DNA of 64,000 bases. Origin: a virus. Lineage: Duplodnaviria > Heunggongvirae > Uroviricota > Caudoviricetes. The notes beneath the pieces are model-generated. The model saw nothing but the letters and a program-made list of their open reading frames with translations, ran no database searches and had not been told where the DNA came from. Shown here piece after piece: positions 1-64,000 of this stretch. The number at the start of each line of letters is the position of its first letter. Within the stretch, counting starts at the first letter, position 1. The stretch lies in IMG/VR virus record IMGVR_UViG_2721755721_000001; one strand, given 5' to 3'. The translations under genes were made by a program, and so were the position numbers.

Positions 1-849
1 TTAGTCTAAATGTTGAATGTCTTTTAAGAAATCCATGGCGCGGATTCTTGATTGACCATTTATCAGGAAAATATAAGATGATAGTTCTCTTTCTGCAGTG
101 TCATTTTTCATTATTTCGTTTTCATTTTTGCGTAACTTAGTTGACTCTATAGTTTTTATCAGACTATTAATTTTTTCATCAAAACCGATAGGTTTTTTTG
201 TTAATGAAATCTTATTTTTTTCAATAGCGCGACGGATCTTTGCTAGAATTTTGTTGCGGATATTTTCAGGGACATTTTCTGAACTTGAGATAAAGTTATG
301 ATTGCCATTTTTTAATGCTTCATTAATTGCATCATAAGGAGATATATATAAATTACTAGGAGTATTATAGGCTGTTTTGGCGTCACCCAGTGTATTGTTC
401 ACAAAATCTGTGCTCTTAGAAATATAAACTACTCCAACTAGCCCCGAAAAATTCTCCCAGAAAACAGATTCAAGATTCTTGTTGTTTGCATTGACCGCTC
501 TTTTGGCAATGGTCTTTTGTTTATTTAGTTCATTTAAAGTTTTTCTTAGTTCAGAATTTATTGAATTTAATTTTTCTTCTGATTCTTTGTATTGTAAATC
601 AAGTTTGGCAATGCTTCCCTCCAATTCTTTTCGTAAGATTTTATTATTCTCTATAAATTTTTGGGAGTTTTCCATTGCAGTTTTTAATTTATTTAATTCA
701 ACTTCTTTTTTTGCAATTTCTTCTGATAAAAGTTCCTTTTGGTAAATTGGTCTTACTGTATAAAAATATCCAAAAATAGCAAATGCCACCAATACAAACT
801 GTGATACATGGCTAACTCGGCTCAAAAAAACATCAACTTTATTTGACAT
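1..849 (-). CDS. hypothetical protein, 282 aa; N-terminal transmembrane helix, long coiled-coil, C-terminal globular region; AT-rich cargo
   Basis: complete ORF (ATG at 847-849, TAA at 1-3); hydrophobic segment VSQFVLVAFAIFGYFYTV; Lys/Glu/Asn-rich heptad-like stretch; no family recognised. Confidence 0.6.
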   Translation of the reverse strand: MSNKVDVFLSRVSHVSQFVLVAFAIFGYFYTVRPIYQKELLSEEIAKKEVELNKLKTAMENSQKFIENNKILRKELEGSIAKLDLQYKESEEKLNSINSELRKTLNELNKQKTIAKRAVNANNKNLESVFWENFSGLVGVVYISKSTDFVNNTLGDAKTAYNTPSNLYISPYDAINEALKNGNHNFISSSENVPENIRNKILAKIRRAIEKNKISLTKKPIGFDEKINSLIKTIESTKLRKNENEIMKNDTAERELSSYIFLINGQSRIRAMDFLKDIQHLD

Positions 850-1210
850 AACGCCTCTATAAGATTCTCTTTTTATCTACAACATTATAATTTTTTAATG
901 AAAAAAATCATCTAAAAATTAGTTCAAAGCAATACGTTCAAACTGATATTGATGCTTAGGAGCTAATCGGTACGTATTGATGGTACAACAGAAAAGAACA
1001 ATAGAAAGCTTGGGGGCTGACGTTGCTACTGGCGCACATACCCATGTCGTACTAAAAGAGTTCATTTGATTTTATAACTATATCAGCCCGTTATTTTTAT
1101 GTTGATGCGAACAGCCCCGCACGCCTGCCCGCTTCGCTTAACAGACTGGTTTTCATGCACCTCATAAATCGTCTCAGAAGCCACCACACAAGGGCTTTCT
1201 CGTCAAAAAT

Positions 1211-1262
1211 GGTGCATAAGGTTCATGCGTTTTCATGCGCTATAGACATGCACTCATGCGCT
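1211..1262. repeat. cluster of TCATGCG / CATGCAC direct repeats at about 10-bp spacing
   Basis: TCATGCG at 1223, 1233, 1254 and CATGCAC at 1247, between ogr-like gene and the 282-aa gene. Confidence 0.35.
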
Positions 1263-1285
1263 CTCAGGCCAGCCAGGGAAAAGGT

Positions 1286-1311
1286 GTTAAAAATCCCGGT
1301 ACTCGACCGGG
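1286..1311 (-). terminator. putative intrinsic terminator after ogr-like gene
   Basis: hairpin CCCGGTCGAGTACCGGG then ATTTTTAA on minus strand, 23 nt past the ogr stop. Confidence 0.45.
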
Positions 1312-1333
1312 ATTACGTGGGCGTTTTTTCTAA

Positions 1334-1615
1334 TCAGACAGGAATCTGCTGACGGCTTGACAGTTTTGACGCGGAGCCATAGCGATTGAGCGTTTGCTGT
1401 TGTTTTACCGGGGGGTGTGATTTGTCTGGTTCCTGTTCATTGCGCCGGGGTTTCATGATTATCTTATCCACACTCTCCAGTGCCGTAAATGTGCAGGAAC
1501 ATTCCAGATTCTGGCACTGATACCACGAGCGTTTAACTGACGGAGCTTCATAGGCTGCTGTTCTGGCGTGTGCAACTGTACCGCATTCCGGACATTTAAG
1601 TGCCATTAAAATCAC
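1334..1615 (-). CDS. ogr: Ogr/Delta-family zinc-finger late transcription activator
   Basis: motifs CPECG...HART...YQCQNLECSCTF...ESV...KP match P2 Ogr / P4 Delta as recalled; true start may be internal Met at 1606. Confidence 0.8.
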   Translation of the reverse strand: MILMALKCPECGTVAHARTAAYEAPSVKRSWYQCQNLECSCTFTALESVDKIIMKPRRNEQEPDKSHPPVKQQQTLNRYGSASKLSSRQQIPV

Positions 1616-2163
1616 TCCTGTATATCGTTAATGTCATTCAGGCGTTGCTGAAAATGCAGATGTTGTGCCGGGGTGTAAGAGTCCTGGCAATCACGAATCA
1701 TCCCGGGGTCAGGTATCAAACCGGATTCATCCAGGATCTCACGATAATCCCCGGCAATTTCAGGCGGTGTTATTGCCAGCTGGCGAACCAGAGCACTGCG
1801 TAATATACGGGACGCAACGTCAACCCCTCCGCGCCCCTTCAGGAACGGAGCCAGTGCAGATGTCAGGGCTGCCCCATTCGCCTGCATAAAATTGCTGAGA
1901 GCGGCTTCTGTGCAGGCCTCCATCAGTAAATGCTGCGCGTAAATGCATTCGCGCGCAGCACAGTTAATTTGCCATTTCAGCACATCCAGACGTTCCCGCA
2001 GTAATTCGAGCTGTCGGGCATAATCTGCTGGTTTTTCTGTGGCAGCGAGGAGAGATGTTATCTGTTGTTCAACGGCTTTTCGGCTCTCACTATGTCCGGC
2101 CCACAGAATACGGGCATTCCGAAAACTGGTAAGTGCCTGGTCAGGCGTGCCTCGGGCCGTCAT
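1612..2163 (-). CDS. hypothetical helical protein, 183 aa (Psu-like by size/position only)
   Basis: ORF translationally coupled between upstream 247-aa ORF and ogr; no motif recognised. Confidence 0.45.
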   Translation of the reverse strand: MTARGTPDQALTSFRNARILWAGHSESRKAVEQQITSLLAATEKPADYARQLELLRERLDVLKWQINCAARECIYAQHLLMEACTEAALSNFMQANGAALTSALAPFLKGRGGVDVASRILRSALVRQLAITPPEIAGDYREILDESGLIPDPGMIRDCQDSYTPAQHLHFQQRLNDINDIQE

Positions 2164-2903
2164 ACTGCTTTCTCCTTCTCAGCGAGTTCCTGACGAACCT
2201 TAATTTTATGCATAGCTGCCGGAGAGAGTTGATTACTGAAATCCAGACGCGCCGCATAATCCGGGGCAACTCCCGCCAGTTTAAACACCGGGTCCTGCTC
2301 AGGCATCGCATCGTTAGCCAGAGCCGGTCTGGTGATATGTTTATGAATAAAGTCTTTCAGCACTGTGTCCGGGTCATTAACTGAATTCACCACACCCACA
2401 ACGGCACTGGCTTCCCGGCCCATTGTGGATTTAAGCAGGCTCAGCGTCTGAATAAGCGCTTTTCCATGCGACTGCATAAAATCCTCCCAGATTTGTTTTG
2501 CGCGAATATCCACAAGAATGTTATGCGCGTGGATATACTTTCCGGCTAATTCTGCAGCTTTCTGCGGCAAAAGTGCATTTTCGCTTTCCTGAGCCGCCAG
2601 CAGCTCATCAAAATCCTCAAGCGTTTCTCGTCCCAGCGCAATTTCCGTGCGCAGTTTTTTCATTTCCTTTGAGACCACGCCCTGACTTTCACGAAACAGC
2701 GTGCGCCACTCCTCATTCAGTGTGTTCGTCGTGGCTTCCATTTCAGCGCGACGCTGGCGGATTGTCGCAATATTATCCGCTGCCGCTTTCTGCTGACGAC
2801 GTGCTTCAAGCCATGCGTTTCTGGCTGTGTTCATGGTTTCCAGTGCCCGCTGCGTTACAGCCGGAAAAGTGGAAAGGTTGTTATTTACTGCGGTATTGTT
2901 CAT
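2160..2903 (-). CDS. hypothetical coiled-coil protein, 247 aa (Sid-like by size/position only)
   Basis: ORF downstream of iteron/promoter region and primase; predicted helical/coiled-coil; no motif recognised. Confidence 0.45.
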   Translation of the reverse strand: MNNTAVNNNLSTFPAVTQRALETMNTARNAWLEARRQQKAAADNIATIRQRRAEMEATTNTLNEEWRTLFRESQGVVSKEMKKLRTEIALGRETLEDFDELLAAQESENALLPQKAAELAGKYIHAHNILVDIRAKQIWEDFMQSHGKALIQTLSLLKSTMGREASAVVGVVNSVNDPDTVLKDFIHKHITRPALANDAMPEQDPVFKLAGVAPDYAARLDFSNQLSPAAMHKIKVRQELAEKEKAV

Positions 2904-2941
2904 GACTTCTCCTGTCGGGTTGGTTCGTTACGTCAATTGTG

Positions 2942-3269
2942 TCGTGGCTGACACAAGCACACTATCGGTGCTCAGTGTGTGGTGGCTGGCACAACGGGCG
3001 CTTGCGGTTATTCAGACGTGGCTATGAAAGCCAGCCAGATAAAAATGCCCTCTGTTTCAGTCTGCTTTATGTCCCTGATGCGGTGGAACAGGTGAAACAT
3101 GTGTTACAGCTTTGTTTTATAAGGCATTTATATACACTGCACCGGTGGAACATCGCGGGTAACAAGGTGAAACAGCGGATTGGCTGGCGTTACATCTGTT
3201 CCACCTCACTATTTCAGAAGGTGGAACAGGTTCAGCCCTGTAAAATACGGTTGTTCCACCTGTTTCACC
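2942..3269. repeat. iteron cluster resembling P4 ori/crr-type repeats
   Basis: GGTGGAACAGGTGAAACA at 3083-3100; GGTGGAACA at 3144 and 3220; GGTGAAACA at 3166; inverted copies TGTTCCACC at 3197 and 3252 and TGTTTCACC at 3261; GTGGCTGNCACAA at 2942 and 2981. Confidence 0.55.
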
Positions 3270-3303
3270 TGTTACCCTTAATAAATAAGACTCACGCAAA
3301 GCC

Positions 3304-5976
3304 TTAACCCGGCACCTCGCTGTTGAAGACATAGAGCCTGCGGGGATTCATCTCTGGCGGGCGAATGGTTGTCTGGAGTTTGCCATCAGTGGAGGGCAGC
3401 AGGTATCCACGATCTGCGCACAGACGCGCCACCTTGCGCGGGTCAAATCCCCTGCAGATTTCTTTCCAGCCGGACGGCATGACATAGAACGTAGTGACAG
3501 CTTCCGTGCCCTGCGCGGTACTGCCTTTCTCCACCCTTCGCCAGCCCACCATATTGCCGGGGCGGTTGCGCTCGTCATACCAGTCTGCAAAGCGGCTGTA
3601 CTGATTCGCGGTAAAGAAACTGCGAACCTGCTCCAGTGCGGCGATATCTTCCTGATTGGCGGTGTGCCCGCGATCTTTCAGCCATGCGTTCAGGCAGACG
3701 CGGGTTGCCCGCAGTGCTTCACCCTCAGGCCAGCCGGTGATACCCAGACGGGTTGCCAGTTCACCTGCCATCGCCACCAGTGCAAAGCGGTTCACAGCCC
3801 GGCCCACCTGATTGCCTGCATCTTTCGGAGTCAGGGCGGCAGCATATTCCTTCATCAGCGATTTTGCCTGTGCCGTTAGTCCGTTAAGATCAGCGGTCAG
3901 TGCTTTCAGCCACTCCCGGAACGGCGAACCGTAGTAGCAGGACGTGGCCCATTCAAGATGCTCTGCCAGAGCCTTGCCGCTGTCGAAGCCGTGCAGCTCC
4001 TCAAAAACGCCAAACTTCCCGGAATCGCTGGGGATCTGGATCATCCTGACTTCCATCCCGGCAAAAGTACGCTCACCGGCCTTTGCCGCATGTTCGGTCA
4101 GAGACAATTCGCCAGTTGAAAAGAACAACAGGCGCCACTGCTTACGGGTACGCAGCTCACCGTCCGTACCGGCACGGCCCTTGCCCTGACCGTTTGCCAG
4201 CATGTAGGCGATATTGCCTGCCTCGCGTCCGTCAACTTCCCGGATCTCATCAAGCATCATGGCGGCATCGTTGCGGCGGCTGGCGCATCCCTCCAGTGCG
4301 TTGCCGGTGGCCCGCCATGTCTGCCAGTAGTCAGGCCCGCCGCAGACGGAGGTTGCTGCTTTCATGGTGGTGGTCTTACCGTCTGTCGATTCCCCTTTGA
4401 GGTGGTAGCCGCCGCCGTCCATACCAACCAGCCGTAACAGTGGTGCAGCAAAGGCCAGGCTGACAGCAAATGCCACGCGGGAGTTGCCGGTACAGTAGCG
4501 GGATACATGCTCCCGCCATTCCTCTGTTGTGCCCGACACGCGGAAATCACGCCCCTGCACGGAAGTGGTCTGGAGAATGACACCCTCTGCACCTTCACCG
4601 CTGACCTCATCCTGCAGGACGTAAACCTGACCATGCCAGCCAGTACGACTGACGCAGGTCACGCGGCGTTCCGGTTTACACAGTGAGATATATTCCATCA
4701 GGCGTGCGCGTGCCTCACCGGTGGTGCTGATATAAGACAGCCCGTTAACCAGCAGTACCCGGCGCAGTTCCTCACCACTGCCGCTCAGCATTTCCATCGG
4801 CATCGCCCAGCGGCGACACTCACCCCACGTATCTTCCCATTCCAGCAGTCGTCCGAAGTTACCGCCATCGGCATCGCAGGTGATTGCCGTCACGCGCAGC
4901 GGGCTGCATATTTTGACGTTCTGGATCTCCGTCTCACCGTTGCGCTGTACCTGCTTTTCATACCAGAGATATTCCTGGGTAAGACGGAACCCGTGCGGCA
5001 GTTGCGTGCGGCTTTCCCCGCAGAGTACCAGACCGTTGCGAAAGGCTTCACGGGCACGGGTAATACCGTGCTCCCGATGAAAGTCATTCCAGTCAGCCTT
5101 AATCTCTTCTGGTGGCAGCGTCATCCAGCCGCCAACAGCTTTTGCCGCCCGTTCAGCAAAGGCTCTGCCGGGATTCTCACCCCCGTCCTGAAAATCGTTA
5201 TCACCGGCGATGATAATTTTTACCTCAGGCCAGCGTGCCCGCAGCGACTGCGCCACATTGGGCAGGTTGCCCGCAGATATGGCAGCCACTACGCATCCGG
5301 CAGTGAGCTGGCTTACCGTCAGCGCCGTAGCGTAACCTTCGGTAATCACCACCTGTATCGGTGGTTCAGACGGTAACGGGCTGAGCGACACAAACGCGCC
5401 TTTCATCGTGCTGCCGGGCAGTATGCTTTTTTCACCCGTCGGGGCGATAAGCTGTGCACCGGTCACGGCTCCGGTGTTGGTCGTGAGTGGTAACAGCAGG
5501 GAACCGGCAGGAAAATCCTTACCGCTGATATGCTGTACGCTTCCGGTCAGAGAGGCCGGGTATCCGGCGAACCCTTTTCCTGTCAGATAGGCGCTTTCTC
5601 CCGTGTGGCTCTCTTTCATCAGCGCCGCCACGGTAAGACCCATGTCGCGTTTAGGGGCTTTTTGTCTGGCAGGCTTAACAGGCAGTTCCTGCATATCCGG
5701 CACATTAAGCACCTGCGCCACCTCCTGCGCAGCCTTTCTGACGTTGTAACCGGTTACGAGCTTAACCAGATCCAGACCGTCACCATTGCCACACTGGCTG
5801 CAGATCCACGTCCCGCGCCCGTCAAGGTCATCAAGGCGAAAACGATCCTTGCCCCCACATTTCGGGCAGGGACCGTGCCTGCCGTTTTCAGGTACATCAA
5901 TACGCAGCATCTGCAGAATAACGGGCCATTTCCCCCGTGCGGCGGCTGAAACCTGCGTAACCGTCTGTATTGTCAT
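3304..5976 (-). CDS. DNA primase/helicase, P4 alpha-like
   Basis: 890 aa; N-terminal zinc motif CPKCGG...CSQCG; acidic primase-like cluster IIIAGDNDFQDGGENPG; P-loop GESTDGKTT in C-terminal half. Confidence 0.85.
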   Translation of the reverse strand: MTIQTVTQVSAAARGKWPVILQMLRIDVPENGRHGPCPKCGGKDRFRLDDLDGRGTWICSQCGNGDGLDLVKLVTGYNVRKAAQEVAQVLNVPDMQELPVKPARQKAPKRDMGLTVAALMKESHTGESAYLTGKGFAGYPASLTGSVQHISGKDFPAGSLLLPLTTNTGAVTGAQLIAPTGEKSILPGSTMKGAFVSLSPLPSEPPIQVVITEGYATALTVSQLTAGCVVAAISAGNLPNVAQSLRARWPEVKIIIAGDNDFQDGGENPGRAFAERAAKAVGGWMTLPPEEIKADWNDFHREHGITRAREAFRNGLVLCGESRTQLPHGFRLTQEYLWYEKQVQRNGETEIQNVKICSPLRVTAITCDADGGNFGRLLEWEDTWGECRRWAMPMEMLSGSGEELRRVLLVNGLSYISTTGEARARLMEYISLCKPERRVTCVSRTGWHGQVYVLQDEVSGEGAEGVILQTTSVQGRDFRVSGTTEEWREHVSRYCTGNSRVAFAVSLAFAAPLLRLVGMDGGGYHLKGESTDGKTTTMKAATSVCGGPDYWQTWRATGNALEGCASRRNDAAMMLDEIREVDGREAGNIAYMLANGQGKGRAGTDGELRTRKQWRLLFFSTGELSLTEHAAKAGERTFAGMEVRMIQIPSDSGKFGVFEELHGFDSGKALAEHLEWATSCYYGSPFREWLKALTADLNGLTAQAKSLMKEYAAALTPKDAGNQVGRAVNRFALVAMAGELATRLGITGWPEGEALRATRVCLNAWLKDRGHTANQEDIAALEQVRSFFTANQYSRFADWYDERNRPGNMVGWRRVEKGSTAQGTEAVTTFYVMPSGWKEICRGFDPRKVARLCADRGYLLPSTDGKLQTTIRPPEMNPRRLYVFNSEVPG

Positions 5977-6356
5977 ACTTCCCCCTCATACAACGTCACA
6001 CCGGTACTGCAGAAGTCATCAAATGCCGCCGGAAGCGTGCGGTACATCTCCGCCATCACTTCACAGCCGCGCGCGGTCAGTACCGGCGGCGCGGTCAGCA
6101 GTGACGGCTCCAGCATGTCAGTCAGCAGTGCCAGCGCGGCAGCGGCGCCCTGCACTTCGCCGTACTCGTTAATCAGTACGCACTCGATATGCAGCGCAAT
6201 GGCCATTTCAATACGCTCCACCGTCAGGCTGTGCGGACCATACTGATCACTGCCAGTTTCGTTCAGCATTTTCTGCCGCCATGCTGAAGCAATAGCCCGC
6301 CGGTAAAGCGCGGTGGTCATTTCTACCGGGAAAATGGAAACCTGCGGCTGGTTCAT
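5973..6356 (-). CDS. hypothetical protein, 127 aa
   Basis: ORF overlapping primase start by 4 nt in satellite early operon. Confidence 0.45.
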   Translation of the reverse strand: MNQPQVSIFPVEMTTALYRRAIASAWRQKMLNETGSDQYGPHSLTVERIEMAIALHIECVLINEYGEVQGAAAALALLTDMLEPSLLTAPPVLTARGCEVMAEMYRTLPAAFDDFCSTGVTLYEGEV

Positions 6357-6637
6357 CTGGCACCTCCTTCAATCAGTGCGCAGCTGTGTGCAATATCCGT
6401 CAAATCTGCCAGCAGGTACTCCATCAGCGCGGCGACACCAGGCGCACAGCCTGCGTCCAGTGCTCCGGCCTGAGACGGGTATTCAGAAAAGAGAAGCTGG
6501 AGCATGTCGCAGGCATTTCTTGCGCGGGTCAGCTTTCCGAAACTGTCCTCTGACAACCCATAGGCAAAAGCACCGGTATTGTGTTTTTCAGGCAAAGTGT
6601 GGCCCTGAGCACCGTTGTGCCCGTTTGAAATATTCAT
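6353..6637 (-). CDS. hypothetical protein, 94 aa
   Basis: ORF translationally coupled within the same operon. Confidence 0.4.
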   Translation of the reverse strand: MNISNGHNGAQGHTLPEKHNTGAFAYGLSEDSFGKLTRARNACDMLQLLFSEYPSQAGALDAGCAPGVAALMEYLLADLTDIAHSCALIEGGAR

Positions 6638-6668
6638 CGTGGATTACTCCGTTTTCAGCGGTATTTTG

Positions 6669-7058
6669 TCAGAGAAACTTTGAATAGTGACCGTCGTCAG
6701 GCTCAGCAGAACGCCGTATGCTACGCTCCCGCCAGCGGATAAATAGCACAGACGGATGCAGTGTCAGCGGGCCGGAACCACTACCGCCAGCAGGAGCTGG
6801 TGCAGGCTTCAAGAGCGGTACATCAAACAGGCGCGTATACCGCTGTTCAAACCATGCCAGAGGGCAGGAAGAAAGCTTGTTGTCGCTGTCATGACGTATC
6901 AGCACTTCACAGCTGAATTCAGGATTAACCAGCGCCACAGAGGGCGAGGCTTCTATTAATCGGATAATCGTGACCGTCCAGCCACGTTCATGCTGCCAGC
7001 GTTCGCCGGGGTGCGGATAATTACGCATGTTCACCTCCGCAGGGAATGCGCCCGGCAA
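6669..7058 (-). CDS. hypothetical protein, 129 aa (start uncertain)
   Basis: ORF in satellite early operon; alternative internal start MRNYPHP. Confidence 0.4.
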   Translation of the reverse strand: MPGAFPAEVNMRNYPHPGERWQHERGWTVTIIRLIEASPSVALVNPEFSCEVLIRHDSDNKLSSCPLAWFEQRYTRLFDVPLLKPAPAPAGGSGSGPLTLHPSVLFIRWRERSIRRSAEPDDGHYSKFL

Positions 7059-7251
7059 AGCTCAGTACATAGTCCGGGGCAAGTCTGCGCCGCGCTGATC
7101 GTTCGTTATCTGCGGTGATCCTTAACATCACAGGACGGGCATTGCGTTGACTGCGGTTGATCGCCGCAAATAACCAGGTACACTTCTGTTTAGCCATCTT
7201 CGTTACCTCATATAACGTGCTGGTCAGACGCCTCGGTGCTGCTGCAAACAC
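7021..7251 (-). CDS. hypothetical small basic protein (likely starts at MAKQKC, position 7197)
   Basis: ORF immediately downstream of the palindromic operator region. Confidence 0.35.
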   Translation of the reverse strand: MFAAAPRRLTSTLYEVTKMAKQKCTWLFAAINRSQRNARPVMLRITADNERSARRRLAPDYVLSFAGRIPCGGEHA

Positions 7252-7279
7252 TCCGGGGCGTTGCTATTTTGTTTTTCTG

Positions 7280-7300
7280 TGTGTAATGTGTCATTACACA
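7280..7300. promoter_or_regulatory. perfect 9-3-9 palindrome TGTGTAATG-TGT-CATTACACA, putative operator
   Basis: located 14 bp upstream of the plus-strand RHH-like ORF and upstream of the minus-strand primase operon; ATTACA...TGTAAT half-sites recur at 7308-7326. Confidence 0.5.
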
Positions 7301-7313
7301 TAAATACATTACA

Positions 7314-7508
7314 ATGGGTGTAATTGACGTGTCAACACACAAAAATGAAAGACGTGGGAATCCGCCATTCCAGTTCCGACTTGACCCTGAACTGCGTGAA
7401 CTGATGGAACAAGCACAACAGCAGGATGGCGATGAATCGCTAGCGGCTTGGATCAAGCGCATTCTACGCAAAGAGTTACAAAGCCGAGGTTTAGAACCAA
7501 AGAATTGA
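7314..7508 (+). CDS. putative ribbon-helix-helix DNA-binding protein, 64 aa
   Basis: FQFRLDPELRELMEQA...SLAAWIKRILRKEL fits strand-helix-helix pattern; only plus-strand gene in the module; followed by hairpin GGGGAG-loop-CTCCCC at 7517-7540. Confidence 0.45.
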   Translation: MGVIDVSTHKNERRGNPPFQFRLDPELRELMEQAQQQDGDESLAAWIKRILRKELQSRGLEPKN

Positions 7509-7557
7509 TTAATACGTTGGGGAGGCTTTTTTCTCCCCAGCTTTGTTAATATTGTCA

Positions 7558-7773
7558 TTACACTACTTCCTCCAATCCTGCTGATTGAGCTTTAACCCAC
7601 TGCCTAATTTCTTGTGCATCGTAAACAGATACCCGTTTTGAAATGCGTATAGATTTGGGAAATTCAGGATTGTTCTTTTCCCAGCGCCAGAGAGTAACCG
7701 TACTTATTTGCAAAAAGTCAGCAGTAGCTCGTGGGCGGGCATGTCCAGTGATAGGATAAGTTTTTAATGTCAT
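7558..7773 (-). CDS. alpA: AlpA-family helix-turn-helix regulator
   Basis: 71 aa with AlpA-like pattern (LQISTVTLWRWEKNNPEFP...VYDAQEIRQW). Confidence 0.7.
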   Translation of the reverse strand: MTLKTYPITGHARPRATADFLQISTVTLWRWEKNNPEFPKSIRISKRVSVYDAQEIRQWVKAQSAGLEEVV

Positions 7774-7875
7774 GAAATTACCTGCCGTATTATGTAATGA
7801 ACACGGCAGATACTATGGGGATATCAAAATGCTGTGAAGGTAGTGTAATCAACTCTACCTGTAGATTGTTTCAGT

Positions 7876-8757
7876 CTACCCCTTTTGTTTTAATCCCGCA
7901 TGATTAACCGCTAATCGTAATTTTCTTAAGATTTCTTGTTCATTAGTGATAAATATTGGAGGTAGCTCTCCTAAATGTTTAATTATGGCGTTAGTCCACT
8001 TTTCAGGACTTATCTCTTTTCTTTCACCACGACATTCGCTTGGGTATTTTGCTAATATATATATGGCTGCATTTAATAACCCCTCCCTATTTTTTGCATG
8101 ATGCTCAGCAGTGTTATTTAATCGCTTGGGGATTTTAGGTTCAGATGAAATTCTTTTCGTAAGTAAACTTGGCATAGGAATTCCAGTTTTTACTGATTTC
8201 CATATTAACTCTAAATCTCTTCGCATGATAAGAAGATCTTCAAATGGAATCTTAATTACCTTATTTCCTTCATATGAGGCCGTTGCCATCAAAACATTAT
8301 CTCGTATTTTTACCGGTTTAAGCCTGAATTCATAATCTGGATCTATAGCTAATCCATTTTTTATGTCACTTATCATATCATCGGCGTACCAAATACCACA
8401 GGCAAATCCTATAATTTGAAGCCCATTTTCAAAATGTTCAAAGGAATCATCTTTAAGGTCATACCATATTGTTGAAAATTCCATCTCTAGTGATTGATTA
8501 GTTAATACGGGATGAATTAAGTCAATTTCCATTTTCTGATTTTTATTGAGGAAATTAACATTAAATCTAACTGCAAGTCCATCCGCCTTGAATGCGATAT
8601 TAAAAGCGCCTATTTCGTATAGATGTAATAAATCATCAATCTCGCATTCTAATAGTCTTGAAGCGCGTTCAAATGAACAATATTCTAATGGTGGTATTTT
8701 TTTGTCAATCCATAGATTTCCTAAGAATATAGTTTCATTCTCTGTTGAATGCTGCAT
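7876..8757 (-). CDS. hypothetical protein, 293 aa; AT-rich cargo between int and alpA
   Basis: complete ORF starting 30 bp after the int stop; GC well below flanking genes; no family recognised. Confidence 0.6.
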   Translation of the reverse strand: MQHSTENETIFLGNLWIDKKIPPLEYCSFERASRLLECEIDDLLHLYEIGAFNIAFKADGLAVRFNVNFLNKNQKMEIDLIHPVLTNQSLEMEFSTIWYDLKDDSFEHFENGLQIIGFACGIWYADDMISDIKNGLAIDPDYEFRLKPVKIRDNVLMATASYEGNKVIKIPFEDLLIMRRDLELIWKSVKTGIPMPSLLTKRISSEPKIPKRLNNTAEHHAKNREGLLNAAIYILAKYPSECRGERKEISPEKWTNAIIKHLGELPPIFITNEQEILRKLRLAVNHAGLKQKG

Positions 8758-8787
8758 TATGACCTCTGTTTTAAATTATAAGAGTAT

Positions 8788-10122
8788 TTAATTGATAATG
8801 TTAATACCTGATAAGTCATAAGGAGCATGGAATTCGTCCTTATTTAGTTCCAGATAATTAGACCACCATTGCATCATTCTGCGGCGTTCCTGCATGTGCT
8901 GCGCAAGATGCACATATGCTGCCCGCACTTCGTTTCTTTCTTGGTGACTCATCTGCCGTTCAACTGCATCGCGTGACCAGAGTCCTGATTCGGTCAGTGC
9001 AGAGCAGGCCATCGCCCTGAACCCATGCAAGCAAACATCAGTTTGAGTGTCGTAACCCATCGTTCGCAGTGCTTTATTAACTGTGTTTTCGCTCATCGGT
9101 TTATATGGGTTGCTGTCACCGGGAAAAACCAGCAGATATTCACCACTGATTTTCCTTATATCCTCCAGTACCCCGATAGCCTGACTAGATAGCGGGACAT
9201 AATGAGCAGCCCCCATCTTTGCACCCCGATCTGAGAATTTAACCCCTGCGATCTCTTCACGTTGTCCTGGTATCGTCCATAGCCCATTTTCAATGTCGAT
9301 CTCCTCCCATCTGGCATGTCGTAGTTCGCTGGATCGCACAAAAGTGTGCAGGGAAAAGAGAACTGCTAGGCGAGTCAATGGTCTTCCCGTGTAACTTCTC
9401 GTTTTCGCTAACAGTTCAGGTAAACGTTCGAGAGGTAGTGCGGGGCGATGTCGTACTTTGGGGGCCGTAATTGCACCTTTTAGATCGTGGGCAGGGTTGT
9501 AATCGACAATTCCACGTTGCACGGCATAACGGAAGATGCTCGTCATAGTGGTTTTTACACGGCTCGTTGTGGCACCAATTCCTTTCTCAGTCATCTCAAC
9601 CAGCATCGGCATCAAGTCACGGGTTTTGAGCGTATCGATAGGCTTTGAACCGATGGCAGGAAAGAGGTGGTTTTCCATTTCTCGGAGAATTTTTTTACGG
9701 GTGATCTCTTTCCACTCAGGATGCCCCATCGTTCCACTATGCCACTCTCTGGCAACACTCTCGAACGTGGGGGAAATTGGGTCTTCCTTTTTGGGTTTCT
9801 TTGCTTCGCGAGGATCACGACCATCGGCTAGTAGTTGCCTGGCTTCATCACGCCGTTTCCGCGCTGTTGCAAGTGAGACATCTGGGTAGACCCCTAATGC
9901 CAATGTCACTTGTTTTCCATCAAAACGATAATTCATACGCCAGTATTTTCCACCAGTCTTTCGTACCAGTAGATACAAACTCCCTCCATCGGTAAGTTTG
10001 TAATCATTGGTCTTCGGCTTGGCGTTTTCTATCTGTTTGGGGGAAAGCACATTAATGGCCATATCTGTACTCATTTTGGTAAATTGATGGTATCTGCATA
10101 TCGAACTGGGGAATACCATCAC
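8788..10122 (-). CDS. int: tyrosine integrase, P4-type
   Basis: 444 aa; N-terminal arm-binding-like region (LTDGGSLYLLVRKTGGKYWRMNYRFDGK); C-terminal catalytic region with HGFRAMACSAL and late Tyr. Confidence 0.9.
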   Translation of the reverse strand: MMVFPSSICRYHQFTKMSTDMAINVLSPKQIENAKPKTNDYKLTDGGSLYLLVRKTGGKYWRMNYRFDGKQVTLALGVYPDVSLATARKRRDEARQLLADGRDPREAKKPKKEDPISPTFESVAREWHSGTMGHPEWKEITRKKILREMENHLFPAIGSKPIDTLKTRDLMPMLVEMTEKGIGATTSRVKTTMTSIFRYAVQRGIVDYNPAHDLKGAITAPKVRHRPALPLERLPELLAKTRSYTGRPLTRLAVLFSLHTFVRSSELRHARWEEIDIENGLWTIPGQREEIAGVKFSDRGAKMGAAHYVPLSSQAIGVLEDIRKISGEYLLVFPGDSNPYKPMSENTVNKALRTMGYDTQTDVCLHGFRAMACSALTESGLWSRDAVERQMSHQERNEVRAAYVHLAQHMQERRRMMQWWSNYLELNKDEFHAPYDLSGINIIN

Positions 10123-10334
10123 TTATACCATCACGAGGTTGTAATGTCATGAAATTAACTGAAATGAAAATCAGGCCGATTCGGTGATAACTTACTGTTT
10201 TTTTAAGTGGTTATGTAATGAAGTGAAATGTAGAGAAAGGTCTTTAAAGTGTCCCCTGCAGACATCTACTTGAGGCAGCAGGGGATTGATTGGAATGGTG
10301 TTTTTTAGGTGTGAGAAATATTTTACCCGCTATT

Positions 10335-10535
10335 TTACCCATTGGCGCGGCTTAAGAGCTTATTTTTGAATTCACAATGGTCACGATATAACCATCTTGC
10401 TCGACCGTGGATAACTTTGGCTTTTGGCAGGTCGCCGGACTTAATCCGGTCGTAGATGAAGGTTTTACCAAAGCCAGTATCGGCCATGATGAATTTCAAA
10501 TCAACCAGTGAATCAGGTTGTAGTTCGTGTTGCAT
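10335..10535 (-). CDS. AlpA/Xis-family excisionase-like HTH protein
   Basis: 66 aa, FIMADTGFGKTFIYDRIKSGDLPKAKVIHGRARWLYRD pattern; immediately upstream of int. Confidence 0.6.
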   Translation of the reverse strand: MQHELQPDSLVDLKFIMADTGFGKTFIYDRIKSGDLPKAKVIHGRARWLYRDHCEFKNKLLSRANG

Positions 10536-10577
10536 GAGTGCTATCTCCGAATAGGGAATCGAACCTGCAAATCAGGC

Positions 10578-10600
10578 AAGAAAAAACCGCCATCAGGCGG
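10578..10600 (-). terminator. intrinsic terminator between early-left genes and xis-like gene
   Basis: minus strand CCGCC-TGAT-GGCGG then TTTTTTCTT. Confidence 0.55.
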
Positions 10601-10666
10601 CTTGGTGTTCTTTCAGTTCTTCAATTCGAATATTGGTTACATTGTTTTCATATATGAATAAATAAA

Positions 10667-10879
10667 TTAGCTTTTTTCGTTGCCTTCGCGTTCTTTATTA
10701 ATTTTGACAAAATCGTTTTTACCACGCTCTCCAAATGCGTCTTTAGAGTCGTTGTATCCGCAATCGCAGCACACATAATCATCAGACCATCCACGCATTG
10801 TTTTTTCTTTTGCAATATTTCCAGAACCGCATTTTGGACAAGACATATCACTACCTCCAAAGCATGAGAGAGATGACAA
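10667..10879 (-). CDS. small zinc-ribbon protein
   Basis: CPKCGSG...CCDCGY four-Cys motif; start may be internal MSCPKCG. Confidence 0.5.
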   Translation of the reverse strand: MSSLSCFGGSDMSCPKCGSGNIAKEKTMRGWSDDYVCCDCGYNDSKDAFGERGKNDFVKINKEREGNEKS

Positions 10880-10942
10880 CGTAACATTGATTGGAGATTA
10901 ACAATAGATTGCTGATGTAAAAGATATGTATAAGCTTAGCTA

Positions 10943-11317
10943 TCAAAGGGGAGGCTCTGGTAGCGGCATCCAGTGTGACGGTTTCCACGACGCACCAGGA
11001 ATTATCCACCCATCATTAGCGTCAGGATGCCCCGGGATGTAAGTCGCCCATTTCATTCGCCAGTCACCTTTCCTGTCAAACTCCCTGGCAACAAGAACGG
11101 CTGTTTTGGTATCCGGCATTCGCTCACTACAGCTTATCCAACCATCAGGAGTTACCGGAGAGTTGCCGGGTTCTTTAATGTGCAAGCGAGGCTCACCATC
11201 TTTTGGCTCAGGCCACTGGCGCTCCATGTTGATCTTCAATTTATCTTCCATAGCAGCGGTAATTTCAGCATCGCTGATGCCAGCACGGCGCTGTGCATCC
11301 CACAACAGGAAATGCAT
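10943..11317 (-). CDS. DUF551-like phage protein
   Basis: Trp-rich C-terminal pattern as recalled for DUF551; in frame with the upstream ORF across a TAG. Confidence 0.5.
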   Translation of the reverse strand: MHFLLWDAQRRAGISDAEITAAMEDKLKINMERQWPEPKDGEPRLHIKEPGNSPVTPDGWISCSERMPDTKTAVLVAREFDRKGDWRMKWATYIPGHPDANDGWIIPGASWKPSHWMPLPEPPL

Positions 11318-11326
11318 ATCAGCCCA

Positions 11327-11572
11327 CTAGCTGAGATCGTCTGGTTCGGCTGCGGCTTCCAGAGCCTCTTTTGAGAGGTGTTTCAGTGGACCAATGGGGC
11401 CAACGCAGCCAAATGTGGAGTCAGACCATTTGGCATGCTCGTGGCGAATCAGTTCGCGTTCCAGTGATGCCAGTGCAATTCGTGCCAGTTCCATTTGTTC
11501 GCCACGAGTAAGCCCGTTTTCAAGCGGATTTTTAATGAACAATTCAATACGTTCTTTGGTAATAGTGGTCAT
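11327..11572 (-). CDS. hypothetical protein, 81 aa (possibly N-terminal part of a gene interrupted by an amber codon)
   Basis: ORF ends at TAG 11327-11329; same frame continues 9 nt later into the DUF551 ORF. Confidence 0.4.
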   Translation of the reverse strand: MTTITKERIELFIKNPLENGLTRGEQMELARIALASLERELIRHEHAKWSDSTFGCVGPIGPLKHLSKEALEAAAEPDDLS

Positions 11573-11582
11573 TTGTTAGTCC

Positions 11583-12338
11583 TTAAACTGCTAGTTGCAA
11601 TTGCATTTCAAAGCGGTCGCGTTGTTCACAATACGCAAGAGAACCAGGGCTATTGTGTGCCTCAATCCGTTCTACCATTAATGCTGCGCGTGTCTCTTTA
11701 CTTGCAGGTGCATAAGCCCCAGACCAGGCTTTATCAATACCGATGTTTCGAGCGACGTTCGTACTATCTGCGCTGGCTAAGGGTAATTTTGTGAATATCA
11801 GCGGATTTAACATGCGCAATCCATGTAGTTTCGTAACCGGCTGACCATGCCCATCAACAATGTGACGAATCAGGTCTTTCATTCTGGCTACCGCAAGAGT
11901 TGGGCGCTTTACGTCATAGTCGCCACAACTACCGATAGCCACTCGCGGAAACTCATTGCACAAATGAATAAATCGCGCGTCACTTTCATTCATGTGCCAC
12001 ACTGGAACGCCAGCTAGTTTTCCGTGAGGCCACTCATTCAGAAGCGCATCATTTTCCTCCTCTCCGCCATCAATAATATCCGGGATAATGGCAAAATCGA
12101 ATCCTGGGTGATTCTTCCAGCGAGCAACAAACTCGTAGTAATCGCTCCAGTCGATTTTGTTTTTGCCAGCTGCTTTCCAGGCGGTGAATGCACCGTTGTC
12201 CAGCGCGAACGACTGACAGTATTCAGCCGCGAGATTGATCTGGCCTGAATGCGCAAAACTGATAAACGCATGTCGCCCTTTCCATGCTCTCATTGCGCAC
12301 GTATCAGGAGTAATAGGCCCACCGTGGTAGTGAATCAT
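11583..12338 (-). CDS. conserved hypothetical early-left protein, about 251 aa
   Basis: ORF; likely start MIHYHGGPITP at 12338; family not recognised. Confidence 0.5.
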   Translation of the reverse strand: MIHYHGGPITPDTCAMRAWKGRHAFISFAHSGQINLAAEYCQSFALDNGAFTAWKAAGKNKIDWSDYYEFVARWKNHPGFDFAIIPDIIDGGEEENDALLNEWPHGKLAGVPVWHMNESDARFIHLCNEFPRVAIGSCGDYDVKRPTLAVARMKDLIRHIVDGHGQPVTKLHGLRMLNPLIFTKLPLASADSTNVARNIGIDKAWSGAYAPASKETRAALMVERIEAHNSPGSLAYCEQRDRFEMQLQLAV

Positions 12339-12339
12339 C

Positions 12340-12747
12340 TCACTCTCCTTTGATGCGAATGCCAGTAGCGCGGATTGCATCGATGACTTCAGAAACTTTG
12401 TATGCCATTACCGTTTGGTAATCATCGTGAAAATCTGTTCGATGAAGCATGCTGCTACGTTCCGGGAGCAGTATTTCCCGCGCTTCCAGTTCTGCAATGC
12501 GCTTTTTTGCTGCTTCCAGTTCATCCAGTAATTCCAGCACGGTAGCCGGATTAGCCTTGGCAACAAAATCCCGGACTGGCTTACAATCAATCTCCGCAAT
12601 GGGTTGATACGATGTGTAGCCATGCTGTCTTGTATAACTACCGTGACGAATAACGAAAAAATCACCATTTATTTTTTTAGCCTGCCACTTATCTTCACCG
12701 GCTTTCTCTGCCGCTTCACGCAGTGCCTGAGAGTTAATTTCGCTCAC
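12340..12747 (-). CDS. Ead/Ea22-like protein
   Basis: PATVLELLDELEAAKKRIAELEA coiled-coil motif typical of Ead/Ea22-like proteins as recalled. Confidence 0.5.
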   Translation of the reverse strand: MSEINSQALREAAEKAGEDKWQAKKINGDFFVIRHGSYTRQHGYTSYQPIAEIDCKPVRDFVAKANPATVLELLDELEAAKKRIAELEAREILLPERSSMLHRTDFHDDYQTVMAYKVSEVIDAIRATGIRIKGE

Positions 12748-12965
12748 TTCGAACCTCTCTGTTTACTGATAAGCTCCAGATCCTCCTGGCAACTTGCACA
12801 AGTCCGACAACCCTGAACGGCCAAGCGTCTTCGTTCATCTATCGGATCGCCACACTCACAACAATGAGTGGCAGATATAGCCTGGTGGTTCAGGCGGCGC
12901 ATTTTTATTGCTGTGCTGCGCTGTAATTCTTCAATTTCTGATGCTGAATCAATGATGTCTGCCAT
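12744..12965 (-). CDS. TraR/DksA-type C4 zinc-finger protein
   Basis: CCECGDPI...CRTCASC motif. Confidence 0.6.
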   Translation of the reverse strand: MADIIDSASEIEELQRSTAIKMRRLNHQAISATHCCECGDPIDERRRLAVQGCRTCASCQEDLELISKQRGSK

Positions 12966-13063
12966 CTTTCATTAATCCCTGAATTGTTGGTTAATACGCT
13001 TGAGGGTAAATGCGAGCAATAAAAAAGGAGCCTGTAGCTCCCTGATAATTTTGTTTTTCATGT

Positions 13064-13345
13064 TCATCGTTCCTTAAAGACGCCGTTTAACATGCCGATT
13101 GCCAGGCTTAAATGAGTCGGTGTGAATCCCATCAGCGTTACCGTTTCGCGGTGCTTCTTCAGTACGCCACGGCAAATGTCATCGACGTTTTTATCCGGAA
13201 ACTGCTGTCTGGCTTTTTTGATTTCAGAATTAGCCTGACGGGCAATACTGCGAAGGGCGTTTTCTTGCTGAGGTGTCATTGAACAAGCCCCATGTCGGCA
13301 AGCATAAGCACACAGAATATGAAGCCCGCTGCCAGAAAAATGCAT
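13064..13345 (-). CDS. hypothetical protein
   Basis: ORF in early-left operon; start likely internal. Confidence 0.35.
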   Translation of the reverse strand: MHFSGSGLHILCAYACRHGACSMTPQQENALRSIARQANSEIKKARQQFPDKNVDDICRGVLKKHRETVTLMGFTPTHLSLAIGMLNGVFKER

Positions 13346-13355
13346 TCAGTGGTTG

Positions 13356-13547
13356 TCATACCTGGTCTCTCTCATCTGCTTCTGCTTTCGCCACCATCAT
13401 TTCCAGCTTTTGTGAAAGGGATGTGGCTAACGTATGAAATTCTTCGTCTGTTTCTACTGGTATTGGCACAAACCTGACTCCAATTTGAGCAAGGCTATGT
13501 GCCATCTCAATGCTCGTTCTTAACTCAACAGGAGATGCTTTGTGCAT
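13356..13547 (-). CDS. hypothetical small protein
   Basis: ORF in early-left operon. Confidence 0.35.
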   Translation of the reverse strand: MHKASPVELRTSIEMAHSLAQIGVRFVPIPVETDEEFHTLATSLSQKLEMMVAKAEADERDQV

Positions 13548-13708
13548 ACAGCCCCTCGTTTATTATTTATCTCCTCAGCCAGCCGCTGGGCTTTCAGTGG
13601 ATTTTGGATAACAGAAAGGTCGGGAAATACCCAGCCTCGCTTTGTAACGGAGTAGACGAAAGTGATCGCACCTACCCGGATATTATCGTGAGGATGCTTC
13701 ATCGCCAT
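13520..13708 (-). CDS. hypothetical small protein
   Basis: ORF directly upstream of exo. Confidence 0.35.
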
Positions 13709-14379
13709 TGCTCCCCAAATACAAAACCAATTTCAGCCAGTGCCTCGTCCATTTTTTCGATGAACTCCGGCACCATCTCGTCAAAACCCGCCATGTACTT
13801 TTCATCCCGCTCAACCACGACATAATGCAGTCCTTCACGCTTCATACGCGGGTCATAGTTGGCAAAGTACCAGGCATCTTTTCGCGTCACCCACATGCTG
13901 TACTGCACCTGGGCCATGTAAGCTGACTTTATGGCCTCGAAACCACCGAGCCGGAACTTCATGAAATCCCGGGAGGTAAACGGGCATTTCAGTTCAAGGC
14001 CGTTGCCGTCACTGCATAAACCATCTGGAGAGCAGGCGGTACGCATACTTTCGTCGCGATAGATGATCGGTGATTCAGTAACATTCACGCCGGAAGTGAA
14101 CTCAAACAGGGCTCTGGCGTCGTTCTCGTACTGTTTTCCCCAGGCCAGCGCTTTAGCGTTAACTTCCGGAGCCACACCGGTGCAAACCTCAGCAAGCAGG
14201 GTGTGGAAGTAGGACATTTTCATGTCAGGCCACTTTTTTCCGGAGCGGGGTTTTGCTATTACGTTATGAACTTCTGAAGCTGTGATGACGCCGAGCCGTA
14301 ATTTGTGCCACGCATCATCCCCCTGTTCGACAGCTCTCACGTCGATCCCGGTACGCTGCAGGATAATGTCCGGTGTCAT
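13699..14379 (-). CDS. exo: lambda exonuclease (Red alpha)
   Basis: 226 aa, near-identical to lambda Exo as recalled ([40 protein letters not shown]...). Confidence 0.95.
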
Positions 14380-15161
14380 GCTGCCACCTTCTGCTCAGTG
14401 GCTTTCTGTTTCAGGAATCCAAGAGCTTTCACTGCTTCGGCCTGTGTCAGTTCTGACGATGCGCGAATGTCGCGGCGAAATATCTGGGAACAGAGCGGCA
14501 ATAAGTCGTCATCCCATGTTTTATCCAGGGCGATTAGCAGAGTGTTAATCTCCTGCATGGTTTCATCGTTAACCGGAGTGATGTCGCGTTCCGGCTGGCG
14601 TTCTGCAGTGTATGCAGTATTTTCGACAATGCGCTCGGCTTCATCCTTGTCATAGATACCAGCAAATCCGAAGGCCAGACGGGCACACTGAATCATGGCT
14701 TTATGCCGTAACATCCGTTTAGGATGCGACTGCCACGGCCCCGTGATTTCTCTGCCTTCGCGAGTTTTGAATGGTTCGCGGCGGCATTCATCCATCCATT
14801 CGGTAACGCAGATCGGATGATTACGGTCCTTGCGGTAAATCCGGCATGTACAGGATTCATTGTCCTGCTCAAAGTCCATGCCATCAAACTGCTGGTTTTC
14901 ATTGATGATGCGGGACCAGCCATCAACGCCCACCACCGGAACGATGCCGTTCTGCTTATCAGGGAAGGCGTAAATTTCTTTCGTCCACGGATTAAGGCCG
15001 TACTGGTTGGCGACGATCAACAATGCGATGAACTGCGCATCGCTGGCATCGCCTTTAAATGCCGTCTGGCGAAGAGTGGCGATCAGTTCCTGTGGGTCGA
15101 CAGAATCCATGCCGACACGTTCAGCCAGCTTCCCTGCCAGCGTTGCGAGTGCTGTACTCAT
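14376..15161 (-). CDS. bet: lambda Bet single-strand annealing protein (Red beta)
   Basis: 261 aa, near-identical to lambda Bet as recalled. Confidence 0.95.
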
Positions 15162-15185
15162 CCGTTTTATACCTCTGAATCAATA

Positions 15186-15584
15186 TCAACCTGGATGGTG
15201 AGCAATGGTTTCAACCATGTACCGGATGTGTTCTGCCATGCGCTCCTGAAACTCAACATCGTCATCAAACGCACGGGTAATGGCTTTTTTGCTGGCCCCG
15301 TGGCGTTGCAAATGATCGATGCATAGCGATTCAAACAGGTGCTGGGGCAGGCCTTTTTCCATGTCGTCTGCCAGTTCTGCCTCTTTCTCTTCACGGGCGA
15401 TCTGCTGGTAGTGACGCGCCCAGCTCTGAGCCTCAAGACGATCCTGAATGTAATAAGCGTTCATGGCTGAACTCCTGAAATAGCTGTGAAAATATCGCCC
15501 GCGAAATGCCAGGCTGATTAGGAAAACAGGAAAGGGGGTTAGTGAATGCTTTTGCTTGATCTCAGTTTCAGCATTAATATCCAT
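15186..15584 (-). CDS. gam: lambda Gam (RecBCD inhibitor) with altered C-terminus
   Basis: near-identical to lambda Gam up to ...ETIAHH, then PG-stop instead of QVDIDSEV; 1-nt insertion in a GG run near 15193 explains it. Confidence 0.85.
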
Positions 15585-15682
15585 TTTTTATAAGCGTCGA
15601 CGGCTTCACGAAACATCTTTTCATCGCCAATAAAAGTGGCGATAGTGAATTTAGTCTGGATAGCCATAAGTGTTTGATCCAT
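15539..15682 (-). CDS. kil: Kil host-killing protein
   Basis: 47 aa [47 protein letters not shown] matches lambda Kil. Confidence 0.85.
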
Positions 15683-15815
15683 TCTTTGGGACTCCTGGCT
15701 GATTAAGTATGTCGATAAGGCGTTTCCATCCGTCACGTAATTTACGGGTGATTCGTTCAAGTAAAGATTCGGAAGGGCAGCCAGCAACAGGCCACCCTGC
15801 AATGGCATATTGCAT
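15651..15815 (-). CDS. cIII: cIII (FtsH inhibitor)
   Basis: 54 aa [54 protein letters not shown] matches lambda cIII. Confidence 0.9.
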   Translation of the reverse strand: MQYAIAGWPVAGCPSESLLERITRKLRDGWKRLIDILNQPGVPKNGSNTYGYPD

Positions 15816-15887
15816 GGTGTGCTCCTTATTTATACATAACGAAAAACGCCTCGAGTGAAGCGTTATTGGTATGCGGTAAAGCCGCAC

Positions 15888-16256
15888 TCAGGCGGCCTTG
15901 ATAGTCATATCATCTGAATCAAATATTCCTGATGTATCGATATCGGTAATTCTTATTCCTTCGCTACCATCCATTGGAGGCCATCCTTCCTGACCATTTC
16001 CATCATTCCAGTCGAACTCACACACAACACCATATGCATTTAAGTCGCTTGAAATTGCTATAAGCAGAGCATGTTGCGCCAGCATGATTAATACAGCATT
16101 TAATACAGAGCCGTGTTTATTGAGTCGGTATTCAGAGTCTGACCAGAAATTATTAATCTGGTGAAGTTTTTCCTCTGTCATTACGTCATGGTCGATTTCA
16201 ATTTCTATTGATGCTTTCCAGTCGTAATCAATGATGTATTTTTTGATGTTTGACAT
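15888..16256 (-). CDS. ea10: Ea10-like early protein
   Basis: 122 aa, same size and position as lambda Ea10. Confidence 0.7.
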   Translation of the reverse strand: MSNIKKYIIDYDWKASIEIEIDHDVMTEEKLHQINNFWSDSEYRLNKHGSVLNAVLIMLAQHALLIAISSDLNAYGVVCEFDWNDGNGQEGWPPMDGSEGIRITDIDTSGIFDSDDMTIKAA

Positions 16257-16436
16257 CTGTTCATATCCTCATAGATAAAAAATCGCCCTCACACTGGAGG
16301 GCAAAGAAGATTTCCAATAATCAGAACAAGTCGGCTCCTGTTTAGTTACGAGCGACATTGCTCCGTGTATTCACTCGTTGGAATGAATACACAGTGCTGT
16401 GTTTATTCTGTTGTTTATGCCAAAAATAAAGGCCGA

Positions 16437-17060
16437 CTATGCGGCCTCGGAAGGAAGTCCAATCATCTTATTCAAATCTTCTACCCGTAAAGCAGGAAGT
16501 GCTGTACTTGCTTTATCTGCTTCTTTTGGTAGCAATTCTTTGCTTTCAGGCCAAACTTCAATAAGTCGCTTAACTGTTGTTACTGAGTTCAAAGCAGCCC
16601 ATACATTTGATTCGATATCCTTTTTCCTGGCTTCAAGTTTTTGTTGCAATGCGCAGATTTCATCAAACCTTTTTGTTATTTCGTGTTCTGCGTTAAACAT
16701 GCATTTATCTCTGTTAGGAGTAGGGAGCAATATATCTTCGCCGTTACCGTCTTTTCCATATGAATACCAGCCAACCCTTCTGCCAGATACAGTCAGATAA
16801 ATTGAAGTAGAACGAACATCGTATGAGTAAAATGAACATCCCATCTTTTCAAGTTCTTCACTTATAGCCATTAATCTGGATGATAACTGATCCACTTCTT
16901 CAGTTTTCTTTTTACCGCCAAACGCAACAACTCTGGCGTCAAGTGCAAGCCGGTTCTTTAACTTTGTTACTTCTTCAAGTTCGGTGAAAACCCCGGACTT
17001 AATTAAAGCGTTACGAGCGATATCCTCTTTCATTCTCGTAGTTAAGCGGATTGATGACAT
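16437..17060 (-). CDS. hypothetical protein, about 207 aa, in the ral/sieB slot downstream of N
   Basis: ORF; ATG at 17058-17060 with RBS GAGAGG is preferred over the TTG at 17120; no TM segment; no family recognised. Confidence 0.55.
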   Translation of the reverse strand: MSSIRLTTRMKEDIARNALIKSGVFTELEEVTKLKNRLALDARVVAFGGKKKTEEVDQLSSRLMAISEELEKMGCSFYSYDVRSTSIYLTVSGRRVGWYSYGKDGNGEDILLPTPNRDKCMFNAEHEITKRFDEICALQQKLEARKKDIESNVWAALNSVTTVKRLIEVWPESKELLPKEADKASTALPALRVEDLNKMIGLPSEAA

Positions 17061-17121
17061 ATTAATTCCTCTCAAATAAGTGGTTTGCTGCCTGATTTCA
17101 TTTTCTGGTGACCAACACAAG

Positions 17122-17505
17122 TCATCTTGCTGTCAGTTGTTTTGATTTCCGGTAGCCTGCCGCGTAAATGGCTACGTTTGGAAGACATACACCAGTTTCT
17201 GGTTGCTTATGTCCAAACTCATTCGCGTACACAATGGCCGCTCGCTCCAGATTGCGTCTGTATTCTTTCTGTTGCCAGATCACGTCCTGTGCCATGAACT
17301 TAATTGGCTTAGCGTCTTCTATGCGCTCAGGCGTTTCGTGAGTACCTTTAGCCTGAATCTGCGCTCTGCTTAGAGTAGGGCGGTGTAATACTTCTGAACT
17401 TATTGCTTCTTCGCGGGCCAGTACGCCGTTAGCTAATGCCTTTGCCTTTAAACGCTCACGACGACGAGAACGTGAATTGCCTTTGAACTGAGTTCTGCGT
17501 GTCAT
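17122..17505 (-). CDS. N: N-like antitermination protein
   Basis: Arg-rich N-terminal motif GNSRSRRRERLKAKA resembling the lambda N ARM; first gene leftward of the pL region. Confidence 0.7.
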   Translation of the reverse strand: MTRRTQFKGNSRSRRRERLKAKALANGVLAREEAISSEVLHRPTLSRAQIQAKGTHETPERIEDAKPIKFMAQDVIWQQKEYRRNLERAAIVYANEFGHKQPETGVCLPNVAIYAAGYRKSKQLTAR

Positions 17506-17761
17506 ATAGACCTCCTGATGAACTTTGGTGGTGTGGTAGGTGGGAGACCCATTTCGACCTGTTTCGGCCTACTTCAATTCGGCAATAGTCCCGCAGGCCT
17601 CGCCGCTTTACGTGCGACATATTCCCGTCCATGAACCCTTCACCACACCCCAAAGTTCACTTTGGTTATTGCGCTTTGTCAGCGCCGTAGATTCATATTC
17701 GAATCGTTGTATATTCACCGCCCTGGTGAGTAATGCGTCCTGCTGACGACGATAATAATGA

Positions 17762-17794
17762 ACCAATAGTTCGACATTATTAAGAACTATTGGT
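17762..17794. promoter_or_regulatory. 33-bp palindrome (11-bp perfect arms ACCAATAGTTC / GAACTATTGGT, 11-bp spacer) in the pL/oL region
   Basis: perfect inverted repeat between N and the rex-slot gene. Confidence 0.4.
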
Positions 17795-17969
17795 ACGAAT
17801 TTTGGTGATTTATTAACTCTACGAAGTATGATTCTGATATATAAGGAAATTTATTTTTGAAAATGTGGCTGATGAAGGTTATGCGGCAGGGATCATAACT
17901 GCATGGTTTAGCGAGTTACATCAACAAATACAATTGGTTATGGTGTTTTTAGGTGGGGGATCGAGAGGC

Positions 17970-17995
17970 AAAGAAAACCCGGCTCGGTGGCCGGG
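17970..17995 (-). terminator. intrinsic terminator after the rex-slot gene
   Basis: minus strand CCCGGCCACCGAGCCGGG then TTTTCTT, 14 nt past the ORF stop. Confidence 0.55.
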
Positions 17996-18008
17996 GTTAG
18001 ATTTTCTG

Positions 18009-19034
18009 TTATGGGCGAGTGATGGTTGATGCGTTTCCGTTTTCTATTACACCTGCTCGTATCGTGTAGCTTCCCAAGATTTTTACTGTCCTGTTTTCTT
18101 TCATTGCATCAAACAGTATGGCGATCTCGTCTTTATCATCTATGAACGACGTGTCCACCGAAACAGGGAAACTGTCTTCACTAGATGGTTCGCGGCAGCT
18201 TAGGGTTATCTTTTCCGCAGTACGCTTGATTCCATCAATGACTAATTCAAGGTTTCTTTCTTCTTTTTTTGCTTTTTCGATAGGGTTCTTGATTAGTTCG
18301 TGGATTTCTTTGTTAGACAGTTCAACTGTGCTTGCGCCTGATATGACAATTTTGTCAGCATCAGACGCGCCTTTTAATACCCCTGTATACGCTTTTGCAG
18401 TATGCTCTTGAATCCCTTCGGCGCGCTCTACTGCATCTATGCCCGCTTTAGCTCTAATCGCCTCAAGCATTCCGTCCCTTAATATCGTCATGCGCTCGTT
18501 TTCTGATTTAATCTTGGCTTCTTCGAGCTTTGTTTCTTCTTGCTTGACTTCTACTTCGGCTTTTTTCTCTAAGTATGATGTACCAACCCATGCACCGCCT
18601 ATAACGGTGACAGCAAACAAGAAGCATAATGTTTTTTGGCTAGGACTCATACCGTGTGTTACCTTCTCAAAGGCTTTACCGAATGCTTCAAAAAGCTTTG
18701 TTAATGCAGCAAGTATATCAGTACAACCTTCATTAATGGTAAAGATGATCTCTGCTTCCTCTTTATCTTTACCAGTTAACCTTTGAAGGTTGTCAGTTTT
18801 ATATTTTATTAGTGTGAAAACTTTATAAATTTCAGTCTGAAATTCGCATAAACCCTGAGCTAGAGGAGATGGAAGCGTTCCGTTGTAGCGAGAAGGATCA
18901 CCATAAATCTTAAAATTCACATTATTGAAGAGGTCTAACTTGATCCTGTCGATAGTGATCTCTTCGCCACCATCTAACCTTGCAAACAAAGATTCAATGT
19001 CGTCCAGACTTGAAACATTAATAATATCTTTCAT
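18009..19034 (-). CDS. hypothetical protein, 341 aa, one central TM helix; occupies the rexAB position
   Basis: complete AT-rich ORF between cI and pL; hydrophobic TLCFLFAVTVIGGAWVGTSYL; TATAAT (minus, 19065-19070) upstream; no family recognised. Confidence 0.6.
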   Translation of the reverse strand: MKDIINVSSLDDIESLFARLDGGEEITIDRIKLDLFNNVNFKIYGDPSRYNGTLPSPLAQGLCEFQTEIYKVFTLIKYKTDNLQRLTGKDKEEAEIIFTINEGCTDILAALTKLFEAFGKAFEKVTHGMSPSQKTLCFLFAVTVIGGAWVGTSYLEKKAEVEVKQEETKLEEAKIKSENERMTILRDGMLEAIRAKAGIDAVERAEGIQEHTAKAYTGVLKGASDADKIVISGASTVELSNKEIHELIKNPIEKAKKEERNLELVIDGIKRTAEKITLSCREPSSEDSFPVSVDTSFIDDKDEIAILFDAMKENRTVKILGSYTIRAGVIENGNASTITRP

Positions 19035-19114
19035 TACAACACCTTCGGCACAACCTTGCTAGTTAAATTAGTGATTATAAAAATTGGATACTTACCAGCT
19101 ATGTGACGATGAAG

Positions 19115-19822
19115 TCACGAACTTTTCAGCCACTCCCTTGCCTCGATGTCATCCAGATGGCGAGATTGCTTCAGAATACCAGCTACATACTCCACCTTTG
19201 CTACTTGATGATAAGGCAACGTTATAGGCCTGTGATCCTGGTTAATGCTTGTAAATTGGTATTCTCCATCTCTGTCATAGCCAAGAACCTTAATCATGTT
19301 GTGTCCTTCAACGGTTCTGACAAACACCTCATCACCCGGGAATACTTTGGTGTTAGGCTCAATGAGTACATATTCTCCTGATTTTATTCTGGGCCACATG
19401 CTGTCTCCTTTCACACGAAGACCAAAGGCATCTGGATCATCGCTATAAATTTTGAGCCACCCATCGCGCTCTTCGGTCATCTCGATGGCACCATCAACAC
19501 CAAGAATTGCCTCACCAACCACGCGCACTAACCCTTTTTTTAATTTGCCAACAAATGAAAGAGTATCTTCATCATTCGCTCCATTTAACGAAGTGCCGTG
19601 CTGAAGCCAAACAACATCAACGTTTAGAAATTTCGCAAGCGCATTCATTTTTTCCTGACGCGGTAAAGACTCAGCATTAAACCATTTGCTAACGCCTTTG
19701 GACGAAAGAGAAAGGGCACGGGCTATAGCCATTCCCCTACCATGTTCATCAAGACCAGCTTCTTTACAGGCTTGCGCTAGCCGCTGGGCGAATTCTTTGC
19801 GCACTTTTTCATTCTGAACCAT
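19115..19822 (-). CDS. cI: cI-type prophage repressor (HTH plus S24 LexA-like peptidase domain)
   Basis: 235 aa; N-terminal HTH region; C-terminal GDSMWPRIKSGEYVLIEPN and Lys motif typical of autocleaving repressors. Confidence 0.85.
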   Translation of the reverse strand: MVQNEKVRKEFAQRLAQACKEAGLDEHGRGMAIARALSLSSKGVSKWFNAESLPRQEKMNALAKFLNVDVVWLQHGTSLNGANDEDTLSFVGKLKKGLVRVVGEAILGVDGAIEMTEERDGWLKIYSDDPDAFGLRVKGDSMWPRIKSGEYVLIEPNTKVFPGDEVFVRTVEGHNMIKVLGYDRDGEYQFTSINQDHRPITLPYHQVAKVEYVAGILKQSRHLDDIEAREWLKSS

Positions 19823-19900
19823 GAGTACGATACTAAAGCACTTGCAAAAACTTTCAGTTCAACCATAATACGTACTGAAAGTACGAAAAAGGATATTCCT
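19823..19900. promoter_or_regulatory. cI-cro divergent promoter/operator region (OR-like)
   Basis: palindrome GTACTGAAAGTAC at 19872-19884; related ACTTTCAGT at 19850-19858; AGTACGATACT at 19824. Confidence 0.5.
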
Positions 19901-20128
19901 ATGCAAAATCTTGATGAGCCGATTAAAGGTGTCGGCATCCCTGAAGTTGCGAAGGCTTGTGGAGTTAGCGAAAGGGCTGTCTATAAGTGGCTCAAAAACG
20001 GCTTCCTCCCTAAGACTGAGTTTTTTGGGAAAACTAAATACGCATCAAAAATCGAAGAGATTTCTGGTGGCAAATATCAAGCAAGCGAAATGCTTGAAAT
20101 AAGCAAAAAGAACCTTCTGGCTGCATAA
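19901..20128 (+). CDS. cro: Cro-like HTH repressor
   Basis: 75 aa HTH protein divergent from cI. Confidence 0.7.
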   Translation: MQNLDEPIKGVGIPEVAKACGVSERAVYKWLKNGFLPKTEFFGKTKYASKIEEISGGKYQASEMLEISKKNLLAA

Positions 20129-20266
20129 GTAACACCGCTATTTTCACAATGGACATTCGTCCTACGTCGCTGACAAAGCGAGTCCCAATATATCTGACCA
20201 ACTAAGGCCATATGCGTTTCCACGCATACCTTTCAACTAGCTATTCGCTATTGGAAATCTTAAGAA

Positions 20267-20563
20267 ATGGAACAAACAAGTTACAGCAAACTATCACAGC
20301 GAGAAATTGATCGCGCTGAAACTGATTTACTCATCAACCTGTCAACGCTTACCCAGCGCGGTCTGGCAAAGATGATTGGCTGTCATGAATCGAAGATAAG
20401 CAGAACAGACTGGAGGTTTATAGCTTCGGTCTTGTGTGCTTTTGGCATGGCATCAGACATCAGTCCGATTAGCAGAGCTTTTAAGTATGCGCTTGATGAA
20501 ATCACAAAGAAAAAATCCCCGGTGGCCGCCGGGGACTCTAAGCAAATTGATATGCAATTCTGA
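20267..20563 (+). CDS. cII: cII-like transcriptional activator
   Basis: 98 aa; HTH and C-terminal ...KKKSPVAAGDSKQIDMQF resembling lambda cII. Confidence 0.7.
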   Translation: MEQTSYSKLSQREIDRAETDLLINLSTLTQRGLAKMIGCHESKISRTDWRFIASVLCAFGMASDISPISRAFKYALDEITKKKSPVAAGDSKQIDMQF

Positions 20564-20595
20564 GGGAATTACTGGATCAATCCACAGGAGTCATT

Positions 20596-21534
20596 ATGAC
20601 AAATACAGCAAAAATACTCAACTTCGGCAGAGGTAACTTTGCCGAACAGGAGCGTAATGTGGCAGATCTCGATGATGGTTACGCCAGACTATCAAATATG
20701 CTGCTTGAGGCTTATTCAGGCGCAGATCTGACCAAGCGACAGTTTAAAGTGCTGCTTGCCATTCTGCGTAAAACCTATGGGTGGAATAAACCAATGGACA
20801 GAATCACCGATTCTCAACTTAGCGAGATTACAAAGTTACCCGTCAAACGGTGCAATGAAGCCAAGTTAGAACTCGTCAGAATGAATATTATCAAGCAGCA
20901 AGGCGGCATGTTTGGACCAAATAAAAACACCTCAGAATGGTGCATCCCTCAAAACGAGGGAGGTTCCCCTAAAATGAGGGACATCCCTCAAAACGAGGGA
21001 AAATCCCCTAAAACGAGGGATAAAACATCCCTCAAATTAGGGGATTGCTATCCCTCAAAACAGGGGGACACAAAAGACACTATTACAAAAGAAAAAAGAA
21101 AAGATTATTCGTCCGAGAATTCTGGCGAATCCTCTGACCAGCCAGAAAACGATCTTTCTGTGGTTAAACCGGATGCTGCAATTCAGAGCGGCAGCAAGTG
21201 GGGGACAGCAGAAGACCTGACCGCCGCAGAGTGGATGTTTGACATGGTGAAGACCATCGCGCCATCAGCCAGAAAACCGAATTTTGCAGGGTGGGCTAAC
21301 GATATCCGCCTGATGCGTGAACGTGACGGACGTAACCACCGCGACATGTGCGTGCTGTTCCGCTGGGCATGCCAGGACAACTTCTGGTCCGGTAACGTGC
21401 TTAGCCCGGCCAAACTCCGCGACAAGTGGACCCAGCTCGAAATCAACCGTAACAAGCAACAGGCAGGCGTGACAGCCAGCAAACCAAAACTCGACCTGAC
21501 AAACACTGACTGGATTTACGGGGTGGATTTATGA
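20596..21534 (+). CDS. O: replication initiator O
   Basis: near-identical to lambda O as recalled, with a 13-aa insertion in the iteron-binding region. Confidence 0.95.
   Translation: MTNTAKILNFGRGNFAEQERNVADLDDGYARLSNMLLEAYSGADLTKRQFKVLLAILRKTYGWNKPMDRITDSQLSEITKLPVKRCNEAKLELVRMNIIKQQGGMFGPNKNTSEWCIPQNEGGSPKMRDIPQNEGKSPKTRDKTSLKLGDCYPSKQGDTKDTITKEKRKDYSSENSGESSDQPENDLSVVKPDAAIQSGSKWGTAEDLTAAEWMFDMVKTIAPSARKPNFAGWANDIRLMRERDGRNHRDMCVLFRWACQDNFWSGNVLSPAKLRDKWTQLEINRNKQQAGVTASKPKLDLTNTDWIYGVDL
20944..21069. repeat. ori-lambda-type iterons within O (six units)
   Basis: six 18-19-bp repeats of ATCCCTCAAAACGAGGGA type, versus four recalled for lambda. Confidence 0.8.
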
Positions 21535-22232
21535 AAAACATCGCCGCACAGATGGTTAACTTTGACCGTGAGCAGATGCGTCGGATCGCCAACAACATGC
21601 CGGAACAGTACGACGAAAAGCCGCAGGTACAGCAGGTAGCGCAGATCATCAACGGTGTGTTCAGCCAGTTACTGGCAACTTTCCCAGCGAGCCTGGCTAA
21701 CCGTGACCAGAACGAACTGAACGAAATCCGCCGCCAGTGGGTTCTGGCTTTCCGGGAAAACGGGATCACCACAATGGAACAGGTTAACGCAGGAATGCGC
21801 GTAGCCCGTCGGCAGAATCGACCATTTCTGCCATCACCCGGGCAGTTTGTTGCATGGTGCCGGGAAGAAGCATCCGTTACCGCCGGACTGCCAAACGTCA
21901 GCGAGCTGGTTGATATGGTTTACGAGTATTGCCGGAAGCGAGGCCTGTATCCGGATGCGGAGTCTTATCCGTGGAAATCAAACGCGCACTACTGGCTGGT
22001 TACCAACCTGTATCAGAACATGCGGGCCAATGCGCTTACTGATGCGGAATTACGGCGCAAGGCTGCCGATGAACTGACCTGTATGACAGCGCGAATTAAC
22101 CGTGGTGAGACGATACCTGAACCAGTAAAACAACTTCCTGTCATGGGCGGCAGACCTCTAAATCGTGTTCAGGCGCTGGCGAAGATTGCAGAAATTAAAG
22201 CTAAGTTCGGACTGAAAGGAGCAAGTGTATGA
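21531..22232 (+). CDS. P: replication protein P (DnaB loader)
   Basis: 233 aa, near-identical to lambda P as recalled. Confidence 0.95.
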   Translation: MKNIAAQMVNFDREQMRRIANNMPEQYDEKPQVQQVAQIINGVFSQLLATFPASLANRDQNELNEIRRQWVLAFRENGITTMEQVNAGMRVARRQNRPFLPSPGQFVAWCREEASVTAGLPNVSELVDMVYEYCRKRGLYPDAESYPWKSNAHYWLVTNLYQNMRANALTDAELRRKAADELTCMTARINRGETIPEPVKQLPVMGGRPLNRVQALAKIAEIKAKFGLKGASV

Positions 22233-22519
22233 CGGGCAAAGAGGCAATTATTCATTACCTGGGGGCGCATAATAGCTTCTGTGCGCCGGACGTTGCCGCG
22301 CTAACAGGCGCAACAGTAACCAGCATAAATCAGGCCGCGGCTAAAATGGCACGGGCAGGTCTTCTGGTTATCGAAGGTAAGGTCTGGCGAACGGTGTATT
22401 ACCGGTTCGCTACTAGGGAAGAACGGGAAGGAAAGATGAGCACGAACCTGGTTTTTAAGGAGTGTCGCCAGAGTGCCGCGATGAAACGGGTATTGGCGGT
22501 ATATGGAGTTAAAAGATGA
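22229..22519 (+). CDS. ren: Ren
   Basis: 96 aa, near-identical to lambda Ren as recalled. Confidence 0.9.
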   Translation: MTGKEAIIHYLGAHNSFCAPDVAALTGATVTSINQAAAKMARAGLLVIEGKVWRTVYYRFATREEREGKMSTNLVFKECRQSAAMKRVLAVYGVKR

Positions 22520-22592
22520 CCATCTACATTACTGAGCTAATAACAGGCCTGCTGGTAATCGCAGGCCTTTTTATTTGGGGGAGAGGGAAGTC

Positions 22593-23033
22593 ATGAAAAA
22601 ACTAACCTTTGAAATTCGATCTCCAGCACATCAGCAAAACGCTATTCACGCAGTACAGCAAATCCTTCCAGACCCAACCAAACCAATCGTAGTAACCATT
22701 CAGGAACGCAACCGCAGCTTAGACCAAAACAGGAAGCTATGGGCCTGCTTAGGTGACGTCTCTCGTCAGGTTGAATGGCATGGTCGCTGGCTGGATGCAG
22801 AAAGCTGGAAGTGTGTGTTTACCGCAGCATTAAAGCAGCAGGATGTTGTTCCTAACCTTGCCGGGAATGGCTTTGTGGTAATAGGCCAGTCAACCAGCAG
22901 GATGCGTGTAGGCGAATTTGCGGAGCTATTAGAGCTTATACAGGCATTCGGTACAGAGCGTGGCGTTAAGTGGTCAGACGAAGCGAGACTGGCTCTGGAG
23001 TGGAAAGCGAGATGGGGAGATCGGGCTGCATGA
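22593..23033 (+). CDS. ninB: NinB recombination protein
   Basis: 146 aa from MKKLTFEIRSPAHQQNAIHAV, matches lambda NinB. Confidence 0.9.
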   Translation: MKKLTFEIRSPAHQQNAIHAVQQILPDPTKPIVVTIQERNRSLDQNRKLWACLGDVSRQVEWHGRWLDAESWKCVFTAALKQQDVVPNLAGNGFVVIGQSTSRMRVGEFAELLELIQAFGTERGVKWSDEARLALEWKARWGDRAA

Positions 23034-23557
23034 CTATCAAATCAAATACGCCAGCACACGACAAGGACTGCTGGCAAACGCCGCTTTGGCTTTTTGATGC
23101 ACTGGATATTGAGTTTGGATTCTGGCTGGATTCGGCAGCGAGCGACAAAAATGCTCTGTGTGCTCACTGGCTAACTGAGGCCGACGACGCGCTCAATTCT
23201 GAGTGGGTAAGCCACGGTGCAATCTGGAATAACCCACCGTACAGCAATATCAGGCCGTGGGTGGAAAAAGCCGCTGAGCAGTGCATACAACAGCGACAGA
23301 CGGTAGTTATGCTTGTGCCAGAGGATATGTCAGTCGGATGGTTCAGCAAGGCTCTGGAGAGTGTCGACGAAGTTCGCATTATCACTGATGGACGGATTAA
23401 TTTTATCGAACCATCGACAGGGCTGGAGAAGAAGGGAAACAGCAAAGGCTCCATGCTGCTGATTTGGCGACCGTTCATCAGTCCTCGACGGATGTTTACT
23501 ACCGTATCCAAAGCGGCATTGATGGCGATCGGGCAGGGCGTCAGGAGGGCGGCATGA
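23030..23557 (+). CDS. phage DNA N6-adenine methyltransferase (Dam-like)
   Basis: NPPY motif (IWNNPPYSN); ATG at 23030 overlaps ninB stop. Confidence 0.7.
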
Positions 23558-23736
23558 GGCGACAGCGACGAAGTTTCACCGACATAATCTGTGAAAACTG
23601 CAAATACCTTCCAACGAAACGCTCCAGAAATAAACGCAAGCCAATCCCAAAAGAATCTGACGTAAAAACCTTCAATTACACGGCTCACCTGTGGGATATC
23701 CGGTGGCTAAGACATCGTGCGAGGAAAACAAGGTGA
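23554..23736 (+). CDS. ninE: NinE
   Basis: 60 aa [60 protein letters not shown], matches lambda NinE. Confidence 0.9.
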
Positions 23737-24010
23737 TTGACGCGATGATTTATTCGGGGCTATATTCCTCACGCGCCAGCAAAATCTGGCGTCGGGATTG
23801 GCGTCCTGGATAGAGACCGCGACAGATACACGCCGCGAGCGTGTTTTTTATTGTCGTATGCACGCGCACATCTGAATTATGGTGGGCTGTGTGGGGGCGG
23901 AGAGATCCGCGCCGGTCGGTTTCCCGGTTACGCCAACCCTGCACAGTTCACCACCAGACGATTGGCGTCGTCGGTGGTGAGTTATTAAGAAACCACCAGA
24001 GGGCGTCATT

Positions 24011-24745
24011 ATGACAACTCAAATTTCTGTTGAAACTCTCTCCCCGATCACCCATAACCAGATTCCTGTTATTACCACCGAACTTTTGGCGCAGCTTTAC
24101 GGCACTGAGCCGGTGCGTATTCGCCAGAATCATCATGAGAACAAAGTACGCTTCGTTGAAGGGAAACACTTTTTCAAAGTTGTTGGTAATGACCTTAAAG
24201 AATTGCGGGTAGCTTTAAACTACTCACAAAATTTGCGGGTTACTTTAAGTAACTCACAAAATTTGCAACCATCTTTAAGAGGGTTACAAATTTCCCCGAA
24301 AGCCCGCTCCCTCATACTCTGGACAGAACGAGGCGCAGCCCGTCACGCAAAAATGCTCGAAACTGATCAGGCGTGGGATGTGTTCGAAAAACTGGAAGAC
24401 TGCTATTTCAGCCAGTGCGAGAAAAATACTGGCAAACAAGAGAAGAAGCTCAACGGGCTTTCCGCAAAAGAAACAGACAGCCTTGTATGGCTGTGGGATT
24501 ATGCCAACCGCTCACAGGCATTGTTCCGTGAGTTGTATCCCGCATTAAAACTGATTCAGTCTGGCTATTCCGGCATATGCCACGACTACGGCTATGAGTT
24601 CTCGTATATCATCGGGAGGGCGAGGGGCGTTTTAATTAATCACACGCGGGATATAGATATTTATGAGCCTGACGGGCCGACGAACCTTCTGGCATGGGAA
24701 AGGCTTAAGAACAAAGAGTTGCCGCCTTCACTGCATCGCTACTGA
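24011..24745 (+). CDS. Roi-like / antirepressor-like DNA-binding protein
   Basis: N-terminal [21 protein letters not shown] pattern; internal tandem DNA repeats at 24196-24300. Confidence 0.5.
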
Positions 24746-24813
24746 CAATTGACAACTTAACAAACCCAGCTTCGGCTGGGTTTTTTATTGCTGAATTTTC
24801 AATGTGAGAGGAC

Positions 24814-25542
24814 ATGACAATGAATGAGCTGATAAATAGCAATGCCATCAAAATGACAAGCATTGAAATCGCTGAGTTGGTGGGAAGCCAACACGGTAAT
24901 GTCAGAATATCAATAGAACGTCTGGCAAAGCGTGGGGTGATTCAACTTCCTTCAATGCAAAAAGTTGAAAATAAACAAACAATTAGCCCTAACAAATTCA
25001 CAAGCGTGTATATATTCGAAGGCGAACAAGGTAAGCGAGACAGCATTATTGTCGTCGCTCAGTTGTCGCCGGAATTCACCGCTCGCCTTGTTGACCGCTG
25101 GCGAGAACTCGAAGGGGCAACCGCGAAAATACCACAAACCTTTTCTGAGGCATTGCGCCTTGCGGCCGACCTTGAAGACCAGAAGGCTGAACTGGAGAAA
25201 CAGCTTGCTCTCGCAGCACCTAAAGTTGAGTTTGCCGATCGCGTTGGCGAGGCCAGCGGAATTTTGATTGGAAACTTTGCAAAGGTTGTTGGTATTGGTC
25301 CAAACAAACTGTTTGCGTGGATGCGCGATCACAAAATCCTTATTGCTTCAGGTGCCCGGCGCAATGTGCCAATGCAGGAATATATGGATCGCGGCTATTT
25401 CACAGTGAAAGAAACAGCGGTCAATACAAATCACGGAATACAGATATCGTTCACCACAAAAATCACCGGGCGTGGTCAACAGTGGCTGACAAGAAAGCTG
25501 CTAGATAACGGAATGCTTAAAGTAACAGGGGAGGCTGCTTAA
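24814..25542 (+). CDS. Rha-family regulatory protein with KilAC-like C-terminal domain (antirepressor)
   Basis: N-terminal Rha-like region ([30 protein letters not shown]) and antirepressor-like C-terminal region. Confidence 0.6.
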
Positions 25543-26147
25543 TGGCTAAACCAGCGCGAAGGAAATGCAAAATCTGTAAGGAATGGTTTCACCCGGCATT
25601 CTCAAATCAGTGGTGGTGCAGCCCGGAACACGGAACTAAATTAGCGCTCGAACGACGAAATAAAGAACGCGAAAAGGCGGAAAAAACAGCAGAGAAGAAA
25701 CGACGACGAGAGGAGCAGAAACAGAAAGATAAACTTAAGATTCGAAAACTCGCCTTAAAGCCCCGCAGTTACTGGATTAAACAAGCCCAACAAGCCGTAA
25801 ACGCCTTCATCAGAGAAAGAGACCGCGACTTACCATGTATCTCGTGCGGAACGCTCACGTCTGCTCAGTGGGATGCCGGACATTACCGGACAACTGCTGC
25901 GGCACCTCAACTCCGATTTGATGAACGCAATATTCACAAGCAATGCGTGGTGTGCAACCAGCACAAAAGCGGAAATCTCGTTCCGTATCGCGTCGAACTG
26001 ATTAGCCGCATCGGGCAGGAAGCAGTAGACGAAATCGAATCAAACCATAACCGCCATCGCTGGACTGTCGAAGAGTGCAAGGCGATCAAGGCAGAGTACC
26101 AACAGAAACTCAAAGACCTGCGAAACAGCAGAAGTGAGGCTGCATGA
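25542..26147 (+). CDS. ninG: NinG (Rap) recombination endonuclease
   Basis: 201 aa, near-identical to lambda NinG as recalled. Confidence 0.9.
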
Positions 26148-26809
26148 ATATCTACGAAAGAATTGATGGCAGCAAATACCGAAATATTTGGGTAGTTGGC
26201 GATCTGCACGGATGCTACACGAACCTGATGAAAAAACTGGAGACGATAGGATTCGACACCAAAAAAGACCTGCTTATCTCGGTTGGCGATTTGGTTGATC
26301 GTGGTGCAGAGAACGTTGAATGCCTGGAATTAATCACATTCCCCTGGTTCAGAGCTGTACGTGGAAACCATGAGCACATGATGATTGATGGCTTATCAGA
26401 GCGTGGAAACGTCAATCACTGGCTGCTTAATGGCGGTGGCTGGTTCTTTAATCTCGATTACGACAAAGAAATTCTGGCTAAAGCTCTTGCCCATAAAGCA
26501 GATGAACTTCCGTTAATCATCGAACTGGTGAGTAAAGGAAAAAAATATGTCATCTGCCACGCCGATTATCCTTGTGATGAATACGAGTTTGGAAAGCCAG
26601 TTGATCATCAGCAGGTAATCTGGAACCGCGAACGAATCAGCAACTCACAAGACGGGATCGTGAAAGAAATCAAAGGCGCGGACACGTTCATCTTTGGTCA
26701 TACGCCAGCAGTGAAACCACTCAAGTTTGCCAACCAGATGTATATCGATACCGGCGCAGTGTTCTGCGGAAACCTCACATTGATTCAGGTACAGGGAGAA
26801 GGCGCATGA
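26144..26809 (+). CDS. ninI: NinI Ser/Thr protein phosphatase
   Basis: 221 aa; GDLHG and GNHE metallophosphatase motifs; near-identical to lambda NinI. Confidence 0.9.
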
Positions 26810-27429
26810 GACTCGAAAGCGTAGCTAAATTTCATTCGCCAAAAAGCCCGATGATGAGCGACTCACCACGGGCTACGGCTTCTGACTCTCTTTCCGGTAC
26901 TGATGTGATGGCTGCTATGGGAATGGCGCAATCACAAGCCGGATTCGGAATGGCTGCATTCTGTGGTAAGCACGAACTCAGCCAGAACGACAAACAAAAG
27001 GCTATCAACTATCTGATGCAATTTGCACACAAGGTATCGGGGAAATACCGTGGTGTGGCAAAGCTCGAAGGAAATACTAAGGCAAAGGTACTGCAAGTGC
27101 TCGCAATATTTGCTTATGCGGATTATTGCCGTAGTGCCGCGACGCCGGGCGCAAGATGCAGAGATTGCCACGGTACAGGTCGGGCAGTTGATATAGCCAA
27201 AACAGAGCTGTGGGGGAGAGTTGTTGAGAAAGAATGCGGAAGATGCAAAGGTGTCGGCTATTCAAGAATGCCAGCAAGCGCCGCATATCGCGCTGTAACG
27301 ATGCTAATCCCAAACCTTACTCAACCCACCTGGTCACGCACTGTTAAGCCGCTGTATGACGCTCTGGTTGTGCAATGCCACAAGGAAGAGTCAATCGCAG
27401 ACAACATTTTGAATGCGATCACACGTTAG
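26806..27429 (+). CDS. Q: Q late antiterminator
   Basis: 207 aa, near-identical to lambda Q as recalled. Confidence 0.95.
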
Positions 27430-27473
27430 CGCCATGATTGCCACGGATGGCAACATATTAACGGCATAATATT

Positions 27474-27502
27474 GACTTTTTGAATAACTTTGGGGAAACT
27501 TG
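27474..27502 (+). promoter_or_regulatory. pR'-like late promoter with overlapping qut region
   Basis: TTGACTTTTTGAATAACTTTGGGGAAACTTGAC resembles lambda pR' TTGACTTATTGAATAAAATTGGGTAAATTTGAC. Confidence 0.55.
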
Positions 27503-27665
27503 ACACCAATAATGGGCGTTTTTTACATGTCATTGATGAGCTCAATAACCTGCCGCCGAGTAGTTTTTATGCTCTGAATTGTATTTGTGTAGTAAACATG
27601 CTGACTGCAATGTAATAGAGTTTTTTTAGCCTGTAACCTCTTGACGGCATTGAATTGCTTTTGTT

Positions 27666-28424
27666 ATGAGTTGTAAGCCAATGTTATCATCTTGTATTGG
27701 GGTGGTTATGAAGGATGGTGCGCTGCTCAGGAGTTCTTCACTTTTTATTGCCTACATGGGATGCCTTGGATGGGGGAGTGCTTATTTCTATGGATGGGGT
27801 ACTTCTTTTTACTACGGCTTCCCATGGTGGATTGTAGGTGCAGGTGTTGATGATGTTGCCAGAAGTTTATTTTTTGCAGTTATCGTCATTGCTATATTTC
27901 TTATCGGTTGGGGTATTGGTGTTGTATTCTTTTTCGCAGTGAAAAGAAAACATTCTATGCAAGAGCTAAATGTATTTCGCCTTTATTTTGCTGTGGAATT
28001 ATTGTTTGTGCCGGCAATTATTGAGTTTTCTATATTGAGACAGAAGATTCAGGTACCTCTTTTGCTACTGTCAGCAGCGATTGCGCTGGCGGTTACAATT
28101 TCGATAAGATCTTATGGGCGATTTTTATCGGTATCATGCTTCTATGATAAGCCATTTATAAAAAAACATTTTTTTGAGATTGTGATGATTGCTTTTGTGG
28201 CATATTTCTGGCTTTTTTCATTTCTGACAGGATATTACAAACCACAGTTTAAGAAAGAATATGAAATGATTAATTATAATGATGATTGGTATTATGTTCT
28301 TGCTCGTTATGATAATTGTCTGGTTTTGTCTACTTCTTTCAATGCAGGTAGTAAAAGGTTTGTCATTTATCAATCAGCACAAGATAAGAATCTTCAGGTT
28401 GATATTGTAAGGACCAGAATTTAA
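27666..28424 (+). CDS. hypothetical multi-pass membrane protein (about 238-252 aa) in the stx/moron slot
   Basis: AT-rich ORF with at least five hydrophobic helices; likely start ATG 27709 after RBS GGGGTGG; possible own promoter TTGACG at 27641. Confidence 0.55.
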   Translation: MSCKPMLSSCIGVVMKDGALLRSSSLFIAYMGCLGWGSAYFYGWGTSFYYGFPWWIVGAGVDDVARSLFFAVIVIAIFLIGWGIGVVFFFAVKRKHSMQELNVFRLYFAVELLFVPAIIEFSILRQKIQVPLLLLSAAIALAVTISIRSYGRFLSVSCFYDKPFIKKHFFEIVMIAFVAYFWLFSFLTGYYKPQFKKEYEMINYNDDWYYVLARYDNCLVLSTSFNAGSKRFVIYQSAQDKNLQVDIVRTRI

Positions 28425-28557
28425 TTGGCTGCATAAATAATATTTTAAGTTGCAAGTTGGCTATTCGTAGGAATAGAACCTCAGGCATGCTGAATGCGTT
28501 TTCTGAACATTGTTTTATAAACTGTGTCTGCTTGCTGTTGTGATCCTGCTTTTAGTG

Positions 28558-28668
28558 ATGGTGATGATGGATTTCACCAGCAGGATAATGTTGGTACTGA
28601 CTGATGGCGCTCTGGTCTGCGGCATTGTGGTATTGCTGTGGCCGATGATGAAAGAACAGAATGAATAA
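28558..28668 (+). CDS. small hydrophobic ORF, 36 aa, not in supplied ORF track
   Basis: ATG 28558, TAA 28666-28668; MVMMDFTSRIMLVLTDGALVCGIVVLLWPMMKEQNE; 134 bp after the membrane protein gene. Confidence 0.3.
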   Translation: MVMMDFTSRIMLVLTDGALVCGIVVLLWPMMKEQNE

Positions 28669-28854
28669 TTCTTGACTTTTTTGTTTACTGTTTATTAAAA
28701 AACCAACCGCATGGTGAATCCTCCTTGGAGGGGCTAAATGATCGAGTTTTAAGGGCACGTAGCGAGTTCTGTTTGATCATTGCAGAACTTAGCGGGAGGC
28801 GCCATGCGTACATCACTAGTGTTATTCCTTTTATCATTTTCCTTGTGAGTTCTG

Positions 28855-28880
28855 GCTGCGCATTGCGCAGCTTTTTTTTA
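28855..28880 (+). terminator. intrinsic terminator upstream of nanS-p
   Basis: perfect hairpin GCTGCGCA-T-TGCGCAGC then TTTTTTTTA; preceded by a 14-codon ORF at 28804-28848. Confidence 0.6.
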
Positions 28881-28965
28881 TGACCTGCCACTGGCAGATG
28901 GTCATCCTGTGATTTGATTCCGGTTCCGGCTTTTTAACTCTGTTCCTGTACACGGGAGAAATTCG

Positions 28966-30816
28966 ATGTCGATTAAACATTACGATGTTGTCAGGGCGGC
29001 GTCGCCGTCAGACCTTGCGGAAAAGCTGACACACAAACTGAAAGAGGGCTGGCAGCCATACGGCGGACCGGTTGCCATTACGCCGTACACACTGATGCAG
29101 GCGGTGGCTATTGAAGGAGAGCCACAGGTCGGCCCTTCATCTGAGCCGGATTGGTACTACGTCATCGTACTGGCCGGGCAGTCCAATGCCATGGCTTACG
29201 GTGAAGGGCTTCCGCTGCCGGATTCATACGATGCTCCGGATCCGCGCATTAAACAGCTGGCGCGCCGCAGTACAGTGACGCCGGGCGGGGCTGCCTGCAG
29301 ATATAACGATATTATTCCGGCTGACCACTGTCTGCATGATGTGCAGGATATGAGTACGCTGAATCATCCGAGGGCTGACCTGAGCAAAGGGCAGTACGGC
29401 TGTGTCGGCCAGGGTTTACATATTGCCAAAAAACTGCTCCCGTATATCCCGAATAACGCGGGGATCCTGCTGGTACCATGCTGTCGTGGTGGTTCGGCAT
29501 TTACCCAGGGCGCGGAGGGGACATTCAGCGAGTCCACGGGGGCCAGTCAGGATTCGGCACGCTGGGGGGTGGGCAAGCCGTTATATCAGGATCTGATTTC
29601 CCGCACAAAAGCGGCATTGCAGAAAAATCCCAAAAACGTTCTGCTGGCCGTCTGCTGGATGCAGGGTGAGTTTGACATGAGCGCCGCCACCCACGCACAG
29701 CAACCTGCGCTGTTTACAGCCATGCTGACACAGTTTCGTGCTGACCTCTCCGTGTTTAACGCGCAGTGCCATGGTGGCAGCGCTGCAGATGTGCCGTGGA
29801 TTTGTGGTGACACGACGTATTACTGGAAAAATACATACGCTACCCAATACGACACCGTGTACGGCGGGTATAAAAACAGGGAGAGTGAGGGCGTTTATTT
29901 TGTGCCCTTCATGACAGACGGTAACGGCGTCAATACCGCCACTAACGCGCCGGCAGAAGATCCGGATATTCCGGCATCAGGATATTACGGTGCGGCATCG
30001 AGAACGAATGGAAACCAGGTATCATCAAACCGCCCGACACATTTCAGTTCATGGGCGCGCAGGAGCATTATTCCGGATCGTCTGGCAACCGCTATTCTGA
30101 ACGCAGCCGGGCGCACCTCAGCCTTCATCAGTGGTAAGGCACCGGAAATCAAACCCTCGCCCGGCGGCAACACACCATCGGGTCCGTCTGCAGATACGTC
30201 CGTTCGCACAATCTCCCTGCTGCCGACAGCCGGAGAGGCTGCTGCGCAGGGCTGGACCATTAAGGACGGCGGAATTCAGTTGTCGGGTGGTGTATTTAAG
30301 ATCGCCAAGCAGAGCAATAAAACCTGGTCCCTGACGCATCCGGTGGATGACGCAATTACCCTGCTGACACAGGGCGGCAGACTGACCTGTAAGTTCCGCC
30401 TGTCAGGCGCACTGACCAACAATCAGTTCGGGCTGGGGATTTATCTGTATACGGATGCTCCCGTTCCTGATGGTGTGGCGATGACGGGTACCGGTAATCC
30501 GTTCCTGATGTCGTACTTCACTCAGACCACTGACGGCAGAGTGAATCTGATGCATCACAGGAAAGCCGGAAACACGAAGCTGGGGGAGTTCGGCGATTAC
30601 GGTAACGACTGGCAGACGCTGGAGCTGGTGTTCACCGCCGGCAGTGCCACGGTTACTCCGAAACTGAATGGAGTGGCTGGCCCGGCATTCCAGGTTATAA
30701 AAGACAGTCTGACACTGGGACTGAATGCGCTGACGCTGACGGATGTTACAAAAAATGCAGCGTATGGCGTTGAGATAGAAAGTCTGGTGCTGGAGATAAA
30801 TGCACCGGCAGCATAA
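28966..30816 (+). CDS. nanS-p: NanS-p-type prophage esterase (N-terminal DUF1737-like plus SASA/sialate O-acetylesterase-like domain)
   Basis: 616 aa; architecture and position (between Q/stx slot and holin) as recalled for EHEC prophage nanS-p genes. Confidence 0.65.
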   Translation: MSIKHYDVVRAASPSDLAEKLTHKLKEGWQPYGGPVAITPYTLMQAVAIEGEPQVGPSSEPDWYYVIVLAGQSNAMAYGEGLPLPDSYDAPDPRIKQLARRSTVTPGGAACRYNDIIPADHCLHDVQDMSTLNHPRADLSKGQYGCVGQGLHIAKKLLPYIPNNAGILLVPCCRGGSAFTQGAEGTFSESTGASQDSARWGVGKPLYQDLISRTKAALQKNPKNVLLAVCWMQGEFDMSAATHAQQPALFTAMLTQFRADLSVFNAQCHGGSAADVPWICGDTTYYWKNTYATQYDTVYGGYKNRESEGVYFVPFMTDGNGVNTATNAPAEDPDIPASGYYGAASRTNGNQVSSNRPTHFSSWARRSIIPDRLATAILNAAGRTSAFISGKAPEIKPSPGGNTPSGPSADTSVRTISLLPTAGEAAAQGWTIKDGGIQLSGGVFKIAKQSNKTWSLTHPVDDAITLLTQGGRLTCKFRLSGALTNNQFGLGIYLYTDAPVPDGVAMTGTGNPFLMSYFTQTTDGRVNLMHHRKAGNTKLGEFGDYGNDWQTLELVFTAGSATVTPKLNGVAGPAFQVIKDSLTLGLNALTLTDVTKNAAYGVEIESLVLEINAPAA

Positions 30817-31183
30817 TAAAAAAAGAGCCAGCGACTGACCTGAAAGAAGACGCTGGCTAAAAGGCCTTATATGTTTGTAGAGACTTATTTTTCACAGACA
30901 GCAATGATGCCTGTCAATATATTATCAATATGCGGATTGTTTCAGTTACAGATGCTTTATTAAGGAAAAAAACAGCCAGCACTGACTTTCGGTGGAGAGG
31001 TGCTGGCTCAGAAGGATAGTTGGATTTCACATGATACTTATGCCTGGCGGTATATTTTCTGACAGACAGTGACGGGTGTTGTCAAGATATTGTGTCATTT
31101 ATAACCTGAATCAGGGGAGGCCGGAATGTTATCTGGCATTTTTAGCAGAGCCTGAATGCCATAATCACGGCTCCCGGAGTTGG

Positions 31184-31215
31184 CCGTCAGTGGGTGACAC
31201 TGGCGGTTTTTTTGT
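31184..31215 (+). terminator. hairpin/T-tract upstream of holin
   Basis: CCGTCAGTG-loop-CACTGGCGG then TTTTTTTGTTTTT. Confidence 0.45.
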
Positions 31216-31263
31216 TTTTCTTTACTTTCATTTTCTGTCGGCGGTGACGGAGACATACATCAG

Positions 31264-31470
31264 ATGGAAAAAATCACAACGGGTGTGTCATACACCACGT
31301 CAGCGGTGGGGACGGGATACTGGTTACTGCAGCTGCTGGACAAAGTCTCTCCGTCCCAGTGGGTGGCAATCGGTGTGCTGGGGAGTCTGCTGTTTGGCCT
31401 GCTGACGTATCTGACTAACCTTTATTTCAAGATTAAAGAAGATAAGCGTAAGGCGGCGCGGGGAGAGTAA
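31264..31470 (+). CDS. S: holin, phage 21 S-type (pinholin-like)
   Basis: 68 aa; [37 protein letters not shown] resembles S21 as recalled. Confidence 0.8.
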
Positions 31471-31474
31471 AGCG

Positions 31475-31819
31475 ATGAAGAAAAAATACGAACTGGTTGT
31501 TAAAGGGATAAATAATTACCCGGATAAGATTACTGTTACTGTGGCACTGGAAATTGGTGGGTATCCGTCACTGTTGTTGCCAAATGTGGCGATTAGTCTT
31601 GACCGTACTGAAGGTGCCACGCTGGAGTTTTACGAAGCGGAGGCGAAAAAGCAGGCGAAGCAGTTTTTCATGGATGTTGCTGCCGGGTTATGTGAAGGGG
31701 ATGGTCCGTTGCCGGAAAAGCGGCCCATCATTTTAGAGGCGCAGGATGTGTTGATAACCTACAGAGGAAAACTACCGGGAATAATTACTGGTTCTCTGAA
31801 GACTCCACCGCTGGCCTGA
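31475..31819 (+). CDS. DUF1327-like lysis-cassette protein
   Basis: 114-aa ORF between holin and endolysin; family assignment from memory. Confidence 0.45.
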   Translation: MKKKYELVVKGINNYPDKITVTVALEIGGYPSLLLPNVAISLDRTEGATLEFYEAEAKKQAKQFFMDVAAGLCEGDGPLPEKRPIILEAQDVLITYRGKLPGIITGSLKTPPLA

Positions 31820-31869
31820 AGACTTAACATATCCAGGGATTTGAAATCGATAAACCCTGATAAATATCC

Positions 31870-32403
31870 ATGAACACCAAAATCAAATACGGCCTGTCGG
31901 CTGCCGTTCTGGCGCTGATTGCCGCAGGTGCGCCTGCGCCTGAAATCCTCGACCAGTTTCTGGATGAAAAGGAAGGTAACCACACCACGGCATACCGTGA
32001 TGGCGCGGGTATCTGGACCATCTGCCGCGGTGCCATCCTGGTGGATGGTAAACCTGTCGTTCCGGGCATGAAGTTGTCGAAGGAAAAATGCGACCAGGTT
32101 AACGCCATTGAACGTGATAAGGCGCTGGCATGGGTGGAGAAAAACATCAAAGTGCCACTGACCGAACCCCAGAAAGCGGGGATCGCGTCATTCTGTCCGT
32201 ACAACATTGGTCCCGGTAAATGTTTCCCGTCGACGTTTTACAGACGAATTAATGCAGGTGATCGCAGGGGAGCGTGTGAGGCGATTCGCTGGTGGATTAA
32301 GGACGGTGGCAGAGACTGCCGTATTCGCTCAAATAACTGTTACGGTCAGGTATCCCGTCGCGACCAGGAGAGTGCGCTGGCGTGCTGGGGAATTGACAGA
32401 TAA
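31870..32403 (+). CDS. R: SAR endolysin (T4-lysozyme-like, signal-anchor-release type)
   Basis: 177 aa; N-terminal weakly hydrophobic SAR segment YGLSAAVLALIAAGAPA; lysozyme-like body. Confidence 0.8.
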   Translation: MNTKIKYGLSAAVLALIAAGAPAPEILDQFLDEKEGNHTTAYRDGAGIWTICRGAILVDGKPVVPGMKLSKEKCDQVNAIERDKALAWVEKNIKVPLTEPQKAGIASFCPYNIGPGKCFPSTFYRRINAGDRRGACEAIRWWIKDGGRDCRIRSNNCYGQVSRRDQESALACWGIDR

Positions 32404-32701
32404 GCAGAATATTTTGCTGAAAAATGCGGTTTGCTCACACGGACGGATAACACGAAATCCTGAGAACTGACAAAAACTAAGTGAATAAAAGTAAAAACCC
32501 CATTTGTTGGCTGCAAGCGGGGTTTTGTGTTTCCTGACTCCGGAAAAGTCAAAGGAGAAAGTGTGTTTGATTTTAGCAAACTGATTCGGGAGATTCGAGT
32601 GATGGCTGAAAAATTATCCACCTGGAAGTTCATCCTTATCTGGCTGGTGTTTGTGATTATGGCCTCCGGTTATTTCATCGGTCAGATACGCTGGTGGTGA
32701 A

Positions 32702-33196
32702 ATGAACCGCGTACTGTGCGTGGTCATCATTGCCCTGCTGGTGGCCTGTGGTGCGCTTAGTCTGGGGCTGAATCATTACCGTGATAACGCCATAACCTAC
32801 AAAGAGCAGCGCGATAAAAAAGTCAGTGAGCTGGAGCTGGCAAATGCAACCATTACTGATATGCAGCAGCGCCAGCGTGATGTTGCTGCACTTGATGCCA
32901 GATACTCGAGGGAATTAGCCGATGCGAGAGCTGAAAATGAAACTCTTCGCGCTGACGTTGCCGCTGGTCACCGCAGCCTGCGGATCAACGCCACCTGTCC
33001 AGGTCCCGTGCGTGAAGCCACCGGCACCGCCCGCGTGGATAATGCAACCGGCCCCCAACTGGCAGACACCGTTACACGGGATTATTTCACCCTCAGAGAG
33101 CGGCTGATGACGATGCAGAAGCAACTGGAAGGGGCACAGGACTATATCCGCACTCAGTGTACTAAGCAGGCTTTTTATTATCCGGAGGATGTATGA
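32702..33196 (+). CDS. Rz: Rz i-spanin
   Basis: 164 aa; N-terminal TM, coiled-coil periplasmic domain; Rz1 embedded in +1 frame. Confidence 0.8.
   Translation: MNRVLCVVIIALLVACGALSLGLNHYRDNAITYKEQRDKKVSELELANATITDMQQRQRDVAALDARYSRELADARAENETLRADVAAGHRSLRINATCPGPVREATGTARVDNATGPQLADTVTRDYFTLRERLMTMQKQLEGAQDYIRTQCTKQAFYYPEDV
32937..33107 (+). CDS. Rz1: Rz1 o-spanin lipoprotein embedded in Rz
   Basis: [15 protein letters not shown] lipoprotein signal; Pro-rich mature part; nested in Rz. Confidence 0.7.
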   Translation: MKLFALTLPLVTAACGSTPPVQVPCVKPPAPPAWIMQPAPNWQTPLHGIISPSESG

Positions 33197-33417
33197 AGAA
33201 ATTACAGGTAACGGTAAAACCTTTTCAGGGAACAATTCCGTTCCGTGTTTTGCAACATGGCCGTGTTCTGCTTGAAGAGGTGTTCAGAGGTAAATGCACT
33301 GAATGTTATTCACGAACATATGAAGTGAATGCCACGCATGAAGAATTCACCGTTGAGTGTGTGATGAATACTGATAAATGCCGAATGGTATCCGCTGAAT
33401 TACAGCCAGTGTGTTGA
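33193..33417 (+). CDS. hypothetical small Cys-containing protein downstream of Rz
   Basis: 74-aa ORF conserved in both lysis cassette copies. Confidence 0.45.
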   Translation: MKKLQVTVKPFQGTIPFRVLQHGRVLLEEVFRGKCTECYSRTYEVNATHEEFTVECVMNTDKCRMVSAELQPVC

Positions 33418-33776
33418 GCGACCTTATTATCCATGCGCGGTATTGTCGCCGTATTCCTGCATTAACAGAGACCGCAGCCCGACAGGGCGACTCCTCTGCG
33501 GGAGTGTGCGGGGATAATCAAAAACGATACACACCGGGGTTTACCGCGTAAACGGAGCGCGGCGTTCTCCCCTCATGGTCGCCCGTCCGGTGCGATGGTG
33601 GAAGAAACTGGAATCTGTTCAATAAAAAAAACTGCCGTGTTGGAGTCACAGCAGTAATGTACTGATTGGGTAGAAGATTATTATTGTTATGCTTTATTCT
33701 TATTCTATATGGCTGATTATTTGGTAACCGGCTCATTTAAACCGTCTGGTCTGTTTCCTCCGGCTCTACAAAAATA

Positions 33777-34454
33777 ATGTCCATCATTTTTAATGGACAC
33801 TATCGTATGAAACACCGGACCTGGATCACTGAAGCTTTACGTCTTCACTTTGAAGAACATTTACCCCGGGTTGTGGCCGGGCGTCGCCTGAGTGTACCAA
33901 AATCAACAGTTTGTAGTATGTTCGTGCGCTTTCGGAGAGCTGGCCTTTCGTGGCCTTTGCCCGCAGGCATGTCGGAGCAGGAACTTGATGCCTGCCTTTA
34001 CGGACAATTTTCCACGGTACCAGTCGTACGTCCTGAAAGCACCGTTATATCCGAAGCCCCCGTGGTAAAAAAACGTCCCCGGCGGCCCAACTTCCCTTAT
34101 GAGTTTAAAATCGCCTTAGTGGAGCAGTCACTACAGCCCGGAGCCTGTGTGGCGCAGATCGCCCGGGAAAACGGAATCAACGATAACCTGCTCTTCAACT
34201 GGCGCCATCAATACCGGAAAGGTGGCCTGCTGCCTTCCGGAAAAAATATGCCGGCACTGCTTCCCGTGACGTTAACGCCGGAGCCGGATAATAAAATCCC
34301 GGCCCCCGCACAGGAACCAGAGCAGATAAATACACCGTCCGACAGTCTGTGTTGTGAGCTGGTTCTGCCGGCCGGAACTCTCAGGCTTAAAGGTAAACTG
34401 ACGCCGGCGTTATTACAGACACTTATCCGCGAAATAAAAGGGAGCAGCCACTGA
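33777..34454 (+). CDS. IS66-family accessory protein (orfA-like)
   Basis: first ORF of IS66-type unit; start possibly at MKHRT (33807). Confidence 0.6.
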   Translation: MSIIFNGHYRMKHRTWITEALRLHFEEHLPRVVAGRRLSVPKSTVCSMFVRFRRAGLSWPLPAGMSEQELDACLYGQFSTVPVVRPESTVISEAPVVKKRPRRPNFPYEFKIALVEQSLQPGACVAQIARENGINDNLLFNWRHQYRKGGLLPSGKNMPALLPVTLTPEPDNKIPAPAQEPEQINTPSDSLCCELVLPAGTLRLKGKLTPALLQTLIREIKGSSH

Positions 34455-34801
34455 TGATATCTCTCCCTGCAGGTTCGCGTATCTGGCTGGTTGCAGGTAT
34501 CACCGATATGCGAAATGGCTTTAACGGCCTGGCATCAAAAGTTCAGAACGTCCTGAAGGATGACCCGTTCTCCGGACACCTGTTCATCTTCCGCGGACGC
34601 CGGGGTGACCAGATAAAAGTGTTGTGGGCTGACAGTGACGGACTGTGCCTCTTCACCAAACGCCTGGAGCGGGGCCGCTTCGTCTGGCCAGTCACCCGTG
34701 ACGGCAAGGTGCACCTTACTCCGGCTCAGTTATCCATGCTTCTTGAAGGTATCAACTGGAAGCACCCGAAACGAACGGAACGCGCTGGAATCCGCATATA
34801 A
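34454..34801 (+). CDS. IS66 Orf2-like protein (TnpB)
   Basis: 115 aa MISLPAGSRIWLVAGITDMRNGFNGLASKVQ..., characteristic IS66 orfB. Confidence 0.85.
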   Translation: MISLPAGSRIWLVAGITDMRNGFNGLASKVQNVLKDDPFSGHLFIFRGRRGDQIKVLWADSDGLCLFTKRLERGRFVWPVTRDGKVHLTPAQLSMLLEGINWKHPKRTERAGIRI

Positions 34802-34820
34802 CCCGTTGTAAAGTGAGGAT

Positions 34821-36392
34821 ATGGACACCTCACTTGCTCATGAGAACGCCCGCCTGCGGGCACTGTTGCAGACGCAACAGGACACCATCCGCCAGATGGC
34901 TGAATACAACCGCCTGCTCTCACAGCGGGTGGCGGCTTATGCTTCCGAAATCAACCGGCTGAAGGCGCTGGTTGCGAAACTGCAACGTATGCAGTTCGGT
35001 AAAAGCTCAGAAAAACTTCGTGCAAAAACCGAACGGCAGATACAGGAAGCACAGGAGCGAATCAGCGCACTTCAGGAAGAAATGGCGGAAACGCTGGGTG
35101 AGCAATATGACCCGGTACTGCCATCCGCCCTGCGCCAGTCTTCAGCCCGTAAACCGTTACCGGCCTCACTTCCCCGTGAAACCCGGGTTATCCGGCCGGA
35201 AGAGGAATGCTGTCCTGCCTGTGGTGGTGAACTCAGTTCTCTGGGATGTGATGTGTCAGAGCAACTGGAGCTTATCAGCAGCGCCTTTAAGGTTATCGAA
35301 ACACAACGTCCGAAACAGGCCTGTTGCCGGTGCGACCATATCGTGCAGGCACCAGTACCTTCAAAACCCATTGCACGCAGTTATGCCGGAGCGGGGCTTC
35401 TGGCCCATGTTGTCACCGGGAAATATGCAGACCATCTGCCGTTATACCGCCAGTCAGAAATATACCGTCGTCAGGGAGTGGAGCTGAGCCGTGCCACACT
35501 GGGGCGCTGGACAGGTGCTGTTGCTGAACTGCTGGAGCCGCTGTATGACGTCCTGCGCCAGTATGTGCTGATGCCCGGTAAAGTCCATGCTGATGATATC
35601 CCCGTCCCGGTCCAGGAGCCGGGCAGCGGTAAAACCCGGACAGCCCGGCTGTGGGTCTACGTCCGTGATGACCGTAACGCCGGTTCACAGATGCCCCCGG
35701 CGGTCTGGTTCGCGTACAGTCCGGACCGGAAAGGTATCCATCCACAAAATCACCTGGCCGGTTACAGCGGTGTGCTTCAGGCCGATGCTTACGGTGGTTA
35801 CCGGGCGTTATACGAATCCGGCAGAATAACGGAAGCCGCGTGTATGGCTCATGCCCGGAGAAAAATCCACGATGTGCATGCAAGAGCGCCCACCTACATC
35901 ACCACGGAAGCCCTGCAGCGTATCGGTGAACTGTATGCCATCGAGGCAGAGGTCCGGGGCTGTTCAGCAGAACAGCGTCTGGCGGCAAGAAAAGCCAGAG
36001 CCGCGCCACTGATGCAGTCACTGTATGACTGGATACAGCAACAGATGAAAACACTGTCGCGTCACTCAGATACGGCAAAAGCGTTCGCATACCTGCTGAA
36101 ACAGTGGGATGCACTGAACGTGTACTGCAGTAATGGCTGGGTGGAAATCGACAACAACATCGCAGAGAACGCCTTACGGGGAGTGGCCGTAGGCCGGAAA
36201 AACTGGATGTTCGCGGGTTCCGACAGCGGTGGTGAACATGCGGCGGTGTTGTACTCGCTGATCGGCACATGCCGTCTGAACAATGTGGAGCCAGAAAAGT
36301 GGCTGCGTTACGTCATTGAACATATCCAGGACTGGCCGGCAAACCGGGTACGCGATCTGTTGCCCTGGAAAGTTGATCTGAGCTCTCAGTAA
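34821..36392 (+). CDS. IS66-family transposase (TnpC)
   Basis: 523 aa; N-terminal leucine-zipper-like region, CPACGG zinc motif, conserved catalytic core. Confidence 0.85.
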
Positions 36393-36422
36393 ATATCAAT
36401 ACGGTTCTGACGAGTCGCTTAC

Positions 36423-36713
36423 ATTACTGTTACTGTGGCACTGGAAATTGGTGGGTATCCGTCACTGTTGTTGCCTGATGTGGCGATTAGTCTTGACCGT
36501 ACTGAAGGAGCCACGCTGGAGTTTTACGAAGCTGAGGCGAAAAAGCAGGCGAAGCAGTTTTTCATGGATGTTGCTGCCGGGTTATGTGAAGGGGATGGTC
36601 CGTTGCCGGAAAAGCGGCCCATCATTTTAGAGGCGCAGGATGTGTTGATAACCTACAGAGGAAAACTACCGGGAATAATTACTGGTTCTCTGAAGACTCC
36701 ACCGCTGGCCTGA
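36423..36713 (+). pseudogene. 5'-truncated second copy of DUF1327-like gene (starts at IS66 junction)
   Basis: sequence after the IS right end aligns with 31527 onward of copy 1; N-terminal 22 codons missing. Confidence 0.7.
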
Positions 36714-36763
36714 AGACTTAACATATCCAGGGATTTGAAATCGATAAACCCTGATAAATATCC

Positions 36764-37297
36764 ATGAACACCAAAATCAGATACGGCCTGTCGGCTGCCG
36801 TTCTGGCGCTGATTGCCGCAGGTGCGCCTGCGCCTGAAATCCTCGACCAGTTTCTGGATGAAAAGGAAGGTAACCACACCACGGCATACCGTGATGGCGC
36901 GGGTATCTGGACCATCTGCCGCGGTGCCATTCTGGTGGATAGTAAACCTGTCGTCCCGGGCATGAAGTTGTCGAAGGAGAAATGCGACCAGGTTAACGCC
37001 ATTGAACGTGATAAGGCGCTGGCATGGGTGGAGAAAAACATCAAAGTGCCACTGACCGAACCCCAGAAAGCGGGGATCGCGTCATTCTGTCCGTACAACA
37101 TTGGTCCCGGTAAGTGTTTCCCGTCGACGTTTTATAAACGAATTAATGCAGGTGATCGCAGGGGAGCGTGTGAGGCGATTCGCTGGTGGATTAAGGACGG
37201 TGGCAGAGACTGCCGTATTCGTTCAAACAACTGCTACGGTCAGGTATCCCGTCGTGACCAGGAGAGCGCGCTGGCGTGCTGGGGTATCGACAGATAA
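36764..37297 (+). CDS. R: SAR endolysin, second diverged copy
   Basis: 177 aa, about 98 percent identical to 31870-32403 product. Confidence 0.8.
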   Translation: MNTKIRYGLSAAVLALIAAGAPAPEILDQFLDEKEGNHTTAYRDGAGIWTICRGAILVDSKPVVPGMKLSKEKCDQVNAIERDKALAWVEKNIKVPLTEPQKAGIASFCPYNIGPGKCFPSTFYKRINAGDRRGACEAIRWWIKDGGRDCRIRSNNCYGQVSRRDQESALACWGIDR

Positions 37298-37778
37298 GCA
37301 GAATATTTTGCTGAAAAATAAAGCATGGCCACGCGGGCGGATAACATGAAATCCTGCGAACTGGCGAAACGTAAGTGAATAAAAGTAAAAACCCCGTTTG
37401 TTGGCACCAAGCGGGGTTTTGTGTTTCTGACCTTGAGTAAGGCAAGGGAGAACATGGCGAAGTATAAACGAATTCTGTTGAGGTTGACCATGAAAAACGG
37501 CCTTGAACTGAAAGCGCCTGTAACTGATGACATCAGCAGAGCACTGGCTTTTGCCATTAAGTGGGTGGCGGTCGGTGTTGCTGTGTCCCCGATGCTGTAT
37601 GGGCTGGCAAAACTGGTCATTGCGTTGAAATCGTGAAGGGAGGATTAAGCATGTCAGACAAACTCATAACGCTGGCGAAGATCCTCTGTGTAATTGTCGG
37701 CATTTCATTTTCACTAATGCTGGTTGCTCTTTTTCTTTCCATGGCCTGGATGATGTTGTCTTCGTCGGGGCTGCTGGG

Positions 37779-38279
37779 GTGAACATAAACCGAATGCTTT
37801 CCGCGTTTATCGTTATTCTGCTGGTGGCCTGTGGTGCGCTGTGGATGGCAACAGACCATTACCGTGATAACGCGATTACCTACAAAGCGCAGCGCGATAA
37901 CAAAGCCAGTGAACTGAAGCTGGCGAACGCAACCATTACTGATATGCAGGTGCGCCAGCGCGATGTTGCTGCGCTCGATGCAAAATACTCGAGGGAATTA
38001 GCCGATGCGAGAGCTGAAAATGAAACTCTTCGCGCTGACGTTGCCGCTGGTCGTAAGCGCCTGCGGATCAACGCCACCTGTCCAGGCTCCGTGCGTGAAG
38101 CCCCCACCACCTCCGGCGTGGATAATGCAACCGGCCCCCGACTGGCAGACACCGCTGAACGGGATTATTTCATCCTCAGAGAACGGTTGATGACAATGCA
38201 GAAGCAGCTGGAAGGGGCGCAGGAATATATCCGCACTCAGTGCACTAAGCTGGCTTTTTATTATCCGGAGGATATATGA
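37779..38279 (+). CDS. Rz: Rz i-spanin, second copy (diverged N-terminus)
   Basis: 166 aa; C-terminal two thirds near-identical to copy 1, N-terminus differs. Confidence 0.75.
38020..38190 (+). CDS. Rz1: Rz1 o-spanin, second copy
   Basis: [15 protein letters not shown] lipoprotein signal, embedded in Rz copy 2. Confidence 0.7.
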
Positions 38280-38500
38280 AGAAATTACTGGTAACCGTAA
38301 AGCCTTTTCAGGGAACAATTCTGTTCCGTATTTTGCAGCGTGGTCGTGTTCTTGTTGAAGGTTCGTTCAGTGGTAAATGTACGCAATTACACTCCCGGAC
38401 CTTTCAGGTGAATGCCACGAATGAAGAGCTAACCGTTGAGTGTACGATGAATGCCGCTAAATGCCGCATGGTATCCGCTGCATTACAGCCAGTGTGTTGA
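38276..38500 (+). CDS. hypothetical small Cys-containing protein, second copy
   Basis: homolog of 33193-33417 product. Confidence 0.45.
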
Positions 38501-38823
38501 GCGACCTTATTATCCATGCGCGGTATTGTCGCCGTATTCCCGCATTAACAGAGACCGCAGCCCGACCGGGAGACTCCTCTTCGCGAGTGTGCGGGGATAA
38601 TCAAAAACGATACACACCGGGGTTTACCGCGTTAACGGAGCGCGGCGTTGCCCCTCATAGTCGCCTGTCCGGTGCGATGGTGGAAGAAGCCGGACGATGT
38701 GTTACCTCGCAAGCCCTGTTATGTGTCTGATTTGTGATTTAAGTCGGATAATTGTCGTTGCCATCAAGCAGAGGATTGATGACCGACAGGGTGGCATTGT
38801 TAGAATAAGACTTATTCTTATCT

Positions 38824-39165
38824 GTGCCGGGAATGAAAATGAAAAGAAATCTTCCGTTAATTATTTTGTTGTCTTCTCTGGTTATGGGCTGTACGCAACA
38901 TAAAACAGATATGCCCCGACAATTGGTGAAGGCATTACCACAATATCCGGCCTATGCAGCGGCAAATTATATAAAGGGACGGGTTGATGTGAAGTTTGAT
39001 ATTGGTGCTGATGGTACTGTCACCCGAATTGAGTTTATCCGTTCAGAGCCGCACCATCTGTTTGATGAGCAGGTTGTAAAGGCGATGGCAAAATGGCGAT
39101 TTGAGAAGGACAGGCCGCGTAAAGGCGTGAAGAAAACGTTTATCTTTAGTCCTTCTGCACCCTGA
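38824..39165 (+). CDS. lipoprotein consisting of a TonB C-terminal-like domain (in bor position)
   Basis: lipobox LVMGC; PQYPAYAAANYIKGRVDVKFDIGADGTVTRIEFIRSEPHHLFDEQVVKAMAKWRFE parallels the E. coli TonB C-terminal domain as recalled. Confidence 0.65.
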   Translation: MPGMKMKRNLPLIILLSSLVMGCTQHKTDMPRQLVKALPQYPAYAAANYIKGRVDVKFDIGADGTVTRIEFIRSEPHHLFDEQVVKAMAKWRFEKDRPRKGVKKTFIFSPSAP

Positions 39166-39296
39166 TTATTTCATCAGAAATTAATTATCACTCTGTTGTT
39201 ATTCTGTACATCCCGGCTGGGTAAGTCTTGTTCCGCCGGGTATGAAGATGAAATATTGTTGGAGGACAGTGGGTACCTGCTCCTGTAACCGAACGT

Positions 39297-39497
39297 TCAT
39301 TTCTCGTTATTTGTCATGCTGGCCGTACGCAGATGCGTTGCATCTGTTGCCAGCCTTCTCCTGCAGGCTTCAATAACCCACGCTGAAAAGTTACCGGACC
39401 CTTTATGCTCAAGGGCGATGTTGATCTGTTCAATCATCTGGTTTGGAAATCGGATGTTGCGGGTTGTTGTTCTGCGGGGCCGGTTTTTCGATGACAT
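39297..39497 (-). CDS. YlcI/DUF3950-like small RHH-type protein
   Basis: 66 aa, RNIRFPNQMIEQINIALEHKGSGNFSAWVIEACRRRL; same relative position as ylcI in DLP12 as recalled. Confidence 0.45.
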   Translation of the reverse strand: MSSKNRPRRTTTRNIRFPNQMIEQINIALEHKGSGNFSAWVIEACRRRLATDATHLRTASMTNNEK

Positions 39498-39538
39498 TTT
39501 CTTTCCTCTGGTGACAAGCTATATGGCGAGGATTTTAC

Positions 39539-39904
39539 ATGGCTGTGCTTCGTACGTTACCGGGCAGAATCAAAACTCTGAACACCCGGCGGGTGAATGT
39601 CCTGAAGGGTGAACAGCGTCGTGTCAGTGGCAGTGCACGTGTTTCCCTCAAGCGTCATATCTGGCTCAGGGATGCCGGGCAGTGCTGTCTCTGTGGTCGT
39701 GTGGTTGACCTCTGTGACAGTGAACTCGATCACCGAATTGCACTTCAGTTCGGTGGTGGTAATGAGGAGACGAATCTCTGGACGCTCTGTACCGAATGCC
39801 ATCGACAAAAGTCTGCTCGTGAAGCGGCGGGTGGTATGCCGGACCCGACGCTGCCGGAGGTGTCCGGAGGTCATGGCAGGGCAGACGATATCATCGGACT
39901 GTGA
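39539..39904 (+). CDS. HNH endonuclease (packaging-associated)
   Basis: CCLCGRV...DHRIALQFGG...NLWTLCTECH HNH motif; immediately upstream of terminase genes. Confidence 0.8.
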   Translation: MAVLRTLPGRIKTLNTRRVNVLKGEQRRVSGSARVSLKRHIWLRDAGQCCLCGRVVDLCDSELDHRIALQFGGGNEETNLWTLCTECHRQKSAREAAGGMPDPTLPEVSGGHGRADDIIGL

Positions 39905-40007
39905 CCCGCCCCGGGGGGGGGATCATCCGGCGAAAAAAACGATCGCTCCGGACACCGCCCCCCCTCTCATGCAGAGAAAAAATTCCTGTTTCAGGGCAGT
40001 TAACATG

Positions 40008-40124
40008 TTAACTGGCTGCCCGGGCATTTTTGCGGTTTTTATCTTTATTATTCAGTTTGTTGTGCGAAAAAAATGTTAACTGGCTTTTTCAGCAAATGTT
40101 AACCAAGCAGCAGTTAACATTTGC
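40008..40124. repeat. GTTAAC-containing palindromes/repeats between HNH and terS (candidate cos/terminase recognition or regulatory site)
   Basis: 14-bp palindrome GTTAACATGTTAAC (40008-40021); ATGTTAACTGGCT twice (40014, 40073); 12-bp-arm inverted repeat GCAAATGTTAAC-9bp-GTTAACATTTGC (40092-40124); G9 tract at 39913-39921. Confidence 0.45.
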
Positions 40125-40194
40125 GGCATGAGACGCCGGGAAAAATGGGCTGAACCATACCCGGCTGAGTGCGTTCTGGACCCGGGAGGAGGCT

Positions 40195-40758
40195 GTGCTG
40201 ACAACGCAAAAACGAAAATTTGCGCTGGCGCTCATGTCCGGGAAAAACAAAACAGCGTCAGCCATTGCCGCCGGTTATTCGGCGAAGACCGCCAGGGTTA
40301 AAGGCTCGCAGCTGGCAAAAGATCCGGAGGTGCTCGCGTTTATAGCCCGTAAACAGTGCGAGACGGTGGAGGTGGATGAGGTTCCTGTTTACCGGCAGAA
40401 AAAATCAGAGCAGGAGGATAAACCCCGTCGCCGTGAGGTGGCTGCAATACCACAGCCGGACGAAAACAATCCGGAGATGCCACCGTCCGCGGTGATGTCT
40501 CCTGGTATTGAATATATGGAGGATGGTCTTCCCGATCCGGTGAAAGCCATGGGGCGGATCCTGGTGGAAAACCTCTGCATTGATCCGAAACTGGCACTGG
40601 ATGCGGCCTGGCGTCTGGCGCAGTTCACGCACCATAAAAAAGGCGATGCCGGTAAAAAATCGGCAAAAGGTGATGCCGCGAAAAAAGCGGCTAACCGTTT
40701 TGCGGTGCCACCACCTCCCCGGCTGGTGGTGAATAACCAGAATGAGGAAAGCGGATGA
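40195..40758 (+). CDS. terminase small subunit
   Basis: 187-aa ORF directly upstream of and overlapping terminase large subunit. Confidence 0.65.
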   Translation: MLTTQKRKFALALMSGKNKTASAIAAGYSAKTARVKGSQLAKDPEVLAFIARKQCETVEVDEVPVYRQKKSEQEDKPRRREVAAIPQPDENNPEMPPSAVMSPGIEYMEDGLPDPVKAMGRILVENLCIDPKLALDAAWRLAQFTHHKKGDAGKKSAKGDAAKKAANRFAVPPPPRLVVNNQNEESG

Positions 40759-42416
40759 TACCTGTATGGAGCACGGCATGTCCGGACTGGGCAGAGCGCC
40801 TGCAAAAGGGACTGTCGATTATTCCGGCTCCGATTTATCCGGACCAGGCTGCACATGCCCTGGCGATTTTTAAACAACTGCGGATTGTGGATGCACCGGG
40901 TAGCCCGACGTTCGGGGAGTCCTGCGCACCGTGGGTGTTTGACCTGGTGGCGGCCCTGTTTGGCTCCTATGATGCGCAGACCGGTGTACGCCATATCAAG
41001 GAAGTGTTTATCCTTATCCCCAAGAAAAACAGTAAGTCCACGCTGGCCGCGGGGATCATGATGACGGCGCTGTTACTGAACTGGCGGCAGGCGGCGGGCT
41101 ACACCATTCTGGCCCCGACCGTGGAGGTGGCGGCCAACGCCTTCAACCCTGCCAGGGATATGGTGCGACGGGACGATGATCTGGATGACCTCTGTCAGGT
41201 GCAGACACATATCCGGACCATCACCCATCGGGTGACGGACACCACCCTGAAGGTGGTGGCAGCCGATCCGAATACGGTGTCCGGTATCAAGTCCGTGGGG
41301 ACACTGATTGATGAACTGTGGCTGTTTGGCAAGCAGTACAAAGCGGAAGACATGCTACGTGAAGCCATCGGCGGGCTTGCCTCCCGTCCGGAAGGATTTG
41401 TGGTGTACACAACCACCCAGTCGAATGAGCCGCCAGCCGGGGTGTTCAGACAGAAACTGCAGTACGCCCGGGATGTCCGTGACGGCAAAATTCATGATCC
41501 GCACTTTCTGCCGGTGATATTTGAACACCCTCCTGAAATGGTGGAAAGCGGGGCTCACCTGCTGATGGAAAACCTCGCCATGGTTAACCCGAATCTCGGT
41601 TATTCGGTGGATGAGGCTTTTCTGTACCGGGAGTACCGTAAAGCCCGGGAGGCTGGTGAGGAAGCATTTCGTGGCTTCATGTCAAAACACGCCAATGTGG
41701 AAATCGGTCTTGCCCTGCGTTCTGACCGCTGGGCGGGCGCGGATTTCTGGGAGCAGCAGGGCAGGCGCGTCAGCCTGGACGATATCCTGCAGCGCGCTGA
41801 TGTGGTGACGGTGGGGATTGACGGCGGGGGCCTGGATGATCTGCTGGGAATGTACGTGACTGGCCGTGACAGGGAAACCCGCGAATGGCTGGGCTGGGGC
41901 CATGCCTGGGTGCATGAAACCGCGGTGGTCAGACGGAAGAGTGAGGCATCCCGGTTTCAGGATTTTGTGGCCTGTGGAGACATGACGATTGTCCGTCGGG
42001 TCGGGGATGACACGGCGGAAGTGGCGGAGTATGTGCGTCGTATTCATGAGGCTGAGTTACTGGACCATATCGGTATTGACCCGTCAGGGGTGGGGCAGAT
42101 TCTGGATTCACTGGCGGAAGCCGGGATCCCCGATGAGAGTGTGGTGGGGATAAGCCAGGGCTGGAAGCTGGGCGGGGCCATCAAAACCACCGAGCGCAAA
42201 CTGGCTGAAGGGGTGCTGATTCACGGTGATCAGCCCCTGATGGCCTGGTGTGTCGGTAATGCCCGGGTGGAGCCTAAAGGTAACGCCATTCTTATCACCA
42301 AACAGGCCAGCGGACGGGGAAAAATTGACCCGCTGATGGCGCTCTTCAATGCGGTGTCCCTGATGTCCCTTAACCCGGAACCGAAAAAGAAAGCGTATGA
42401 GGTTTTTTTCATATAA
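40755..42416 (+). CDS. terminase large subunit
   Basis: 553 aa; typical size and position; ATPase/nuclease-type acidic motifs. Confidence 0.8.
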   Translation: MIPVWSTACPDWAERLQKGLSIIPAPIYPDQAAHALAIFKQLRIVDAPGSPTFGESCAPWVFDLVAALFGSYDAQTGVRHIKEVFILIPKKNSKSTLAAGIMMTALLLNWRQAAGYTILAPTVEVAANAFNPARDMVRRDDDLDDLCQVQTHIRTITHRVTDTTLKVVAADPNTVSGIKSVGTLIDELWLFGKQYKAEDMLREAIGGLASRPEGFVVYTTTQSNEPPAGVFRQKLQYARDVRDGKIHDPHFLPVIFEHPPEMVESGAHLLMENLAMVNPNLGYSVDEAFLYREYRKAREAGEEAFRGFMSKHANVEIGLALRSDRWAGADFWEQQGRRVSLDDILQRADVVTVGIDGGGLDDLLGMYVTGRDRETREWLGWGHAWVHETAVVRRKSEASRFQDFVACGDMTIVRRVGDDTAEVAEYVRRIHEAELLDHIGIDPSGVGQILDSLAEAGIPDESVVGISQGWKLGGAIKTTERKLAEGVLIHGDQPLMAWCVGNARVEPKGNAILITKQASGRGKIDPLMALFNAVSLMSLNPEPKKKAYEVFFI

Positions 42417-42479
42417 CCCTGCTCACCCTGTAACCATCATGAACCGCTGCGGCGGTTTTTTTATTTTCAGGAGGCTGAT

Positions 42480-42960
42480 GTGACTCTTAAACGGGCCTGT
42501 TCCCTGCTGACGGTGAAATCCTTCAGTGAGGATGAGCGGGTGATCACCGGGATTGCGTCAACGCCTTCTCCGGATCGGGATGGTGACATCCTGGAGCCGG
42601 AGGGCGCGGAGTTTGGCAGTGCGATCCCGTTTCTCTGGCAGCATGACCATTCCCGCCCGGTGGGGCAGTGTACGGTGCGCCGGGTCAGCGAAGGGCTGGA
42701 AATCACGGCAACACTGGCGAAGCCCGTGCCGGATATGCCATCGCAACTGGTTGCCCGGCTGGATGAGGCCTGGGCGGCCATTAAGACCGGGCTGGTCAGG
42801 GGGCTTTCCGTGGGCTTCCGTCCCCATGAATACACCTTTCTGGACGGAGGCGGACTGCATTTTCTGCGCTGGGAACTGATGGAGGTGTCTGCCGTCACCG
42901 TGCCCGCGAATGCGGAATGCACCATCCGGACCATTAAATCTTACGACCGCCCGTTTTCTG
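42480..42960 (+). pseudogene. prohead protease N-terminal fragment truncated at tandem-duplication junction
   Basis: identical start to the 44309 ORF, diverges after 42959 where sequence re-enters terminase (copy of 41136 onward). Confidence 0.7.
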
Positions 42961-44245
42961 CACTAACGCCTTCAACCCTGCCAGGGATATGGTACGACGG
43001 GACGATGATCTGGATGACCTCTGTCAGGTGCAGACACATATCCGGACCATCACCCATCGGGTGACGGACACCACCCTGAAGGTGGTGGCAGCCGATCCGA
43101 ATACGGTGTCCGGTATCAAGTCCGTGGGGACACTGATTGATGAACTGTGGCTGTTTGGCAAGCAGTACAAAGCGGAAGACATGCTACGTGAAGCCATCGG
43201 CGGGCTTGCCTCCCGTCCGGAAGGATTTGTGGTGTACACAACCACCCAGTCGAATGAACCGCCTGCCGGGGTGTTCAGACAGAAACTGCAGTACGCCCGG
43301 GATGTCCGTGACGGCAAAATTCATGATCCGCACTTTCTGCCGGTGATATTTGAACACCCTCCTGAAATGGTGGAAAGCGGGGCTCACCTGCTGATGGAAA
43401 ACCTCGCCATGGTCAATCCGAATCTCGGTTATTCGGTGGATGAGGCTTTTCTGTACCGGGAGTACCGTAAAGCCCGGGAGGCTGGTGAGGAAGCATTTCG
43501 TGGCTTCATGTCAAAACACGCCAATGTGGAAATCGGTCTTGCCCTGCGTTCTGACCGCTGGGCGGGCGCGGATTTCTGGGAGCAGCAGGGCCGTTGTATC
43601 AGCCTGGACGATATCCTGCGTCGTGCTGATGTGGTGACGGTGGGGATTGACGGCGGAGGGCTGGATGATCTGCTGGGAATGTACGTGATTGGGCGTGACC
43701 GGGAGACCCGCGAATGGCTGGGCTGGGGCCATGCCTGGGCGCATGAAACCGCGGTGGTCCGACGGAAGAGCGAGGCGTCCCGGTTTCAGGATCTTGTTGC
43801 CTGTGGAGATATGACCATTGTCCGGCGTGTCGGGGATGACACGGCGGAAGTGGCGGAATATGTGCGTCGCATTCATGAGGCTGAGTTACTGGACCATATC
43901 GGTATTGACCCGTCAGGGGTGGGGCAGATTCTGGATTCACTGGCGGAAGCCGGGATCCCCGACGGAATTGTGGTGGGGATAAGCCAGGGCTGGAAACTGG
44001 GCGGGGCCATCAAAACCACCGAGCGCAAACTGGCTGAAGGGGTGCTGATTCACGGTGATCAGCCCCTGATGGCCTGGTGTGTCGGTAATGCCCGGGTGGA
44101 GCCTAAAGGTAACGCCATTCTTATCACCAAACAGGCCAGCGGACGGGGAAAAATTGACCCGCTGATGGCGCTCTTCAATGCGGTGTCCCTGATGTCCCTG
44201 AATCCGGAACCGAAAAAGAAAGCGTATGAGGTTTTTTTCATATAA
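42961..44245 (+). pseudogene. duplicated 3' two thirds of terminase large subunit gene
   Basis: 42966-44245 aligns with 41136-42416 at about 97-98 percent identity; lacks N-terminal third. Confidence 0.7.
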
Positions 44246-44308
44246 CCCTGCTCACCCTGTAACCATCATGAACCGCTGCGGCGGTTTTTTTATTTTCAGG
44301 AGGCTGAT

Positions 44309-46246
44309 GTGACTCTTAAACGGGCCTGTTCCCTGCTGACGGTGAAATCCTTCAGTGAGGATGAACGGGTGATCACCGGGATTGCGTCAACGCCTTCTCC
44401 GGATCGGGATGGTGACATCCTGGAGCCGGAGGGGGCTGAGTTTGGCAGTACGATCCCGTTTCTCTGGCAGCATGACCATTCCCGCCCTGTAGGACAGTGT
44501 ACGGTGCGTCGGGTCAGGGAAGGGCTGGAAATCACGGCAATGCTGGTGAAGCCGGAGCCGGGGATGCCCTCCCAGATGGCAGCCCGGCTGGATGAGGCCT
44601 GGGCTGCCATTAAGACCGGGCTGGTCAGGGGGCTTTCTGTGGGCTTCCGGCCCCATGAATACACTTATCTGGACGGAGGCGGACTGCATTTTCTGCGCTG
44701 GGAGCTGATGGAGGTGTCTGCCGTCACCGTGCCCGCGAATGCGGAATGCACCATCCGGACCATTAAATATTTCGACCGCCCGTTTTCTGCCGCGTCCGGC
44801 AACCGGAAACCGGTGGTGAAAATCGCATCTTCTGCCGGCGCTGCGGCACAGTCAATAACCTCTTTTCATAAGGAAAAGTCAGCAATGAATACTGGTGAAC
44901 AGATTAAAAGTTTTGAAAACAAGCGTGCGGCGCTGGCAGCCTCCCTTGAGGAGATCATGAACAAAGCCGCAGAGGAAGGCCGCACACTGGATGTGGAAGA
45001 GGAAGAGCACTACGACAACACCGCAGCGGAAATCCGTCAGGTGGATGCGCACCTGAAGCGTCTGCGTGAACTGGAAACCAGTAAGGCCGCCACGGCACAG
45101 CCGGTGAAACAGGCCGGTAACGGGAATGTGGCCACGGTGGCTTCAGCGCCGGTGATCCGTGTTGAGCAGAAACTGGAGAAGGGGATTGGTTTCGCCCGCT
45201 TTGCCAAATCACTGGCCGCGGCTAAAGGTGTCCGCTCTGAAGCCCTGGAAGTGGCCCGTCGTCAGTATCCGGATGACAGCCGTCTGCATCATGTCCTGAA
45301 ATCGGCGGTGGGGGCAGGGACCACCACGGACCCACAGTGGGCAGGCAGCCTGTCTGAATATCAGGAATATGCGCAGGACTTTATTGATTACCTGCGTCCG
45401 CAGACCATTATCGGGCGATTTGGTCAGGGCGGGATCCCTGCACTTCGTCAGGTGCCGTTCAATATCCGCGTGCATGCCCAGGTGTCCGGCGGTGCTGCCA
45501 GCTGGGTGGGGGAGGGTAAGGCCAGACCCCTGACGAAGTTTGATTTTGAGTCCATCACCTTCAGTCATGCGAAGGTGTCGGCCATTGCGGTACTGACGGA
45601 AGAGCTGATCCGTTTTTCCAGTCCGGCAGCTGATGCGCTGGTCCGTAATGCGCTGGCAGAAGCGGTGGTGGCGCGTCTGGACACAGACTTTGTGGACCCG
45701 AAAAAAGCCGCAGTGGCAGATGTCTCCCCGGCGTCCATCACCCATGATGTGAAGGGCACGGCATCAACCGGTAACCCGGATGCGGATGCCGAGGCGGCGT
45801 TTGGCCAGTTTGTGGCAGCAAACCTGCAGCCCACCGGTGCGGTCTGGCTGATGTCCAGCACCAATGCCCTGGCACTGTCCATGCGTAAAAATGCGCTGGG
45901 TCAGAAGGAATACCCGGACATGACCCTGCTGGGTGGCTCCTTCCAGGGGCTGCCGGTGATTGTCTCCCAGTACGTGGGTGACCAGCTGGTGCTGGTGAAT
46001 GCCCCGGATATTTATCTGGCGGATGACGGCGGTGTGGCAGTGGATATGTCCCGTGAAGCGTCACTGGAAATGCAGTCTGAGCCGGGCGGCGACAGCACCA
46101 CACCGTCGCCGGTGGAGCTGGTTTCCATGTTCCAGACCGGCAGCGTGGCCATCCGTGCGGAGCGCTGGATCAACTGGCGTCGTCGCCGTACTGCGGCGGT
46201 GGCTGTGATCACCGGTGTGAACTACGGCAGTGCGTCCGGCGGCTGA
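44309..46246 (+). CDS. prohead protease - major capsid protein fusion (HK97-like)
   Basis: 645 aa; N-terminal protease-like region followed by capsid-like domain. Confidence 0.7.
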   Translation: MTLKRACSLLTVKSFSEDERVITGIASTPSPDRDGDILEPEGAEFGSTIPFLWQHDHSRPVGQCTVRRVREGLEITAMLVKPEPGMPSQMAARLDEAWAAIKTGLVRGLSVGFRPHEYTYLDGGGLHFLRWELMEVSAVTVPANAECTIRTIKYFDRPFSAASGNRKPVVKIASSAGAAAQSITSFHKEKSAMNTGEQIKSFENKRAALAASLEEIMNKAAEEGRTLDVEEEEHYDNTAAEIRQVDAHLKRLRELETSKAATAQPVKQAGNGNVATVASAPVIRVEQKLEKGIGFARFAKSLAAAKGVRSEALEVARRQYPDDSRLHHVLKSAVGAGTTTDPQWAGSLSEYQEYAQDFIDYLRPQTIIGRFGQGGIPALRQVPFNIRVHAQVSGGAASWVGEGKARPLTKFDFESITFSHAKVSAIAVLTEELIRFSSPAADALVRNALAEAVVARLDTDFVDPKKAAVADVSPASITHDVKGTASTGNPDADAEAAFGQFVAANLQPTGAVWLMSSTNALALSMRKNALGQKEYPDMTLLGGSFQGLPVIVSQYVGDQLVLVNAPDIYLADDGGVAVDMSREASLEMQSEPGGDSTTPSPVELVSMFQTGSVAIRAERWINWRRRRTAAVAVITGVNYGSASGG

Positions 46247-46290
46247 GTCTGATGAGGAGGGCGGGAGGTAAGAGCGTCCCGCAGTAACTG

Positions 46291-46512
46291 ATGGCAAAAA
46301 TCCGATATCTGCAGGGTACACATGATGCCCGGCCCGGGGATATCCGGGATGTCGCACAGCCGTGTGCGGAGGTGCTGGTTCGCCTGAGGAAGGCGGAGTA
46401 CATCACAGTGCGACGTCCGGCAGGTCAGAAAAAGAAACGTGATGCGGAGCATGGCGAATGTGGAACCTTTTGCGGCGAACCCGAAAAAACCAGAAATCAG
46501 GACGTGACGTAA
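46291..46512 (+). CDS. hypothetical small protein
   Basis: ORF between capsid and portal genes; overlaps portal ORF start. Confidence 0.3.
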   Translation: MAKIRYLQGTHDARPGDIRDVAQPCAEVLVRLRKAEYITVRRPAGQKKKRDAEHGECGTFCGEPEKTRNQDVT

Positions 46513-47822
46513 GAGAAGTGGGCTGGCGGTCCCTGTTTCAGGCGGTGGCTGAGCCTTTTGCCGGTGCCTGGCAGCAGGGTGTGAAAGCCGATCCGGAAAC
46601 CGTTTTGTCCTTTCACGCGGTGTTTTCATGCATTTCGCTGATATCCCAGGATATTGCCAAAATGCGGCTTCGCCTGATGCAGACTGATGTACAGGGAATA
46701 CGCCGGGAAAAGCGGCAGGGAGATACTGCCCGTCTCTGTCGTCGTCCTAATGCACAGCAGAATCGCATCCAGTTTTTTGAACTGTGGCTGAATTCCAAAT
46801 TGCGTCACGGCAATACGGTGGTGCTGAAAATCCGCAACCACCGGGGGCAGATCAAAGAACTGCGTATTCTGGACTGGAGCCGGGTTGAACCTCTGGTGGC
46901 GGATGACGGCGACGTGTTCTACCGCATCACGCCGGACCGGAACTGTGGGATCACGGAGGCGGTGACGGTGCCTGCCCGGGAGGTGATCCACGACCGTTTT
47001 AACTGTTTTTTTCATCCGCTTGTGGGGCTGCCGCCGGTGTATGCCGCAGGACTGGCCGCCATGCAGGGGCATCATATTCAGGCAAATTCGACGTATTTTT
47101 TCAGAAATGGCGGGCGACCATCAGGCGTGATTGAGGTCCCCGGCAGTATTACGGAAGAAAACGCGAAAAAACTGAAGGGGAACTGGGACAGCGGATATAC
47201 GGGCGAAAATGCGGGGAAAACGGCCATACTGAGCAACGGGGCAAAATACAGCCCTACGACGTTTTCACCGGTGGATGCGCAGACGGTGGAACAACTGAAA
47301 ATGACGGCTGAAATTGTCTGTTCGGTGTTCCGTGTCCCGGCCTACAAGATTGGCGTTGGCCACCCGCCTTCCAGTGACAACGTGGAGGCGCTGGAGCAGC
47401 AGTATTATTCCCAGTGTCTGCAGACGCTGATTGAGTCCATTGAGCTGTTACTGGATGAGGCGCTGGAAACGGGGGAAAACGAGAGCACGGAGTTTGACGT
47501 CACCACGCTGCTGAGAATGGACAGCGAACGGCGCATGAAAACACTGGGTGAATCGGTGAAAAATACGCTTCTCACGCCCAATGAGGCCCGTAAACGTGAG
47601 AACCTGCCGCCCCTTGCGGGAGGTGATGCACTGTATCTTCAGCAGCAGAACTACAGTCTGGAGGCGCTGTCCCGTCGTGATGCCCGTGAAGATCCGTTTG
47701 CGTCGTCCGGGAAAAGAGTTTCAGCCCAACTGCCTGACGGCGCATCTGACGGTAATAAGGCAATCAGTGAAACAGAGCATGGTGCGTTGAAAGCGATGTT
47801 GAGGGGGATACTGCGAAAATGA
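46458..47822 (+). CDS. portal protein
   Basis: 454 aa, size and position; start uncertain. Confidence 0.65.
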   Translation: MWNLLRRTRKNQKSGRDVREVGWRSLFQAVAEPFAGAWQQGVKADPETVLSFHAVFSCISLISQDIAKMRLRLMQTDVQGIRREKRQGDTARLCRRPNAQQNRIQFFELWLNSKLRHGNTVVLKIRNHRGQIKELRILDWSRVEPLVADDGDVFYRITPDRNCGITEAVTVPAREVIHDRFNCFFHPLVGLPPVYAAGLAAMQGHHIQANSTYFFRNGGRPSGVIEVPGSITEENAKKLKGNWDSGYTGENAGKTAILSNGAKYSPTTFSPVDAQTVEQLKMTAEIVCSVFRVPAYKIGVGHPPSSDNVEALEQQYYSQCLQTLIESIELLLDEALETGENESTEFDVTTLLRMDSERRMKTLGESVKNTLLTPNEARKRENLPPLAGGDALYLQQQNYSLEALSRRDAREDPFASSGKRVSAQLPDGASDGNKAISETEHGALKAMLRGILRK

Positions 47823-48556
47823 CGGAACGGGAACTGTCCATTATTCGTGCACTGGGCGAAGAATTCGCCACGGTGCTGGCGGATTTACAGCACACATTTG
47901 AGGAGAAGATGGCCGCGCAGGCACAAGCGTTTGAAGAGAAACTGGCTTCCCTGTCGGCGGTATTACAGAAGCATGTGACGGTGGATGAGGTACATCCGGT
48001 TCTGCAGGCGATGGTGGATGACGCTGTGGGGGCCATTTCGGTACCGCGTGATGGTCGTGACTACGATCCCGATGTTCTGCGGAAGGCGGTTCTGGAGGCG
48101 GTGAATGCCCTTCCGGCTCCGCAGGACGGGCGTGATGCCACGGCACTGGAAGTGCTCCCCGCTATTGACGATCAAAAATCCTTTCCCCGGGGCACGTATG
48201 CCACACACCTGGGTGGACTCTGGCGGGCGTATGAAAAAACGCACGGGATGCGGGGATGGGAATGCCTGGTTGACGGGGTGGCGGATATCGACGTCAGCAT
48301 GACGGATGAGCGGTTGTTCTCTGTGGTGATCCGGCAGAGCAGTGGCCAGTGTACGGAAAAAACATTTTCCCTGCCGGTGATGCTCTACCGCGGTGTGTTC
48401 AGAGCCGGTGAAACCTACCACCCCGGCGATACGGTGACGTGGGGGGGCTCGCTGTGGCACTGCAACAGTATGACCGGTGATAAACCCGGAGAAGCTCATT
48501 CATCAGGCTGGACCCTGGCTGCAAAACGTGGACGGGATGCAGGAGGCGGAAAATGA
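47819..48556 (+). CDS. hypothetical head-associated protein
   Basis: 245-aa ORF coupled to portal gene. Confidence 0.4.
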   Translation: MTERELSIIRALGEEFATVLADLQHTFEEKMAAQAQAFEEKLASLSAVLQKHVTVDEVHPVLQAMVDDAVGAISVPRDGRDYDPDVLRKAVLEAVNALPAPQDGRDATALEVLPAIDDQKSFPRGTYATHLGGLWRAYEKTHGMRGWECLVDGVADIDVSMTDERLFSVVIRQSSGQCTEKTFSLPVMLYRGVFRAGETYHPGDTVTWGGSLWHCNSMTGDKPGEAHSSGWTLAAKRGRDAGGGK

Positions 48557-48879
48557 CGGCATTACTGACACTGGAAGAGATCAAGGCACATCTGCGTGTT
48601 GACCATGACGCGGATGATGACATGCTGATGGACAAGGTTCGTCAGGCTACCGCCGTGCTGCTGGCCTACATTCAGGGTAGCCGGGATAAAGTGATTCGTG
48701 AGGACGGTGAGCTGATCCCGGGCGAGGCATTAACCCGGATGAAGGGGGCTGCCATGCGACTGACCGGGATGCTGTACCGGAATCCGGATCTTGCTGAGCG
48801 GGAAGACCTCGTGCAGGGGGAACTGCCGTTTTCTGTGTCCGTGCTGATTTACGATTTGCGTTGTCCGACGGTGTTATGA
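48553..48879 (+). CDS. head-tail connector protein (gp6-like)
   Basis: MTALLTLEEIKAHLRVDHDADDDMLMDKVRQATA pattern typical of gp6-like connectors. Confidence 0.65.
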   Translation: MTALLTLEEIKAHLRVDHDADDDMLMDKVRQATAVLLAYIQGSRDKVIREDGELIPGEALTRMKGAAMRLTGMLYRNPDLAEREDLVQGELPFSVSVLIYDLRCPTVL

Positions 48880-48889
48880 GGAGGGAGGA

Positions 48890-49240
48890 ATGGCAATATC
48901 TGCAGGTCGTCTGACACAGATGATAAGTGTTCTGAAGCCGGTGTTAACCCGTAATGCTGCCGGAGAAATGACGGAAGAATGGGTGTCATGCGGGAAAATT
49001 CATGCGGATATCCGTGGCAGGAGCAGCCGGGAGCGGATGCAGTCCGGTGCGGAAATGGCGCAGGCGGAAATCCGCATCTGGGTGCGCGGTCAGTCCGGTC
49101 GGGAAATCACGGCAGCGTCACGACTTCATGTGCTGAGTGGTCCCTGGCGTGACCGGATCCTGAACGTTGTCGGGCTGCCCGTGCCGGATGCGACCGGTGG
49201 GCGTCTGGAAATTCTCTGTCGGCTGGGAGGGGAAAAATGA
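48890..49240 (+). CDS. head closure / head-tail adaptor protein
   Basis: 116-aa ORF in conserved position. Confidence 0.5.
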   Translation: MAISAGRLTQMISVLKPVLTRNAAGEMTEEWVSCGKIHADIRGRSSRERMQSGAEMAQAEIRIWVRGQSGREITAASRLHVLSGPWRDRILNVVGLPVPDATGGRLEILCRLGGEK

Positions 49241-49683
49241 TCGAAACCCTGCTGGATTTTTCGGGGCTGGAGGACATCAGCCGCGATTTGCAGCTTCTGA
49301 GTGGTGCAGAAAATAACCGGGTGCTGCGTGAGGCAACCCGTGCGGGTGCGAATGTGCTGAAAGAAGAAGTGGTGTCACGGGCACCGGTACGCAGGGGAAA
49401 ACTGCGCCGCAATGTGGTGGTCCTTTCCCGGCGCTCCCGCGATGGCGGGATGGAATCCGGTGTCCATATCCGTGGTGTTAATCCGGACACCGGTAACAGC
49501 GATAACACCATGAAGGCGGATAACCCGCGCAATGCTTTCTACTGGCGGTTTGTGGAAATGGGGACCGTGAATATGCCACCGCACCCGTTTGTGCGCCCGG
49601 CATTTGATGTGCGCAGTGAACAGGCAGCTCAGGTGGCGATTGCGCGGATGAACCGGGCCATTGATGAGGTACTGAGACGATGA
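49237..49683 (+). CDS. HK97 gp10-family tail component
   Basis: 148 aa; FYWRFVEMGTVNMPPHPFVRPAFD pattern. Confidence 0.55.
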   Translation: MIETLLDFSGLEDISRDLQLLSGAENNRVLREATRAGANVLKEEVVSRAPVRRGKLRRNVVVLSRRSRDGGMESGVHIRGVNPDTGNSDNTMKADNPRNAFYWRFVEMGTVNMPPHPFVRPAFDVRSEQAAQVAIARMNRAIDEVLRR

Positions 49684-50024
49684 CGGAGGCGGATTTGTAT
49701 CCTCATCTGGCACATCTTGCCGGCGGGCAGGTGTACCCGTATGTGGTCCCCCTGCTGGATGGCAGGCCGTCGGTGGCGCTTCCGTGGGTGGTTTTCAGCC
49801 TGATTTCATCGGTGTCTGCGGACGTGATGGGCGGGCAGGCGGAGTCCTCAGTGTCGGTGCAGATCGACGTTTATGCCGGGACTGTGACGCAGGCGCGTCA
49901 GATACGTCAGGACGCCCGTGAAGCCATAATGCTGCTGGCCCCGGGATCCGTCAGTGAAATGCAGGACTATATTCCGGAAAACCGCTGTTACCGTGCAACC
50001 CTGGAGTTTCAGGTCACGGTGTGA
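49680..50024 (+). CDS. tail completion protein
   Basis: 114-aa ORF immediately upstream of major tail gene. Confidence 0.45.
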   Translation: MTEADLYPHLAHLAGGQVYPYVVPLLDGRPSVALPWVVFSLISSVSADVMGGQAESSVSVQIDVYAGTVTQARQIRQDAREAIMLLAPGSVSEMQDYIPENRCYRATLEFQVTV

Positions 50025-50090
50025 CTTTTTCTTTTTTTCTACAAAACCCATACCCCGCCGCGAGCGGGTTTTTTATTATCAGGAGGCAGA

Positions 50091-50807
50091 ATGTCTGCTT
50101 TGTATGAACGCTCACAGCTGACGCAGGTGATGATTTCATCTGCCCCGGCGACTGCTGAAACCATGGATAAGGCGGAATATCTGCGCCTGGACTGCACCAT
50201 CAAGGAAGTCCAGTTCACCGCCGGTCAGAAACAGGATATTGATGTGACCACGCTCTGCTCCACAGAGCAGGAGAACATCAACGGTCTGGGGGCGTCGTCC
50301 GAGATTTCCATGTCGGGTAATTTTTATCTGAATCAGGCCCAGAACGCCCTGCGTGATGCCTATGACAATGACACGGTGTATGCGTTTAAGGTGCAGTTTC
50401 CGTCCGGTAAGGGCTTTAAGTTCCTGGCGGAAGTGCGTCAGCACACCTGGTCATCCGGTACCAACGGCGTGGTGGCTGCAACGTTCTCACTTCGCCTGAA
50501 GGGTAAACCGGTGTCCTATGTGGTACCGCTGGCGTTTGTGAAAAATCCGGAGAAGACACTTACCGTGAATACCGGTGCGCTGCTGACAATGTCAGTCAGT
50601 GTCAACGGGGGAACGCCGCCTTATAAACACGCCTGGAAGAAGGATGGTCAGCCGGTAGAGGGACAGACTACTGACACTTTCAGTAAAGCCAATGCGCAGT
50701 CAGGTGATAAGGGGGCTTATACCTGCGAGGTAACGGATTCTGCAGAACAGCCGCAGAGCATTACCTCTGATGCGTGTACAGTAACGGTTAATGGTGCGGG
50801 CGGATAA
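50091..50807 (+). CDS. major tail protein with C-terminal Ig-like domain
   Basis: 238 aa; C-terminal TLTVNTGALLTMSVSVNGGTPPYKHAWKKDGQPV...YTCEVTDS Ig-like segment. Confidence 0.7.
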   Translation: MSALYERSQLTQVMISSAPATAETMDKAEYLRLDCTIKEVQFTAGQKQDIDVTTLCSTEQENINGLGASSEISMSGNFYLNQAQNALRDAYDNDTVYAFKVQFPSGKGFKFLAEVRQHTWSSGTNGVVAATFSLRLKGKPVSYVVPLAFVKNPEKTLTVNTGALLTMSVSVNGGTPPYKHAWKKDGQPVEGQTTDTFSKANAQSGDKGAYTCEVTDSAEQPQSITSDACTVTVNGAGG

Positions 50808-50812
50808 GGCTT

Positions 50813-51187
50813 ATGGCAAAAGATCTGAAAACACTGGCGCTGGCCAGACTGTCGGGGTTCCGTCATAAAACGGTGAAGGTGCCGGAATGGGGAAATGTCA
50901 GCGTGGTGCTGCGGGAGCCTTCGGCAGAGGCCTGGTATCTGTGGCAGGAAGTGCTCAATGGTGATGGAGAGGATGACGATACCCTGTCGGTGGTGGCGAA
51001 AACCCGCCGTAACCTGGAAGCGGATGTGACGCTGTTCTGCGATGTCCTGTGTGATACGGACCTGCAACGGGTGTTCACTCCGGACGACCGTGAGCAGGTG
51101 CTGGCCGTCTATGGTCCGGTACATGCCCGGTTGCTGCGTCAGGCACTGGAACTGATCGCTGATGCAGAGTCGGCCAGAAAAAAGTAG
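50813..51187 (+). CDS. G: tail assembly chaperone G
   Basis: 124-aa ORF ending at slippery site AAAAAAG. Confidence 0.75.
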   Translation: MAKDLKTLALARLSGFRHKTVKVPEWGNVSVVLREPSAEAWYLWQEVLNGDGEDDDTLSVVAKTRRNLEADVTLFCDVLCDTDLQRVFTPDDREQVLAVYGPVHARLLRQALELIADAESARKK

Positions 51188-51492
51188 CCCGCCCGGAAAT
51201 TCGCTTTCTGATGCGACTTGCGCTCCGTCTGGGGCGCACCTTATCCGAACTGCGGCACAGCCTGAGTGCGAGCGAGGCGATGATGTGGATGGAGTTCGAC
51301 AGGGTATCCCCGCTGGGTGATGAGCGCGGGGATATCCGTAATGCACAGATCGTGAAAGCGGTTTTCGGGGCACAGGGGATGAATGTTGCACTGAAGGACG
51401 CCATGCTCTGCTGGGGCGAGGATGAGGATAAGCCGGAGGTGGATCCGTTTGCGGCGCTGGAAGACGCGCTGAGCTTTGCAGCACAGTCATGA
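50813..51492 (+). CDS. GT: tail assembly chaperone GT (frameshift fusion product)
   Basis: G frame joined to 51188-51492 by -1 shift at 51178-51184, as in lambda G/GT. Confidence 0.65.
51178..51184 (+). promoter_or_regulatory. programmed -1 ribosomal frameshift slippery heptamer A-AAA-AAG (G/GT)
   Basis: heptamer at the 3' end of G; -1 frame continues into ORF 51211-51492. Confidence 0.7.
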
Positions 51493-51539
51493 ATGATGAG
51501 AACCGCTGAGGCGGTTTTTTTACGCCCGGAGAAAGGTGA

Positions 51540-54500
51540 ATGGCGACGTTACGTGAACTGATTATCAAAATTTCGGCAAATTCACAGTCATTCCAGTCGG
51601 AGATCCAGCGGGCTTCCCGTATGGGCAGTGAATATTACCGGACCCTGCAGAATGGCGGGCGTCAGGCCGCTGCGGCAGCCCGGGAGCAGCGACGTGCCCT
51701 GGCAGAACTGAACAGCCAGTTGACGGAAATCCGCGCTTCGGCTGTCGGAATGGCTGGCGCATTTGCCGGTGCCTTTGCCACCGGACACCTGATTTCACTG
51801 GCTGATGAGTGGAGTTCCGTGAATGCCCGTCTGAAACAGGCATCACAGTCATCCGATGAATTTTCGTCATCACAGAAAGTGCTGATGGATATCAGTCAGC
51901 GGACAGGTACCGCTTTTTCGGATAATGCGGCCCTGTTTGCCCGTTCGGCTGCCTCGATGCGTGAATATGGTTACAGTGCCGGTGATGTACTGAAGGTGAC
52001 GGAGGCCATTTCCACGGGGCTGAAAATCTCCGGTGCCAGTACGGCTGAGGCGGGTTCGGTGATCACCCAGTTCAGCCAGGCGCTGGCACAGGGTGTGTTG
52101 CGCGGTGAGGAATTTAATTCGGTCAATGAAAGTGGTGACCGGATCATTCGTGCACTGGCTGCAGGCATGGGCGTGGCCCGTAAAGATCTGAAGGCGATGG
52201 CGGACGATGGTCAACTGACGGCGGATAAAGTCGTGCCCGCGTTAATCAGCCAGCTGGGGACATTGCGTGATGAATATGCCGCCATGCCAGAAACGGTCTC
52301 TGACGGGATCACAAAGGTGGAAAACGCCTTTATGGCCTGGGTGGGCGGTGCGAATGAGGCCAGCGGAGCGACGAAAACGCTCTCCGGCGTGCTGAACGGT
52401 GTTGCCGGTAATATTGATAATGTGGCAACAGCCGCGGGGGCGCTGGTTGCCGTCGGGGTTGCCCGGTACTTTGGCAATATGGCCTCCGGAGCGATGTCTG
52501 CCACGGCAGGACTTGTGACGGCTGCACGTAATGAAGTTGCACTGGCGGAAGCACAGTTCAGGGGAACGCAGATTGCCACGGCGCGGGCAAGGGCAGCCGT
52601 GTACCGTGCTCAGCAGGCCGTGGCGGCAGCCCGCGGGACGGAGATGCAGATTGCTGCAGAGGCCCGTCTGGTGGCCACACAGGAACGCCTGAACAGAAAT
52701 ATTGCTGCCAGAAGCGCCGCCCAGAATGCGCTGAACAGTACAACGGCGGTGGGCTCACGTCTGATGAGCGGTGCGCTGGGGCTGGTTGGTGGCGTACCCG
52801 GACTGGTGATGCTGGGGGCTGCAGCATGGTACACGCTGTACCAGAATCAGGAGCAGGCCAGGGAGTCTGCGCGCCAGTATGCACTGACGATAGATGAAAT
52901 CGCGCATAAAACGCCGTCAATGTCTTTGCCTGAAGCCTCAGATAATGAAGGACGAACACGGGCGGCTCTGGCAGAGCAGAACCGGCTGATTGATGAACAG
53001 GCCAGCCGGGTGAAATCCCTGCAGGAAAAAATCGCTGGATATCAGTATGTTCTGGCTAACCCTGGCTGGACAACCGGTGACGGATTCATGATAAACCATC
53101 TGACCTCGGTGAAGACCGTAACGGAAGGGCTTTCTCAGGCAACAGAGCAGCTTGCCGTTGAGCAGTCCCGTCTGGCACAGATGCAGGAAAAAGCGCAGTC
53201 CATTCAGGATGTGCTTGCCGGGCTGGAAGACCGTCGTGTGGCGTTAATTCGTCAGCAGGCGGCAGAGCAGAATAAGGTGTACCAGTCCATGCTGGTTATG
53301 AACGGTCAGTATACGGAATTCAACCGTCTGCTGGGGCTGGGGAATGAACTGCTTCAGCAGCGGCAGGGACTGGTGAATGTGCCGTTACGGCTGCCACAGG
53401 CCACTCTGGATGATAAACAGCAGAGTGCCCTGACAAAAACAGAGCGTGAGCTGGCCCTGTCCAGACTGAAAGGGGAAGAAAAAGAGCGCGTCCGGCTGGG
53501 GTATGCGGCGGATGACCTCGGTTTTGTGGGTGAACCGTATCAGGAGGCGAGACAACGTTATATCAGTAATGCCCTGGAAGCCTGGCGCAATAACGAGGCG
53601 AATAAACCCAAATCCCGGGGTGGAAAATCAGAGACGGAAAAAGCGGAAGACAGTTTTTCCCGGCTGCTGAAGCAGCAGAAAGAGCAACTGGCACTTGCGG
53701 GGCAGAATACAGAGCTGGCGAAGCTGAAATACCAGACTGCGCAGGGCGAACTGAAAACCCTGACGGAGATGCAGAAGCAGGAACTGCTGCGCAATGCGGC
53801 CCTGATTGACCAGCAAAAAATCCGGGAACAGTTGCGGTCCCGGGAAGAGACCCTGAAGAATGATAATGTGGCTGCGCGTGCATCAAATGAAGCGGAACTG
53901 CTGGGGTACGGGCAGGGAGAGCGGCTCCGTGAACGCATGCGGGAGTTGCAGCAGATCCGCGACAGTTTCCGCCAGAAGGATGCGGACCTTCAGTCTCAGT
54001 ATCAGACCGGGGATATCAGTGAGGATTTTTACAGACAGGCGCTGGCACAGAACGCGCAGTATCTGAGTGAACGTCTGAAAGAGCAGGAAGCCTTTTATGC
54101 CGAATCGGATGTGCAGCGTGCGGACTGGCAGAAAGGGCTGCAGGAGGGATTCAGTAACTGGGTGGATAATGCGTCCGATTACGCCTCACAGGCAGCACAG
54201 CTTGCGACGGAGGGTATCTCAGGGATGGTGAATAACATCACGGAGATGCTGAACGGAAATAAAGTGGAATGGCGCAGCTGGGCCTCATCAGTGCTGCAGG
54301 AAATATCAAAAGTTCTTATGAATGCCGCGATTGTCAACGGAATTAAGACGGCGGCAAACGGTATGTCCGGTGCGGGAGGATTTCTCGGCAGCATTGGTGA
54401 CTGGCTGGGCGGGGCGGTGGCCAATGCAAAAGGCGGCGTGTATACCTCGGCAAACCTGAGTGCGTACAGCAACAGTATTGTGGATACGCCCACGTACTTT

Positions 54501-54782
54501 GCCTTTGCAAAAGGGGCGGGACTGATGGGGGAGGCCGGACCTGAAGCCATTATGCCTCTGACGCGGGCGGCGGATGGCTCGCTGGGTGTGCGAGCGGTGG
54601 GCAGTATGTACGGCAGTGCGGGTCTGGTGTATTCCCCGGTCTACCATATCGCCATTCAGAATGACGGGACTAATGGCCAGATAGGGCCGGAGGCGGCAGG
54701 CAGCCTTGTGCAACTGATTGACCAGCGGGTGCAGGCGGTGATGCTGTCCATGCGACGTGACGGAGGAATGCTGAGTGGCTGA
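51540..54782 (+). CDS. H: tail tape measure protein
   Basis: 1080 aa, helix-rich with repeats, position after G/GT. Confidence 0.85.
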   Translation: MATLRELIIKISANSQSFQSEIQRASRMGSEYYRTLQNGGRQAAAAAREQRRALAELNSQLTEIRASAVGMAGAFAGAFATGHLISLADEWSSVNARLKQASQSSDEFSSSQKVLMDISQRTGTAFSDNAALFARSAASMREYGYSAGDVLKVTEAISTGLKISGASTAEAGSVITQFSQALAQGVLRGEEFNSVNESGDRIIRALAAGMGVARKDLKAMADDGQLTADKVVPALISQLGTLRDEYAAMPETVSDGITKVENAFMAWVGGANEASGATKTLSGVLNGVAGNIDNVATAAGALVAVGVARYFGNMASGAMSATAGLVTAARNEVALAEAQFRGTQIATARARAAVYRAQQAVAAARGTEMQIAAEARLVATQERLNRNIAARSAAQNALNSTTAVGSRLMSGALGLVGGVPGLVMLGAAAWYTLYQNQEQARESARQYALTIDEIAHKTPSMSLPEASDNEGRTRAALAEQNRLIDEQASRVKSLQEKIAGYQYVLANPGWTTGDGFMINHLTSVKTVTEGLSQATEQLAVEQSRLAQMQEKAQSIQDVLAGLEDRRVALIRQQAAEQNKVYQSMLVMNGQYTEFNRLLGLGNELLQQRQGLVNVPLRLPQATLDDKQQSALTKTERELALSRLKGEEKERVRLGYAADDLGFVGEPYQEARQRYISNALEAWRNNEANKPKSRGGKSETEKAEDSFSRLLKQQKEQLALAGQNTELAKLKYQTAQGELKTLTEMQKQELLRNAALIDQQKIREQLRSREETLKNDNVAARASNEAELLGYGQGERLRERMRELQQIRDSFRQKDADLQSQYQTGDISEDFYRQALAQNAQYLSERLKEQEAFYAESDVQRADWQKGLQEGFSNWVDNASDYASQAAQLATEGISGMVNNITEMLNGNKVEWRSWASSVLQEISKVLMNAAIVNGIKTAANGMSGAGGFLGSIGDWLGGAVANAKGGVYTSANLSAYSNSIVDTPTYFAFAKGAGLMGEAGPEAIMPLTRAADGSLGVRAVGSMYGSAGLVYSPVYHIAIQNDGTNGQIGPEAAGSLVQLIDQRVQAVMLSMRRDGGMLSG

Positions 54783-55116
54783 GATAAAAACGCTGCATCT
54801 GGTCCCGCGTGAAGGGATGCAGGTGAGTGAGAAGCCGTCGGTGGTGAGGGTGCGGTTTGGTGACGGTTATGAACAGCGCCGCCCCACAGGGCTGAATCCT
54901 CAACTGAAGACGTTTCAGGCGGTGTTCCGGGTGACGGATGAGTCAACCCGGCGCTGGCTGGAAGAGTTTTTATCGTGGCATGGTGGTTACCGTGCCTTTT
55001 TGTGGCGACCGCCGAAACATAACCGGACGGTGAGGGTTGTGTGCCGTGAGTGGAGTGTCACGGATAATGCCCGGTACAGTGATTTCAGTTGCACGATAGA
55101 GCAGGTGGTGAACTGA
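54775..55116 (+). CDS. M: minor tail protein M
   Basis: 113 aa; VRFGDGYEQRRPTGLN...FLW...EQVVN resembles lambda M. Confidence 0.85.
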   Translation: MAEIKTLHLVPREGMQVSEKPSVVRVRFGDGYEQRRPTGLNPQLKTFQAVFRVTDESTRRWLEEFLSWHGGYRAFLWRPPKHNRTVRVVCREWSVTDNARYSDFSCTIEQVVN

Positions 55117-55814
55117 TGCAGGATATTCACGAAGAAAGCCTGAACGAGTCGGTTAAATCAGAGCAGTCACCGCGGGTGGTACTCTGGGAAATCGACCTGA
55201 CGGTACAGGGCGGTGAGCGGTATTTTTTCTGCAATGAGCTGAATGAAAAAGGGGAGCCGGTGACCTGGCAGGGGCGGAAGTACCAGGCATACCCGATTGA
55301 CGGCAGTGGCTTTGAGATGAACGGGAAGGGCAGCAGTGCCCGCCCGTCGCTGACGGTGTCGAATCTGTTTGGTCTGGTCACCGGGATGGCGGAGGACCTG
55401 CAGAGCCTGGTGGGGGCCACGGTGGTCCGCCGCCGGGTGTATGCCCGTTTTCTGGATGCGGTGAATTTTGTGGCAGGCAATCCGGAAGCGGACCCGGAGC
55501 AGGAGCTGAGCGACCGCTGGGTGGTGGAGCAGATGTCATCGCTGACGGCCATGACGGCCTCGTTTGTGCTGGCGACACCGACGGAGACGGACGGGGCGCT
55601 GTTTCCCGGTCGCATCATGCTGGCGAATACCTGTATGTGGACCTACCGCTCTGATGAGTGTGGTTACACGGGCGGGGCTGTGGCGGATGGGTTCGATAAA
55701 CCCACCACCGATATCCGTAAGGACAGATGCAGCAAGTGCATGCGCGGGTGTGAGATGCGCGGCATGGTGGCTAATTTTGGCGGTTTCCTTTCCATTAATA
55801 AACTTTCGCAGTAA
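55116..55814 (+). CDS. L: minor tail protein L
   Basis: starts MQDIHEESLN; high similarity to lambda L (FVLATPTETDGALFPGRIMLANTCMWTYR). Confidence 0.85.
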   Translation: MQDIHEESLNESVKSEQSPRVVLWEIDLTVQGGERYFFCNELNEKGEPVTWQGRKYQAYPIDGSGFEMNGKGSSARPSLTVSNLFGLVTGMAEDLQSLVGATVVRRRVYARFLDAVNFVAGNPEADPEQELSDRWVVEQMSSLTAMTASFVLATPTETDGALFPGRIMLANTCMWTYRSDECGYTGGAVADGFDKPTTDIRKDRCSKCMRGCEMRGMVANFGGFLSINKLSQ

Positions 55815-55824
55815 ATCCCGGTTT

Positions 55825-56568
55825 ATGACACAGACTGAATCAGCGATTCTGGCGCATGCCCGGCGGTGTGCGCCTGCGGAGTCGTGCGGCTTCGTGATAA
55901 GCACGCCGGAGGGGGAGCGGTATATCCCTTGTGTGAATATTTCCGCAGAGCCGGAGGCGTATTTTCGTATCGCACCGGAAGACTGGCTGCGGGCAGAGAT
56001 GCAGGGGGAGATTGTGGCACTGGTCCACAGTCATCCCGGTGGGCTGCCCTGGCTGAGCGAGGCTGACCGGCGGCTGCAGATAAAAAGTGCACTGTCCTGG
56101 TGGCTGGTCTGCCGGGGGGAAATTCACAAATTCCGCTGCGTGCCGCACCTGACCGGGCGTCGTTTTGAGCACGGGGTGACGGACTGTTACACCCTGTTCC
56201 GGGATGCCTACCATCTGGCGGGGATAACGCTGCCGGATTTTGTGCGTGAGGATGACTGGTGGCGCAACGGTCAGAACCTTTACCTGGACAATATGGCGGT
56301 CACCGGCTTTTACCGGGTGCCCCTGTCCTCTGCACAGGCGGGCGATATCCTGCTGTGCTGCTTTGGCGCATCGGTGGCCAATCATGCCGCCATTTACTGC
56401 GGCAACGGTGAACTGCTTCACCATCTGCCTGAACAACTGAGTAAACGGGAGAGGTATTCCGAAAAATGGCAACGACGAACGCATTCTGTCTGGCGTCACC
56501 GCCACTGGCACGCATCTGCCTTCACGGGGATTTACAACGATTTGGCCGCCGCCTCAGCCTGTACGTGA
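55825..56568 (+). CDS. K: tail assembly protein K (JAB/MPN plus NlpC/P60-like)
   Basis: starts MTQTESAILAHARRCAPAESCGF; HSHPGG motif; near-identical to lambda K as recalled. Confidence 0.85.
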   Translation: MTQTESAILAHARRCAPAESCGFVISTPEGERYIPCVNISAEPEAYFRIAPEDWLRAEMQGEIVALVHSHPGGLPWLSEADRRLQIKSALSWWLVCRGEIHKFRCVPHLTGRRFEHGVTDCYTLFRDAYHLAGITLPDFVREDDWWRNGQNLYLDNMAVTGFYRVPLSSAQAGDILLCCFGASVANHAAIYCGNGELLHHLPEQLSKRERYSEKWQRRTHSVWRHRHWHASAFTGIYNDLAAASACT

Positions 56569-57146
56569 ACACGGCAGCGGAAGCCATCCGGGCGCTGTCG
56601 TTACAGGTGCCGGGATTCCGCCGTCAGATGAACGAAGGCTGGTACCAGATACGTATTCGCGGTGAGGACACGGCACCGGAGGCGGTGTACGCCCGTCTTC
56701 ACGAACCTCTGGGTGAGGGGGCGGTCATCCATATTGTGCCGCGACTGGCCGGAGCCGGAAAGGGCGGACTGCGGATTGTGCTGGGGGCGGCAGCCATCGT
56801 GGGCTCTTTCTTCACTGCCGGAGGCTCGATGGCGTTATGGGGTACAGCCCTGAGTGCCGGTGGTTTTTCTGCCACCACGATGCTGTTTTCACTGGGTGCC
56901 AGCATGATTCTGGGTGGTGTGGCCCAGATGCTGGCACCGAAGGCAAAAACACCGGATTACCGCGCAACGGATAACGGTAAACAGAACACGTATTTTTCGT
57001 CACTGGACAATATGATTGCCCAGGGTAACCCGATGCCGGTGCCTTACGGGGAAATGCTGGTTGGTTCACGACGGATATCCCAGGACATCAGCACCCGTGA
57101 TGAAGGCGGGGGCGGAAAGGTCGTGGTTATCGGGCGGCAGGGGTAA
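56466..57146 (+). CDS. I: tail assembly protein I
   Basis: 226 aa; ARICLHGDLQRFGRR...NGKQNTYFSSLDNM resembles lambda I. Confidence 0.8.
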   Translation: MATTNAFCLASPPLARICLHGDLQRFGRRLSLYVNTAAEAIRALSLQVPGFRRQMNEGWYQIRIRGEDTAPEAVYARLHEPLGEGAVIHIVPRLAGAGKGGLRIVLGAAAIVGSFFTAGGSMALWGTALSAGGFSATTMLFSLGASMILGGVAQMLAPKAKTPDYRATDNGKQNTYFSSLDNMIAQGNPMPVPYGEMLVGSRRISQDISTRDEGGGGKVVVIGRQG

Positions 57147-57381
57147 AAAGAATAAAAAAATCCCGCAGAGTTGCGGAACTGAGGGAGCGTTACGAAGATT
57201 AAGTGTAAGGAATTATTCTTATGTCACGACAAAAAACATTAACGCAGAGAAATTATTAGCACCACAGTCAGTTTGTAAAAATGTGAAGATATTCAGAAGT
57301 TTTATTCAGTGATGATACAGGCATCCTCAGGGATGCCTGTTGTTTTTGTGCGTAACAGTTATCACAGTAAAGGGTGAGACA

Positions 57382-60300
57382 ATGGGCAAAGGTGGCGGCA
57401 AGGCGCACACACCGCGCGAGGCGAAGGACAATCTCAAATCCACGCAGATGATGAGTGTGATTGATGCGATTGGTGAGGGACCGATAGAAGGCCCGGTGAA
57501 AGGCCTGCAGAGTATTCTGGTGAACAAAACCCCGCTGACGGACACGGACGGTAATCCCGTGATACACGGTGTGACGGCGGTCTGGCGCGCCGGGGAGCAG
57601 GAGCAGACACCACCGGAAGGCTTTGAGTCCTCCGGAGCTGAAACCGGACTGGGCGTGGAAGTGACGAAGGCAAAACCGGTGACGCGCACCATTACGTCTG
57701 CGAACATTGACCGCCTGCGGGTTACCTTCGGGGTGCAGTCACTGGTGCAGACCACGTCAAAGGGCGACCGTAATCCTTCCTCTGTCCGGATTCTGATTCA
57801 GTTACAGCGTAATGGCCGCTGGGTGACGGAAAAGGACGTCACCATTAACGGCAAGACCACCTCACAGTTCCTGGCCTCGGTGATTCTGGAGAATCTGCCT
57901 CCCCGGCCCTTTAACATCCGGATGGTCAGGGAGACGGCGGACAGCACCACGGACCAGCTGCAGAATAAGACGCTCTGGTCGTCATACACCGAAATCATCG
58001 ATGTGAAACAGTGCTACCCGAACACGGCCATTGTGGGGCTGCAGGTGGATGCGGAGCAGTTCGGCGGCCAGCAGATGACGGTGAACTACCATATCCGCGG
58101 TCGCATCATTCAGGTACCGTCAAACTATGACCCGGAAAAACGCACGTACAGCGGCATCTGGGACGGCAGCCTGAAACCGGCATACAGCAACAACCCGGCC
58201 TGGTGCCTGTGGGACATGCTGACTCACCCGCGCTACGGCATGGGAAAACGCCTGGGGGCCGCGGATGTGGACAAGTGGGCGCTGTATGCCATCGGGCAGT
58301 ACTGTGACCAGCGTGTCCCGGACGGCTTCGGAGGGACAGAGCCGCGGATGACCTTTAATGCGTACCTGTCACAACAGCGTAAGGCGTGGGACGTTCTCAG
58401 TGATTTCTGCTCGGCGATGCGCTGTATGCCGGTATGGAACGGCCAGACGCTGACGTTCGTTCAGGACCGCCCGTCGGATGTGGTGTGGCCGTACACCAAC
58501 AGCGATGTGGTGGTGGATGATAACGGCGTGGGGTTCCGCTACAGCTTCAGCGCCCTGAAGGACCGCCACACGGCGGTGGAGGTGAATTACACCGACCCGC
58601 AGAACGGCTGGCAGACCTCCACGGAACTGGTGGAAGACCCGGAAGCCATACTGCGCTACGGGCGCAACCTGCTGAAGATGGATGCGTTCGGTTGCACCAG
58701 TCGCGGTCAGGCCCACCGTGCCGGGCTGTGGGTGATAAAGACCGGACTGCTGGAAACGCAGACGGTGGATTTCACGCTCGGGTCACAGGGGCTGCGTCAC
58801 ACACCCGGTGACATTATTGAAATCTGTGATAACGACTATGCCGGGACCATGACCGGCGGACGTATCCTGTCCATCGATGCCGCCAGCCGCACCCTGACAC
58901 TGGACCGTGAGGTGACCCTGCCGGAGACCGGTGCCGCCACGGTGAACCTGATTAACGGCAGCGGTAAGCCGGTGAGTGTGGACATCACCGCACACCCCGC
59001 GCCGGACCGGATACAGGTCAGCACCCTGCCTGATGGTGTGGAGACATACGGTGTATGGGGACTATCCCTGCCGTCACTGCGCCGTCGCCTGTTCCGCTGT
59101 GTCTCCGTCCGGGAAAACACGGACGGCACCTTTGCCATCACGGCGGTGCAGCACGTACCGGAAAAAGAAGCCATCGTGGATAACGGTGCCCGCTTTGAGC
59201 CGCAGTCAGGCACCCTGAACAGCGTCATCCCTCCGGCAGGTGCAGCACCTGACGGTGGAGGTGAGCGCAGCTGACGGCCAGTATCTGGCGCAGGTGAAAT
59301 GGGACACGCCGCGGGTGGTGAAGGGCGTGCGCTTCAGTCTGCGCCTGACCAGTGGAAGCGGTCAGGACAGCCGTCTGGTGACCACCGCCATCACCGCGGA
59401 TACAGAGCACCGTTTCAGCGGTCTGCCGCCGGGGGAATACACCCTGACGGTCAGGGCGATTAACAGTTATGGCCAGCAGGGGGAACCGGCCACCACCACG
59501 TTCAGGATTAATGCACCTGCGGTACCCGCCACGATTGAGCTGACACCGGGCTATTTTCAGATAACAGCGGTCCCGCGTCTTGCGGTGTATGACCCGACGG
59601 TACAGTTTGAGTTCTGGTTTTCGGAGACAAAAATCGCAGATACATCTCAGGTGGAAACCTCTGCCCGTTATCTGGGGACCGGCAGTCAGTGGAGTGTATC
59701 CGGCCCGCACATTAAGCCCGGGAAGGATTTCTGGTTTTACGTGCGCAGCGTCAACCTGGTGGGGAAATCTGCTTTTGTGGAAGCCAGTGGCCGGGCCAGC
59801 AATGATGCAGAAGGGTATCTGGGGCTGTTTCGGGAAAAAATAGGAAAACTGCATCTGGCTCAGGGGCTGTGGGAGCTGATAGACAACAGCCAGCTTGCGG
59901 ATGAGATGGCGGAGATGAAGACCACCATCACAGAAACCCGCAATGAAATCACGCAGACGGTCAGTAAAACCCTGGAAGACCAGAGTGCCACCATACAGCA
60001 GATACAGCGGGTGCAGACAGACACAAATAACGACCTGGCTGCGCTGTATATGCTGAAGGTGCAGAAAACGAAAAACGGCATTCCGTATGTTGCCGGTATA
60101 GGTGCGGGGATTGAGGATGCTGATGGCCAGCCCCTGAGCAATATTCTGCTGCAGGCAGACCGTATCGCGATGATTAACCCGGAGGACGGCAACAGCACGC
60201 CGTTATTTGTGGCGCAGGGGAATCAGTTGTTCATGAACGATGTGTTCCTGAAGCGGCTGTTTGCGGTGAGTATCACCTCGTCCGGCAATCCCCCGACGTT

Positions 60301-60856
60301 TTCCCTGACGCCGGAGGGCAGGCTGACCGCAAGAAATGCTGATATCAGCGGTAACGTGAATGCGAATTCCGGGACGCTCAACAACGTCACGATTAACGAG
60401 AACTGTCGGGTTCTGGGAAAACTGTCCGCGAACCAGATTGAAGGCGATCTCGTTAAAACAGTGGGCAAAGCTTTCCCCCGGGATTCCCGTGCACCGGAGC
60501 GGTGGCCATCAGGGACCATTACCGTCAGGGTTTATGACGATCAGCCGTTTGACCGGCAAATTGTTATTCCGGCGGTGGCATTCAGCGGCGCTAAACATGA
60601 GAGAGAGCATACTGATATTTACTCCTCATGCCGTCTGATAGTGCGGAAAAACGGTGCTGAAATTTATAACCGTACCGCGCTGGATAATACGCTGATTTAC
60701 AGTGGCGTTATTGATATGCCTGCCGGTCACGGTCACATGACGCTGGAGTTTTCGGTGTCAGCATGGCTGGTAAATGACTGGTATCCCACAGCAAGTATCA
60801 GCGATTTGCTGGTTGTGGTGATGAAGAAAGCCACCGCAGGCATCAGTATCAGCTGA
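57382..60856 (+). pseudogene. J: host specificity protein J, split by a frameshift near 59238
   Basis: two ORFs (57382-59274 and 59240-60856) in different frames together span a lambda J homolog; frames switch at CCGGCAGGTGCAG. Confidence 0.75.
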
Positions 60857-60874
60857 ATTTTATAACCCATATAC

Positions 60875-60900
60875 GGGCGCCAGAAATGGCGCCTTTTTTA
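60875..60900 (+). terminator. intrinsic terminator after J
   Basis: GGGCGCC-AGAAAT-GGCGCC then TTTTTTA. Confidence 0.6.
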
Positions 60901-60923
60901 TTGCAGAAAAGCGAGAGGTAATT

Positions 60924-61523
60924 ATGCGTAAACTTTATGCCGCCATTTTGTCCGCAGCCATTTGTCTGGCCGTATCCGGTGCGCCTGCATGGGCGTCTGA
61001 ACATCAGTCCACGCTGAGCGCGGGGTATCTTCATGTCTCGACGAACGTTCCTGGCAGCGATAATCTTAACGGGATTAACGTGAAATACCGTTATGAATTC
61101 ACGGACACGCTGGGGCTGGTGACGTCATTCAGCTATGCAGGAGACAGGAATCGCCAGCTGACCCGTTACAGCGATACCCGCTGGCATGAAGATTCCGTTC
61201 GTAACCGCTGGTTCAGCGTGATGGCGGGGCCCTCTGTGCGCGTGAATGAATGGTTCAGTGCGTATGCGATGGCGGGCGTGGCTTACAGCCGTGTGTCGAC
61301 TTTTTCCGGGGATTATCTCCGCGTAACTGACAACAAGGGGAAAACGCATGATGTGCTGACCGGAAGTGATGACGGTCGCCACAGCAACACGTCTCTGGCG
61401 TGGGGAGCTGGCGTGCAGTTTAACCCGATCGAATCCGTGGCCATTGATATTGCTTATGAAGGCTCCGGCAGTGGCGACTGGCGCACTGACGGGTTCATCG
61501 TGGGTGTCGGTTATAAGTTCTGA
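60924..61523 (+). CDS. lom: Lom outer membrane protein (Ail/Lom family)
   Basis: 199 aa; signal peptide; beta-barrel pattern ending GFIVGVGYKF. Confidence 0.85.
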   Translation: MRKLYAAILSAAICLAVSGAPAWASEHQSTLSAGYLHVSTNVPGSDNLNGINVKYRYEFTDTLGLVTSFSYAGDRNRQLTRYSDTRWHEDSVRNRWFSVMAGPSVRVNEWFSAYAMAGVAYSRVSTFSGDYLRVTDNKGKTHDVLTGSDDGRHSNTSLAWGAGVQFNPIESVAIDIAYEGSGSGDWRTDGFIVGVGYKF

Positions 61524-61548
61524 TTAGCCAGGTAACACAGTGTTATGA

Positions 61549-61576
61549 CAGCCCGCCGGTTCAGGCGGGCTTTTTT
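61549..61576 (+). terminator. intrinsic terminator after lom
   Basis: AGCCCGCC-GGTTCA-GGCGGGCT then TTTTTT. Confidence 0.6.
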
Positions 61577-61581
61577 GTGGG

Positions 61582-62901
61582 GTGAATATGGCAGTAAAGA
61601 TTTCAGGTGTACTGAAAGACGGCACAGGAAAACCGGTAGAGAACTGCACCATTCAACTGAAAGCCAGACGGACCAGCAGCACGGTGGTGGTGAACACGGT
61701 GGCCTCTGAAAATCCGGATGAAGCCGGTCGTTACAGCATGGACGTTGAGTACGGTCAGTACAGCGTCATTCTGTTGGTGGAGGGCTTCCCGCCGTCACAT
61801 GCCGGGACCATCACCGTGTATGAAGATTCTCAACCCGGTACGCTGAATGATTTTCTCGGTGCCATGTCGGAGGATGACGTCCGGCCGGAGGCACTGCGCC
61901 GTTTTGAACTGATGGTGGAAGAGGTGGCGCGTCACGCCGGGGAGGCGAAGAAGAATGCCGGAGAAGCAGAGACGTCCGCGAGGAATGCCGGCATATCAGC
62001 CAGTAAGGCAGAAGAGAGCGCTGCACATGCTGACACTTCAGCAGGGGATGCATCGGAGTCAGCCCGGCAGGCGGCAGAAAGTGCAGCCGCTGCAAAGAAG
62101 TCAGAGGAAGCGTCCTCGTCCTCGGCCTCTGAGGCCGCTCAAAAAGCCAGTGAGTCATTACAAAGTGCAGCAGATGCTGAGTTGTCAAAAAAGACGGCAG
62201 AAAGTGCAGCCGGTAATGCAGCCAGGGATGCAACGACCGCAACAGAAAAAGCCCGGGAGTCAGCAGAAAGCGCACAGTCAGCGGAACAAAGCAGGATAGC
62301 GGCGGAAGAGGCCGTAAACCGAATCCCCACCGTGGTGGGACCTCCCGGGCCAAAGGGGGAACCGGGGCCCGTGGGTCCTCAGGGGCCGAAGGGTGATAAG
62401 GGAGAGCGCGGTGACACCGGCCCTGTCGGGGCAACCGGCGAACGGGGACCGGCAGGTGATGCTGGTCCGGCAGGCCCGCAGGGGCCGAAAGGCGACAGGG
62501 GAGAGCGGGGAGAGACCGGGCTGACAGGAAGTACAGGTCCACAGGGGCCAAAGGGAGATACCGGGGCAACAGGCCCGGCAGGCCCACAGGGACCGAAAGG
62601 AGAAACAGGTGCGGCTGGCCCGGTGGGGGCAACCGGACCTCAGGGACCAAAGGGCGACCCGGGGGAGACACAAATCCGTTTTCGTCTGGGGCCGGGAAAC
62701 ATTATTGAGACAAACAGCAATGGCTGGTTCCCGGATACAGATGGTGCGCTCATCACCGGACTGACCTTTCTTGACCCCAAAGATGCCACACAGGTTCAGG
62801 GGCTGTTTCAGCATTTGCAGGTCAGATTTGGTGACGGGCCGTGGCAGGATGTTAAGGGGCTGGATGAAGTGGGCAGTGATACAGGCAGAACAGGAGAATG
62901 A
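61582..62901 (+). CDS. stf: side tail fibre protein (Stf-like) with collagen-like Gly-X-Y repeats
   Basis: N-terminus [26 protein letters not shown] like lambda Stf; long GPxGxKG collagen-like repeat run; only 439 aa. Confidence 0.8.
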
Positions 62902-62903
62902 CA

Positions 62904-63172
62904 TGAATATACTAAAAAAACTTATGCAGCGTCTGTGTGGTTGCGGAAAGCATGATGACCGTGAACACGGGGAGTTACTTACAGCACAGCTGCGGCTGGG
63001 ACCGGCAGACATTCTGGAGTCAGATGAGAATGGCATTATCCCGGAGCAGGCCAGGGTAATCACGCAGGTGGTGATACTGGATGCGGATAAAAAGCAGATA
63101 CAGTGCGTGGTAAGACCGCTGCAAATCCTGCGTGCTGACGGGACGTGGGAAAATATTGGCGGAATGAAATAG
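62904..63172 (+). CDS. hypothetical protein downstream of tail fibre
   Basis: 89-aa ORF from ATG 62904 (MNILKKLMQRLCGCGK...). Confidence 0.4.
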
Positions 63173-63189
63173 CCGACAGCTTCACAAAA

Positions 63190-63215
63190 ACCGGAGTCCG
63201 GCTCCGGTTTTTTGT
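63190..63215 (+). terminator. intrinsic terminator after tail-fibre region
   Basis: CCGGAGTCCGGCTCCGG then TTTTTTGTTG. Confidence 0.6.
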
Positions 63216-63314
63216 TGTCATGTCAGGTGGATGTTTGTTAGGAATGTTCAGACAGGTTTATTTTGAATTTACACAGAATCCTAAACAGGTTCTAGAATTA
63301 AGAAAGAGGTTGTA

Positions 63315-63377
63315 TGTTTAGCATAAGAACCCTACTACCTATTAGCGCCAGTGTATCAGTTCCGACAAAACAATCTC
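63315..63377 (+). pseudogene. 5' end of an ORF (MFSIRTLLPISASVSVPTKQS) interrupted by IS1
   Basis: ATG with RBS AAGAAAGAGG at 63315; reading frame runs into the IS1 left end after 21 codons. Confidence 0.3.
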
Positions 63378-64000
63378 GTAATGCTGCCAACTTACTGATT
63401 TAGTGTATGATGGTGATTTTAAGGTGCTTGCGTGGCTTCCATTTCCATCAGATGTCCTTCCTGCTCCGCTACTGAAGGCGTGGTGCGTAACGGCAAAAGC
63501 ACTGCCGGACATCAGCGCTATCTCTGCTCTCATTGCCGTAAAACATGGCAACTACAGTTCACTTACACCGCCTCTCAGCCCGGTACGCACCAGAAAATCA
63601 TTGATATGGCCATGAATGGCGTCGGATGTCGCGCCAGTGCACGCATTATGGGCGTTGGCCTCAACACGGTTTTACGTCACTTAAAAAACTCAGGCCGCAG
63701 TCGGTAACCTCGCGCATACAACCGGGCAGTGATGTGATTGTCTGCGCTGAAATGGGCGAACAGTGGGGCTACGTCGGTGCTAAATCACGTCATCGCTGGC
63801 TGTTTTACGCGTATGACAGGATACGGAGGACGGTTGTGGCGCACGTCTTCGGTGAACGCACTCTGGCCACACTGGAGCGTCTTCTGAGCCTGCTGTCGGC
63901 CTTTGAGGTCGTGGTATGGATGACGGATGGCTGGCCGCTGTATGAATCACGCCTGAAGGGAAAGCTGCACGTTATCAGCAAGCGTTACACTCAGCGCATT
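63378..64000 (+). mobile_element. IS1-family insertion sequence, left part (continues past window end)
   Basis: left end GTAATGCTGCCAACTTACTGATTTAGTGTATGATGGTG matches the IS1 terminal repeat as recalled; insA followed by insB-like frame. Confidence 0.9.
63432..63707 (+). CDS. insA: IS1 InsA
   Basis: 91 aa [45 protein letters not shown]..., about 95 percent identical to InsA as recalled. Confidence 0.9.

Follow-up and report, generated by a model that had tools for sequence, protein, structure and literature searches.

Why should a phage carry, behind its lysis genes, a small lipoprotein whose mature part is made of the C-terminal domain of TonB? Many phages use TonB-dependent transporters as a main entry point, as do colicins, microcins, and siderophore-antibiotic conjugates. 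The gene that raises this question lies in a stretch of 64,000 nucleotides from a member of the Caudoviricetes (IMG/VR virus record IMGVR_UViG_2721755721_000001), referred to here as the window.

The longest possible open reading frame at this place runs from a GTG at 38824 to 39165 on the plus strand, and the preliminary description of the locus had taken it as a whole, from the first codon to the last. The frame is present, together with the LVMGC lipobox and the TonB motifs read in it, whereas its start is likely to be the ATG at 38839, because an RBS-like GGGAA lies at 38829-38833, the RefSeq start is the same codon, and the divergent allele of phage 21 starts at the corresponding aligned position. 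The coding sequence, supported by the open reading frame, RefSeq, and Pfam/NCBIfam, then covers 38839..39165 on the plus strand (stop codon counted) and specifies a protein of 108 aa. In identical E. coli DNA, the RefSeq annotation is 'TonB family protein' (WP_000828070.1), and other databases use the names 'partial tonB-like' and 'TonB fragment'. Full-text literature searches returned no study, functional or other, of the prophage TonB_C lipoprotein gene. The gene is thus already annotated by name, and a role as a TonB decoy, which is proposed below, appears to be new to the literature.

The first 18 residues (38839..38892, plus strand), as read from the sequence, form a lipoprotein signal peptide with an MKR n-region, a hydrophobic core, and the lipobox L-V-M-G-C, which ends in the predicted lipidation site, Cys18 (38890-38892). 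The lipobox fits the strict (PROSITE-type) pattern, which is present in 25 of the 27 family members, and its cysteine is nearly invariant in the family alignment. The residue at position +2 after Cys18 is Thr, so that sorting to the outer membrane would be expected by the Lol rule, provided that the protein is processed and localized as predicted; Asp occurs at +2 in no family member. Seven residues (TQHKTDM, 38893..38913, plus strand) link the lipidated cysteine to the domain that follows, as determined by residue mapping in which P26 corresponds to P153 of TonB. In the relatives, 16-24 residues lie between the cysteine and this conserved proline.

Residues 26-105 (38914..39153, plus strand) correspond to residues 153-232 of E. 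coli TonB according to profiles, alignment, and an AF2 model. The Pfam family TonB_C (PF03544) matches with an E-value of 5.5e-15 (56 bits against a gathering score of 24.6), and TIGR01352 tonB_Cterm with 2.6e-15 (56.5 bits against a cut-off of 27.1); TonB_C and TonB_2 are the only Pfam matches in the protein. The TonB equivalogs (NCBIfam PRK10819) score 49-73 bits, under their cut-offs of 265-448, and align over model positions ~152-240 alone. A phmmer search of the PDB aligned E. coli TonB 153-231 without a gap (E ~3e-16; 1u07, 2gsk, and 2grx), and over TonB 153-235 and lipoprotein residues 26-108, again gapless, 31 of 83 residues are identical (37%). Residues kept from TonB include the YP motif, F180, G186, F202, W213, P220, G223, and F230. 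Those changed include Y215, conservatively replaced by F, as well as Q160 (to L), R166 (to Y), and R158 (to K), and the beta3 strand is more basic than that of TonB. The AF2 model, based on an alignment of 25 sequences, has a pLDDT of 86.6 (an earlier 6-sequence alignment gave an unusable pLDDT of 56), and Foldseek superposed it on BtuB-bound TonB (2gsk_B) with a target-normalised TM of 0.92 and an rmsd of 1.1 A. Both methods indicate the TonB C-terminal type of fold, alpha/beta with a three-stranded sheet. A BFVD fold search among viral proteins gave no match at E < 1e-3. The mature lipoprotein is a complete, isolated TonB C-terminal domain, and the resemblance is far beyond chance. The N-terminal transmembrane anchor and the proline-rich spacer, by which TonB is coupled to ExbB-ExbD, are absent from the 108-aa protein, since residues 1-18 are signal and residues 26-108 correspond to TonB 153-235. 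The preliminary description had claimed the lipobox, the motif-by-motif likeness to TonB, and the loss of the coupling parts, and had suggested an alignment and a structure prediction as checks; on all these points, it is borne out.

The family, a clade distinct from true TonB, is unevenly conserved. Pairwise identity is 35% in the segment matching TonB 153-162 and 25% in beta3 (224-232), and it reaches 62% in the amphipathic helix matching 198-216. The segments that touch the Ton box in TonB are therefore the least conserved, and the helix is the most conserved. In TonB itself, this helix has been described as essential at each stage of the energy cycle (preprint 10.1101/2022.09.26.509584).

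The gene is an insert in an otherwise conserved neighborhood. Its left border, outside the gene, is a segment of conserved lambdoid backbone at 38483..38690 (plus strand), which within-window comparison showed to be near-identical to 33400-33607, located after the first lysis cassette of the window; the similarity ends at about 38690, and the first cassette has the same backbone segment without the TonB_C gene. The backbone part 38530-38700 was found in 398 lambdoid phage records, lambda included, and the gene in only 15. The GC content is 44% in the gene and 52-58% in the flanks. The gene is a low-GC, moron-like insert behind the conserved lambdoid backbone, with a promoter-like extended -10 site upstream, and the earlier proposal that it is a moron is upheld. 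The same proposal had put it at the bor position of lambda, which is correct as to the region, from the lysis genes to cos/terminase, and otherwise imprecise, since the gene lies on the late-gene strand and phage 21 has both genes, of which bor lies upstream and on the other strand. In its C-terminal domain, the J protein of the window phage belongs to the lambda-J type (47% to lambda). The idea that the gene serves self-exclusion at the receptor of its own phage was considered and rejected, because phages with the same TonB_C allele differ in the J domain.

Two alleles occur in E. coli, one of them that of classical phage 21. Among 5426 complete genomes of this species, 417 have one allele and 1225 the other; roughly a quarter, and up to about 30%, of the genomes have the gene. 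Carriers include Stx1-converting phages, a prophage of the UPEC strain UTI89, and phage 21 itself, and several copies of the second allele are frameshifted. The coding sequences of the window and phage 21 alleles are 73% identical, and their dN/dS is 0.14 at a saturated dS of 1.3: the gene is under purifying selection. The slot between lysis and terminase genes also holds relatives in phages of Rahnella, Sodalis, Salmonella, and Klebsiella, and the post-lysis position is shared among phages whose terminases differ. Other relatives are found on plasmids and on Pantoea/Erwinia chromosomes, in some cases stably and without mobile context; a genome scan with the Pantoea-type alignment gave 6 loci only. 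Plasmid relatives adjoin a Qat defence system, and one relative has an integrase remnant and a colicin locus as neighbours. A PADLOC search matched no known defence-system protein to the gene product. At the P0181 locus, a link to a TonB-dependent bacteriocin was rejected, as the neighbouring pore-forming colicin has the TolB box GDGTGWSSE and is accordingly Tol-dependent.

Upstream of the gene, a consensus scan pointed to a promoter-like site at 38779..38806 (plus strand), composed of ATGACC, a 16-nt spacer, and TAGAAT, with a TG upstream that would make an extended -10. Shuffling predicts 1.7 such sites for this region and the scan yielded 2, which is not significant alone; the motif TTGT(T/C)AGAATAAGAC in the -10 region is conserved between the window and phage 21 alleles, and the site may function as a promoter. 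No canonical terminator was seen for the gene, and a search of the conserved upstream segment against Rfam gave no structured RNA at E up to 1. A small ORF annotated upstream in phage 21 was discarded as a candidate because its frame is not conserved. Between the -10 and the RBS lies a perfect palindrome, AGAATAAG-A-CTTATTCT (38802..38818, plus strand), which occupies the position of the Fur box of relatives and matches the Fur consensus at 13/19 positions, with a different half-site spacing. The phage 21 allele lacks the palindrome, and its upstream match to the consensus is 10/19. Many relatives have predicted Fur boxes 11-17 nt before the start codon, with 14-17/19 matches, and these overlap the -10; within 186 kb of surrounding sequence, every Fur site of >=16/19 is one of those upstream of the relatives' genes. 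As predicted sites, these boxes would tie the lipoprotein family to the iron/TonB regulon and imply co-expression with TonB-dependent receptors in low iron, the cell's most exposed state.

A parallel group of proteins consists of a lipobox and the C-terminal domain of TolA, which, in the Tol system, is the counterpart of TonB as an envelope-spanning transducer. Such proteins, annotated 'TolA', are present on 745 plasmid records, and on at least 8 plasmids they are encoded within 3-5 kb of a TonB_C lipoprotein; the lambdoid phage mEp460_ev081 also encodes one. Like the TonB_C lipoprotein, they combine a lipobox, a short linker, and the C-terminal domain of a transducer alone, and are carried by mobile elements. 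They differ from it in belonging to another domain family (Pfam TolA, E 5e-24) and in having no Fur box upstream of their genes. Literature searches found no characterisation of lipoprotein-TolA-CTD proteins.

The reading that we favor, tentatively and with slightly less than even confidence, is that the gene encodes a putative outer-membrane-tethered TonB decoy, which provides tolerance to TonB-dependent colicins and phages. Processed by signal peptidase II and sorted by Lol, the lipoprotein would reside on the inner leaflet of the outer membrane and, on its linker of ~7 residues, would display a complete but energy-uncoupled TonB C-terminal domain to the periplasm. This domain could capture Ton-box strands through beta-strand pairing. 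It might do so at outer-membrane transporters or, perhaps with greater efficiency, on incoming group-B colicins and other invaders whose Ton boxes have to reach one of the few genuine TonB molecules. Import that draws on TonB energy would then fail, and a lysogen expressing the gene would tolerate colicins, microcins, and T1/phi80-like phages that rely on TonB, as a form of lysogenic conversion or exclusion. The preliminary description had proposed such a binding of TonB boxes with exclusion as its effect, which is plausible and gains from the genomic context.

Several lines of evidence argue for such a decoy. In its mature form, the protein corresponds exactly to the structured TonB core seen in complexes with BtuB and FhuA, and the family-wide lipobox, the missing Asp at +2, and the short linkers are consistent with its display at the outer membrane. 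The gene is under selection, and it is a mobile accessory gene with defence-region neighbours and no linkage to the phage's own J domain. The predicted Fur boxes of relatives and the parallel TolA-CTD lipoproteins on mobile elements point in the same direction, and there is a laboratory precedent, in which an overexpressed periplasmic TonB domain is reported to have inhibited TonB-dependent iron import in E. coli (Howard et al. 2001, as cited in PMC9841981).

Other observations weigh against the decoy. The family has conserved the Ton-box-contacting segments least, and Q160, R166, and R158 are lost in the window protein. An inhibitor of TonB derepressed through Fur would cut iron uptake exactly when iron is needed. 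Moreover, some members are ordinary chromosomal genes of Pantoea/Erwinia, the Fur match is weak in the window allele and lacking in phage 21, and the promoter-like site is statistically non-significant. With laboratory TonB fragments, inhibition in vivo reportedly depended on fragment length, and a minimal domain may inhibit poorly. A wider proposal, which we regard as possible and rather doubtful, is that mobile elements of Enterobacterales carry an unrecognised class of envelope decoys, namely outer-membrane-tethered TonB and TolA C-terminal domains. Directly beneath the outer membrane, these would catch incoming colicins and phage proteins by their Ton- and Tol-binding segments, and the TonB version would be regulated by Fur in many lineages.

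The strong predicted Fur boxes, with their fixed position, can also be read the other way, as the mark of an accessory iron-uptake factor, positive or modulatory. In such a case, a Fur-regulated outer-membrane lipoprotein would serve near transporters as a docking partner for the TonB C-terminus, for a periplasmic binding protein, or for a substrate, as FusB does, and would aid TonB-dependent import; the phage would benefit by helping its lysogen in iron-poor habitats. Relatives on both chromosomes and prophages, among them the stable Pantoea/Erwinia members without mobile context, would suit this role, and the surface that the family conserves is the helix rather than the strand that pairs with the Ton box. 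TonB paralogues with special partners do exist, for example, FusB with ferredoxin (9hi3, among the Foldseek matches). We nevertheless consider this explanation unlikely: the protein has no energy-coupling part and cannot transduce energy, none of the relatives' neighbourhoods examined contained iron-uptake genes, the parallel TolA-CTD lipoproteins have neither a Fur box nor an obvious nutrient role, and in the E. coli phage alleles the Fur box is weak or absent.

It is quite improbable that the protein acts on TonB itself, with the tethered domain pairing with the C-terminal domain of host TonB and trapping TonB at the outer membrane. C-terminal fragments of TonB dimerise through beta-strand pairing in crystals, and TonB is scarce, so its sequestration would be stoichiometrically cheap. 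Crystals of TonB C-terminal fragments (1u07, 1ihr) are among the closest structural matches of the model, and the helix called essential in TonB is the one that the family conserves. Sequestration of TonB would be costliest for iron uptake, a poor fit with Fur-derepressed expression.

A role unrelated to transport is improbable as well. An envelope lipoprotein of this kind would use the fold, which is common to TolA domain III, to bind peptidoglycan or another wall component and would alter serum or stress resistance in the manner of Bor/Iss; a peptidoglycan affinity of the TonB C-terminus has indeed been proposed. The gene shares the moron-rich region with bor, and its product is a predicted outer-membrane lipoprotein. 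However, phage 21 already has bor alongside, the Fur boxes suggest iron physiology, and the nearest similarity is specifically to enterobacterial TonB, with the core aromatic residues all kept.

The location behind a lysis cassette and a full-length match (E 1.9e-42) to PHROG 1267, labelled 'Rz-like spanin', would suggest an accessory lysis protein or spanin, which is very improbable, since the cassette beside the gene already encodes an Rz (37779-38279), in which a proline-rich Rz1 lipoprotein (38005-38190) is embedded, the i-spanin and o-spanin of phage 21 are annotated separately, and no lysis genes accompany the relatives on chromosomes and plasmids; most likely, the label is an annotation carried over by position. 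That the gene is a functionless, decaying fragment of a captured tonB, as the database names and the frameshifted second-allele copies might imply, is already contradicted by the low dN/dS at saturated dS, by a lipoprotein signal gained and conserved across genera, by the separate clade, and by intact copies in up to 1225 genomes.

If the decoy reading is true, a natural TonB decoy carried by the prophages of a sizeable fraction of E. coli would matter for host range in phage therapy, for the competition among gut bacteria by means of bacteriocins, and for how susceptible a strain is to 'Trojan horse' antibiotics. Such a decoy would represent a new logic of lysogenic conversion, in which a host domain is copied to jam the import machine of the host. 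Should the wider class of envelope decoys exist, it would offer general, receptor-independent exclusion together with colicin tolerance, distinct from the receptor blocking of Cor/Llp. With the Fur boxes and the TolA-domain lipoproteins as a parallel case, the decoy idea becomes directly testable.

Among known systems, the closest is the C-terminal domain of E. coli TonB (~150-239; 1u07, 2gsk, 2grx), which has the same fold and the same length, with no indels; the lipoprotein differs from TonB in having no link to ExbB-ExbD and the proton motive force, and a lipoprotein signal in place of the membrane anchor. Laboratory TonB fragments (Howard, Herrmann, Stratilo & Braun 2001, J Bacteriol 183:5885), as far as they are described in the citing article, likewise place an uncoupled part of TonB in the periplasm, but they are soluble, overexpressed constructs, whereas the phage lipoprotein is natural, minimal, predicted to be lipid-anchored, and carried by a mobile element. 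Bor/Iss of lambda, an outer-membrane lipoprotein, is likewise a moron between the lysis genes and cos; it is a different protein encoded on the opposite strand, and its coexistence with the TonB_C gene in phage 21 indicates that the latter is no replacement of bor. Finally, Cor (phi80, N15, HK022) and Llp (T5) are small phage outer-membrane lipoproteins that exclude phages via the TonB-dependent transporter FhuA from the periplasmic side (preprint 10.64898/2026.03.26.714494; review PMC11436027). The TonB_C lipoprotein is predicted to resemble them as a small phage-encoded outer-membrane lipoprotein. General searches with it gave TonB domains alone in Pfam and no BFVD match at the above threshold. 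A single receptor, usually the phage's own, is blocked by Cor or Llp, while the TonB_C lipoprotein, which is untied to J, would hit the shared TonB step.

The reading frame put forward in the preliminary description (38824-39165, plus strand) is present in the window, and its likeliest start moves to the ATG at 38839, which gives a protein of 108 aa. This ATG is preceded by GGGAA (38829-38833), is used by RefSeq for identical DNA (WP_000828070.1, 'TonB family protein') and aligns with the start of the 71%-identical phage 21 allele, which has a clear AGGA ribosome-binding site there. The N-terminus, MKRNLPLIILLSSLVMG followed by Cys, is a standard lipoprotein signal with a lipobox, and the residue after the Cys is Thr. 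From residue 26 to its C-terminal end, the protein aligns with residues 153-235 of Escherichia coli TonB with zero gaps and 31 identities in 83 positions. It is matched by Pfam TonB_C (E 5.5e-15) and TIGR01352 (E 2.6e-15), and phmmer against PDB sequences retrieves 1u07, 2gsk and 2grx at E ~3e-16. AlphaFold produced a poor model from a six-sequence alignment; with 25 diverse relatives, the model reached a pLDDT of 86.6 and superposes on TonB from the BtuB complex with a target-normalised TM of 0.92 and an rmsd of 1.1 Å. The YP motif and nearly the whole aromatic/glycine core (F180, G186, F202, W213, P220, G223, F230) are kept and Y215 is conservatively replaced by F, while Q160, R166 and R158 of TonB have become Leu, Tyr and Lys, respectively. 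These results confirm the observation of the preliminary description, and every test run places the mature domain in the TonB_C family. The lipoprotein does not qualify as a TonB energy transducer, as only the C-terminal ~85 positions of the TonB equivalog models align, with scores far under the cut-off, and the lipoprotein signal comes without the TonB membrane anchor and without the spacer.

Two near-identical lysis cassettes with the content holin-YdfR-lysozyme-Rz/Rz1-74-aa ORF (31264-33417 and 36435-38500) are separated in the window by an IS66-family element (tnpA 33777-34454, tnpB 34454-34801, tnpC 34821-36392), which looks like an IS-mediated junction of two lambdoid prophages. Behind the element lie a truncated YdfR gene with its 5' end cut, lysozyme (36764-37297), Rz (37779-38279) with embedded Rz1 (38005-38190), the 74-aa ORF and a conserved segment of ~200 nt (38483-38690) directly before the TonB_C lipoprotein gene, which follows the second cassette only. 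YlcI/YnfO on the opposite strand, an HNH endonuclease and the terminase come next. Gene J, for tail-tip host specificity, is split into overlapping ORFs (57340-59274 and 59240-60856), suggesting a frameshift; taken with the inserted IS, this makes a defective prophage probable. Near the window's right end, the product of ORF 63432-63707 looks like IS1 InsA and would mark a further IS there.

The gene has the pattern of a moron, as the preliminary description held. Its GC content is 44%, versus 52-58% in its neighbours, and the upstream segment (38530-38700) occurs in 398 phage records, lambda included, versus only 15 for the gene itself. The window provides an internal control: the same backbone segment follows the first cassette at 33400-33607, similarity stops at the equivalent of about 38690, and the first copy has no TonB_C gene behind it. 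This ~200-nt segment is non-coding, is better conserved than the adjacent genes and includes inverted repeats rich in GC; neither an Rfam match nor a conserved reading frame turned up in it. The location 'where lambda carries bor' holds for the region only roughly, since bor of phage 21 is encoded on the opposite strand, and its TonB_C gene further downstream on the late strand. A promoter-like extended -10 (TGTTAGAAT, 38798-38806) is kept in both alleles, with a promoter scan that is not significant by itself; transcription from the late promoter would in any case run through the gene, which lies on the late strand.

The gene is real and selected. Its coding sequence shares 73% identity with that of the phage 21 allele, at dS 1.3 and dN/dS 0.14 (0.12 for the domain part alone). 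It is also very frequent, and existing annotation already calls it TonB-like. Of 5426 complete E. coli genomes, 417 have the window allele, chromosomal in every case, and it is present as well in Stx1a-converting phages and in phages JLK-2012 and Lys8385Vzw; the second allele is found in 1225 of the 5426, UTI89 among them, and in phage 21, ev017, Perceval and several induced ECOR phages. Long-standing descriptive names include 'partial tonB-like membrane protein encoded within prophage CP-933N' and 'TonB fragment', and the phage 21 record has 'TonB C-terminal domain protein'. Full-text literature searches found no functional study of the gene, and in a 2024 superinfection-exclusion review (PMC11436027) TonB appears solely beside Cor and FhuA; the lipoprotein architecture and its proposed decoy role seem to have escaped study so far. 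In the phage 21-type allele (proteins P0010, P0012, P0013, P0015, P0018, P0019 and P0021), several independent frameshifts fall near codons 88-100, one frameshifted cluster having 130 member sequences. They replace the last beta strand, which in TonB pairs with Ton boxes, and could reflect cryptic-prophage decay, faulty assemblies or counter-selection of the active form.

An exhaustive profile-free search collected many relatives of ~108-116 aa and 34-49% identity. A lipobox is present in nearly all of them, position +2 is never Asp, and the Cys stands 16-24 residues ahead of the YP motif's conserved Pro; a distance tree groups them in a clade of their own, separate from true enterobacterial TonB C-termini. 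In Rahnella and Sodalis prophages with lambda-type terminases, and likewise in a Klebsiella phage and a Salmonella phage-plasmid, the gene lies directly behind the lysis genes. Relatives are present on 96 plasmid records, one copy adjoining a QatABCD defence system; others are plain chromosomal genes of Pantoea/Erwinia. One Pantoea-type copy (locus L018) adjoins an integrase remnant and a colicin locus, where L018:3208-4290 (minus strand) encodes a colicin-like, pore-forming protein of 360 aa that has a TolB box (GDGTGWSSE) and an N-terminus rich in glycine, and a likely immunity gene accompanies it. On Klebsiella and Pantoea plasmids (L024:6811-7452 and L022:6811-7452), the TonB_C lipoprotein gene is followed directly by one for a predicted lipoprotein of 213 aa (…LTLSGC…) without a Pfam match. 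The window prophage has a J C-terminal domain of lambda-J type (47% to lambda), and that of Lys8385Vzw, with the same TonB_C allele, is just 62% identical to it; because the same allele travels with different J domains, the gene is uncoupled from the phage's own receptor.

Many relatives carry a putative Fur box that lies 11-17 nt ahead of the start codon and overlaps a -10-like hexamer. Its distance from the gene is fixed, and the sites fall within 11-29 nt of the start codons at loci L008, L018, L004, L019, L013, L023, L009, L012 and L015, from Sodalis, Pantoea, Erwinia and Salmonella elements. Scored against the 19-position consensus GATAATGATAATCATTATC, matches reach 17/19 in the Sodalis prophage and at L018, 16/19 in Pantoea agglomerans and an Erwinia-like chromosome, 15/19 in Erwinia S63 and the Salmonella phage-plasmid, and 14/19 at three further Pantoea loci. 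All these loci together are not independent counts, since they are partly related by descent. All sites of at least 16/19 in 186 kb of surrounding sequence are these boxes, and the box persists while flanks vary among groups. At this place the window allele has a perfect palindrome (38802-38818), 13/19 to the consensus with different spacing; the phage 21 allele has neither Fur box nor palindrome there. The predicted sites thus tie the family to the iron/TonB regulon, whereas the window copy may stand outside it.

The best reading, held tentatively and with slightly less than even confidence, is that of a decoy. Anchored beneath the outer membrane, the lipoprotein would display an energy-uncoupled TonB tip and capture Ton-box strands meant to pair with real TonB. 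Since TonB is scarce relative to its transporters, a moderately abundant outer-membrane decoy may stop the few Ton boxes of arriving colicins better than bulk siderophore transport, which would make protection compatible with Fur-controlled expression. In the laboratory, iron import through TonB-dependent transporters is reported to be inhibited by an overexpressed periplasmic TonB domain (Howard et al. 2001, as cited in PMC9841981). Against the decoy reading, family conservation is lowest in the segments with which TonB touches the Ton box (pairwise identity 35% in 153-162, 25% in beta3) and highest, at 62%, in the amphipathic helix 198-216. TonB residues Q160 and R166 are also replaced, and a TonB inhibitor induced by iron starvation would be costly.

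A TolA counterpart also bears on this reading. A Pantoea dispersa plasmid encodes, 5 kb away from its TonB_C lipoprotein, a 144-aa 'TolA'-annotated protein that consists of a lipobox (LITAC) and then the TolA C-terminal domain alone (Pfam TolA, E 5e-24). Such proteins occur on 745 plasmid records, mostly Klebsiella, and on at least eight Klebsiella/Pantoea plasmids lie 3-5 kb from the TonB_C lipoprotein, with a DUF1778/GNAT toxin-antitoxin pair and an IS between them. In the lambdoid phage mEp460_ev081, a version of 34% identity, likewise with a lipobox, is encoded between Q and the lysis genes (plasmid and phage loci together: L024:676-1110, L026:4989-5417 and L025). For group-B and group-A colicins and several phages, the TonB and TolA C-terminal domains are the two periplasmic hubs that have to be reached, and the occurrence of both as lipid-anchored, stand-alone forms on mobile elements speaks for a common logic of decoys. 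The exclusion mechanism proposed in the preliminary description is plausible, and the Fur boxes together with the TolA twin give it a better frame.

Other functions are less probable. There is a small but appreciable chance that the lipoprotein is a positive or modulatory factor of iron uptake; that it sequesters TonB itself through domain pairing is rather less likely, and a Bor-like envelope function is slightly more doubtful again. A lysis or spanin role, suggested by the full-length match to PHROG 1267 ('Rz-like spanin', E 2e-42), is very improbable given the separate Rz/Rz1 pair and the non-phage relatives, and that label appears to be a positional mis-annotation. Least credible of all is a decaying fragment, which is contradicted by the selection on the gene.

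Among known systems, the outcome of the proposed decoy would be like that of Cor/Llp. No likeness to these proteins surfaced in an untargeted Pfam search, where TonB_C alone matched, or in an untargeted viral fold search without significant match. Bor shares the location and the lipoprotein nature, and co-exists with the TonB_C gene in phage 21.

Follow-up and report, generated by a model that had tools for sequence, protein, structure and literature searches.

How did a lambdoid prophage of E. coli S50 come to carry the junction between its large terminase subunit gene (TerL) and its prohead protease gene twice, in two versions that are not identical? The stretch analysed (the window) comprises 64,000 nucleotides of IMG/VR record IMGVR_UViG_2721755721_000001, and the question is whether the second version arose in place, was brought in by another phage, serves a function or was created during genome assembly.

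Structure and gene content of the repeat

Self-comparison of the window gave a gapless direct repeat with a period of 1829, in which positions 41136-42961 (copy 1) recur as 42965-44790 (copy 2). The copies have the same orientation and lie head-to-tail, the offset of 1829 being the sum of the copy length (1826) and three joint bases, and they are mismatched at 68 of 1826 positions (96.28% identity, 3.7% divergence). This 1.8-kb direct repeat is real in the sequence and far beyond chance. A tandem repeat across the TerL/protease junction had been reported in an earlier note on this DNA, and the gapless alignment confirms it; the region named there (42961-44790 against 41136-42960) was right, with coordinates 1-4 bases off, and the divergence, put at 2-3%, was set too low. 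The two example peptides quoted in that note, RRVSLDDILQRADV and RCISLDDILRRADV, both occur in the window, and the gene content that it listed (an intact TerL, a protease fragment, a TerL C-terminal fragment and an intact protease-capsid fusion) agrees with the Pfam domains and open reading frames (Table 1). Between the copies, synonymous codon differences outnumber non-synonymous ones by 42 to 19, and the differences are clustered in mosaic patches.

The surrounding genes form an HK97-type head and packaging module, in which the Pfam domains of TerS, TerL, S78 protease, capsid and portal all scored above the curated cut-offs. Its DNA is 95-97% identical to that of Stx1a, Stx2a and Stx2c phages, and the module is of the type found in Stx1, Stx2 and Stx2c phages. 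The duplication starts exactly at TerL codon 128. A TerL protein identical to the intact 553-aa product was present in 14 contigs, in all of which except S50 it was single-copy. The truncated protease ORF has a GTG start with an AGGAGG Shine-Dalgarno sequence upstream. The frame of the TerL fragment is open from 42938 and is not fused to the protease frame; the AGGGA that precedes the fragment is probably too near the ATG to make a good ribosome-binding site, and the fragment, having no match to PF03354 (residues 63-224 of the intact protein), does not qualify as a functional large terminase.

Table 1. Features in and around the duplicated segment (window coordinates; P, lineage of the flanks and copy 1; Q, allele of copy 2)
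Feature	Position	Strand	Remarks
TerS (small terminase subunit), single copy, left of duplication	40195..40758	+	Pfam Terminase_2; exact protein once in CP010238.1
Intact TerL, 553 aa	40755..42416	+	Pfam TerL_ATPase and TerL_nuclease; copy 1 covers codon 128 onward
Copy 1, P-type allele	41136..42963	+	Ends in GCA C, the form that the protease/scaffold linker has in the P lineage, with 12-base deletion
Terminator-like hairpin and T run, TerL/protease intergenic, first copy	42441..42458	+	Identical second copy at 44270-44287
Truncated protease ORF, 194 aa	42480..43064	+	S78 protease domain as far as residue ~160; the last 34 residues are out of frame, from copy 2
Novel joint ...TTCTGCA(C)/T AACGCC...	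42962..42964	+	0-1 base microhomology; no IS or repeat
Copy 2, Q-type allele	42964..44790	+	First base is the equivalent of 41135 (T here, C in left flank)
TerL fragment ORF, 418 aa, from Met136	42989..44245	+	Pfam TerL_nuclease only; N-terminal ATPase part missing
Terminator-like hairpin, second copy	44270..44287	+	Identical to 42441-42458
Protease-scaffold-major capsid fusion, intact, 645 aa	44309..46246	+	Pfam Peptidase_S78 and Phage_capsid
Consensus-type linker CGCGTCCGGCAAC	44791..44803	+	P lineage has a single A instead, a 12-base deletion removing ASGN codons
Sole non-P base in 2 kb of right flank	44932	+	G; the 8 P-lineage loci all have T
Portal gene, single copy, right of duplication	46458..47822	+	Pfam Phage_portal; once in CP010238.1

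Allelic origin of the two copies

Comparison with 37 distinct alleles from other prophages demonstrates that the duplication is made of two alleles. For 67 of the 68 differing sites those alleles included examples of either base, and at the remaining site the base of copy 1 was shared with the closest relative (L087); the copies are therefore two pre-existing alleles and not the result of drift after duplication. Private derived mutations, as expected of duplication in place followed by divergence, were thus not found at any of the 68 sites, which bears out the earlier suggestion that this is not a fresh duplication. Shared polymorphisms, synonymous bias and mosaic patches together indicate that two related phage genomes contributed. 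Neither copy showed private mutation or decay, as would be the case after a very young event and no less in an artefact.

The left flank (1687 bases) and copy 1 (1826 bases) matched the single-copy relative L087 with no mismatch over 3513 bases, and the right arm after 44803 differed from the same lineage at one base in 2000. On this evidence both flanks and copy 1 can be assigned to one lineage (P) and copy 2 to a foreign allele (Q). The nearest outside allele to copy 2 was 41 mismatches away, and six segments, each identical to a known allele, suffice to tile the copy. A single natural haplotype takes in copy 2, the linker and the 40 bases of right flank that follow, with an 832-base exact match to another locus (L002). 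The foreign block begins at about 42964 and ends at some point in the interval 44803-45334, base 44932 possibly being its last marker. The consensus version of the linker was found at 53 of 61 loci and the 12-base deletion only at the 8 P-lineage loci. The intact 645-aa fusion is accordingly chimeric, with a Q-type protease domain and consensus linker followed by a P-lineage scaffold/capsid part, and by exact-protein look-up it occurs in CP010238.1 only.

The novel joint

The joint reads CGTTTTCTGCACTAACGCCTTC, as compared with CGTTTTCTGCACGGAAACCGG at the single-copy P-type joint and GGTGGCGGCTAACGCC in the Q-type left context. The bases ACT at 42962-42964 are not filler: A and C (42962-42963) extend the P-type allele of copy 1, and T at 42964, which corresponds to the polymorphic position 41135, has the Q-type state, so that the overlap amounts to one base at most. 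With ...TTCTGCA(C) on the P side, (C)TAACGCC on the Q side and no mobile element at the joint, the joint is of the kind that illegitimate recombination would leave, and it lies 0-2 bases from the 12-base deletion specific to the P lineage. Unequal homologous crossover between flanking repeats or IS elements does not account for it, as the sequences at 41136 and 42962 share nothing. No Chi site adjoins the breakpoint (ACCGGTGG differs from GCTGGTGG by two mismatches), and the sequence is continuous over 42950-42975, with no N bases or gap between the copies.

The joint was not found in 5426 complete E. coli genomes, IMG/VR, GTDB representative genomes or JGI metagenomes. The 194-aa and 418-aa ORFs at the joint had no exact-protein match, Logan/ENA assemblies included, which says little about their absence elsewhere, since NCBI calls them pseudogenes and short-read assemblies would break at the repeat. 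When all fetched loci were compared with themselves, the duplication appeared in S50-derived loci only, every examined relative being single-copy, and neither these comparisons nor the joint searches gave a relative with the same joint and two identical P-type copies.

Prophage setting in E. coli S50

In the host record (CP010238.1) the prophage is integrated at argW, with partial argW att repeats at -1343 and 10555 and an intact argW at 66682-66756 (window coordinates), and with syntenic chromosomal flanks (csc-dsdA and yfdC-mlaA-fadL). It measures 56 kb, phages with the same head module spanning 49-58 kb, and it also has an IS66 element and a frameshifted J gene. A second two-allele duplication in the same prophage affects the lysis cassette and gives a precedent here for recombination with another phage, although an IS66 separates its copies whereas no element lies between those of the TerL/protease region. 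Base-level quality is high, stretches of 10 kb and 3.5 kb being identical to other strains. In genomes carrying the head module, the median number of matching places is 2. No second, Q-type donor prophage came to light in S50: the chromosome has only one exact copy of each of the TerS, TerL, portal, capsid-fusion and Lom proteins. The 108-aa connector protein, looked up as a marker of a second prophage, is too widespread to serve as one. A literature search for the sequencing and assembly method of S50 returned an accession-number list only.

Origin of the duplication

We give about even credence to a very recent, real rearrangement in which one illegitimate joint formed and the sequence went back to P type; the prophage that carries it is probably defective. 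Under this reading, a resident P-lineage prophage would have met DNA of a related phage carrying allele Q of the TerL/protease region. A single illegitimate joint, with 0-1 base of homology, would have connected P, with a break just past ...TTCTGCA(C) in the protease/scaffold linker, to Q at TerL codon 127/128, and the sequence would have returned to P type on the right, no further than about 530 bases past the linker. The return could have been a homologous exchange in a stretch identical in P and Q, or the second parent may have been a P-lineage phage that already had a Q patch (including a variant in tandem at the same site). The product would hold one intact TerL and one intact protease-capsid gene, plus 1829 bases and two gene fragments. 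For the order of events and the enzymology we infer no single route: one candidate is a replicative template switch, another a half crossover that took place where the 12-base heterology blocked a strand-exchange intermediate, with end joining as the next step. Participation of Q DNA in the joint itself is suggested by the Q-type T one base away, which later gene conversion could not have brought in.

Against a recombination event stand the occurrence of the structure in one assembly only, the failure of the protein look-ups to reveal a Q-type donor in S50, and the positions of the breakpoints, 0-2 bases from the sole P/Q indel on the P side and 0-1 base from a polymorphic site on the Q side. 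We estimate the chance of such breakpoints in a random illegitimate event at roughly 0.3% (P) and 7% (Q), and breakpoints that seem aware of the alleles would come more naturally from an allele-aware process, such as an assembler.

The strongest competitor, which we consider a serious possibility though short of an even one, is a heterotype false duplication, in which two alleles in the S50 DNA (from two related prophages or a mixed culture) had their flanks collapsed and their allele contigs placed consecutively. The earlier note had allowed for an assembly artefact, and the ends of the duplicated block strengthen that caveat: within 1-2 bases they coincide with the first P/Q difference (C/T, 41135/42964) and with the last large one, which is the 12-base indel. 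The flanks are near-identical, as expected of allele-specific copies with collapsed identical flanks; a base-exact split would nevertheless have put the joint one base away from where it is, and the gap or N run that a scaffolding join might leave is missing. The lysis cassette could be a second pseudo-duplication of this kind, with a repeat element (IS66) between its copies, and the median of two matching places in genomes with this head module would also suit an artefact; in the finished chromosome, however, the flanking genes have no second copy, and the surrounding array, att repeats and synteny are coherent. Uniqueness to one 2014-era assembly and the undecayed state of both copies also agree with an artefact, and false duplications of heterotype kind have been described (PMC9516828). 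Copy 1 is, on the other hand, perfectly phased over identical stretches of up to 263 bases, and the reads needed for such phasing would be long enough to show the true structure too. Several particular errors can be rejected: simple de Bruijn contig concatenation, because the joint is without the k-1 flank bases; an untrimmed circularisation overlap, because the joint lies at ~444,841 of a 4,797,106-base record; and the pasting in of a public reference sequence, because the highest identity of either copy in the 5426 complete genomes was at most 98.3% (at most 98.1% for copy 1).

Within the real-rearrangement reading, the locus may be a snapshot of mosaic formation, in which strand exchange began in perfect identity, stalled at the 12-base heterology and was cut, the ends then being joined without homology. 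We think this specific course rather unlikely. If true, it would mean that the incoming allele came to stand next to the resident one without replacing it and that the position of the illegitimate joint was tied to the nearby indel, a natural case of heterology-directed, out-of-register recombination.

The earlier note had proposed unequal recombination between two related prophages. Its two related genomes are retained here, but a simple crossover, to which one of them gave the left arm and the other the right, fails, as both arms are of P lineage. In the literal form, with the prophages at different chromosomal places, such a crossover would explain the distinct alleles, and many E. coli genomes do have several prophages bearing this head module; it would also delete or invert the intervening chromosome, yet the element has argW-yfdC-mlaA-fadL on one side and csc-dsdA on the other, and both of its boundaries are marked by att repeats. 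The intact argW array, att repeats and syntenic flanks exclude a crossover between distant loci, and the left arm, copy 1 and right arm share one lineage. We regard this form as improbable and, on the lineage assignments and synteny, would call it refuted.

Spontaneous tandem duplication is an established phenomenon in the genomes of phages and bacteria, and duplication of a single phage genome in place, with copy 2 later altered by mutation or converted from another prophage, would draw on it. This course is very improbable here, since the 67 shared polymorphisms are not new mutations and the foreign tract reaches the joint: homologous conversion needs homology on the far side, and on account of the Q-type T, conversion after duplication was rejected. 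The reverse course, in which an S50-like ancestor lost 42963-44803 and so gave rise to the single-copy P lineage, would reproduce the P linker exactly but was rejected as unparsimonious, as it needs a second illegitimate event with its endpoint on the first joint, and homologous collapse, which would be far more frequent, would give the consensus linker.

Least probable of all is a duplication selected for function (a free-standing protease, a regulatory or anti-phage role for the N-terminally truncated TerL, or stuffer that restores packaging length), for although the protease fragment is nearly a whole S78 domain behind a good ribosome-binding site and the TerL fragment ORF is intact, the duplication is in one genome only and not conserved, the protease tail is out of frame, the start context of the TerL fragment is poor, and a prophage at the top of the size range has no want of DNA; the IS66 element and the frameshift in J also speak against selection. 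The duplication is best read as one without evident function, not as a functional device.

If real, the rearrangement shows, cleanly and in datable form, what recombination between related prophages first produces: one non-homologous joint and one homologous exchange, undecayed and with both parental alleles identifiable; such intermediates are assumed by models of phage mosaicism and seldom caught, and the breakpoint on an allele-specific indel would hint at the mechanism. If an artefact, it is a warning that 'complete' bacterial genomes can hold allele-pair false duplications in prophages, which inflate pseudogene counts. In either case it is confined to one strain and leaves the workings of this phage family unchanged.

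Comparison with known systems

Spontaneous tandem duplications by illegitimate recombination, independent of short homology, are known from phage lambda and bacterial chromosomes through the classical lambda genetics of the 1970s, and gyrase-mediated illegitimate recombination has also been studied. The S50 structure resembles these duplications in being head-to-tail with nothing between the copies, in the 0-1 base homology of its joint and in the intact essential genes at its outer edges. It departs from them in that its copies are different alleles, and hence come from two genomes and not from sister copies, and in that one breakpoint falls on an allele-specific indel. FoSTeS and MMBIR are models of replicative template switching, and the S50 locus has in common with them a duplication with a stretch templated from paralogous sequence, minimal microhomology and a homology-based return to the original template, the one microhomology base of its joint being at the low end for this mechanism. 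In the mosaicism model of Hendrix and Juhala (HK97, HK022), random non-homologous joints are reportedly trimmed later and filtered by selection; the out-of-register joint and redundant fragments in S50 are a raw intermediate of the kind that it predicts. The S50 product is at most putatively viable or ancestral to other phages, and deriving the single-copy P type from it would take a second, coincident illegitimate event, which is unlikely.

Heterotype false duplications share with S50 two adjacent alleles, allele-specific sequence in both copies and identical flanks. They were described in assemblies of diploid eukaryotes, usually with a gap between the copies and half the read depth (PMC9516828), whereas the S50 genome is haploid and no gap is present. 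Co-resident lambdoid prophages of E. coli O157 Sakai have been shown experimentally to recombine into chimeric phages (PMC2669165), and there, as in S50, related lambdoid prophages with near-identical stretches exchange segments. The Sakai events are homologous and in register, so that one segment replaces another; in S50 a single out-of-register, non-homologous joint places an allele beside the resident one.

Repeat structure and gene content

In the prophage of E. coli strain S50 (chromosome CP010238.1, assembly GCA_001901405.1), to which exact protein matches assign the window, a gapless direct repeat with an offset of 1829 bases occupies 41136-44790, and its two head-to-tail copies (copy 1 and copy 2), which run from inside TerL into the protease gene, differ at 68 of 1826 positions (96.3% identity). 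The tandem duplication proposed in the earlier note had been placed to within a few bases, but its divergence is 3.7% rather than the 2-3% given there; the gene content described at the repeat agreed with the Pfam assignments of the ORFs. The duplicated unit begins precisely at TerL codon 128.

Features of the repeat, the head genes and the lysis region, with diagnostic sequences of joint and linker (window coordinates)
Feature	Coordinates	Assignment or remark
TerS	40195-40758	Pfam
TerL, intact, 553 aa	40755-42416	Pfam
Copy 1	41136-42961	
Terminator-like hairpin	42441-42458 and 44270-44287	intergenic, present twice
194-aa ORF	42480-43064	S78 prohead-protease domain, then 34 out-of-frame residues
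Copy 2	42965-44790	
418-aa TerL ORF	42989-44245	nuclease-domain Pfam match alone kept
Protease-scaffold-capsid fusion, intact, 645 aa	44309-46246	Pfam
Portal	46458-47822	Pfam
Lysis-cassette copies	31529-33612 and 36423-38694	DUF1327', lysozyme, Rz, 74-aa gene
Joint sequence in S50		CGTTTTCTGCACTAACGCCTTCAACC
Single-copy P-type joint sequence		CGTTTTCTGCACGGAAACCGGTGG
Q-type left context sequence		GGAGGTGGCGGCTAACGCCTTC
Q-type linker sequence		TTCTGCCGCGTCCGGCAACCGG

The order TerL, protease-scaffold-capsid fusion, portal (40755-47822) was common to all relatives examined; whereas the canonical HK97 order is terminase, portal, protease, capsid, the S50 prophage has its portal gene after the capsid gene. 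Two other assemblies with the same module (L094 and L095, about 4100-6800) carried an IS66-family element inside the 64-base TerL/protease intergenic region, so this spacer, though short, tolerates large insertions. The gene following portal (47819-48556) encoded 245, 299, 353 or 407 aa among prophages (L094-L096 and L103-L111), the 54-aa steps being due to a 162-base tandem repeat, and S50 had the shortest version seen.

Two pre-existing alleles

When 37 distinct alleles were compared, both bases were known from other prophages at 67 of the 68 differing sites, and at the remaining one copy 1 agrees with its closest relative. Codon differences between the copies numbered 26 synonymous and 8 non-synonymous in TerL, and 16 and 11, respectively, in the protease gene, and the differences fell in clustered patches. 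Each copy was nearer to some outside allele than to its partner: copy 1 showed 0-2 mismatches to lineage P (the phage lineage of both flanks), while copy 2, the foreign allele Q, showed 41 mismatches to its nearest relative (compared with 68 to copy 1) and could be covered by six segments that each match a known allele exactly. A fresh duplication followed by divergence is excluded by the shared polymorphisms, the mostly synonymous codon differences, the patchy clustering and the outside relatives; the earlier note had rightly read the divergence as evidence against such an origin, the copies being two pre-existing alleles.

Origin of each part and the novel joint

Lineage P was represented by ten loci from different samples (L083-L091, and L097, which re-samples the L084 contig), all of them single-copy. 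The Logan contig L087 was identical to 1687 bases of the left flank and the whole of copy 1, and over the 2 kb that follow 44803 the lineage differed from S50 at one base (44932); this identity and the near-identical right flank indicate that S50 carries a P-lineage prophage with an added foreign block. The P lineage was seen in draft, metagenome and Logan assemblies only, and none of the complete RefSeq E. coli genomes exceeded 98.1% identity to its TerL/protease region.

At the linker (the protease/scaffold junction of the fusion gene), the P lineage has a private allele, TTCTGC-A-CGGAAACC, where the other 53 loci compared have TTCTGC-CGCGTCCGGCAAC-CGGAAACC, a difference amounting to a 12-base deletion that removes the ASGN codons. 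In P-lineage loci this deletion (equivalent to 44791-44803), together with a GCC>GCA change, gives a 641-aa fusion protein. Copy 1 ends in ...TTCTGCAC, 0-2 bases from the deletion, and T at 42964 is the allele of copy 2's relatives at the C/T polymorphic site equivalent to 41135, so the joint between the copies (42962-42964) runs from P ...GCA[C] to Q [C]T AAC...; its two sides share one base at most, and no bases were added between them. The passage from copy 2 across the consensus linker to the right flank is a natural one, as seen in an 832-base exact match over 44011-44842 to another fetched locus (L002). From 44804 to about 45280-45334 copy 2's relatives and the P lineage were indistinguishable, and the foreign tract could therefore end at any point there, its final marker perhaps being the G at 44932.

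Occurrence of the structure

A total of 93 phage records, mostly Stx1a, Stx2a and Stx2c phages, matched at 90-99% identity, and in the 25 of these that were listed each match spanned about 3772 bases of the 5601-base query, so that those 25 records are single-copy. No match across the joint was found among 5426 complete E. coli genomes (a collection that does not include CP010238.1), and the joint was not found in GTDB representative genomes, IMG/VR or JGI metagenomes. The repeat was carried by 4 of the 112 fetched loci, all four being S50 itself.

Prophage context and condition

The prophage (56.1 kb, 10555-66689) and a P4-like satellite (-1343 to 10555, beginning about 1343 bases ahead of the window) stand in tandem at tRNA-Arg(CCT) argW; the satellite encodes two Psu-domain proteins, Ogr/Delta, a Toprim/DUF927 primase and a 424-aa integrase. 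Strain Z1323HEC0108 has a satellite that matches it at 100% identity across 10,261 bases. Partial argW repeats occur at each element boundary (-1343 and 10555), and an intact tRNA-Arg(CCT) at window-equivalent 66682-66756; the array is bordered in the chromosome by csc-dsdXA and, at its opposite end, by argW-yfdC-mlaA-fadL. With the architecture so coherent, a crossover between prophages located far apart is excluded, whether real or mis-assembled, and an origin of that kind, for which the earlier note had left room, was abandoned. TerS, TerL, portal, capsid-fusion and Lom were each found once, as the exact protein, in the S50 chromosome. The prophage end beyond the window (L113 12419-15833, window-equivalent about 63.3-66.8 kb) contained IS1 fragments, an OspG/NleH-type kinase gene and a 385-aa integrase; the integrase abuts argW and thus stands beside the tail/cargo end, whereas that of lambda stands beside the early genes.

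The prophage is probably defective, as judged from an IS66-family element between lysis-cassette alleles and a frameshift in J. The element (about 33654-36422) is flanked by two different lysis-cassette alleles, whose two aligned parts show 95.5% and 87% identity; an 8-base target-site duplication around it was not found, and cassette copy B begins exactly at its right end. The lysis duplication looks as if IS copies of two phages had recombined, or as if a mis-join had been made through the IS. In the tail-tip gene J, a one-base insertion at 59239 (GGCAGGTGC versus GGCA-GTGC in a relative) produces a +1 frameshift that splits the gene into ORFs 57340-59274 and 59240-60856, and represents a true inactivating mutation or else an error of base calling.

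Proposed event and alternative explanation

We consider the chances about even that the duplication is real and of recent date, having arisen when the resident P-lineage prophage recombined with a second, related genome. One illegitimate joint would have connected the two, with a return to P either by homologous exchange just right of the linker or through a P-lineage partner that already had the Q patch. Given a Q-type T one base away from the joint, Q DNA must have been involved in making the joint; gene conversion at a later time was rejected as the source of this T, a base so placed being beyond its reach. The P breakpoint coincides with the only P/Q indel, a coincidence estimated to arise by chance in roughly 0.3% of cases and, on that estimate, unexplained by chance. 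Strand exchange that started within the identical sequence to the right of the linker may have stalled at the 12-base heterology and been cut there, after which the free ends would have been joined; such stalling and cutting could account for a breakpoint on the indel. In our judgement the structure is unlikely to be an intermediate caught in the making of a mosaic, with its breakpoint directed by heterology.

A more serious possibility, though one we rather doubt, is that assembly created a false duplication from an allele pair, as documented in other assemblies (PMC9516828). In favour of an artefact, the duplicated block spans the first to the last large P/Q difference to within 1-2 bases, between near-identical flanks; against it, the copies meet with no gap, and at a joint without the overlap of flanking sequence that concatenated de Bruijn contigs would leave. 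That neither copy has decayed also speaks for an artefact, whereas copy 1 is perfectly phased, and flanking genes have no second copy in the finished chromosome. For an artefact, too, a further pseudo-duplication lies 5 kb upstream with a repeat element at its centre, and both structures are known from this one assembly only; against this, neither allele is present in public complete genomes, and the rest of the locus is coherent and accurate at base level.

If the duplication did arise between the resident prophage and a second genome, the 1829 added bases would be expected to remain inside the 49-58 kb range of phages with the same head module. The predicted products are a free protease domain without scaffold/capsid tether and a TerL fragment whose ATPase domain has lost its N-terminal part and whose translation is probably poor, while the capsid-fusion gene would be chimeric yet intact; the repeat should in time be collapsed by homologous recombination.

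Comparison with known systems

The duplication is confined to one strain, with no signs of function or selection seen, and it is of known kinds, being similar to tandem duplications formed by illegitimate recombination and to the exchanges documented for lambdoid prophages (PMC2669165). Two adjacent alleles and the position of the breakpoint set it apart from both.

Follow-up and report, generated by a model that had tools for sequence, protein, structure and literature searches.

A one-base insertion splits the tail host-specificity gene J of a lambdoid prophage in the deposited genome of Escherichia coli strain S50

The stretch of DNA analysed here (the window; 64,000 nucleotides of IMG/VR record IMGVR_UViG_2721755721_000001) carries, from position 10262 on, a lambdoid prophage whose genes follow the lambda order: exo-bet-gam, N, cI, O, P, the nin region, Q, lysis, terminase, head and tail genes, J, lom, and stf. 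The prophage lies at the argW locus, between a P4-like satellite (1-10261), which ends with 12 nt of tRNA-Arg, and a flank beyond the window that holds an IS1, an OspG-type kinase, intS, and the complete argW tRNA. The features in and around its J gene are listed below.

54775-55116, + strand: M-like tail gene, intact
55116-55814, + strand: L, intact
55825-56568, + strand: K, intact (residues 1-246 of 247 aligned)
56565-57146, + strand: I, intact
57382-60856, + strand: whole J (tip attachment / host specificity), interrupted; minus one G, 3474 nt / 1157 aa
57382-59274, + strand: upstream half-ORF of J, with 619 native J residues, 11 out-of-frame residues, and a TGA at 59272-59274
59239-59240, + strand: inserted base, GG against a single G in every intact allele examined
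59240-60856, + strand: downstream half-ORF of J, J residues 620-1157
60924-61523, + strand: lom, intact
61588-62901, + strand: side tail fibre, N-terminal part with collagen-like repeats, intact
62903-63172, + strand: fibre, C-terminal part, intact

The neighbouring genes could be read directly as sound. The products of the M-like gene, L, K, and I are 93-100% identical to the proteins of a relative and align with them over nearly their whole length, in one frame and with no gaps. When 88 annotated proteins of relatives were compared with the window, about 45 prophage proteins, including all head and tail genes, were recovered essentially full length in one frame, and J alone was split. The portal was considered as a second broken gene, since two relatives carry the annotation “portal protein, frameshifted”, and was rejected: the region really consists of two overlapping ORFs, namely the portal (454 aa) and a repeat-containing gene, and its length differs by 486 nt because a 162-nt repeat varies in copy number, in frame, which is no defect.

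Elsewhere, the prophage is less regular. The lysis cassette is present in two diverged copies (31529-33606 and 36423-38688; 96% and 87.5% identical) with an IS66-family element (ORFs within 33777-36392) between them, and a search for IS66-family inverted repeats recovered the right end alone (CGCTTAC, 36416-36422). A tandem duplication of 1,829 bp (41136-42961 and 42965-44790, copies 96.3% identical) takes in the 3' part of terL and the 5' part of the protease-capsid gene and leaves one intact copy of each; inspection of its junction revealed no Ns and no signs of a scaffolding artefact. The exo-side end of the prophage has no integrase.

Within J, the ORF list gives two plus-strand ORFs in separate frames, 57340/57382..59274 (frame 1) and 59240..60856 (frame 2), which overlap by 35 nt, as a preliminary description of this DNA had noted. 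The ATG at 57382 is the gpJ start as annotated in relatives, with the mechanical ORF reaching back to a TTG at 57340, and the span of J in the window is exactly the annotated gpJ CDS of those relatives (3474 nt). In a tblastn search with the intact J of a relative, residues 1-619 aligned in frame 1 (57382-59238) and residues 620-1157 in frame 2 (59240-60853); with E = 0 against gpJ for either half, chance is no issue.

The switch between frames falls in CCTCCGGCAGGTGCAGCAC (window bases 59230-59248), for which the preliminary description had proposed an extra G by comparison with a lambda J sequence (...TPPAVQHLT...). That lambda sequence proved sound, as the lambda gpJ chain in PDB entry 8iyk reads ...PPAVQHLT... 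at the site. The alignment that the description had called for was run on the DNA of 59170-59310 together with the intact gpJ genes of E. coli O157:H7 TR01, strain 2015C-3107, and the Stx2a_1447 phage, and its sole gap is the expected one, GCAGGTG in the window against GCAGTG in all three. The insertion is thus seen directly in the alignment; the extra G can be placed at 59239 or 59240, and the frame shifts after codon 619. With one G deleted, the gene measures 3474 nt and encodes 1157 residues with no internal stops (1158 codons with the stop, rather than the 1160 first given for an intact J), and the repaired protein is 98.1% identical in amino acids to WP_106875741.1, collinear and gap-free.

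The extra G is not peculiar to the window as excised. It also stands in the public record CP010238.1 (E. coli strain S50, assembly GCA_001901405.1), to which the window is 100% identical over every base compared, and since that record itself has the base, the lesion is no product of window excision. CP010238.1 has no protein on file in the 3.8 kb that separate gpI from lom, an empty interval that fits an annotation of J as a pseudogene there.

Having located the break, we mapped the domains of the protein translated minus one G. Six gpJ Pfam domains all scored above the Pfam cut-offs (E 1e-23 to 1e-41), at the following residues of repaired J.

Residues 86-207: FNIII-A_GpJ
Residues 330-498: Phage-tail_3
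Residues 609-712: Ig_J
Residues 714-814: Ig_J_second
Residues 871-998: Phage_Tail_Tip
Residues 1027-1157: Ig_GpJ_C (receptor binding)

With these six domains in its 1157 aa, the two ORFs jointly encode a full-length lambda-J-like protein, as had been claimed for them. The lambda gpJ chain 8iyk_J matches it with E = 0 and covers residues 1-834 and 863-1156. In lambda, the N-terminal part of gpJ comprises hub domains HDII to HDIV with FNIII-A, which are followed by FNIII-1, FNIII-2, the central fibre domain, and the receptor-binding domain (PMC10721106). Read onto this directly observed map, the break at residue 619 comes shortly after the start of the first Ig/FNIII domain (Ig_J, from 609), near the boundary between hub and FNIII-1. 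The position of the gene, after M, L, K, and I and before lom/stf, is also that expected of the gpJ family, whereas in place of the one unbroken ORF of a gpJ gene the frame changes after codon 619 and a stop follows 11 codons on. Judged by its sequence, the gene is J by descent and, as written in the record, a pseudogene.

To see how widely the extra G is distributed, we compared the site with public genomes, where its uniqueness was plain. A BLAST search with a 201-bp query that had the site at its centre covered 5,426 complete E. coli genomes and gave 8,735 places in 3,127 of them. None of these places matched the mutant query at 100%; the top ones reached 99.5%, aligning 200 bases of the record to the 201 of the query, and the difference was exactly the extra G. 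A 40-mer with the extra G had 0 exact matches in the viral, metagenome, and species-representative genome contig collections, and a 39-mer without it was found at 58 viral loci. The best 120 homologues of repaired J are all unbroken, with lengths of 1137-1178 aa except for one aberrant entry of 1882 aa and a best identity of 97%. Exact look-up of both half-ORF products in the protein collection returned no record. For the tape-measure protein, the same kind of look-up returned CP010238.1 as the only assembly, and thus no independent assembly of the prophage was found in the collections searched; Lom and gpI do have exact copies in many prophages, but these carry other J alleles. The lesion therefore looks private to its lineage and not a feature of the family. 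A conserved or programmed ribosomal frameshift was considered and set aside, because no relative has the extra G and every homologue examined is single-framed at the site.

A base confined to one record may be a mutation or a mistake, and the choice offered at the outset, between a pseudogene and a sequencing error, still stands, with no serious third reading to add. We infer that the base is truly in the DNA of the strain and represents a very recent inactivating mutation of J, a reading to which we assign a probability of about 65%. That a sequencing or consensus error placed the G in the deposited CP010238.1, with J intact (1157 aa) in the strain itself, seems unlikely to us but is a possibility to be weighed seriously. 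The privacy of the G to one record speaks for such an error, as does the fact that removing one base yields a perfect full-length J with no second lesion. Moreover, pN/pS against four intact alleles is 0.06-0.11 in each half of J, indicating strong purifying selection in the supposedly untranslated half as well. Yet the lack of a second lesion and the signature of purifying selection in both halves would fit a young mutation and a sequencing error equally. The two odd duplications in the prophage could have arisen where contigs of paralogous prophages were joined, and trust in the region would then be lower, although the same duplications could be real products of recombination.

Several observations argue against an error. 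With just two G, the run is an unlikely place for homopolymer errors; the suggestion of a homopolymer error therefore survives as an error in general, but a change of just G to GG makes the classical homopolymer form less likely than first worded. No other gene in the window is frame-broken relative to its relatives, and the 10,261 bp at window positions 1-10261 are 100.0% identical to an independent genome in one ungapped piece, so that local assembly quality looks good. The genome was listed as E. coli strain S50 under NZ_CP010238.1 in a comparison of genomes (PMC6385356), and its acceptance in RefSeq by 2019 speaks against a frameshift-ridden assembly. A paper on E. coli from Marmota himalayana (PMC5180367) covers Illumina drafts only and makes no mention of S50. 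In addition, genuine disruptions of J are frequent in related prophages, as described below.

In lambda genetics it is well established that neither tail assembly nor adsorption proceeds without J. If the G inserted after codon 619 is real, translation from the ATG at 57382 would yield a 630-residue product of 619 native and 11 aberrant residues, which would retain the hub-forming domains beneath the tail tube; neither of the Ig/FNIII domains would be present, nor would the central fibre or the receptor-binding domain at the C-terminus. The 538 codons downstream would most likely go untranslated, because they have no ribosome-binding site of their own. The GTG at 59240, the codon of Val620, is the earliest codon after a stop in its frame that could serve as a start, and reading the sequence of 59220-59300 revealed no Shine-Dalgarno motif at the correct spacing before the GTGs at 59240, 59255, 59261, and 59294. 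The only nearby GGAGG (approximately 59257-59261) abuts the GTG at 59261 with zero spacer, and the GTG at 59294 lies about 30 nt further on. The prophage alone would then at best make tails that have neither the central fibre nor the receptor-binding tip, giving particles that are predicted to be non-adsorbing and non-infectious.

Could the split instead be tolerated, or even used? On this reading, the two ORFs would give two separate polypeptides, as in phage T5, or a +1 ribosomal shift would restore full-length J. CCG-GCA-GGT is not a known +1 shifty site. The break does coincide with a domain boundary, where the hub domains give way to FNIII-1, the 35-nt overlap of the ORFs makes termination-reinitiation conceivable, and T5 places the equivalent parts on the separate proteins pb3, pb4, and pb5 (PMC10721106). 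However, the pb3/pb4 boundary of T5 falls after FNIII-2 and not before FNIII-1 (PMC10721106), no relative is split at this site, so the arrangement is not conserved, and the downstream ORF has no usable start signal, its GTG at 59240 being without a Shine-Dalgarno motif. A natural split of the T5 pb3-pb4-pb5 type was rejected on these last two grounds, and a functional split of any kind appears very improbable. More improbable still is the specific arrangement in which the hub fragment of 630 residues would pair non-covalently with a C-terminal fragment made by reinitiation (FNIII domains, fibre, and receptor-binding domain) to form a functional tail tip. A tolerated split of this sort, were it true, would be a snapshot of a single-chain gpJ evolving toward the multi-protein pb3/pb4/pb5 of T5; its support is limited to the position of the break at a domain boundary, and it would be only mildly novel.

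Under the favored reading, in which the extra G is a recent inactivating mutation, the loss of J would be one defect in an element with other irregularities. The IS66-family element, the duplication, and the absent integrase make it unlikely that J is the sole obstacle to phage behaviour of this element. In E. coli strains with several prophages, another prophage can complement such defects or serve as a partner for their recombinational repair (PMC2669165). The preliminary description had offered, as one of its two readings, that a broken J leaves the prophage unable to make infectious tails. This is expected to hold for the prophage alone, as other prophages may complement or repair the defect; with J as the sole cause it is too simple, given the other irregularities.

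Broken J genes are not rare in this family, J being disrupted at other positions in 4 of 17 independent full-length related loci. In Z1323HEC0393 (locus L062), an 80-nt deletion lies near codon 490-510 and the gene is annotated “phage tail tip protein, frameshifted”, loci L070 and L080 have breaks near codons 1030-1048, and locus L068 has multiple lesions. These disrupted relatives resemble the S50 case in that the J gene of a near-identical prophage tail module is hit by small indels, and differ from it in the positions and the events. The S50 gene differs from intact orthologues by a 1-nt indel, and the lesion is private to its lineage, both as in a frameshift pseudogene. From these comparisons, and unless the extra base is a one-base error of the record, the S50 J would be a frameshift pseudogene of a decaying prophage, a well-known class. 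The feature is thus already known in kind, with no new kind of system and no new biological question opened. For the record as deposited, the S50 prophage is to be scored as tail-defective, and J is to be annotated as a frameshifted pseudogene rather than as two “tail proteins”. The disruption of J in 4 of the 17 related loci adds a small data point on prophage decay. Should the extra G prove to be a sequencing error, the sole consequence would be the correction of one GenBank record.

Among known systems, the gene is closest in plan to lambda gpJ (PDB 8IYK, 8K35, and 8XCG), with which repaired J shares its domain order, and the two have the common gene neighbourhood M-L-K-I-J-lom-stf. They differ in that lambda gpJ has 1132 aa in a single frame, whereas the S50 J is of the 1157-aa type and has its frame broken after residue 619. 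The fibre and receptor part of the S50 J is also further from lambda than the hub part (292 vs 1423 bits). The S50 allele type is common in EHEC/EPEC prophages, the best of which reach 96.9% nucleotide and 97-98% amino acid identity.

Laboratory lambda offers a parallel for the kind of lesion. Its stf frameshift was reportedly described by Hendrix and Duda in 1992. Compared with Ur-lambda, laboratory lambda (PaPa) carries one frameshift that turns stf into two ORFs in an otherwise normal tail region (PMC10721106). The stf frameshift affects dispensable side fibres, so that lambda stays infectious, whereas the lesion in S50 hits the essential J. The most similar set of defective prophages is that of E. 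coli O157 Sakai (Sp1-Sp18; Asadulghani et al. 2009, PMC2669165), which are lambda-like, belong to the same morphogenesis type, and show similar classes of defect. Nearly all lambdoid prophages of Sakai carry frameshifts, deletions, or IS insertions, and by one reading of Table 1 of that study, Sp12, Sp14, and Sp15 are defective in the host-specificity function (PMC2669165). Induction, packaging, and rescue were measured for the Sakai prophages; the S50 case differs in strain and in its private lesion.

The whole window was identical to the reverse strand of GenBank CP010238.1 (GCA_001901405.1, E. coli strain S50) at around 420-484 kb. When 5,426 complete RefSeq E. coli genomes, a set without the CP010238.1 genome, were searched, the best match to the tail-tip gene J was 96.9%. 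J was found to be disrupted independently in 4 of the 17 related prophage loci, as follows, and prophage decay in E. coli appears to often hit this gene.

Disrupted J copies in related prophage loci
L062 (Z1323HEC0393 prophage), 18360-21753: 80-nt deletion
L070 and L080: breaks near codons 1030-1048
L068: one copy, multiply damaged

Two duplications raise the question of real recombination versus an assembly join, which bears on how far the single-base insertion in the window's J can be trusted. The first (41136-44790) repeats 1,829 bp in tandem, as copies 41136-42961 and 42965-44790, which align without gaps at 96.3% identity. The repeated segment takes in the 3' two-thirds of terL together with the opening 160-170 codons of the protease-capsid gene. 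This segment is present once in relatives but twice in the window, where the duplication leaves one intact copy of each gene, along with junction fragments.

Genes and fragments at the terL/capsid duplication
40755-42416: intact terL
42480-43064 and 42989-44245: junction fragments
44309-46246: intact capsid gene

The junction sequence is clean, and the duplication could have arisen when two related prophages genuinely recombined, or it could be an assembly join. The second duplication (31529-38688) comprises two lysis cassettes (ydfR-like gene, lysozyme, and Rz), which are 96% and 87.5% identical and lie on either side of an IS66-family element.

Lysis region
31529-33606: first lysis cassette
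33777-36392: three ORFs of the IS66-family element
36416-36422: right end of the element (CGCTTAC)
36423-38688: second lysis cassette, beginning within the ydfR-like gene at codon 19

A search for a left end matching CGCTTAC gave none. This arrangement suggests that two prophages recombined through the IS, or else that the sequence was joined across it as a chimera.

Repeat variation was also seen in the gene after portal (47819-48556), which encodes 245 aa here compared to 407 aa in relatives (e.g., L063, 8488-9711) and 353 aa in one contig, because the copy number of a 162-nt (54-aa) tandem repeat varies in frame. The NCBI pipeline labels portal and this gene in relatives as a single “phage portal protein, frameshifted”, but the sequence actually reads as two ORFs with an ATGA overlap.

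At the left of the window, the lambdoid prophage is preceded by the following features.

Features at the left end
1-10261: P4-like satellite (primase TOPRIM/DUF927, psu, ogr/delta-like; integrase 8788-10122), ending in just 12 nt of tRNA (10250-10261)
10335-10535, minus strand: ORF of 66 aa whose match to HTH_17 is weak and falls below the threshold
10555: 16-nt tRNA piece, followed by the lambdoid prophage

The satellite shares 100.0% identity with a counterpart at the tRNA-Arg gene argW of strain Z1323HEC0108. No integrase was present at the exo-side end of the lambdoid prophage, and past the window's right end (locus L067) lie a full argW tRNA, intS, an OspG-type kinase, and IS1. Overall, elements appear to be arrayed in tandem at argW.

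In close relatives of this prophage, stx1A/B lies between the Q antiterminator and the SASA/DUF6645 esterase gene, whereas the same interval in the window (Q, 26806-27429; esterase gene, 28966-30816) holds an STM1630-family gene (27708-28421) and a DUF3927 gene (28510-28665), with no stx1A/B. As regards its early and late regulatory region, the window prophage is related to Stx1 phages but lacks stx.
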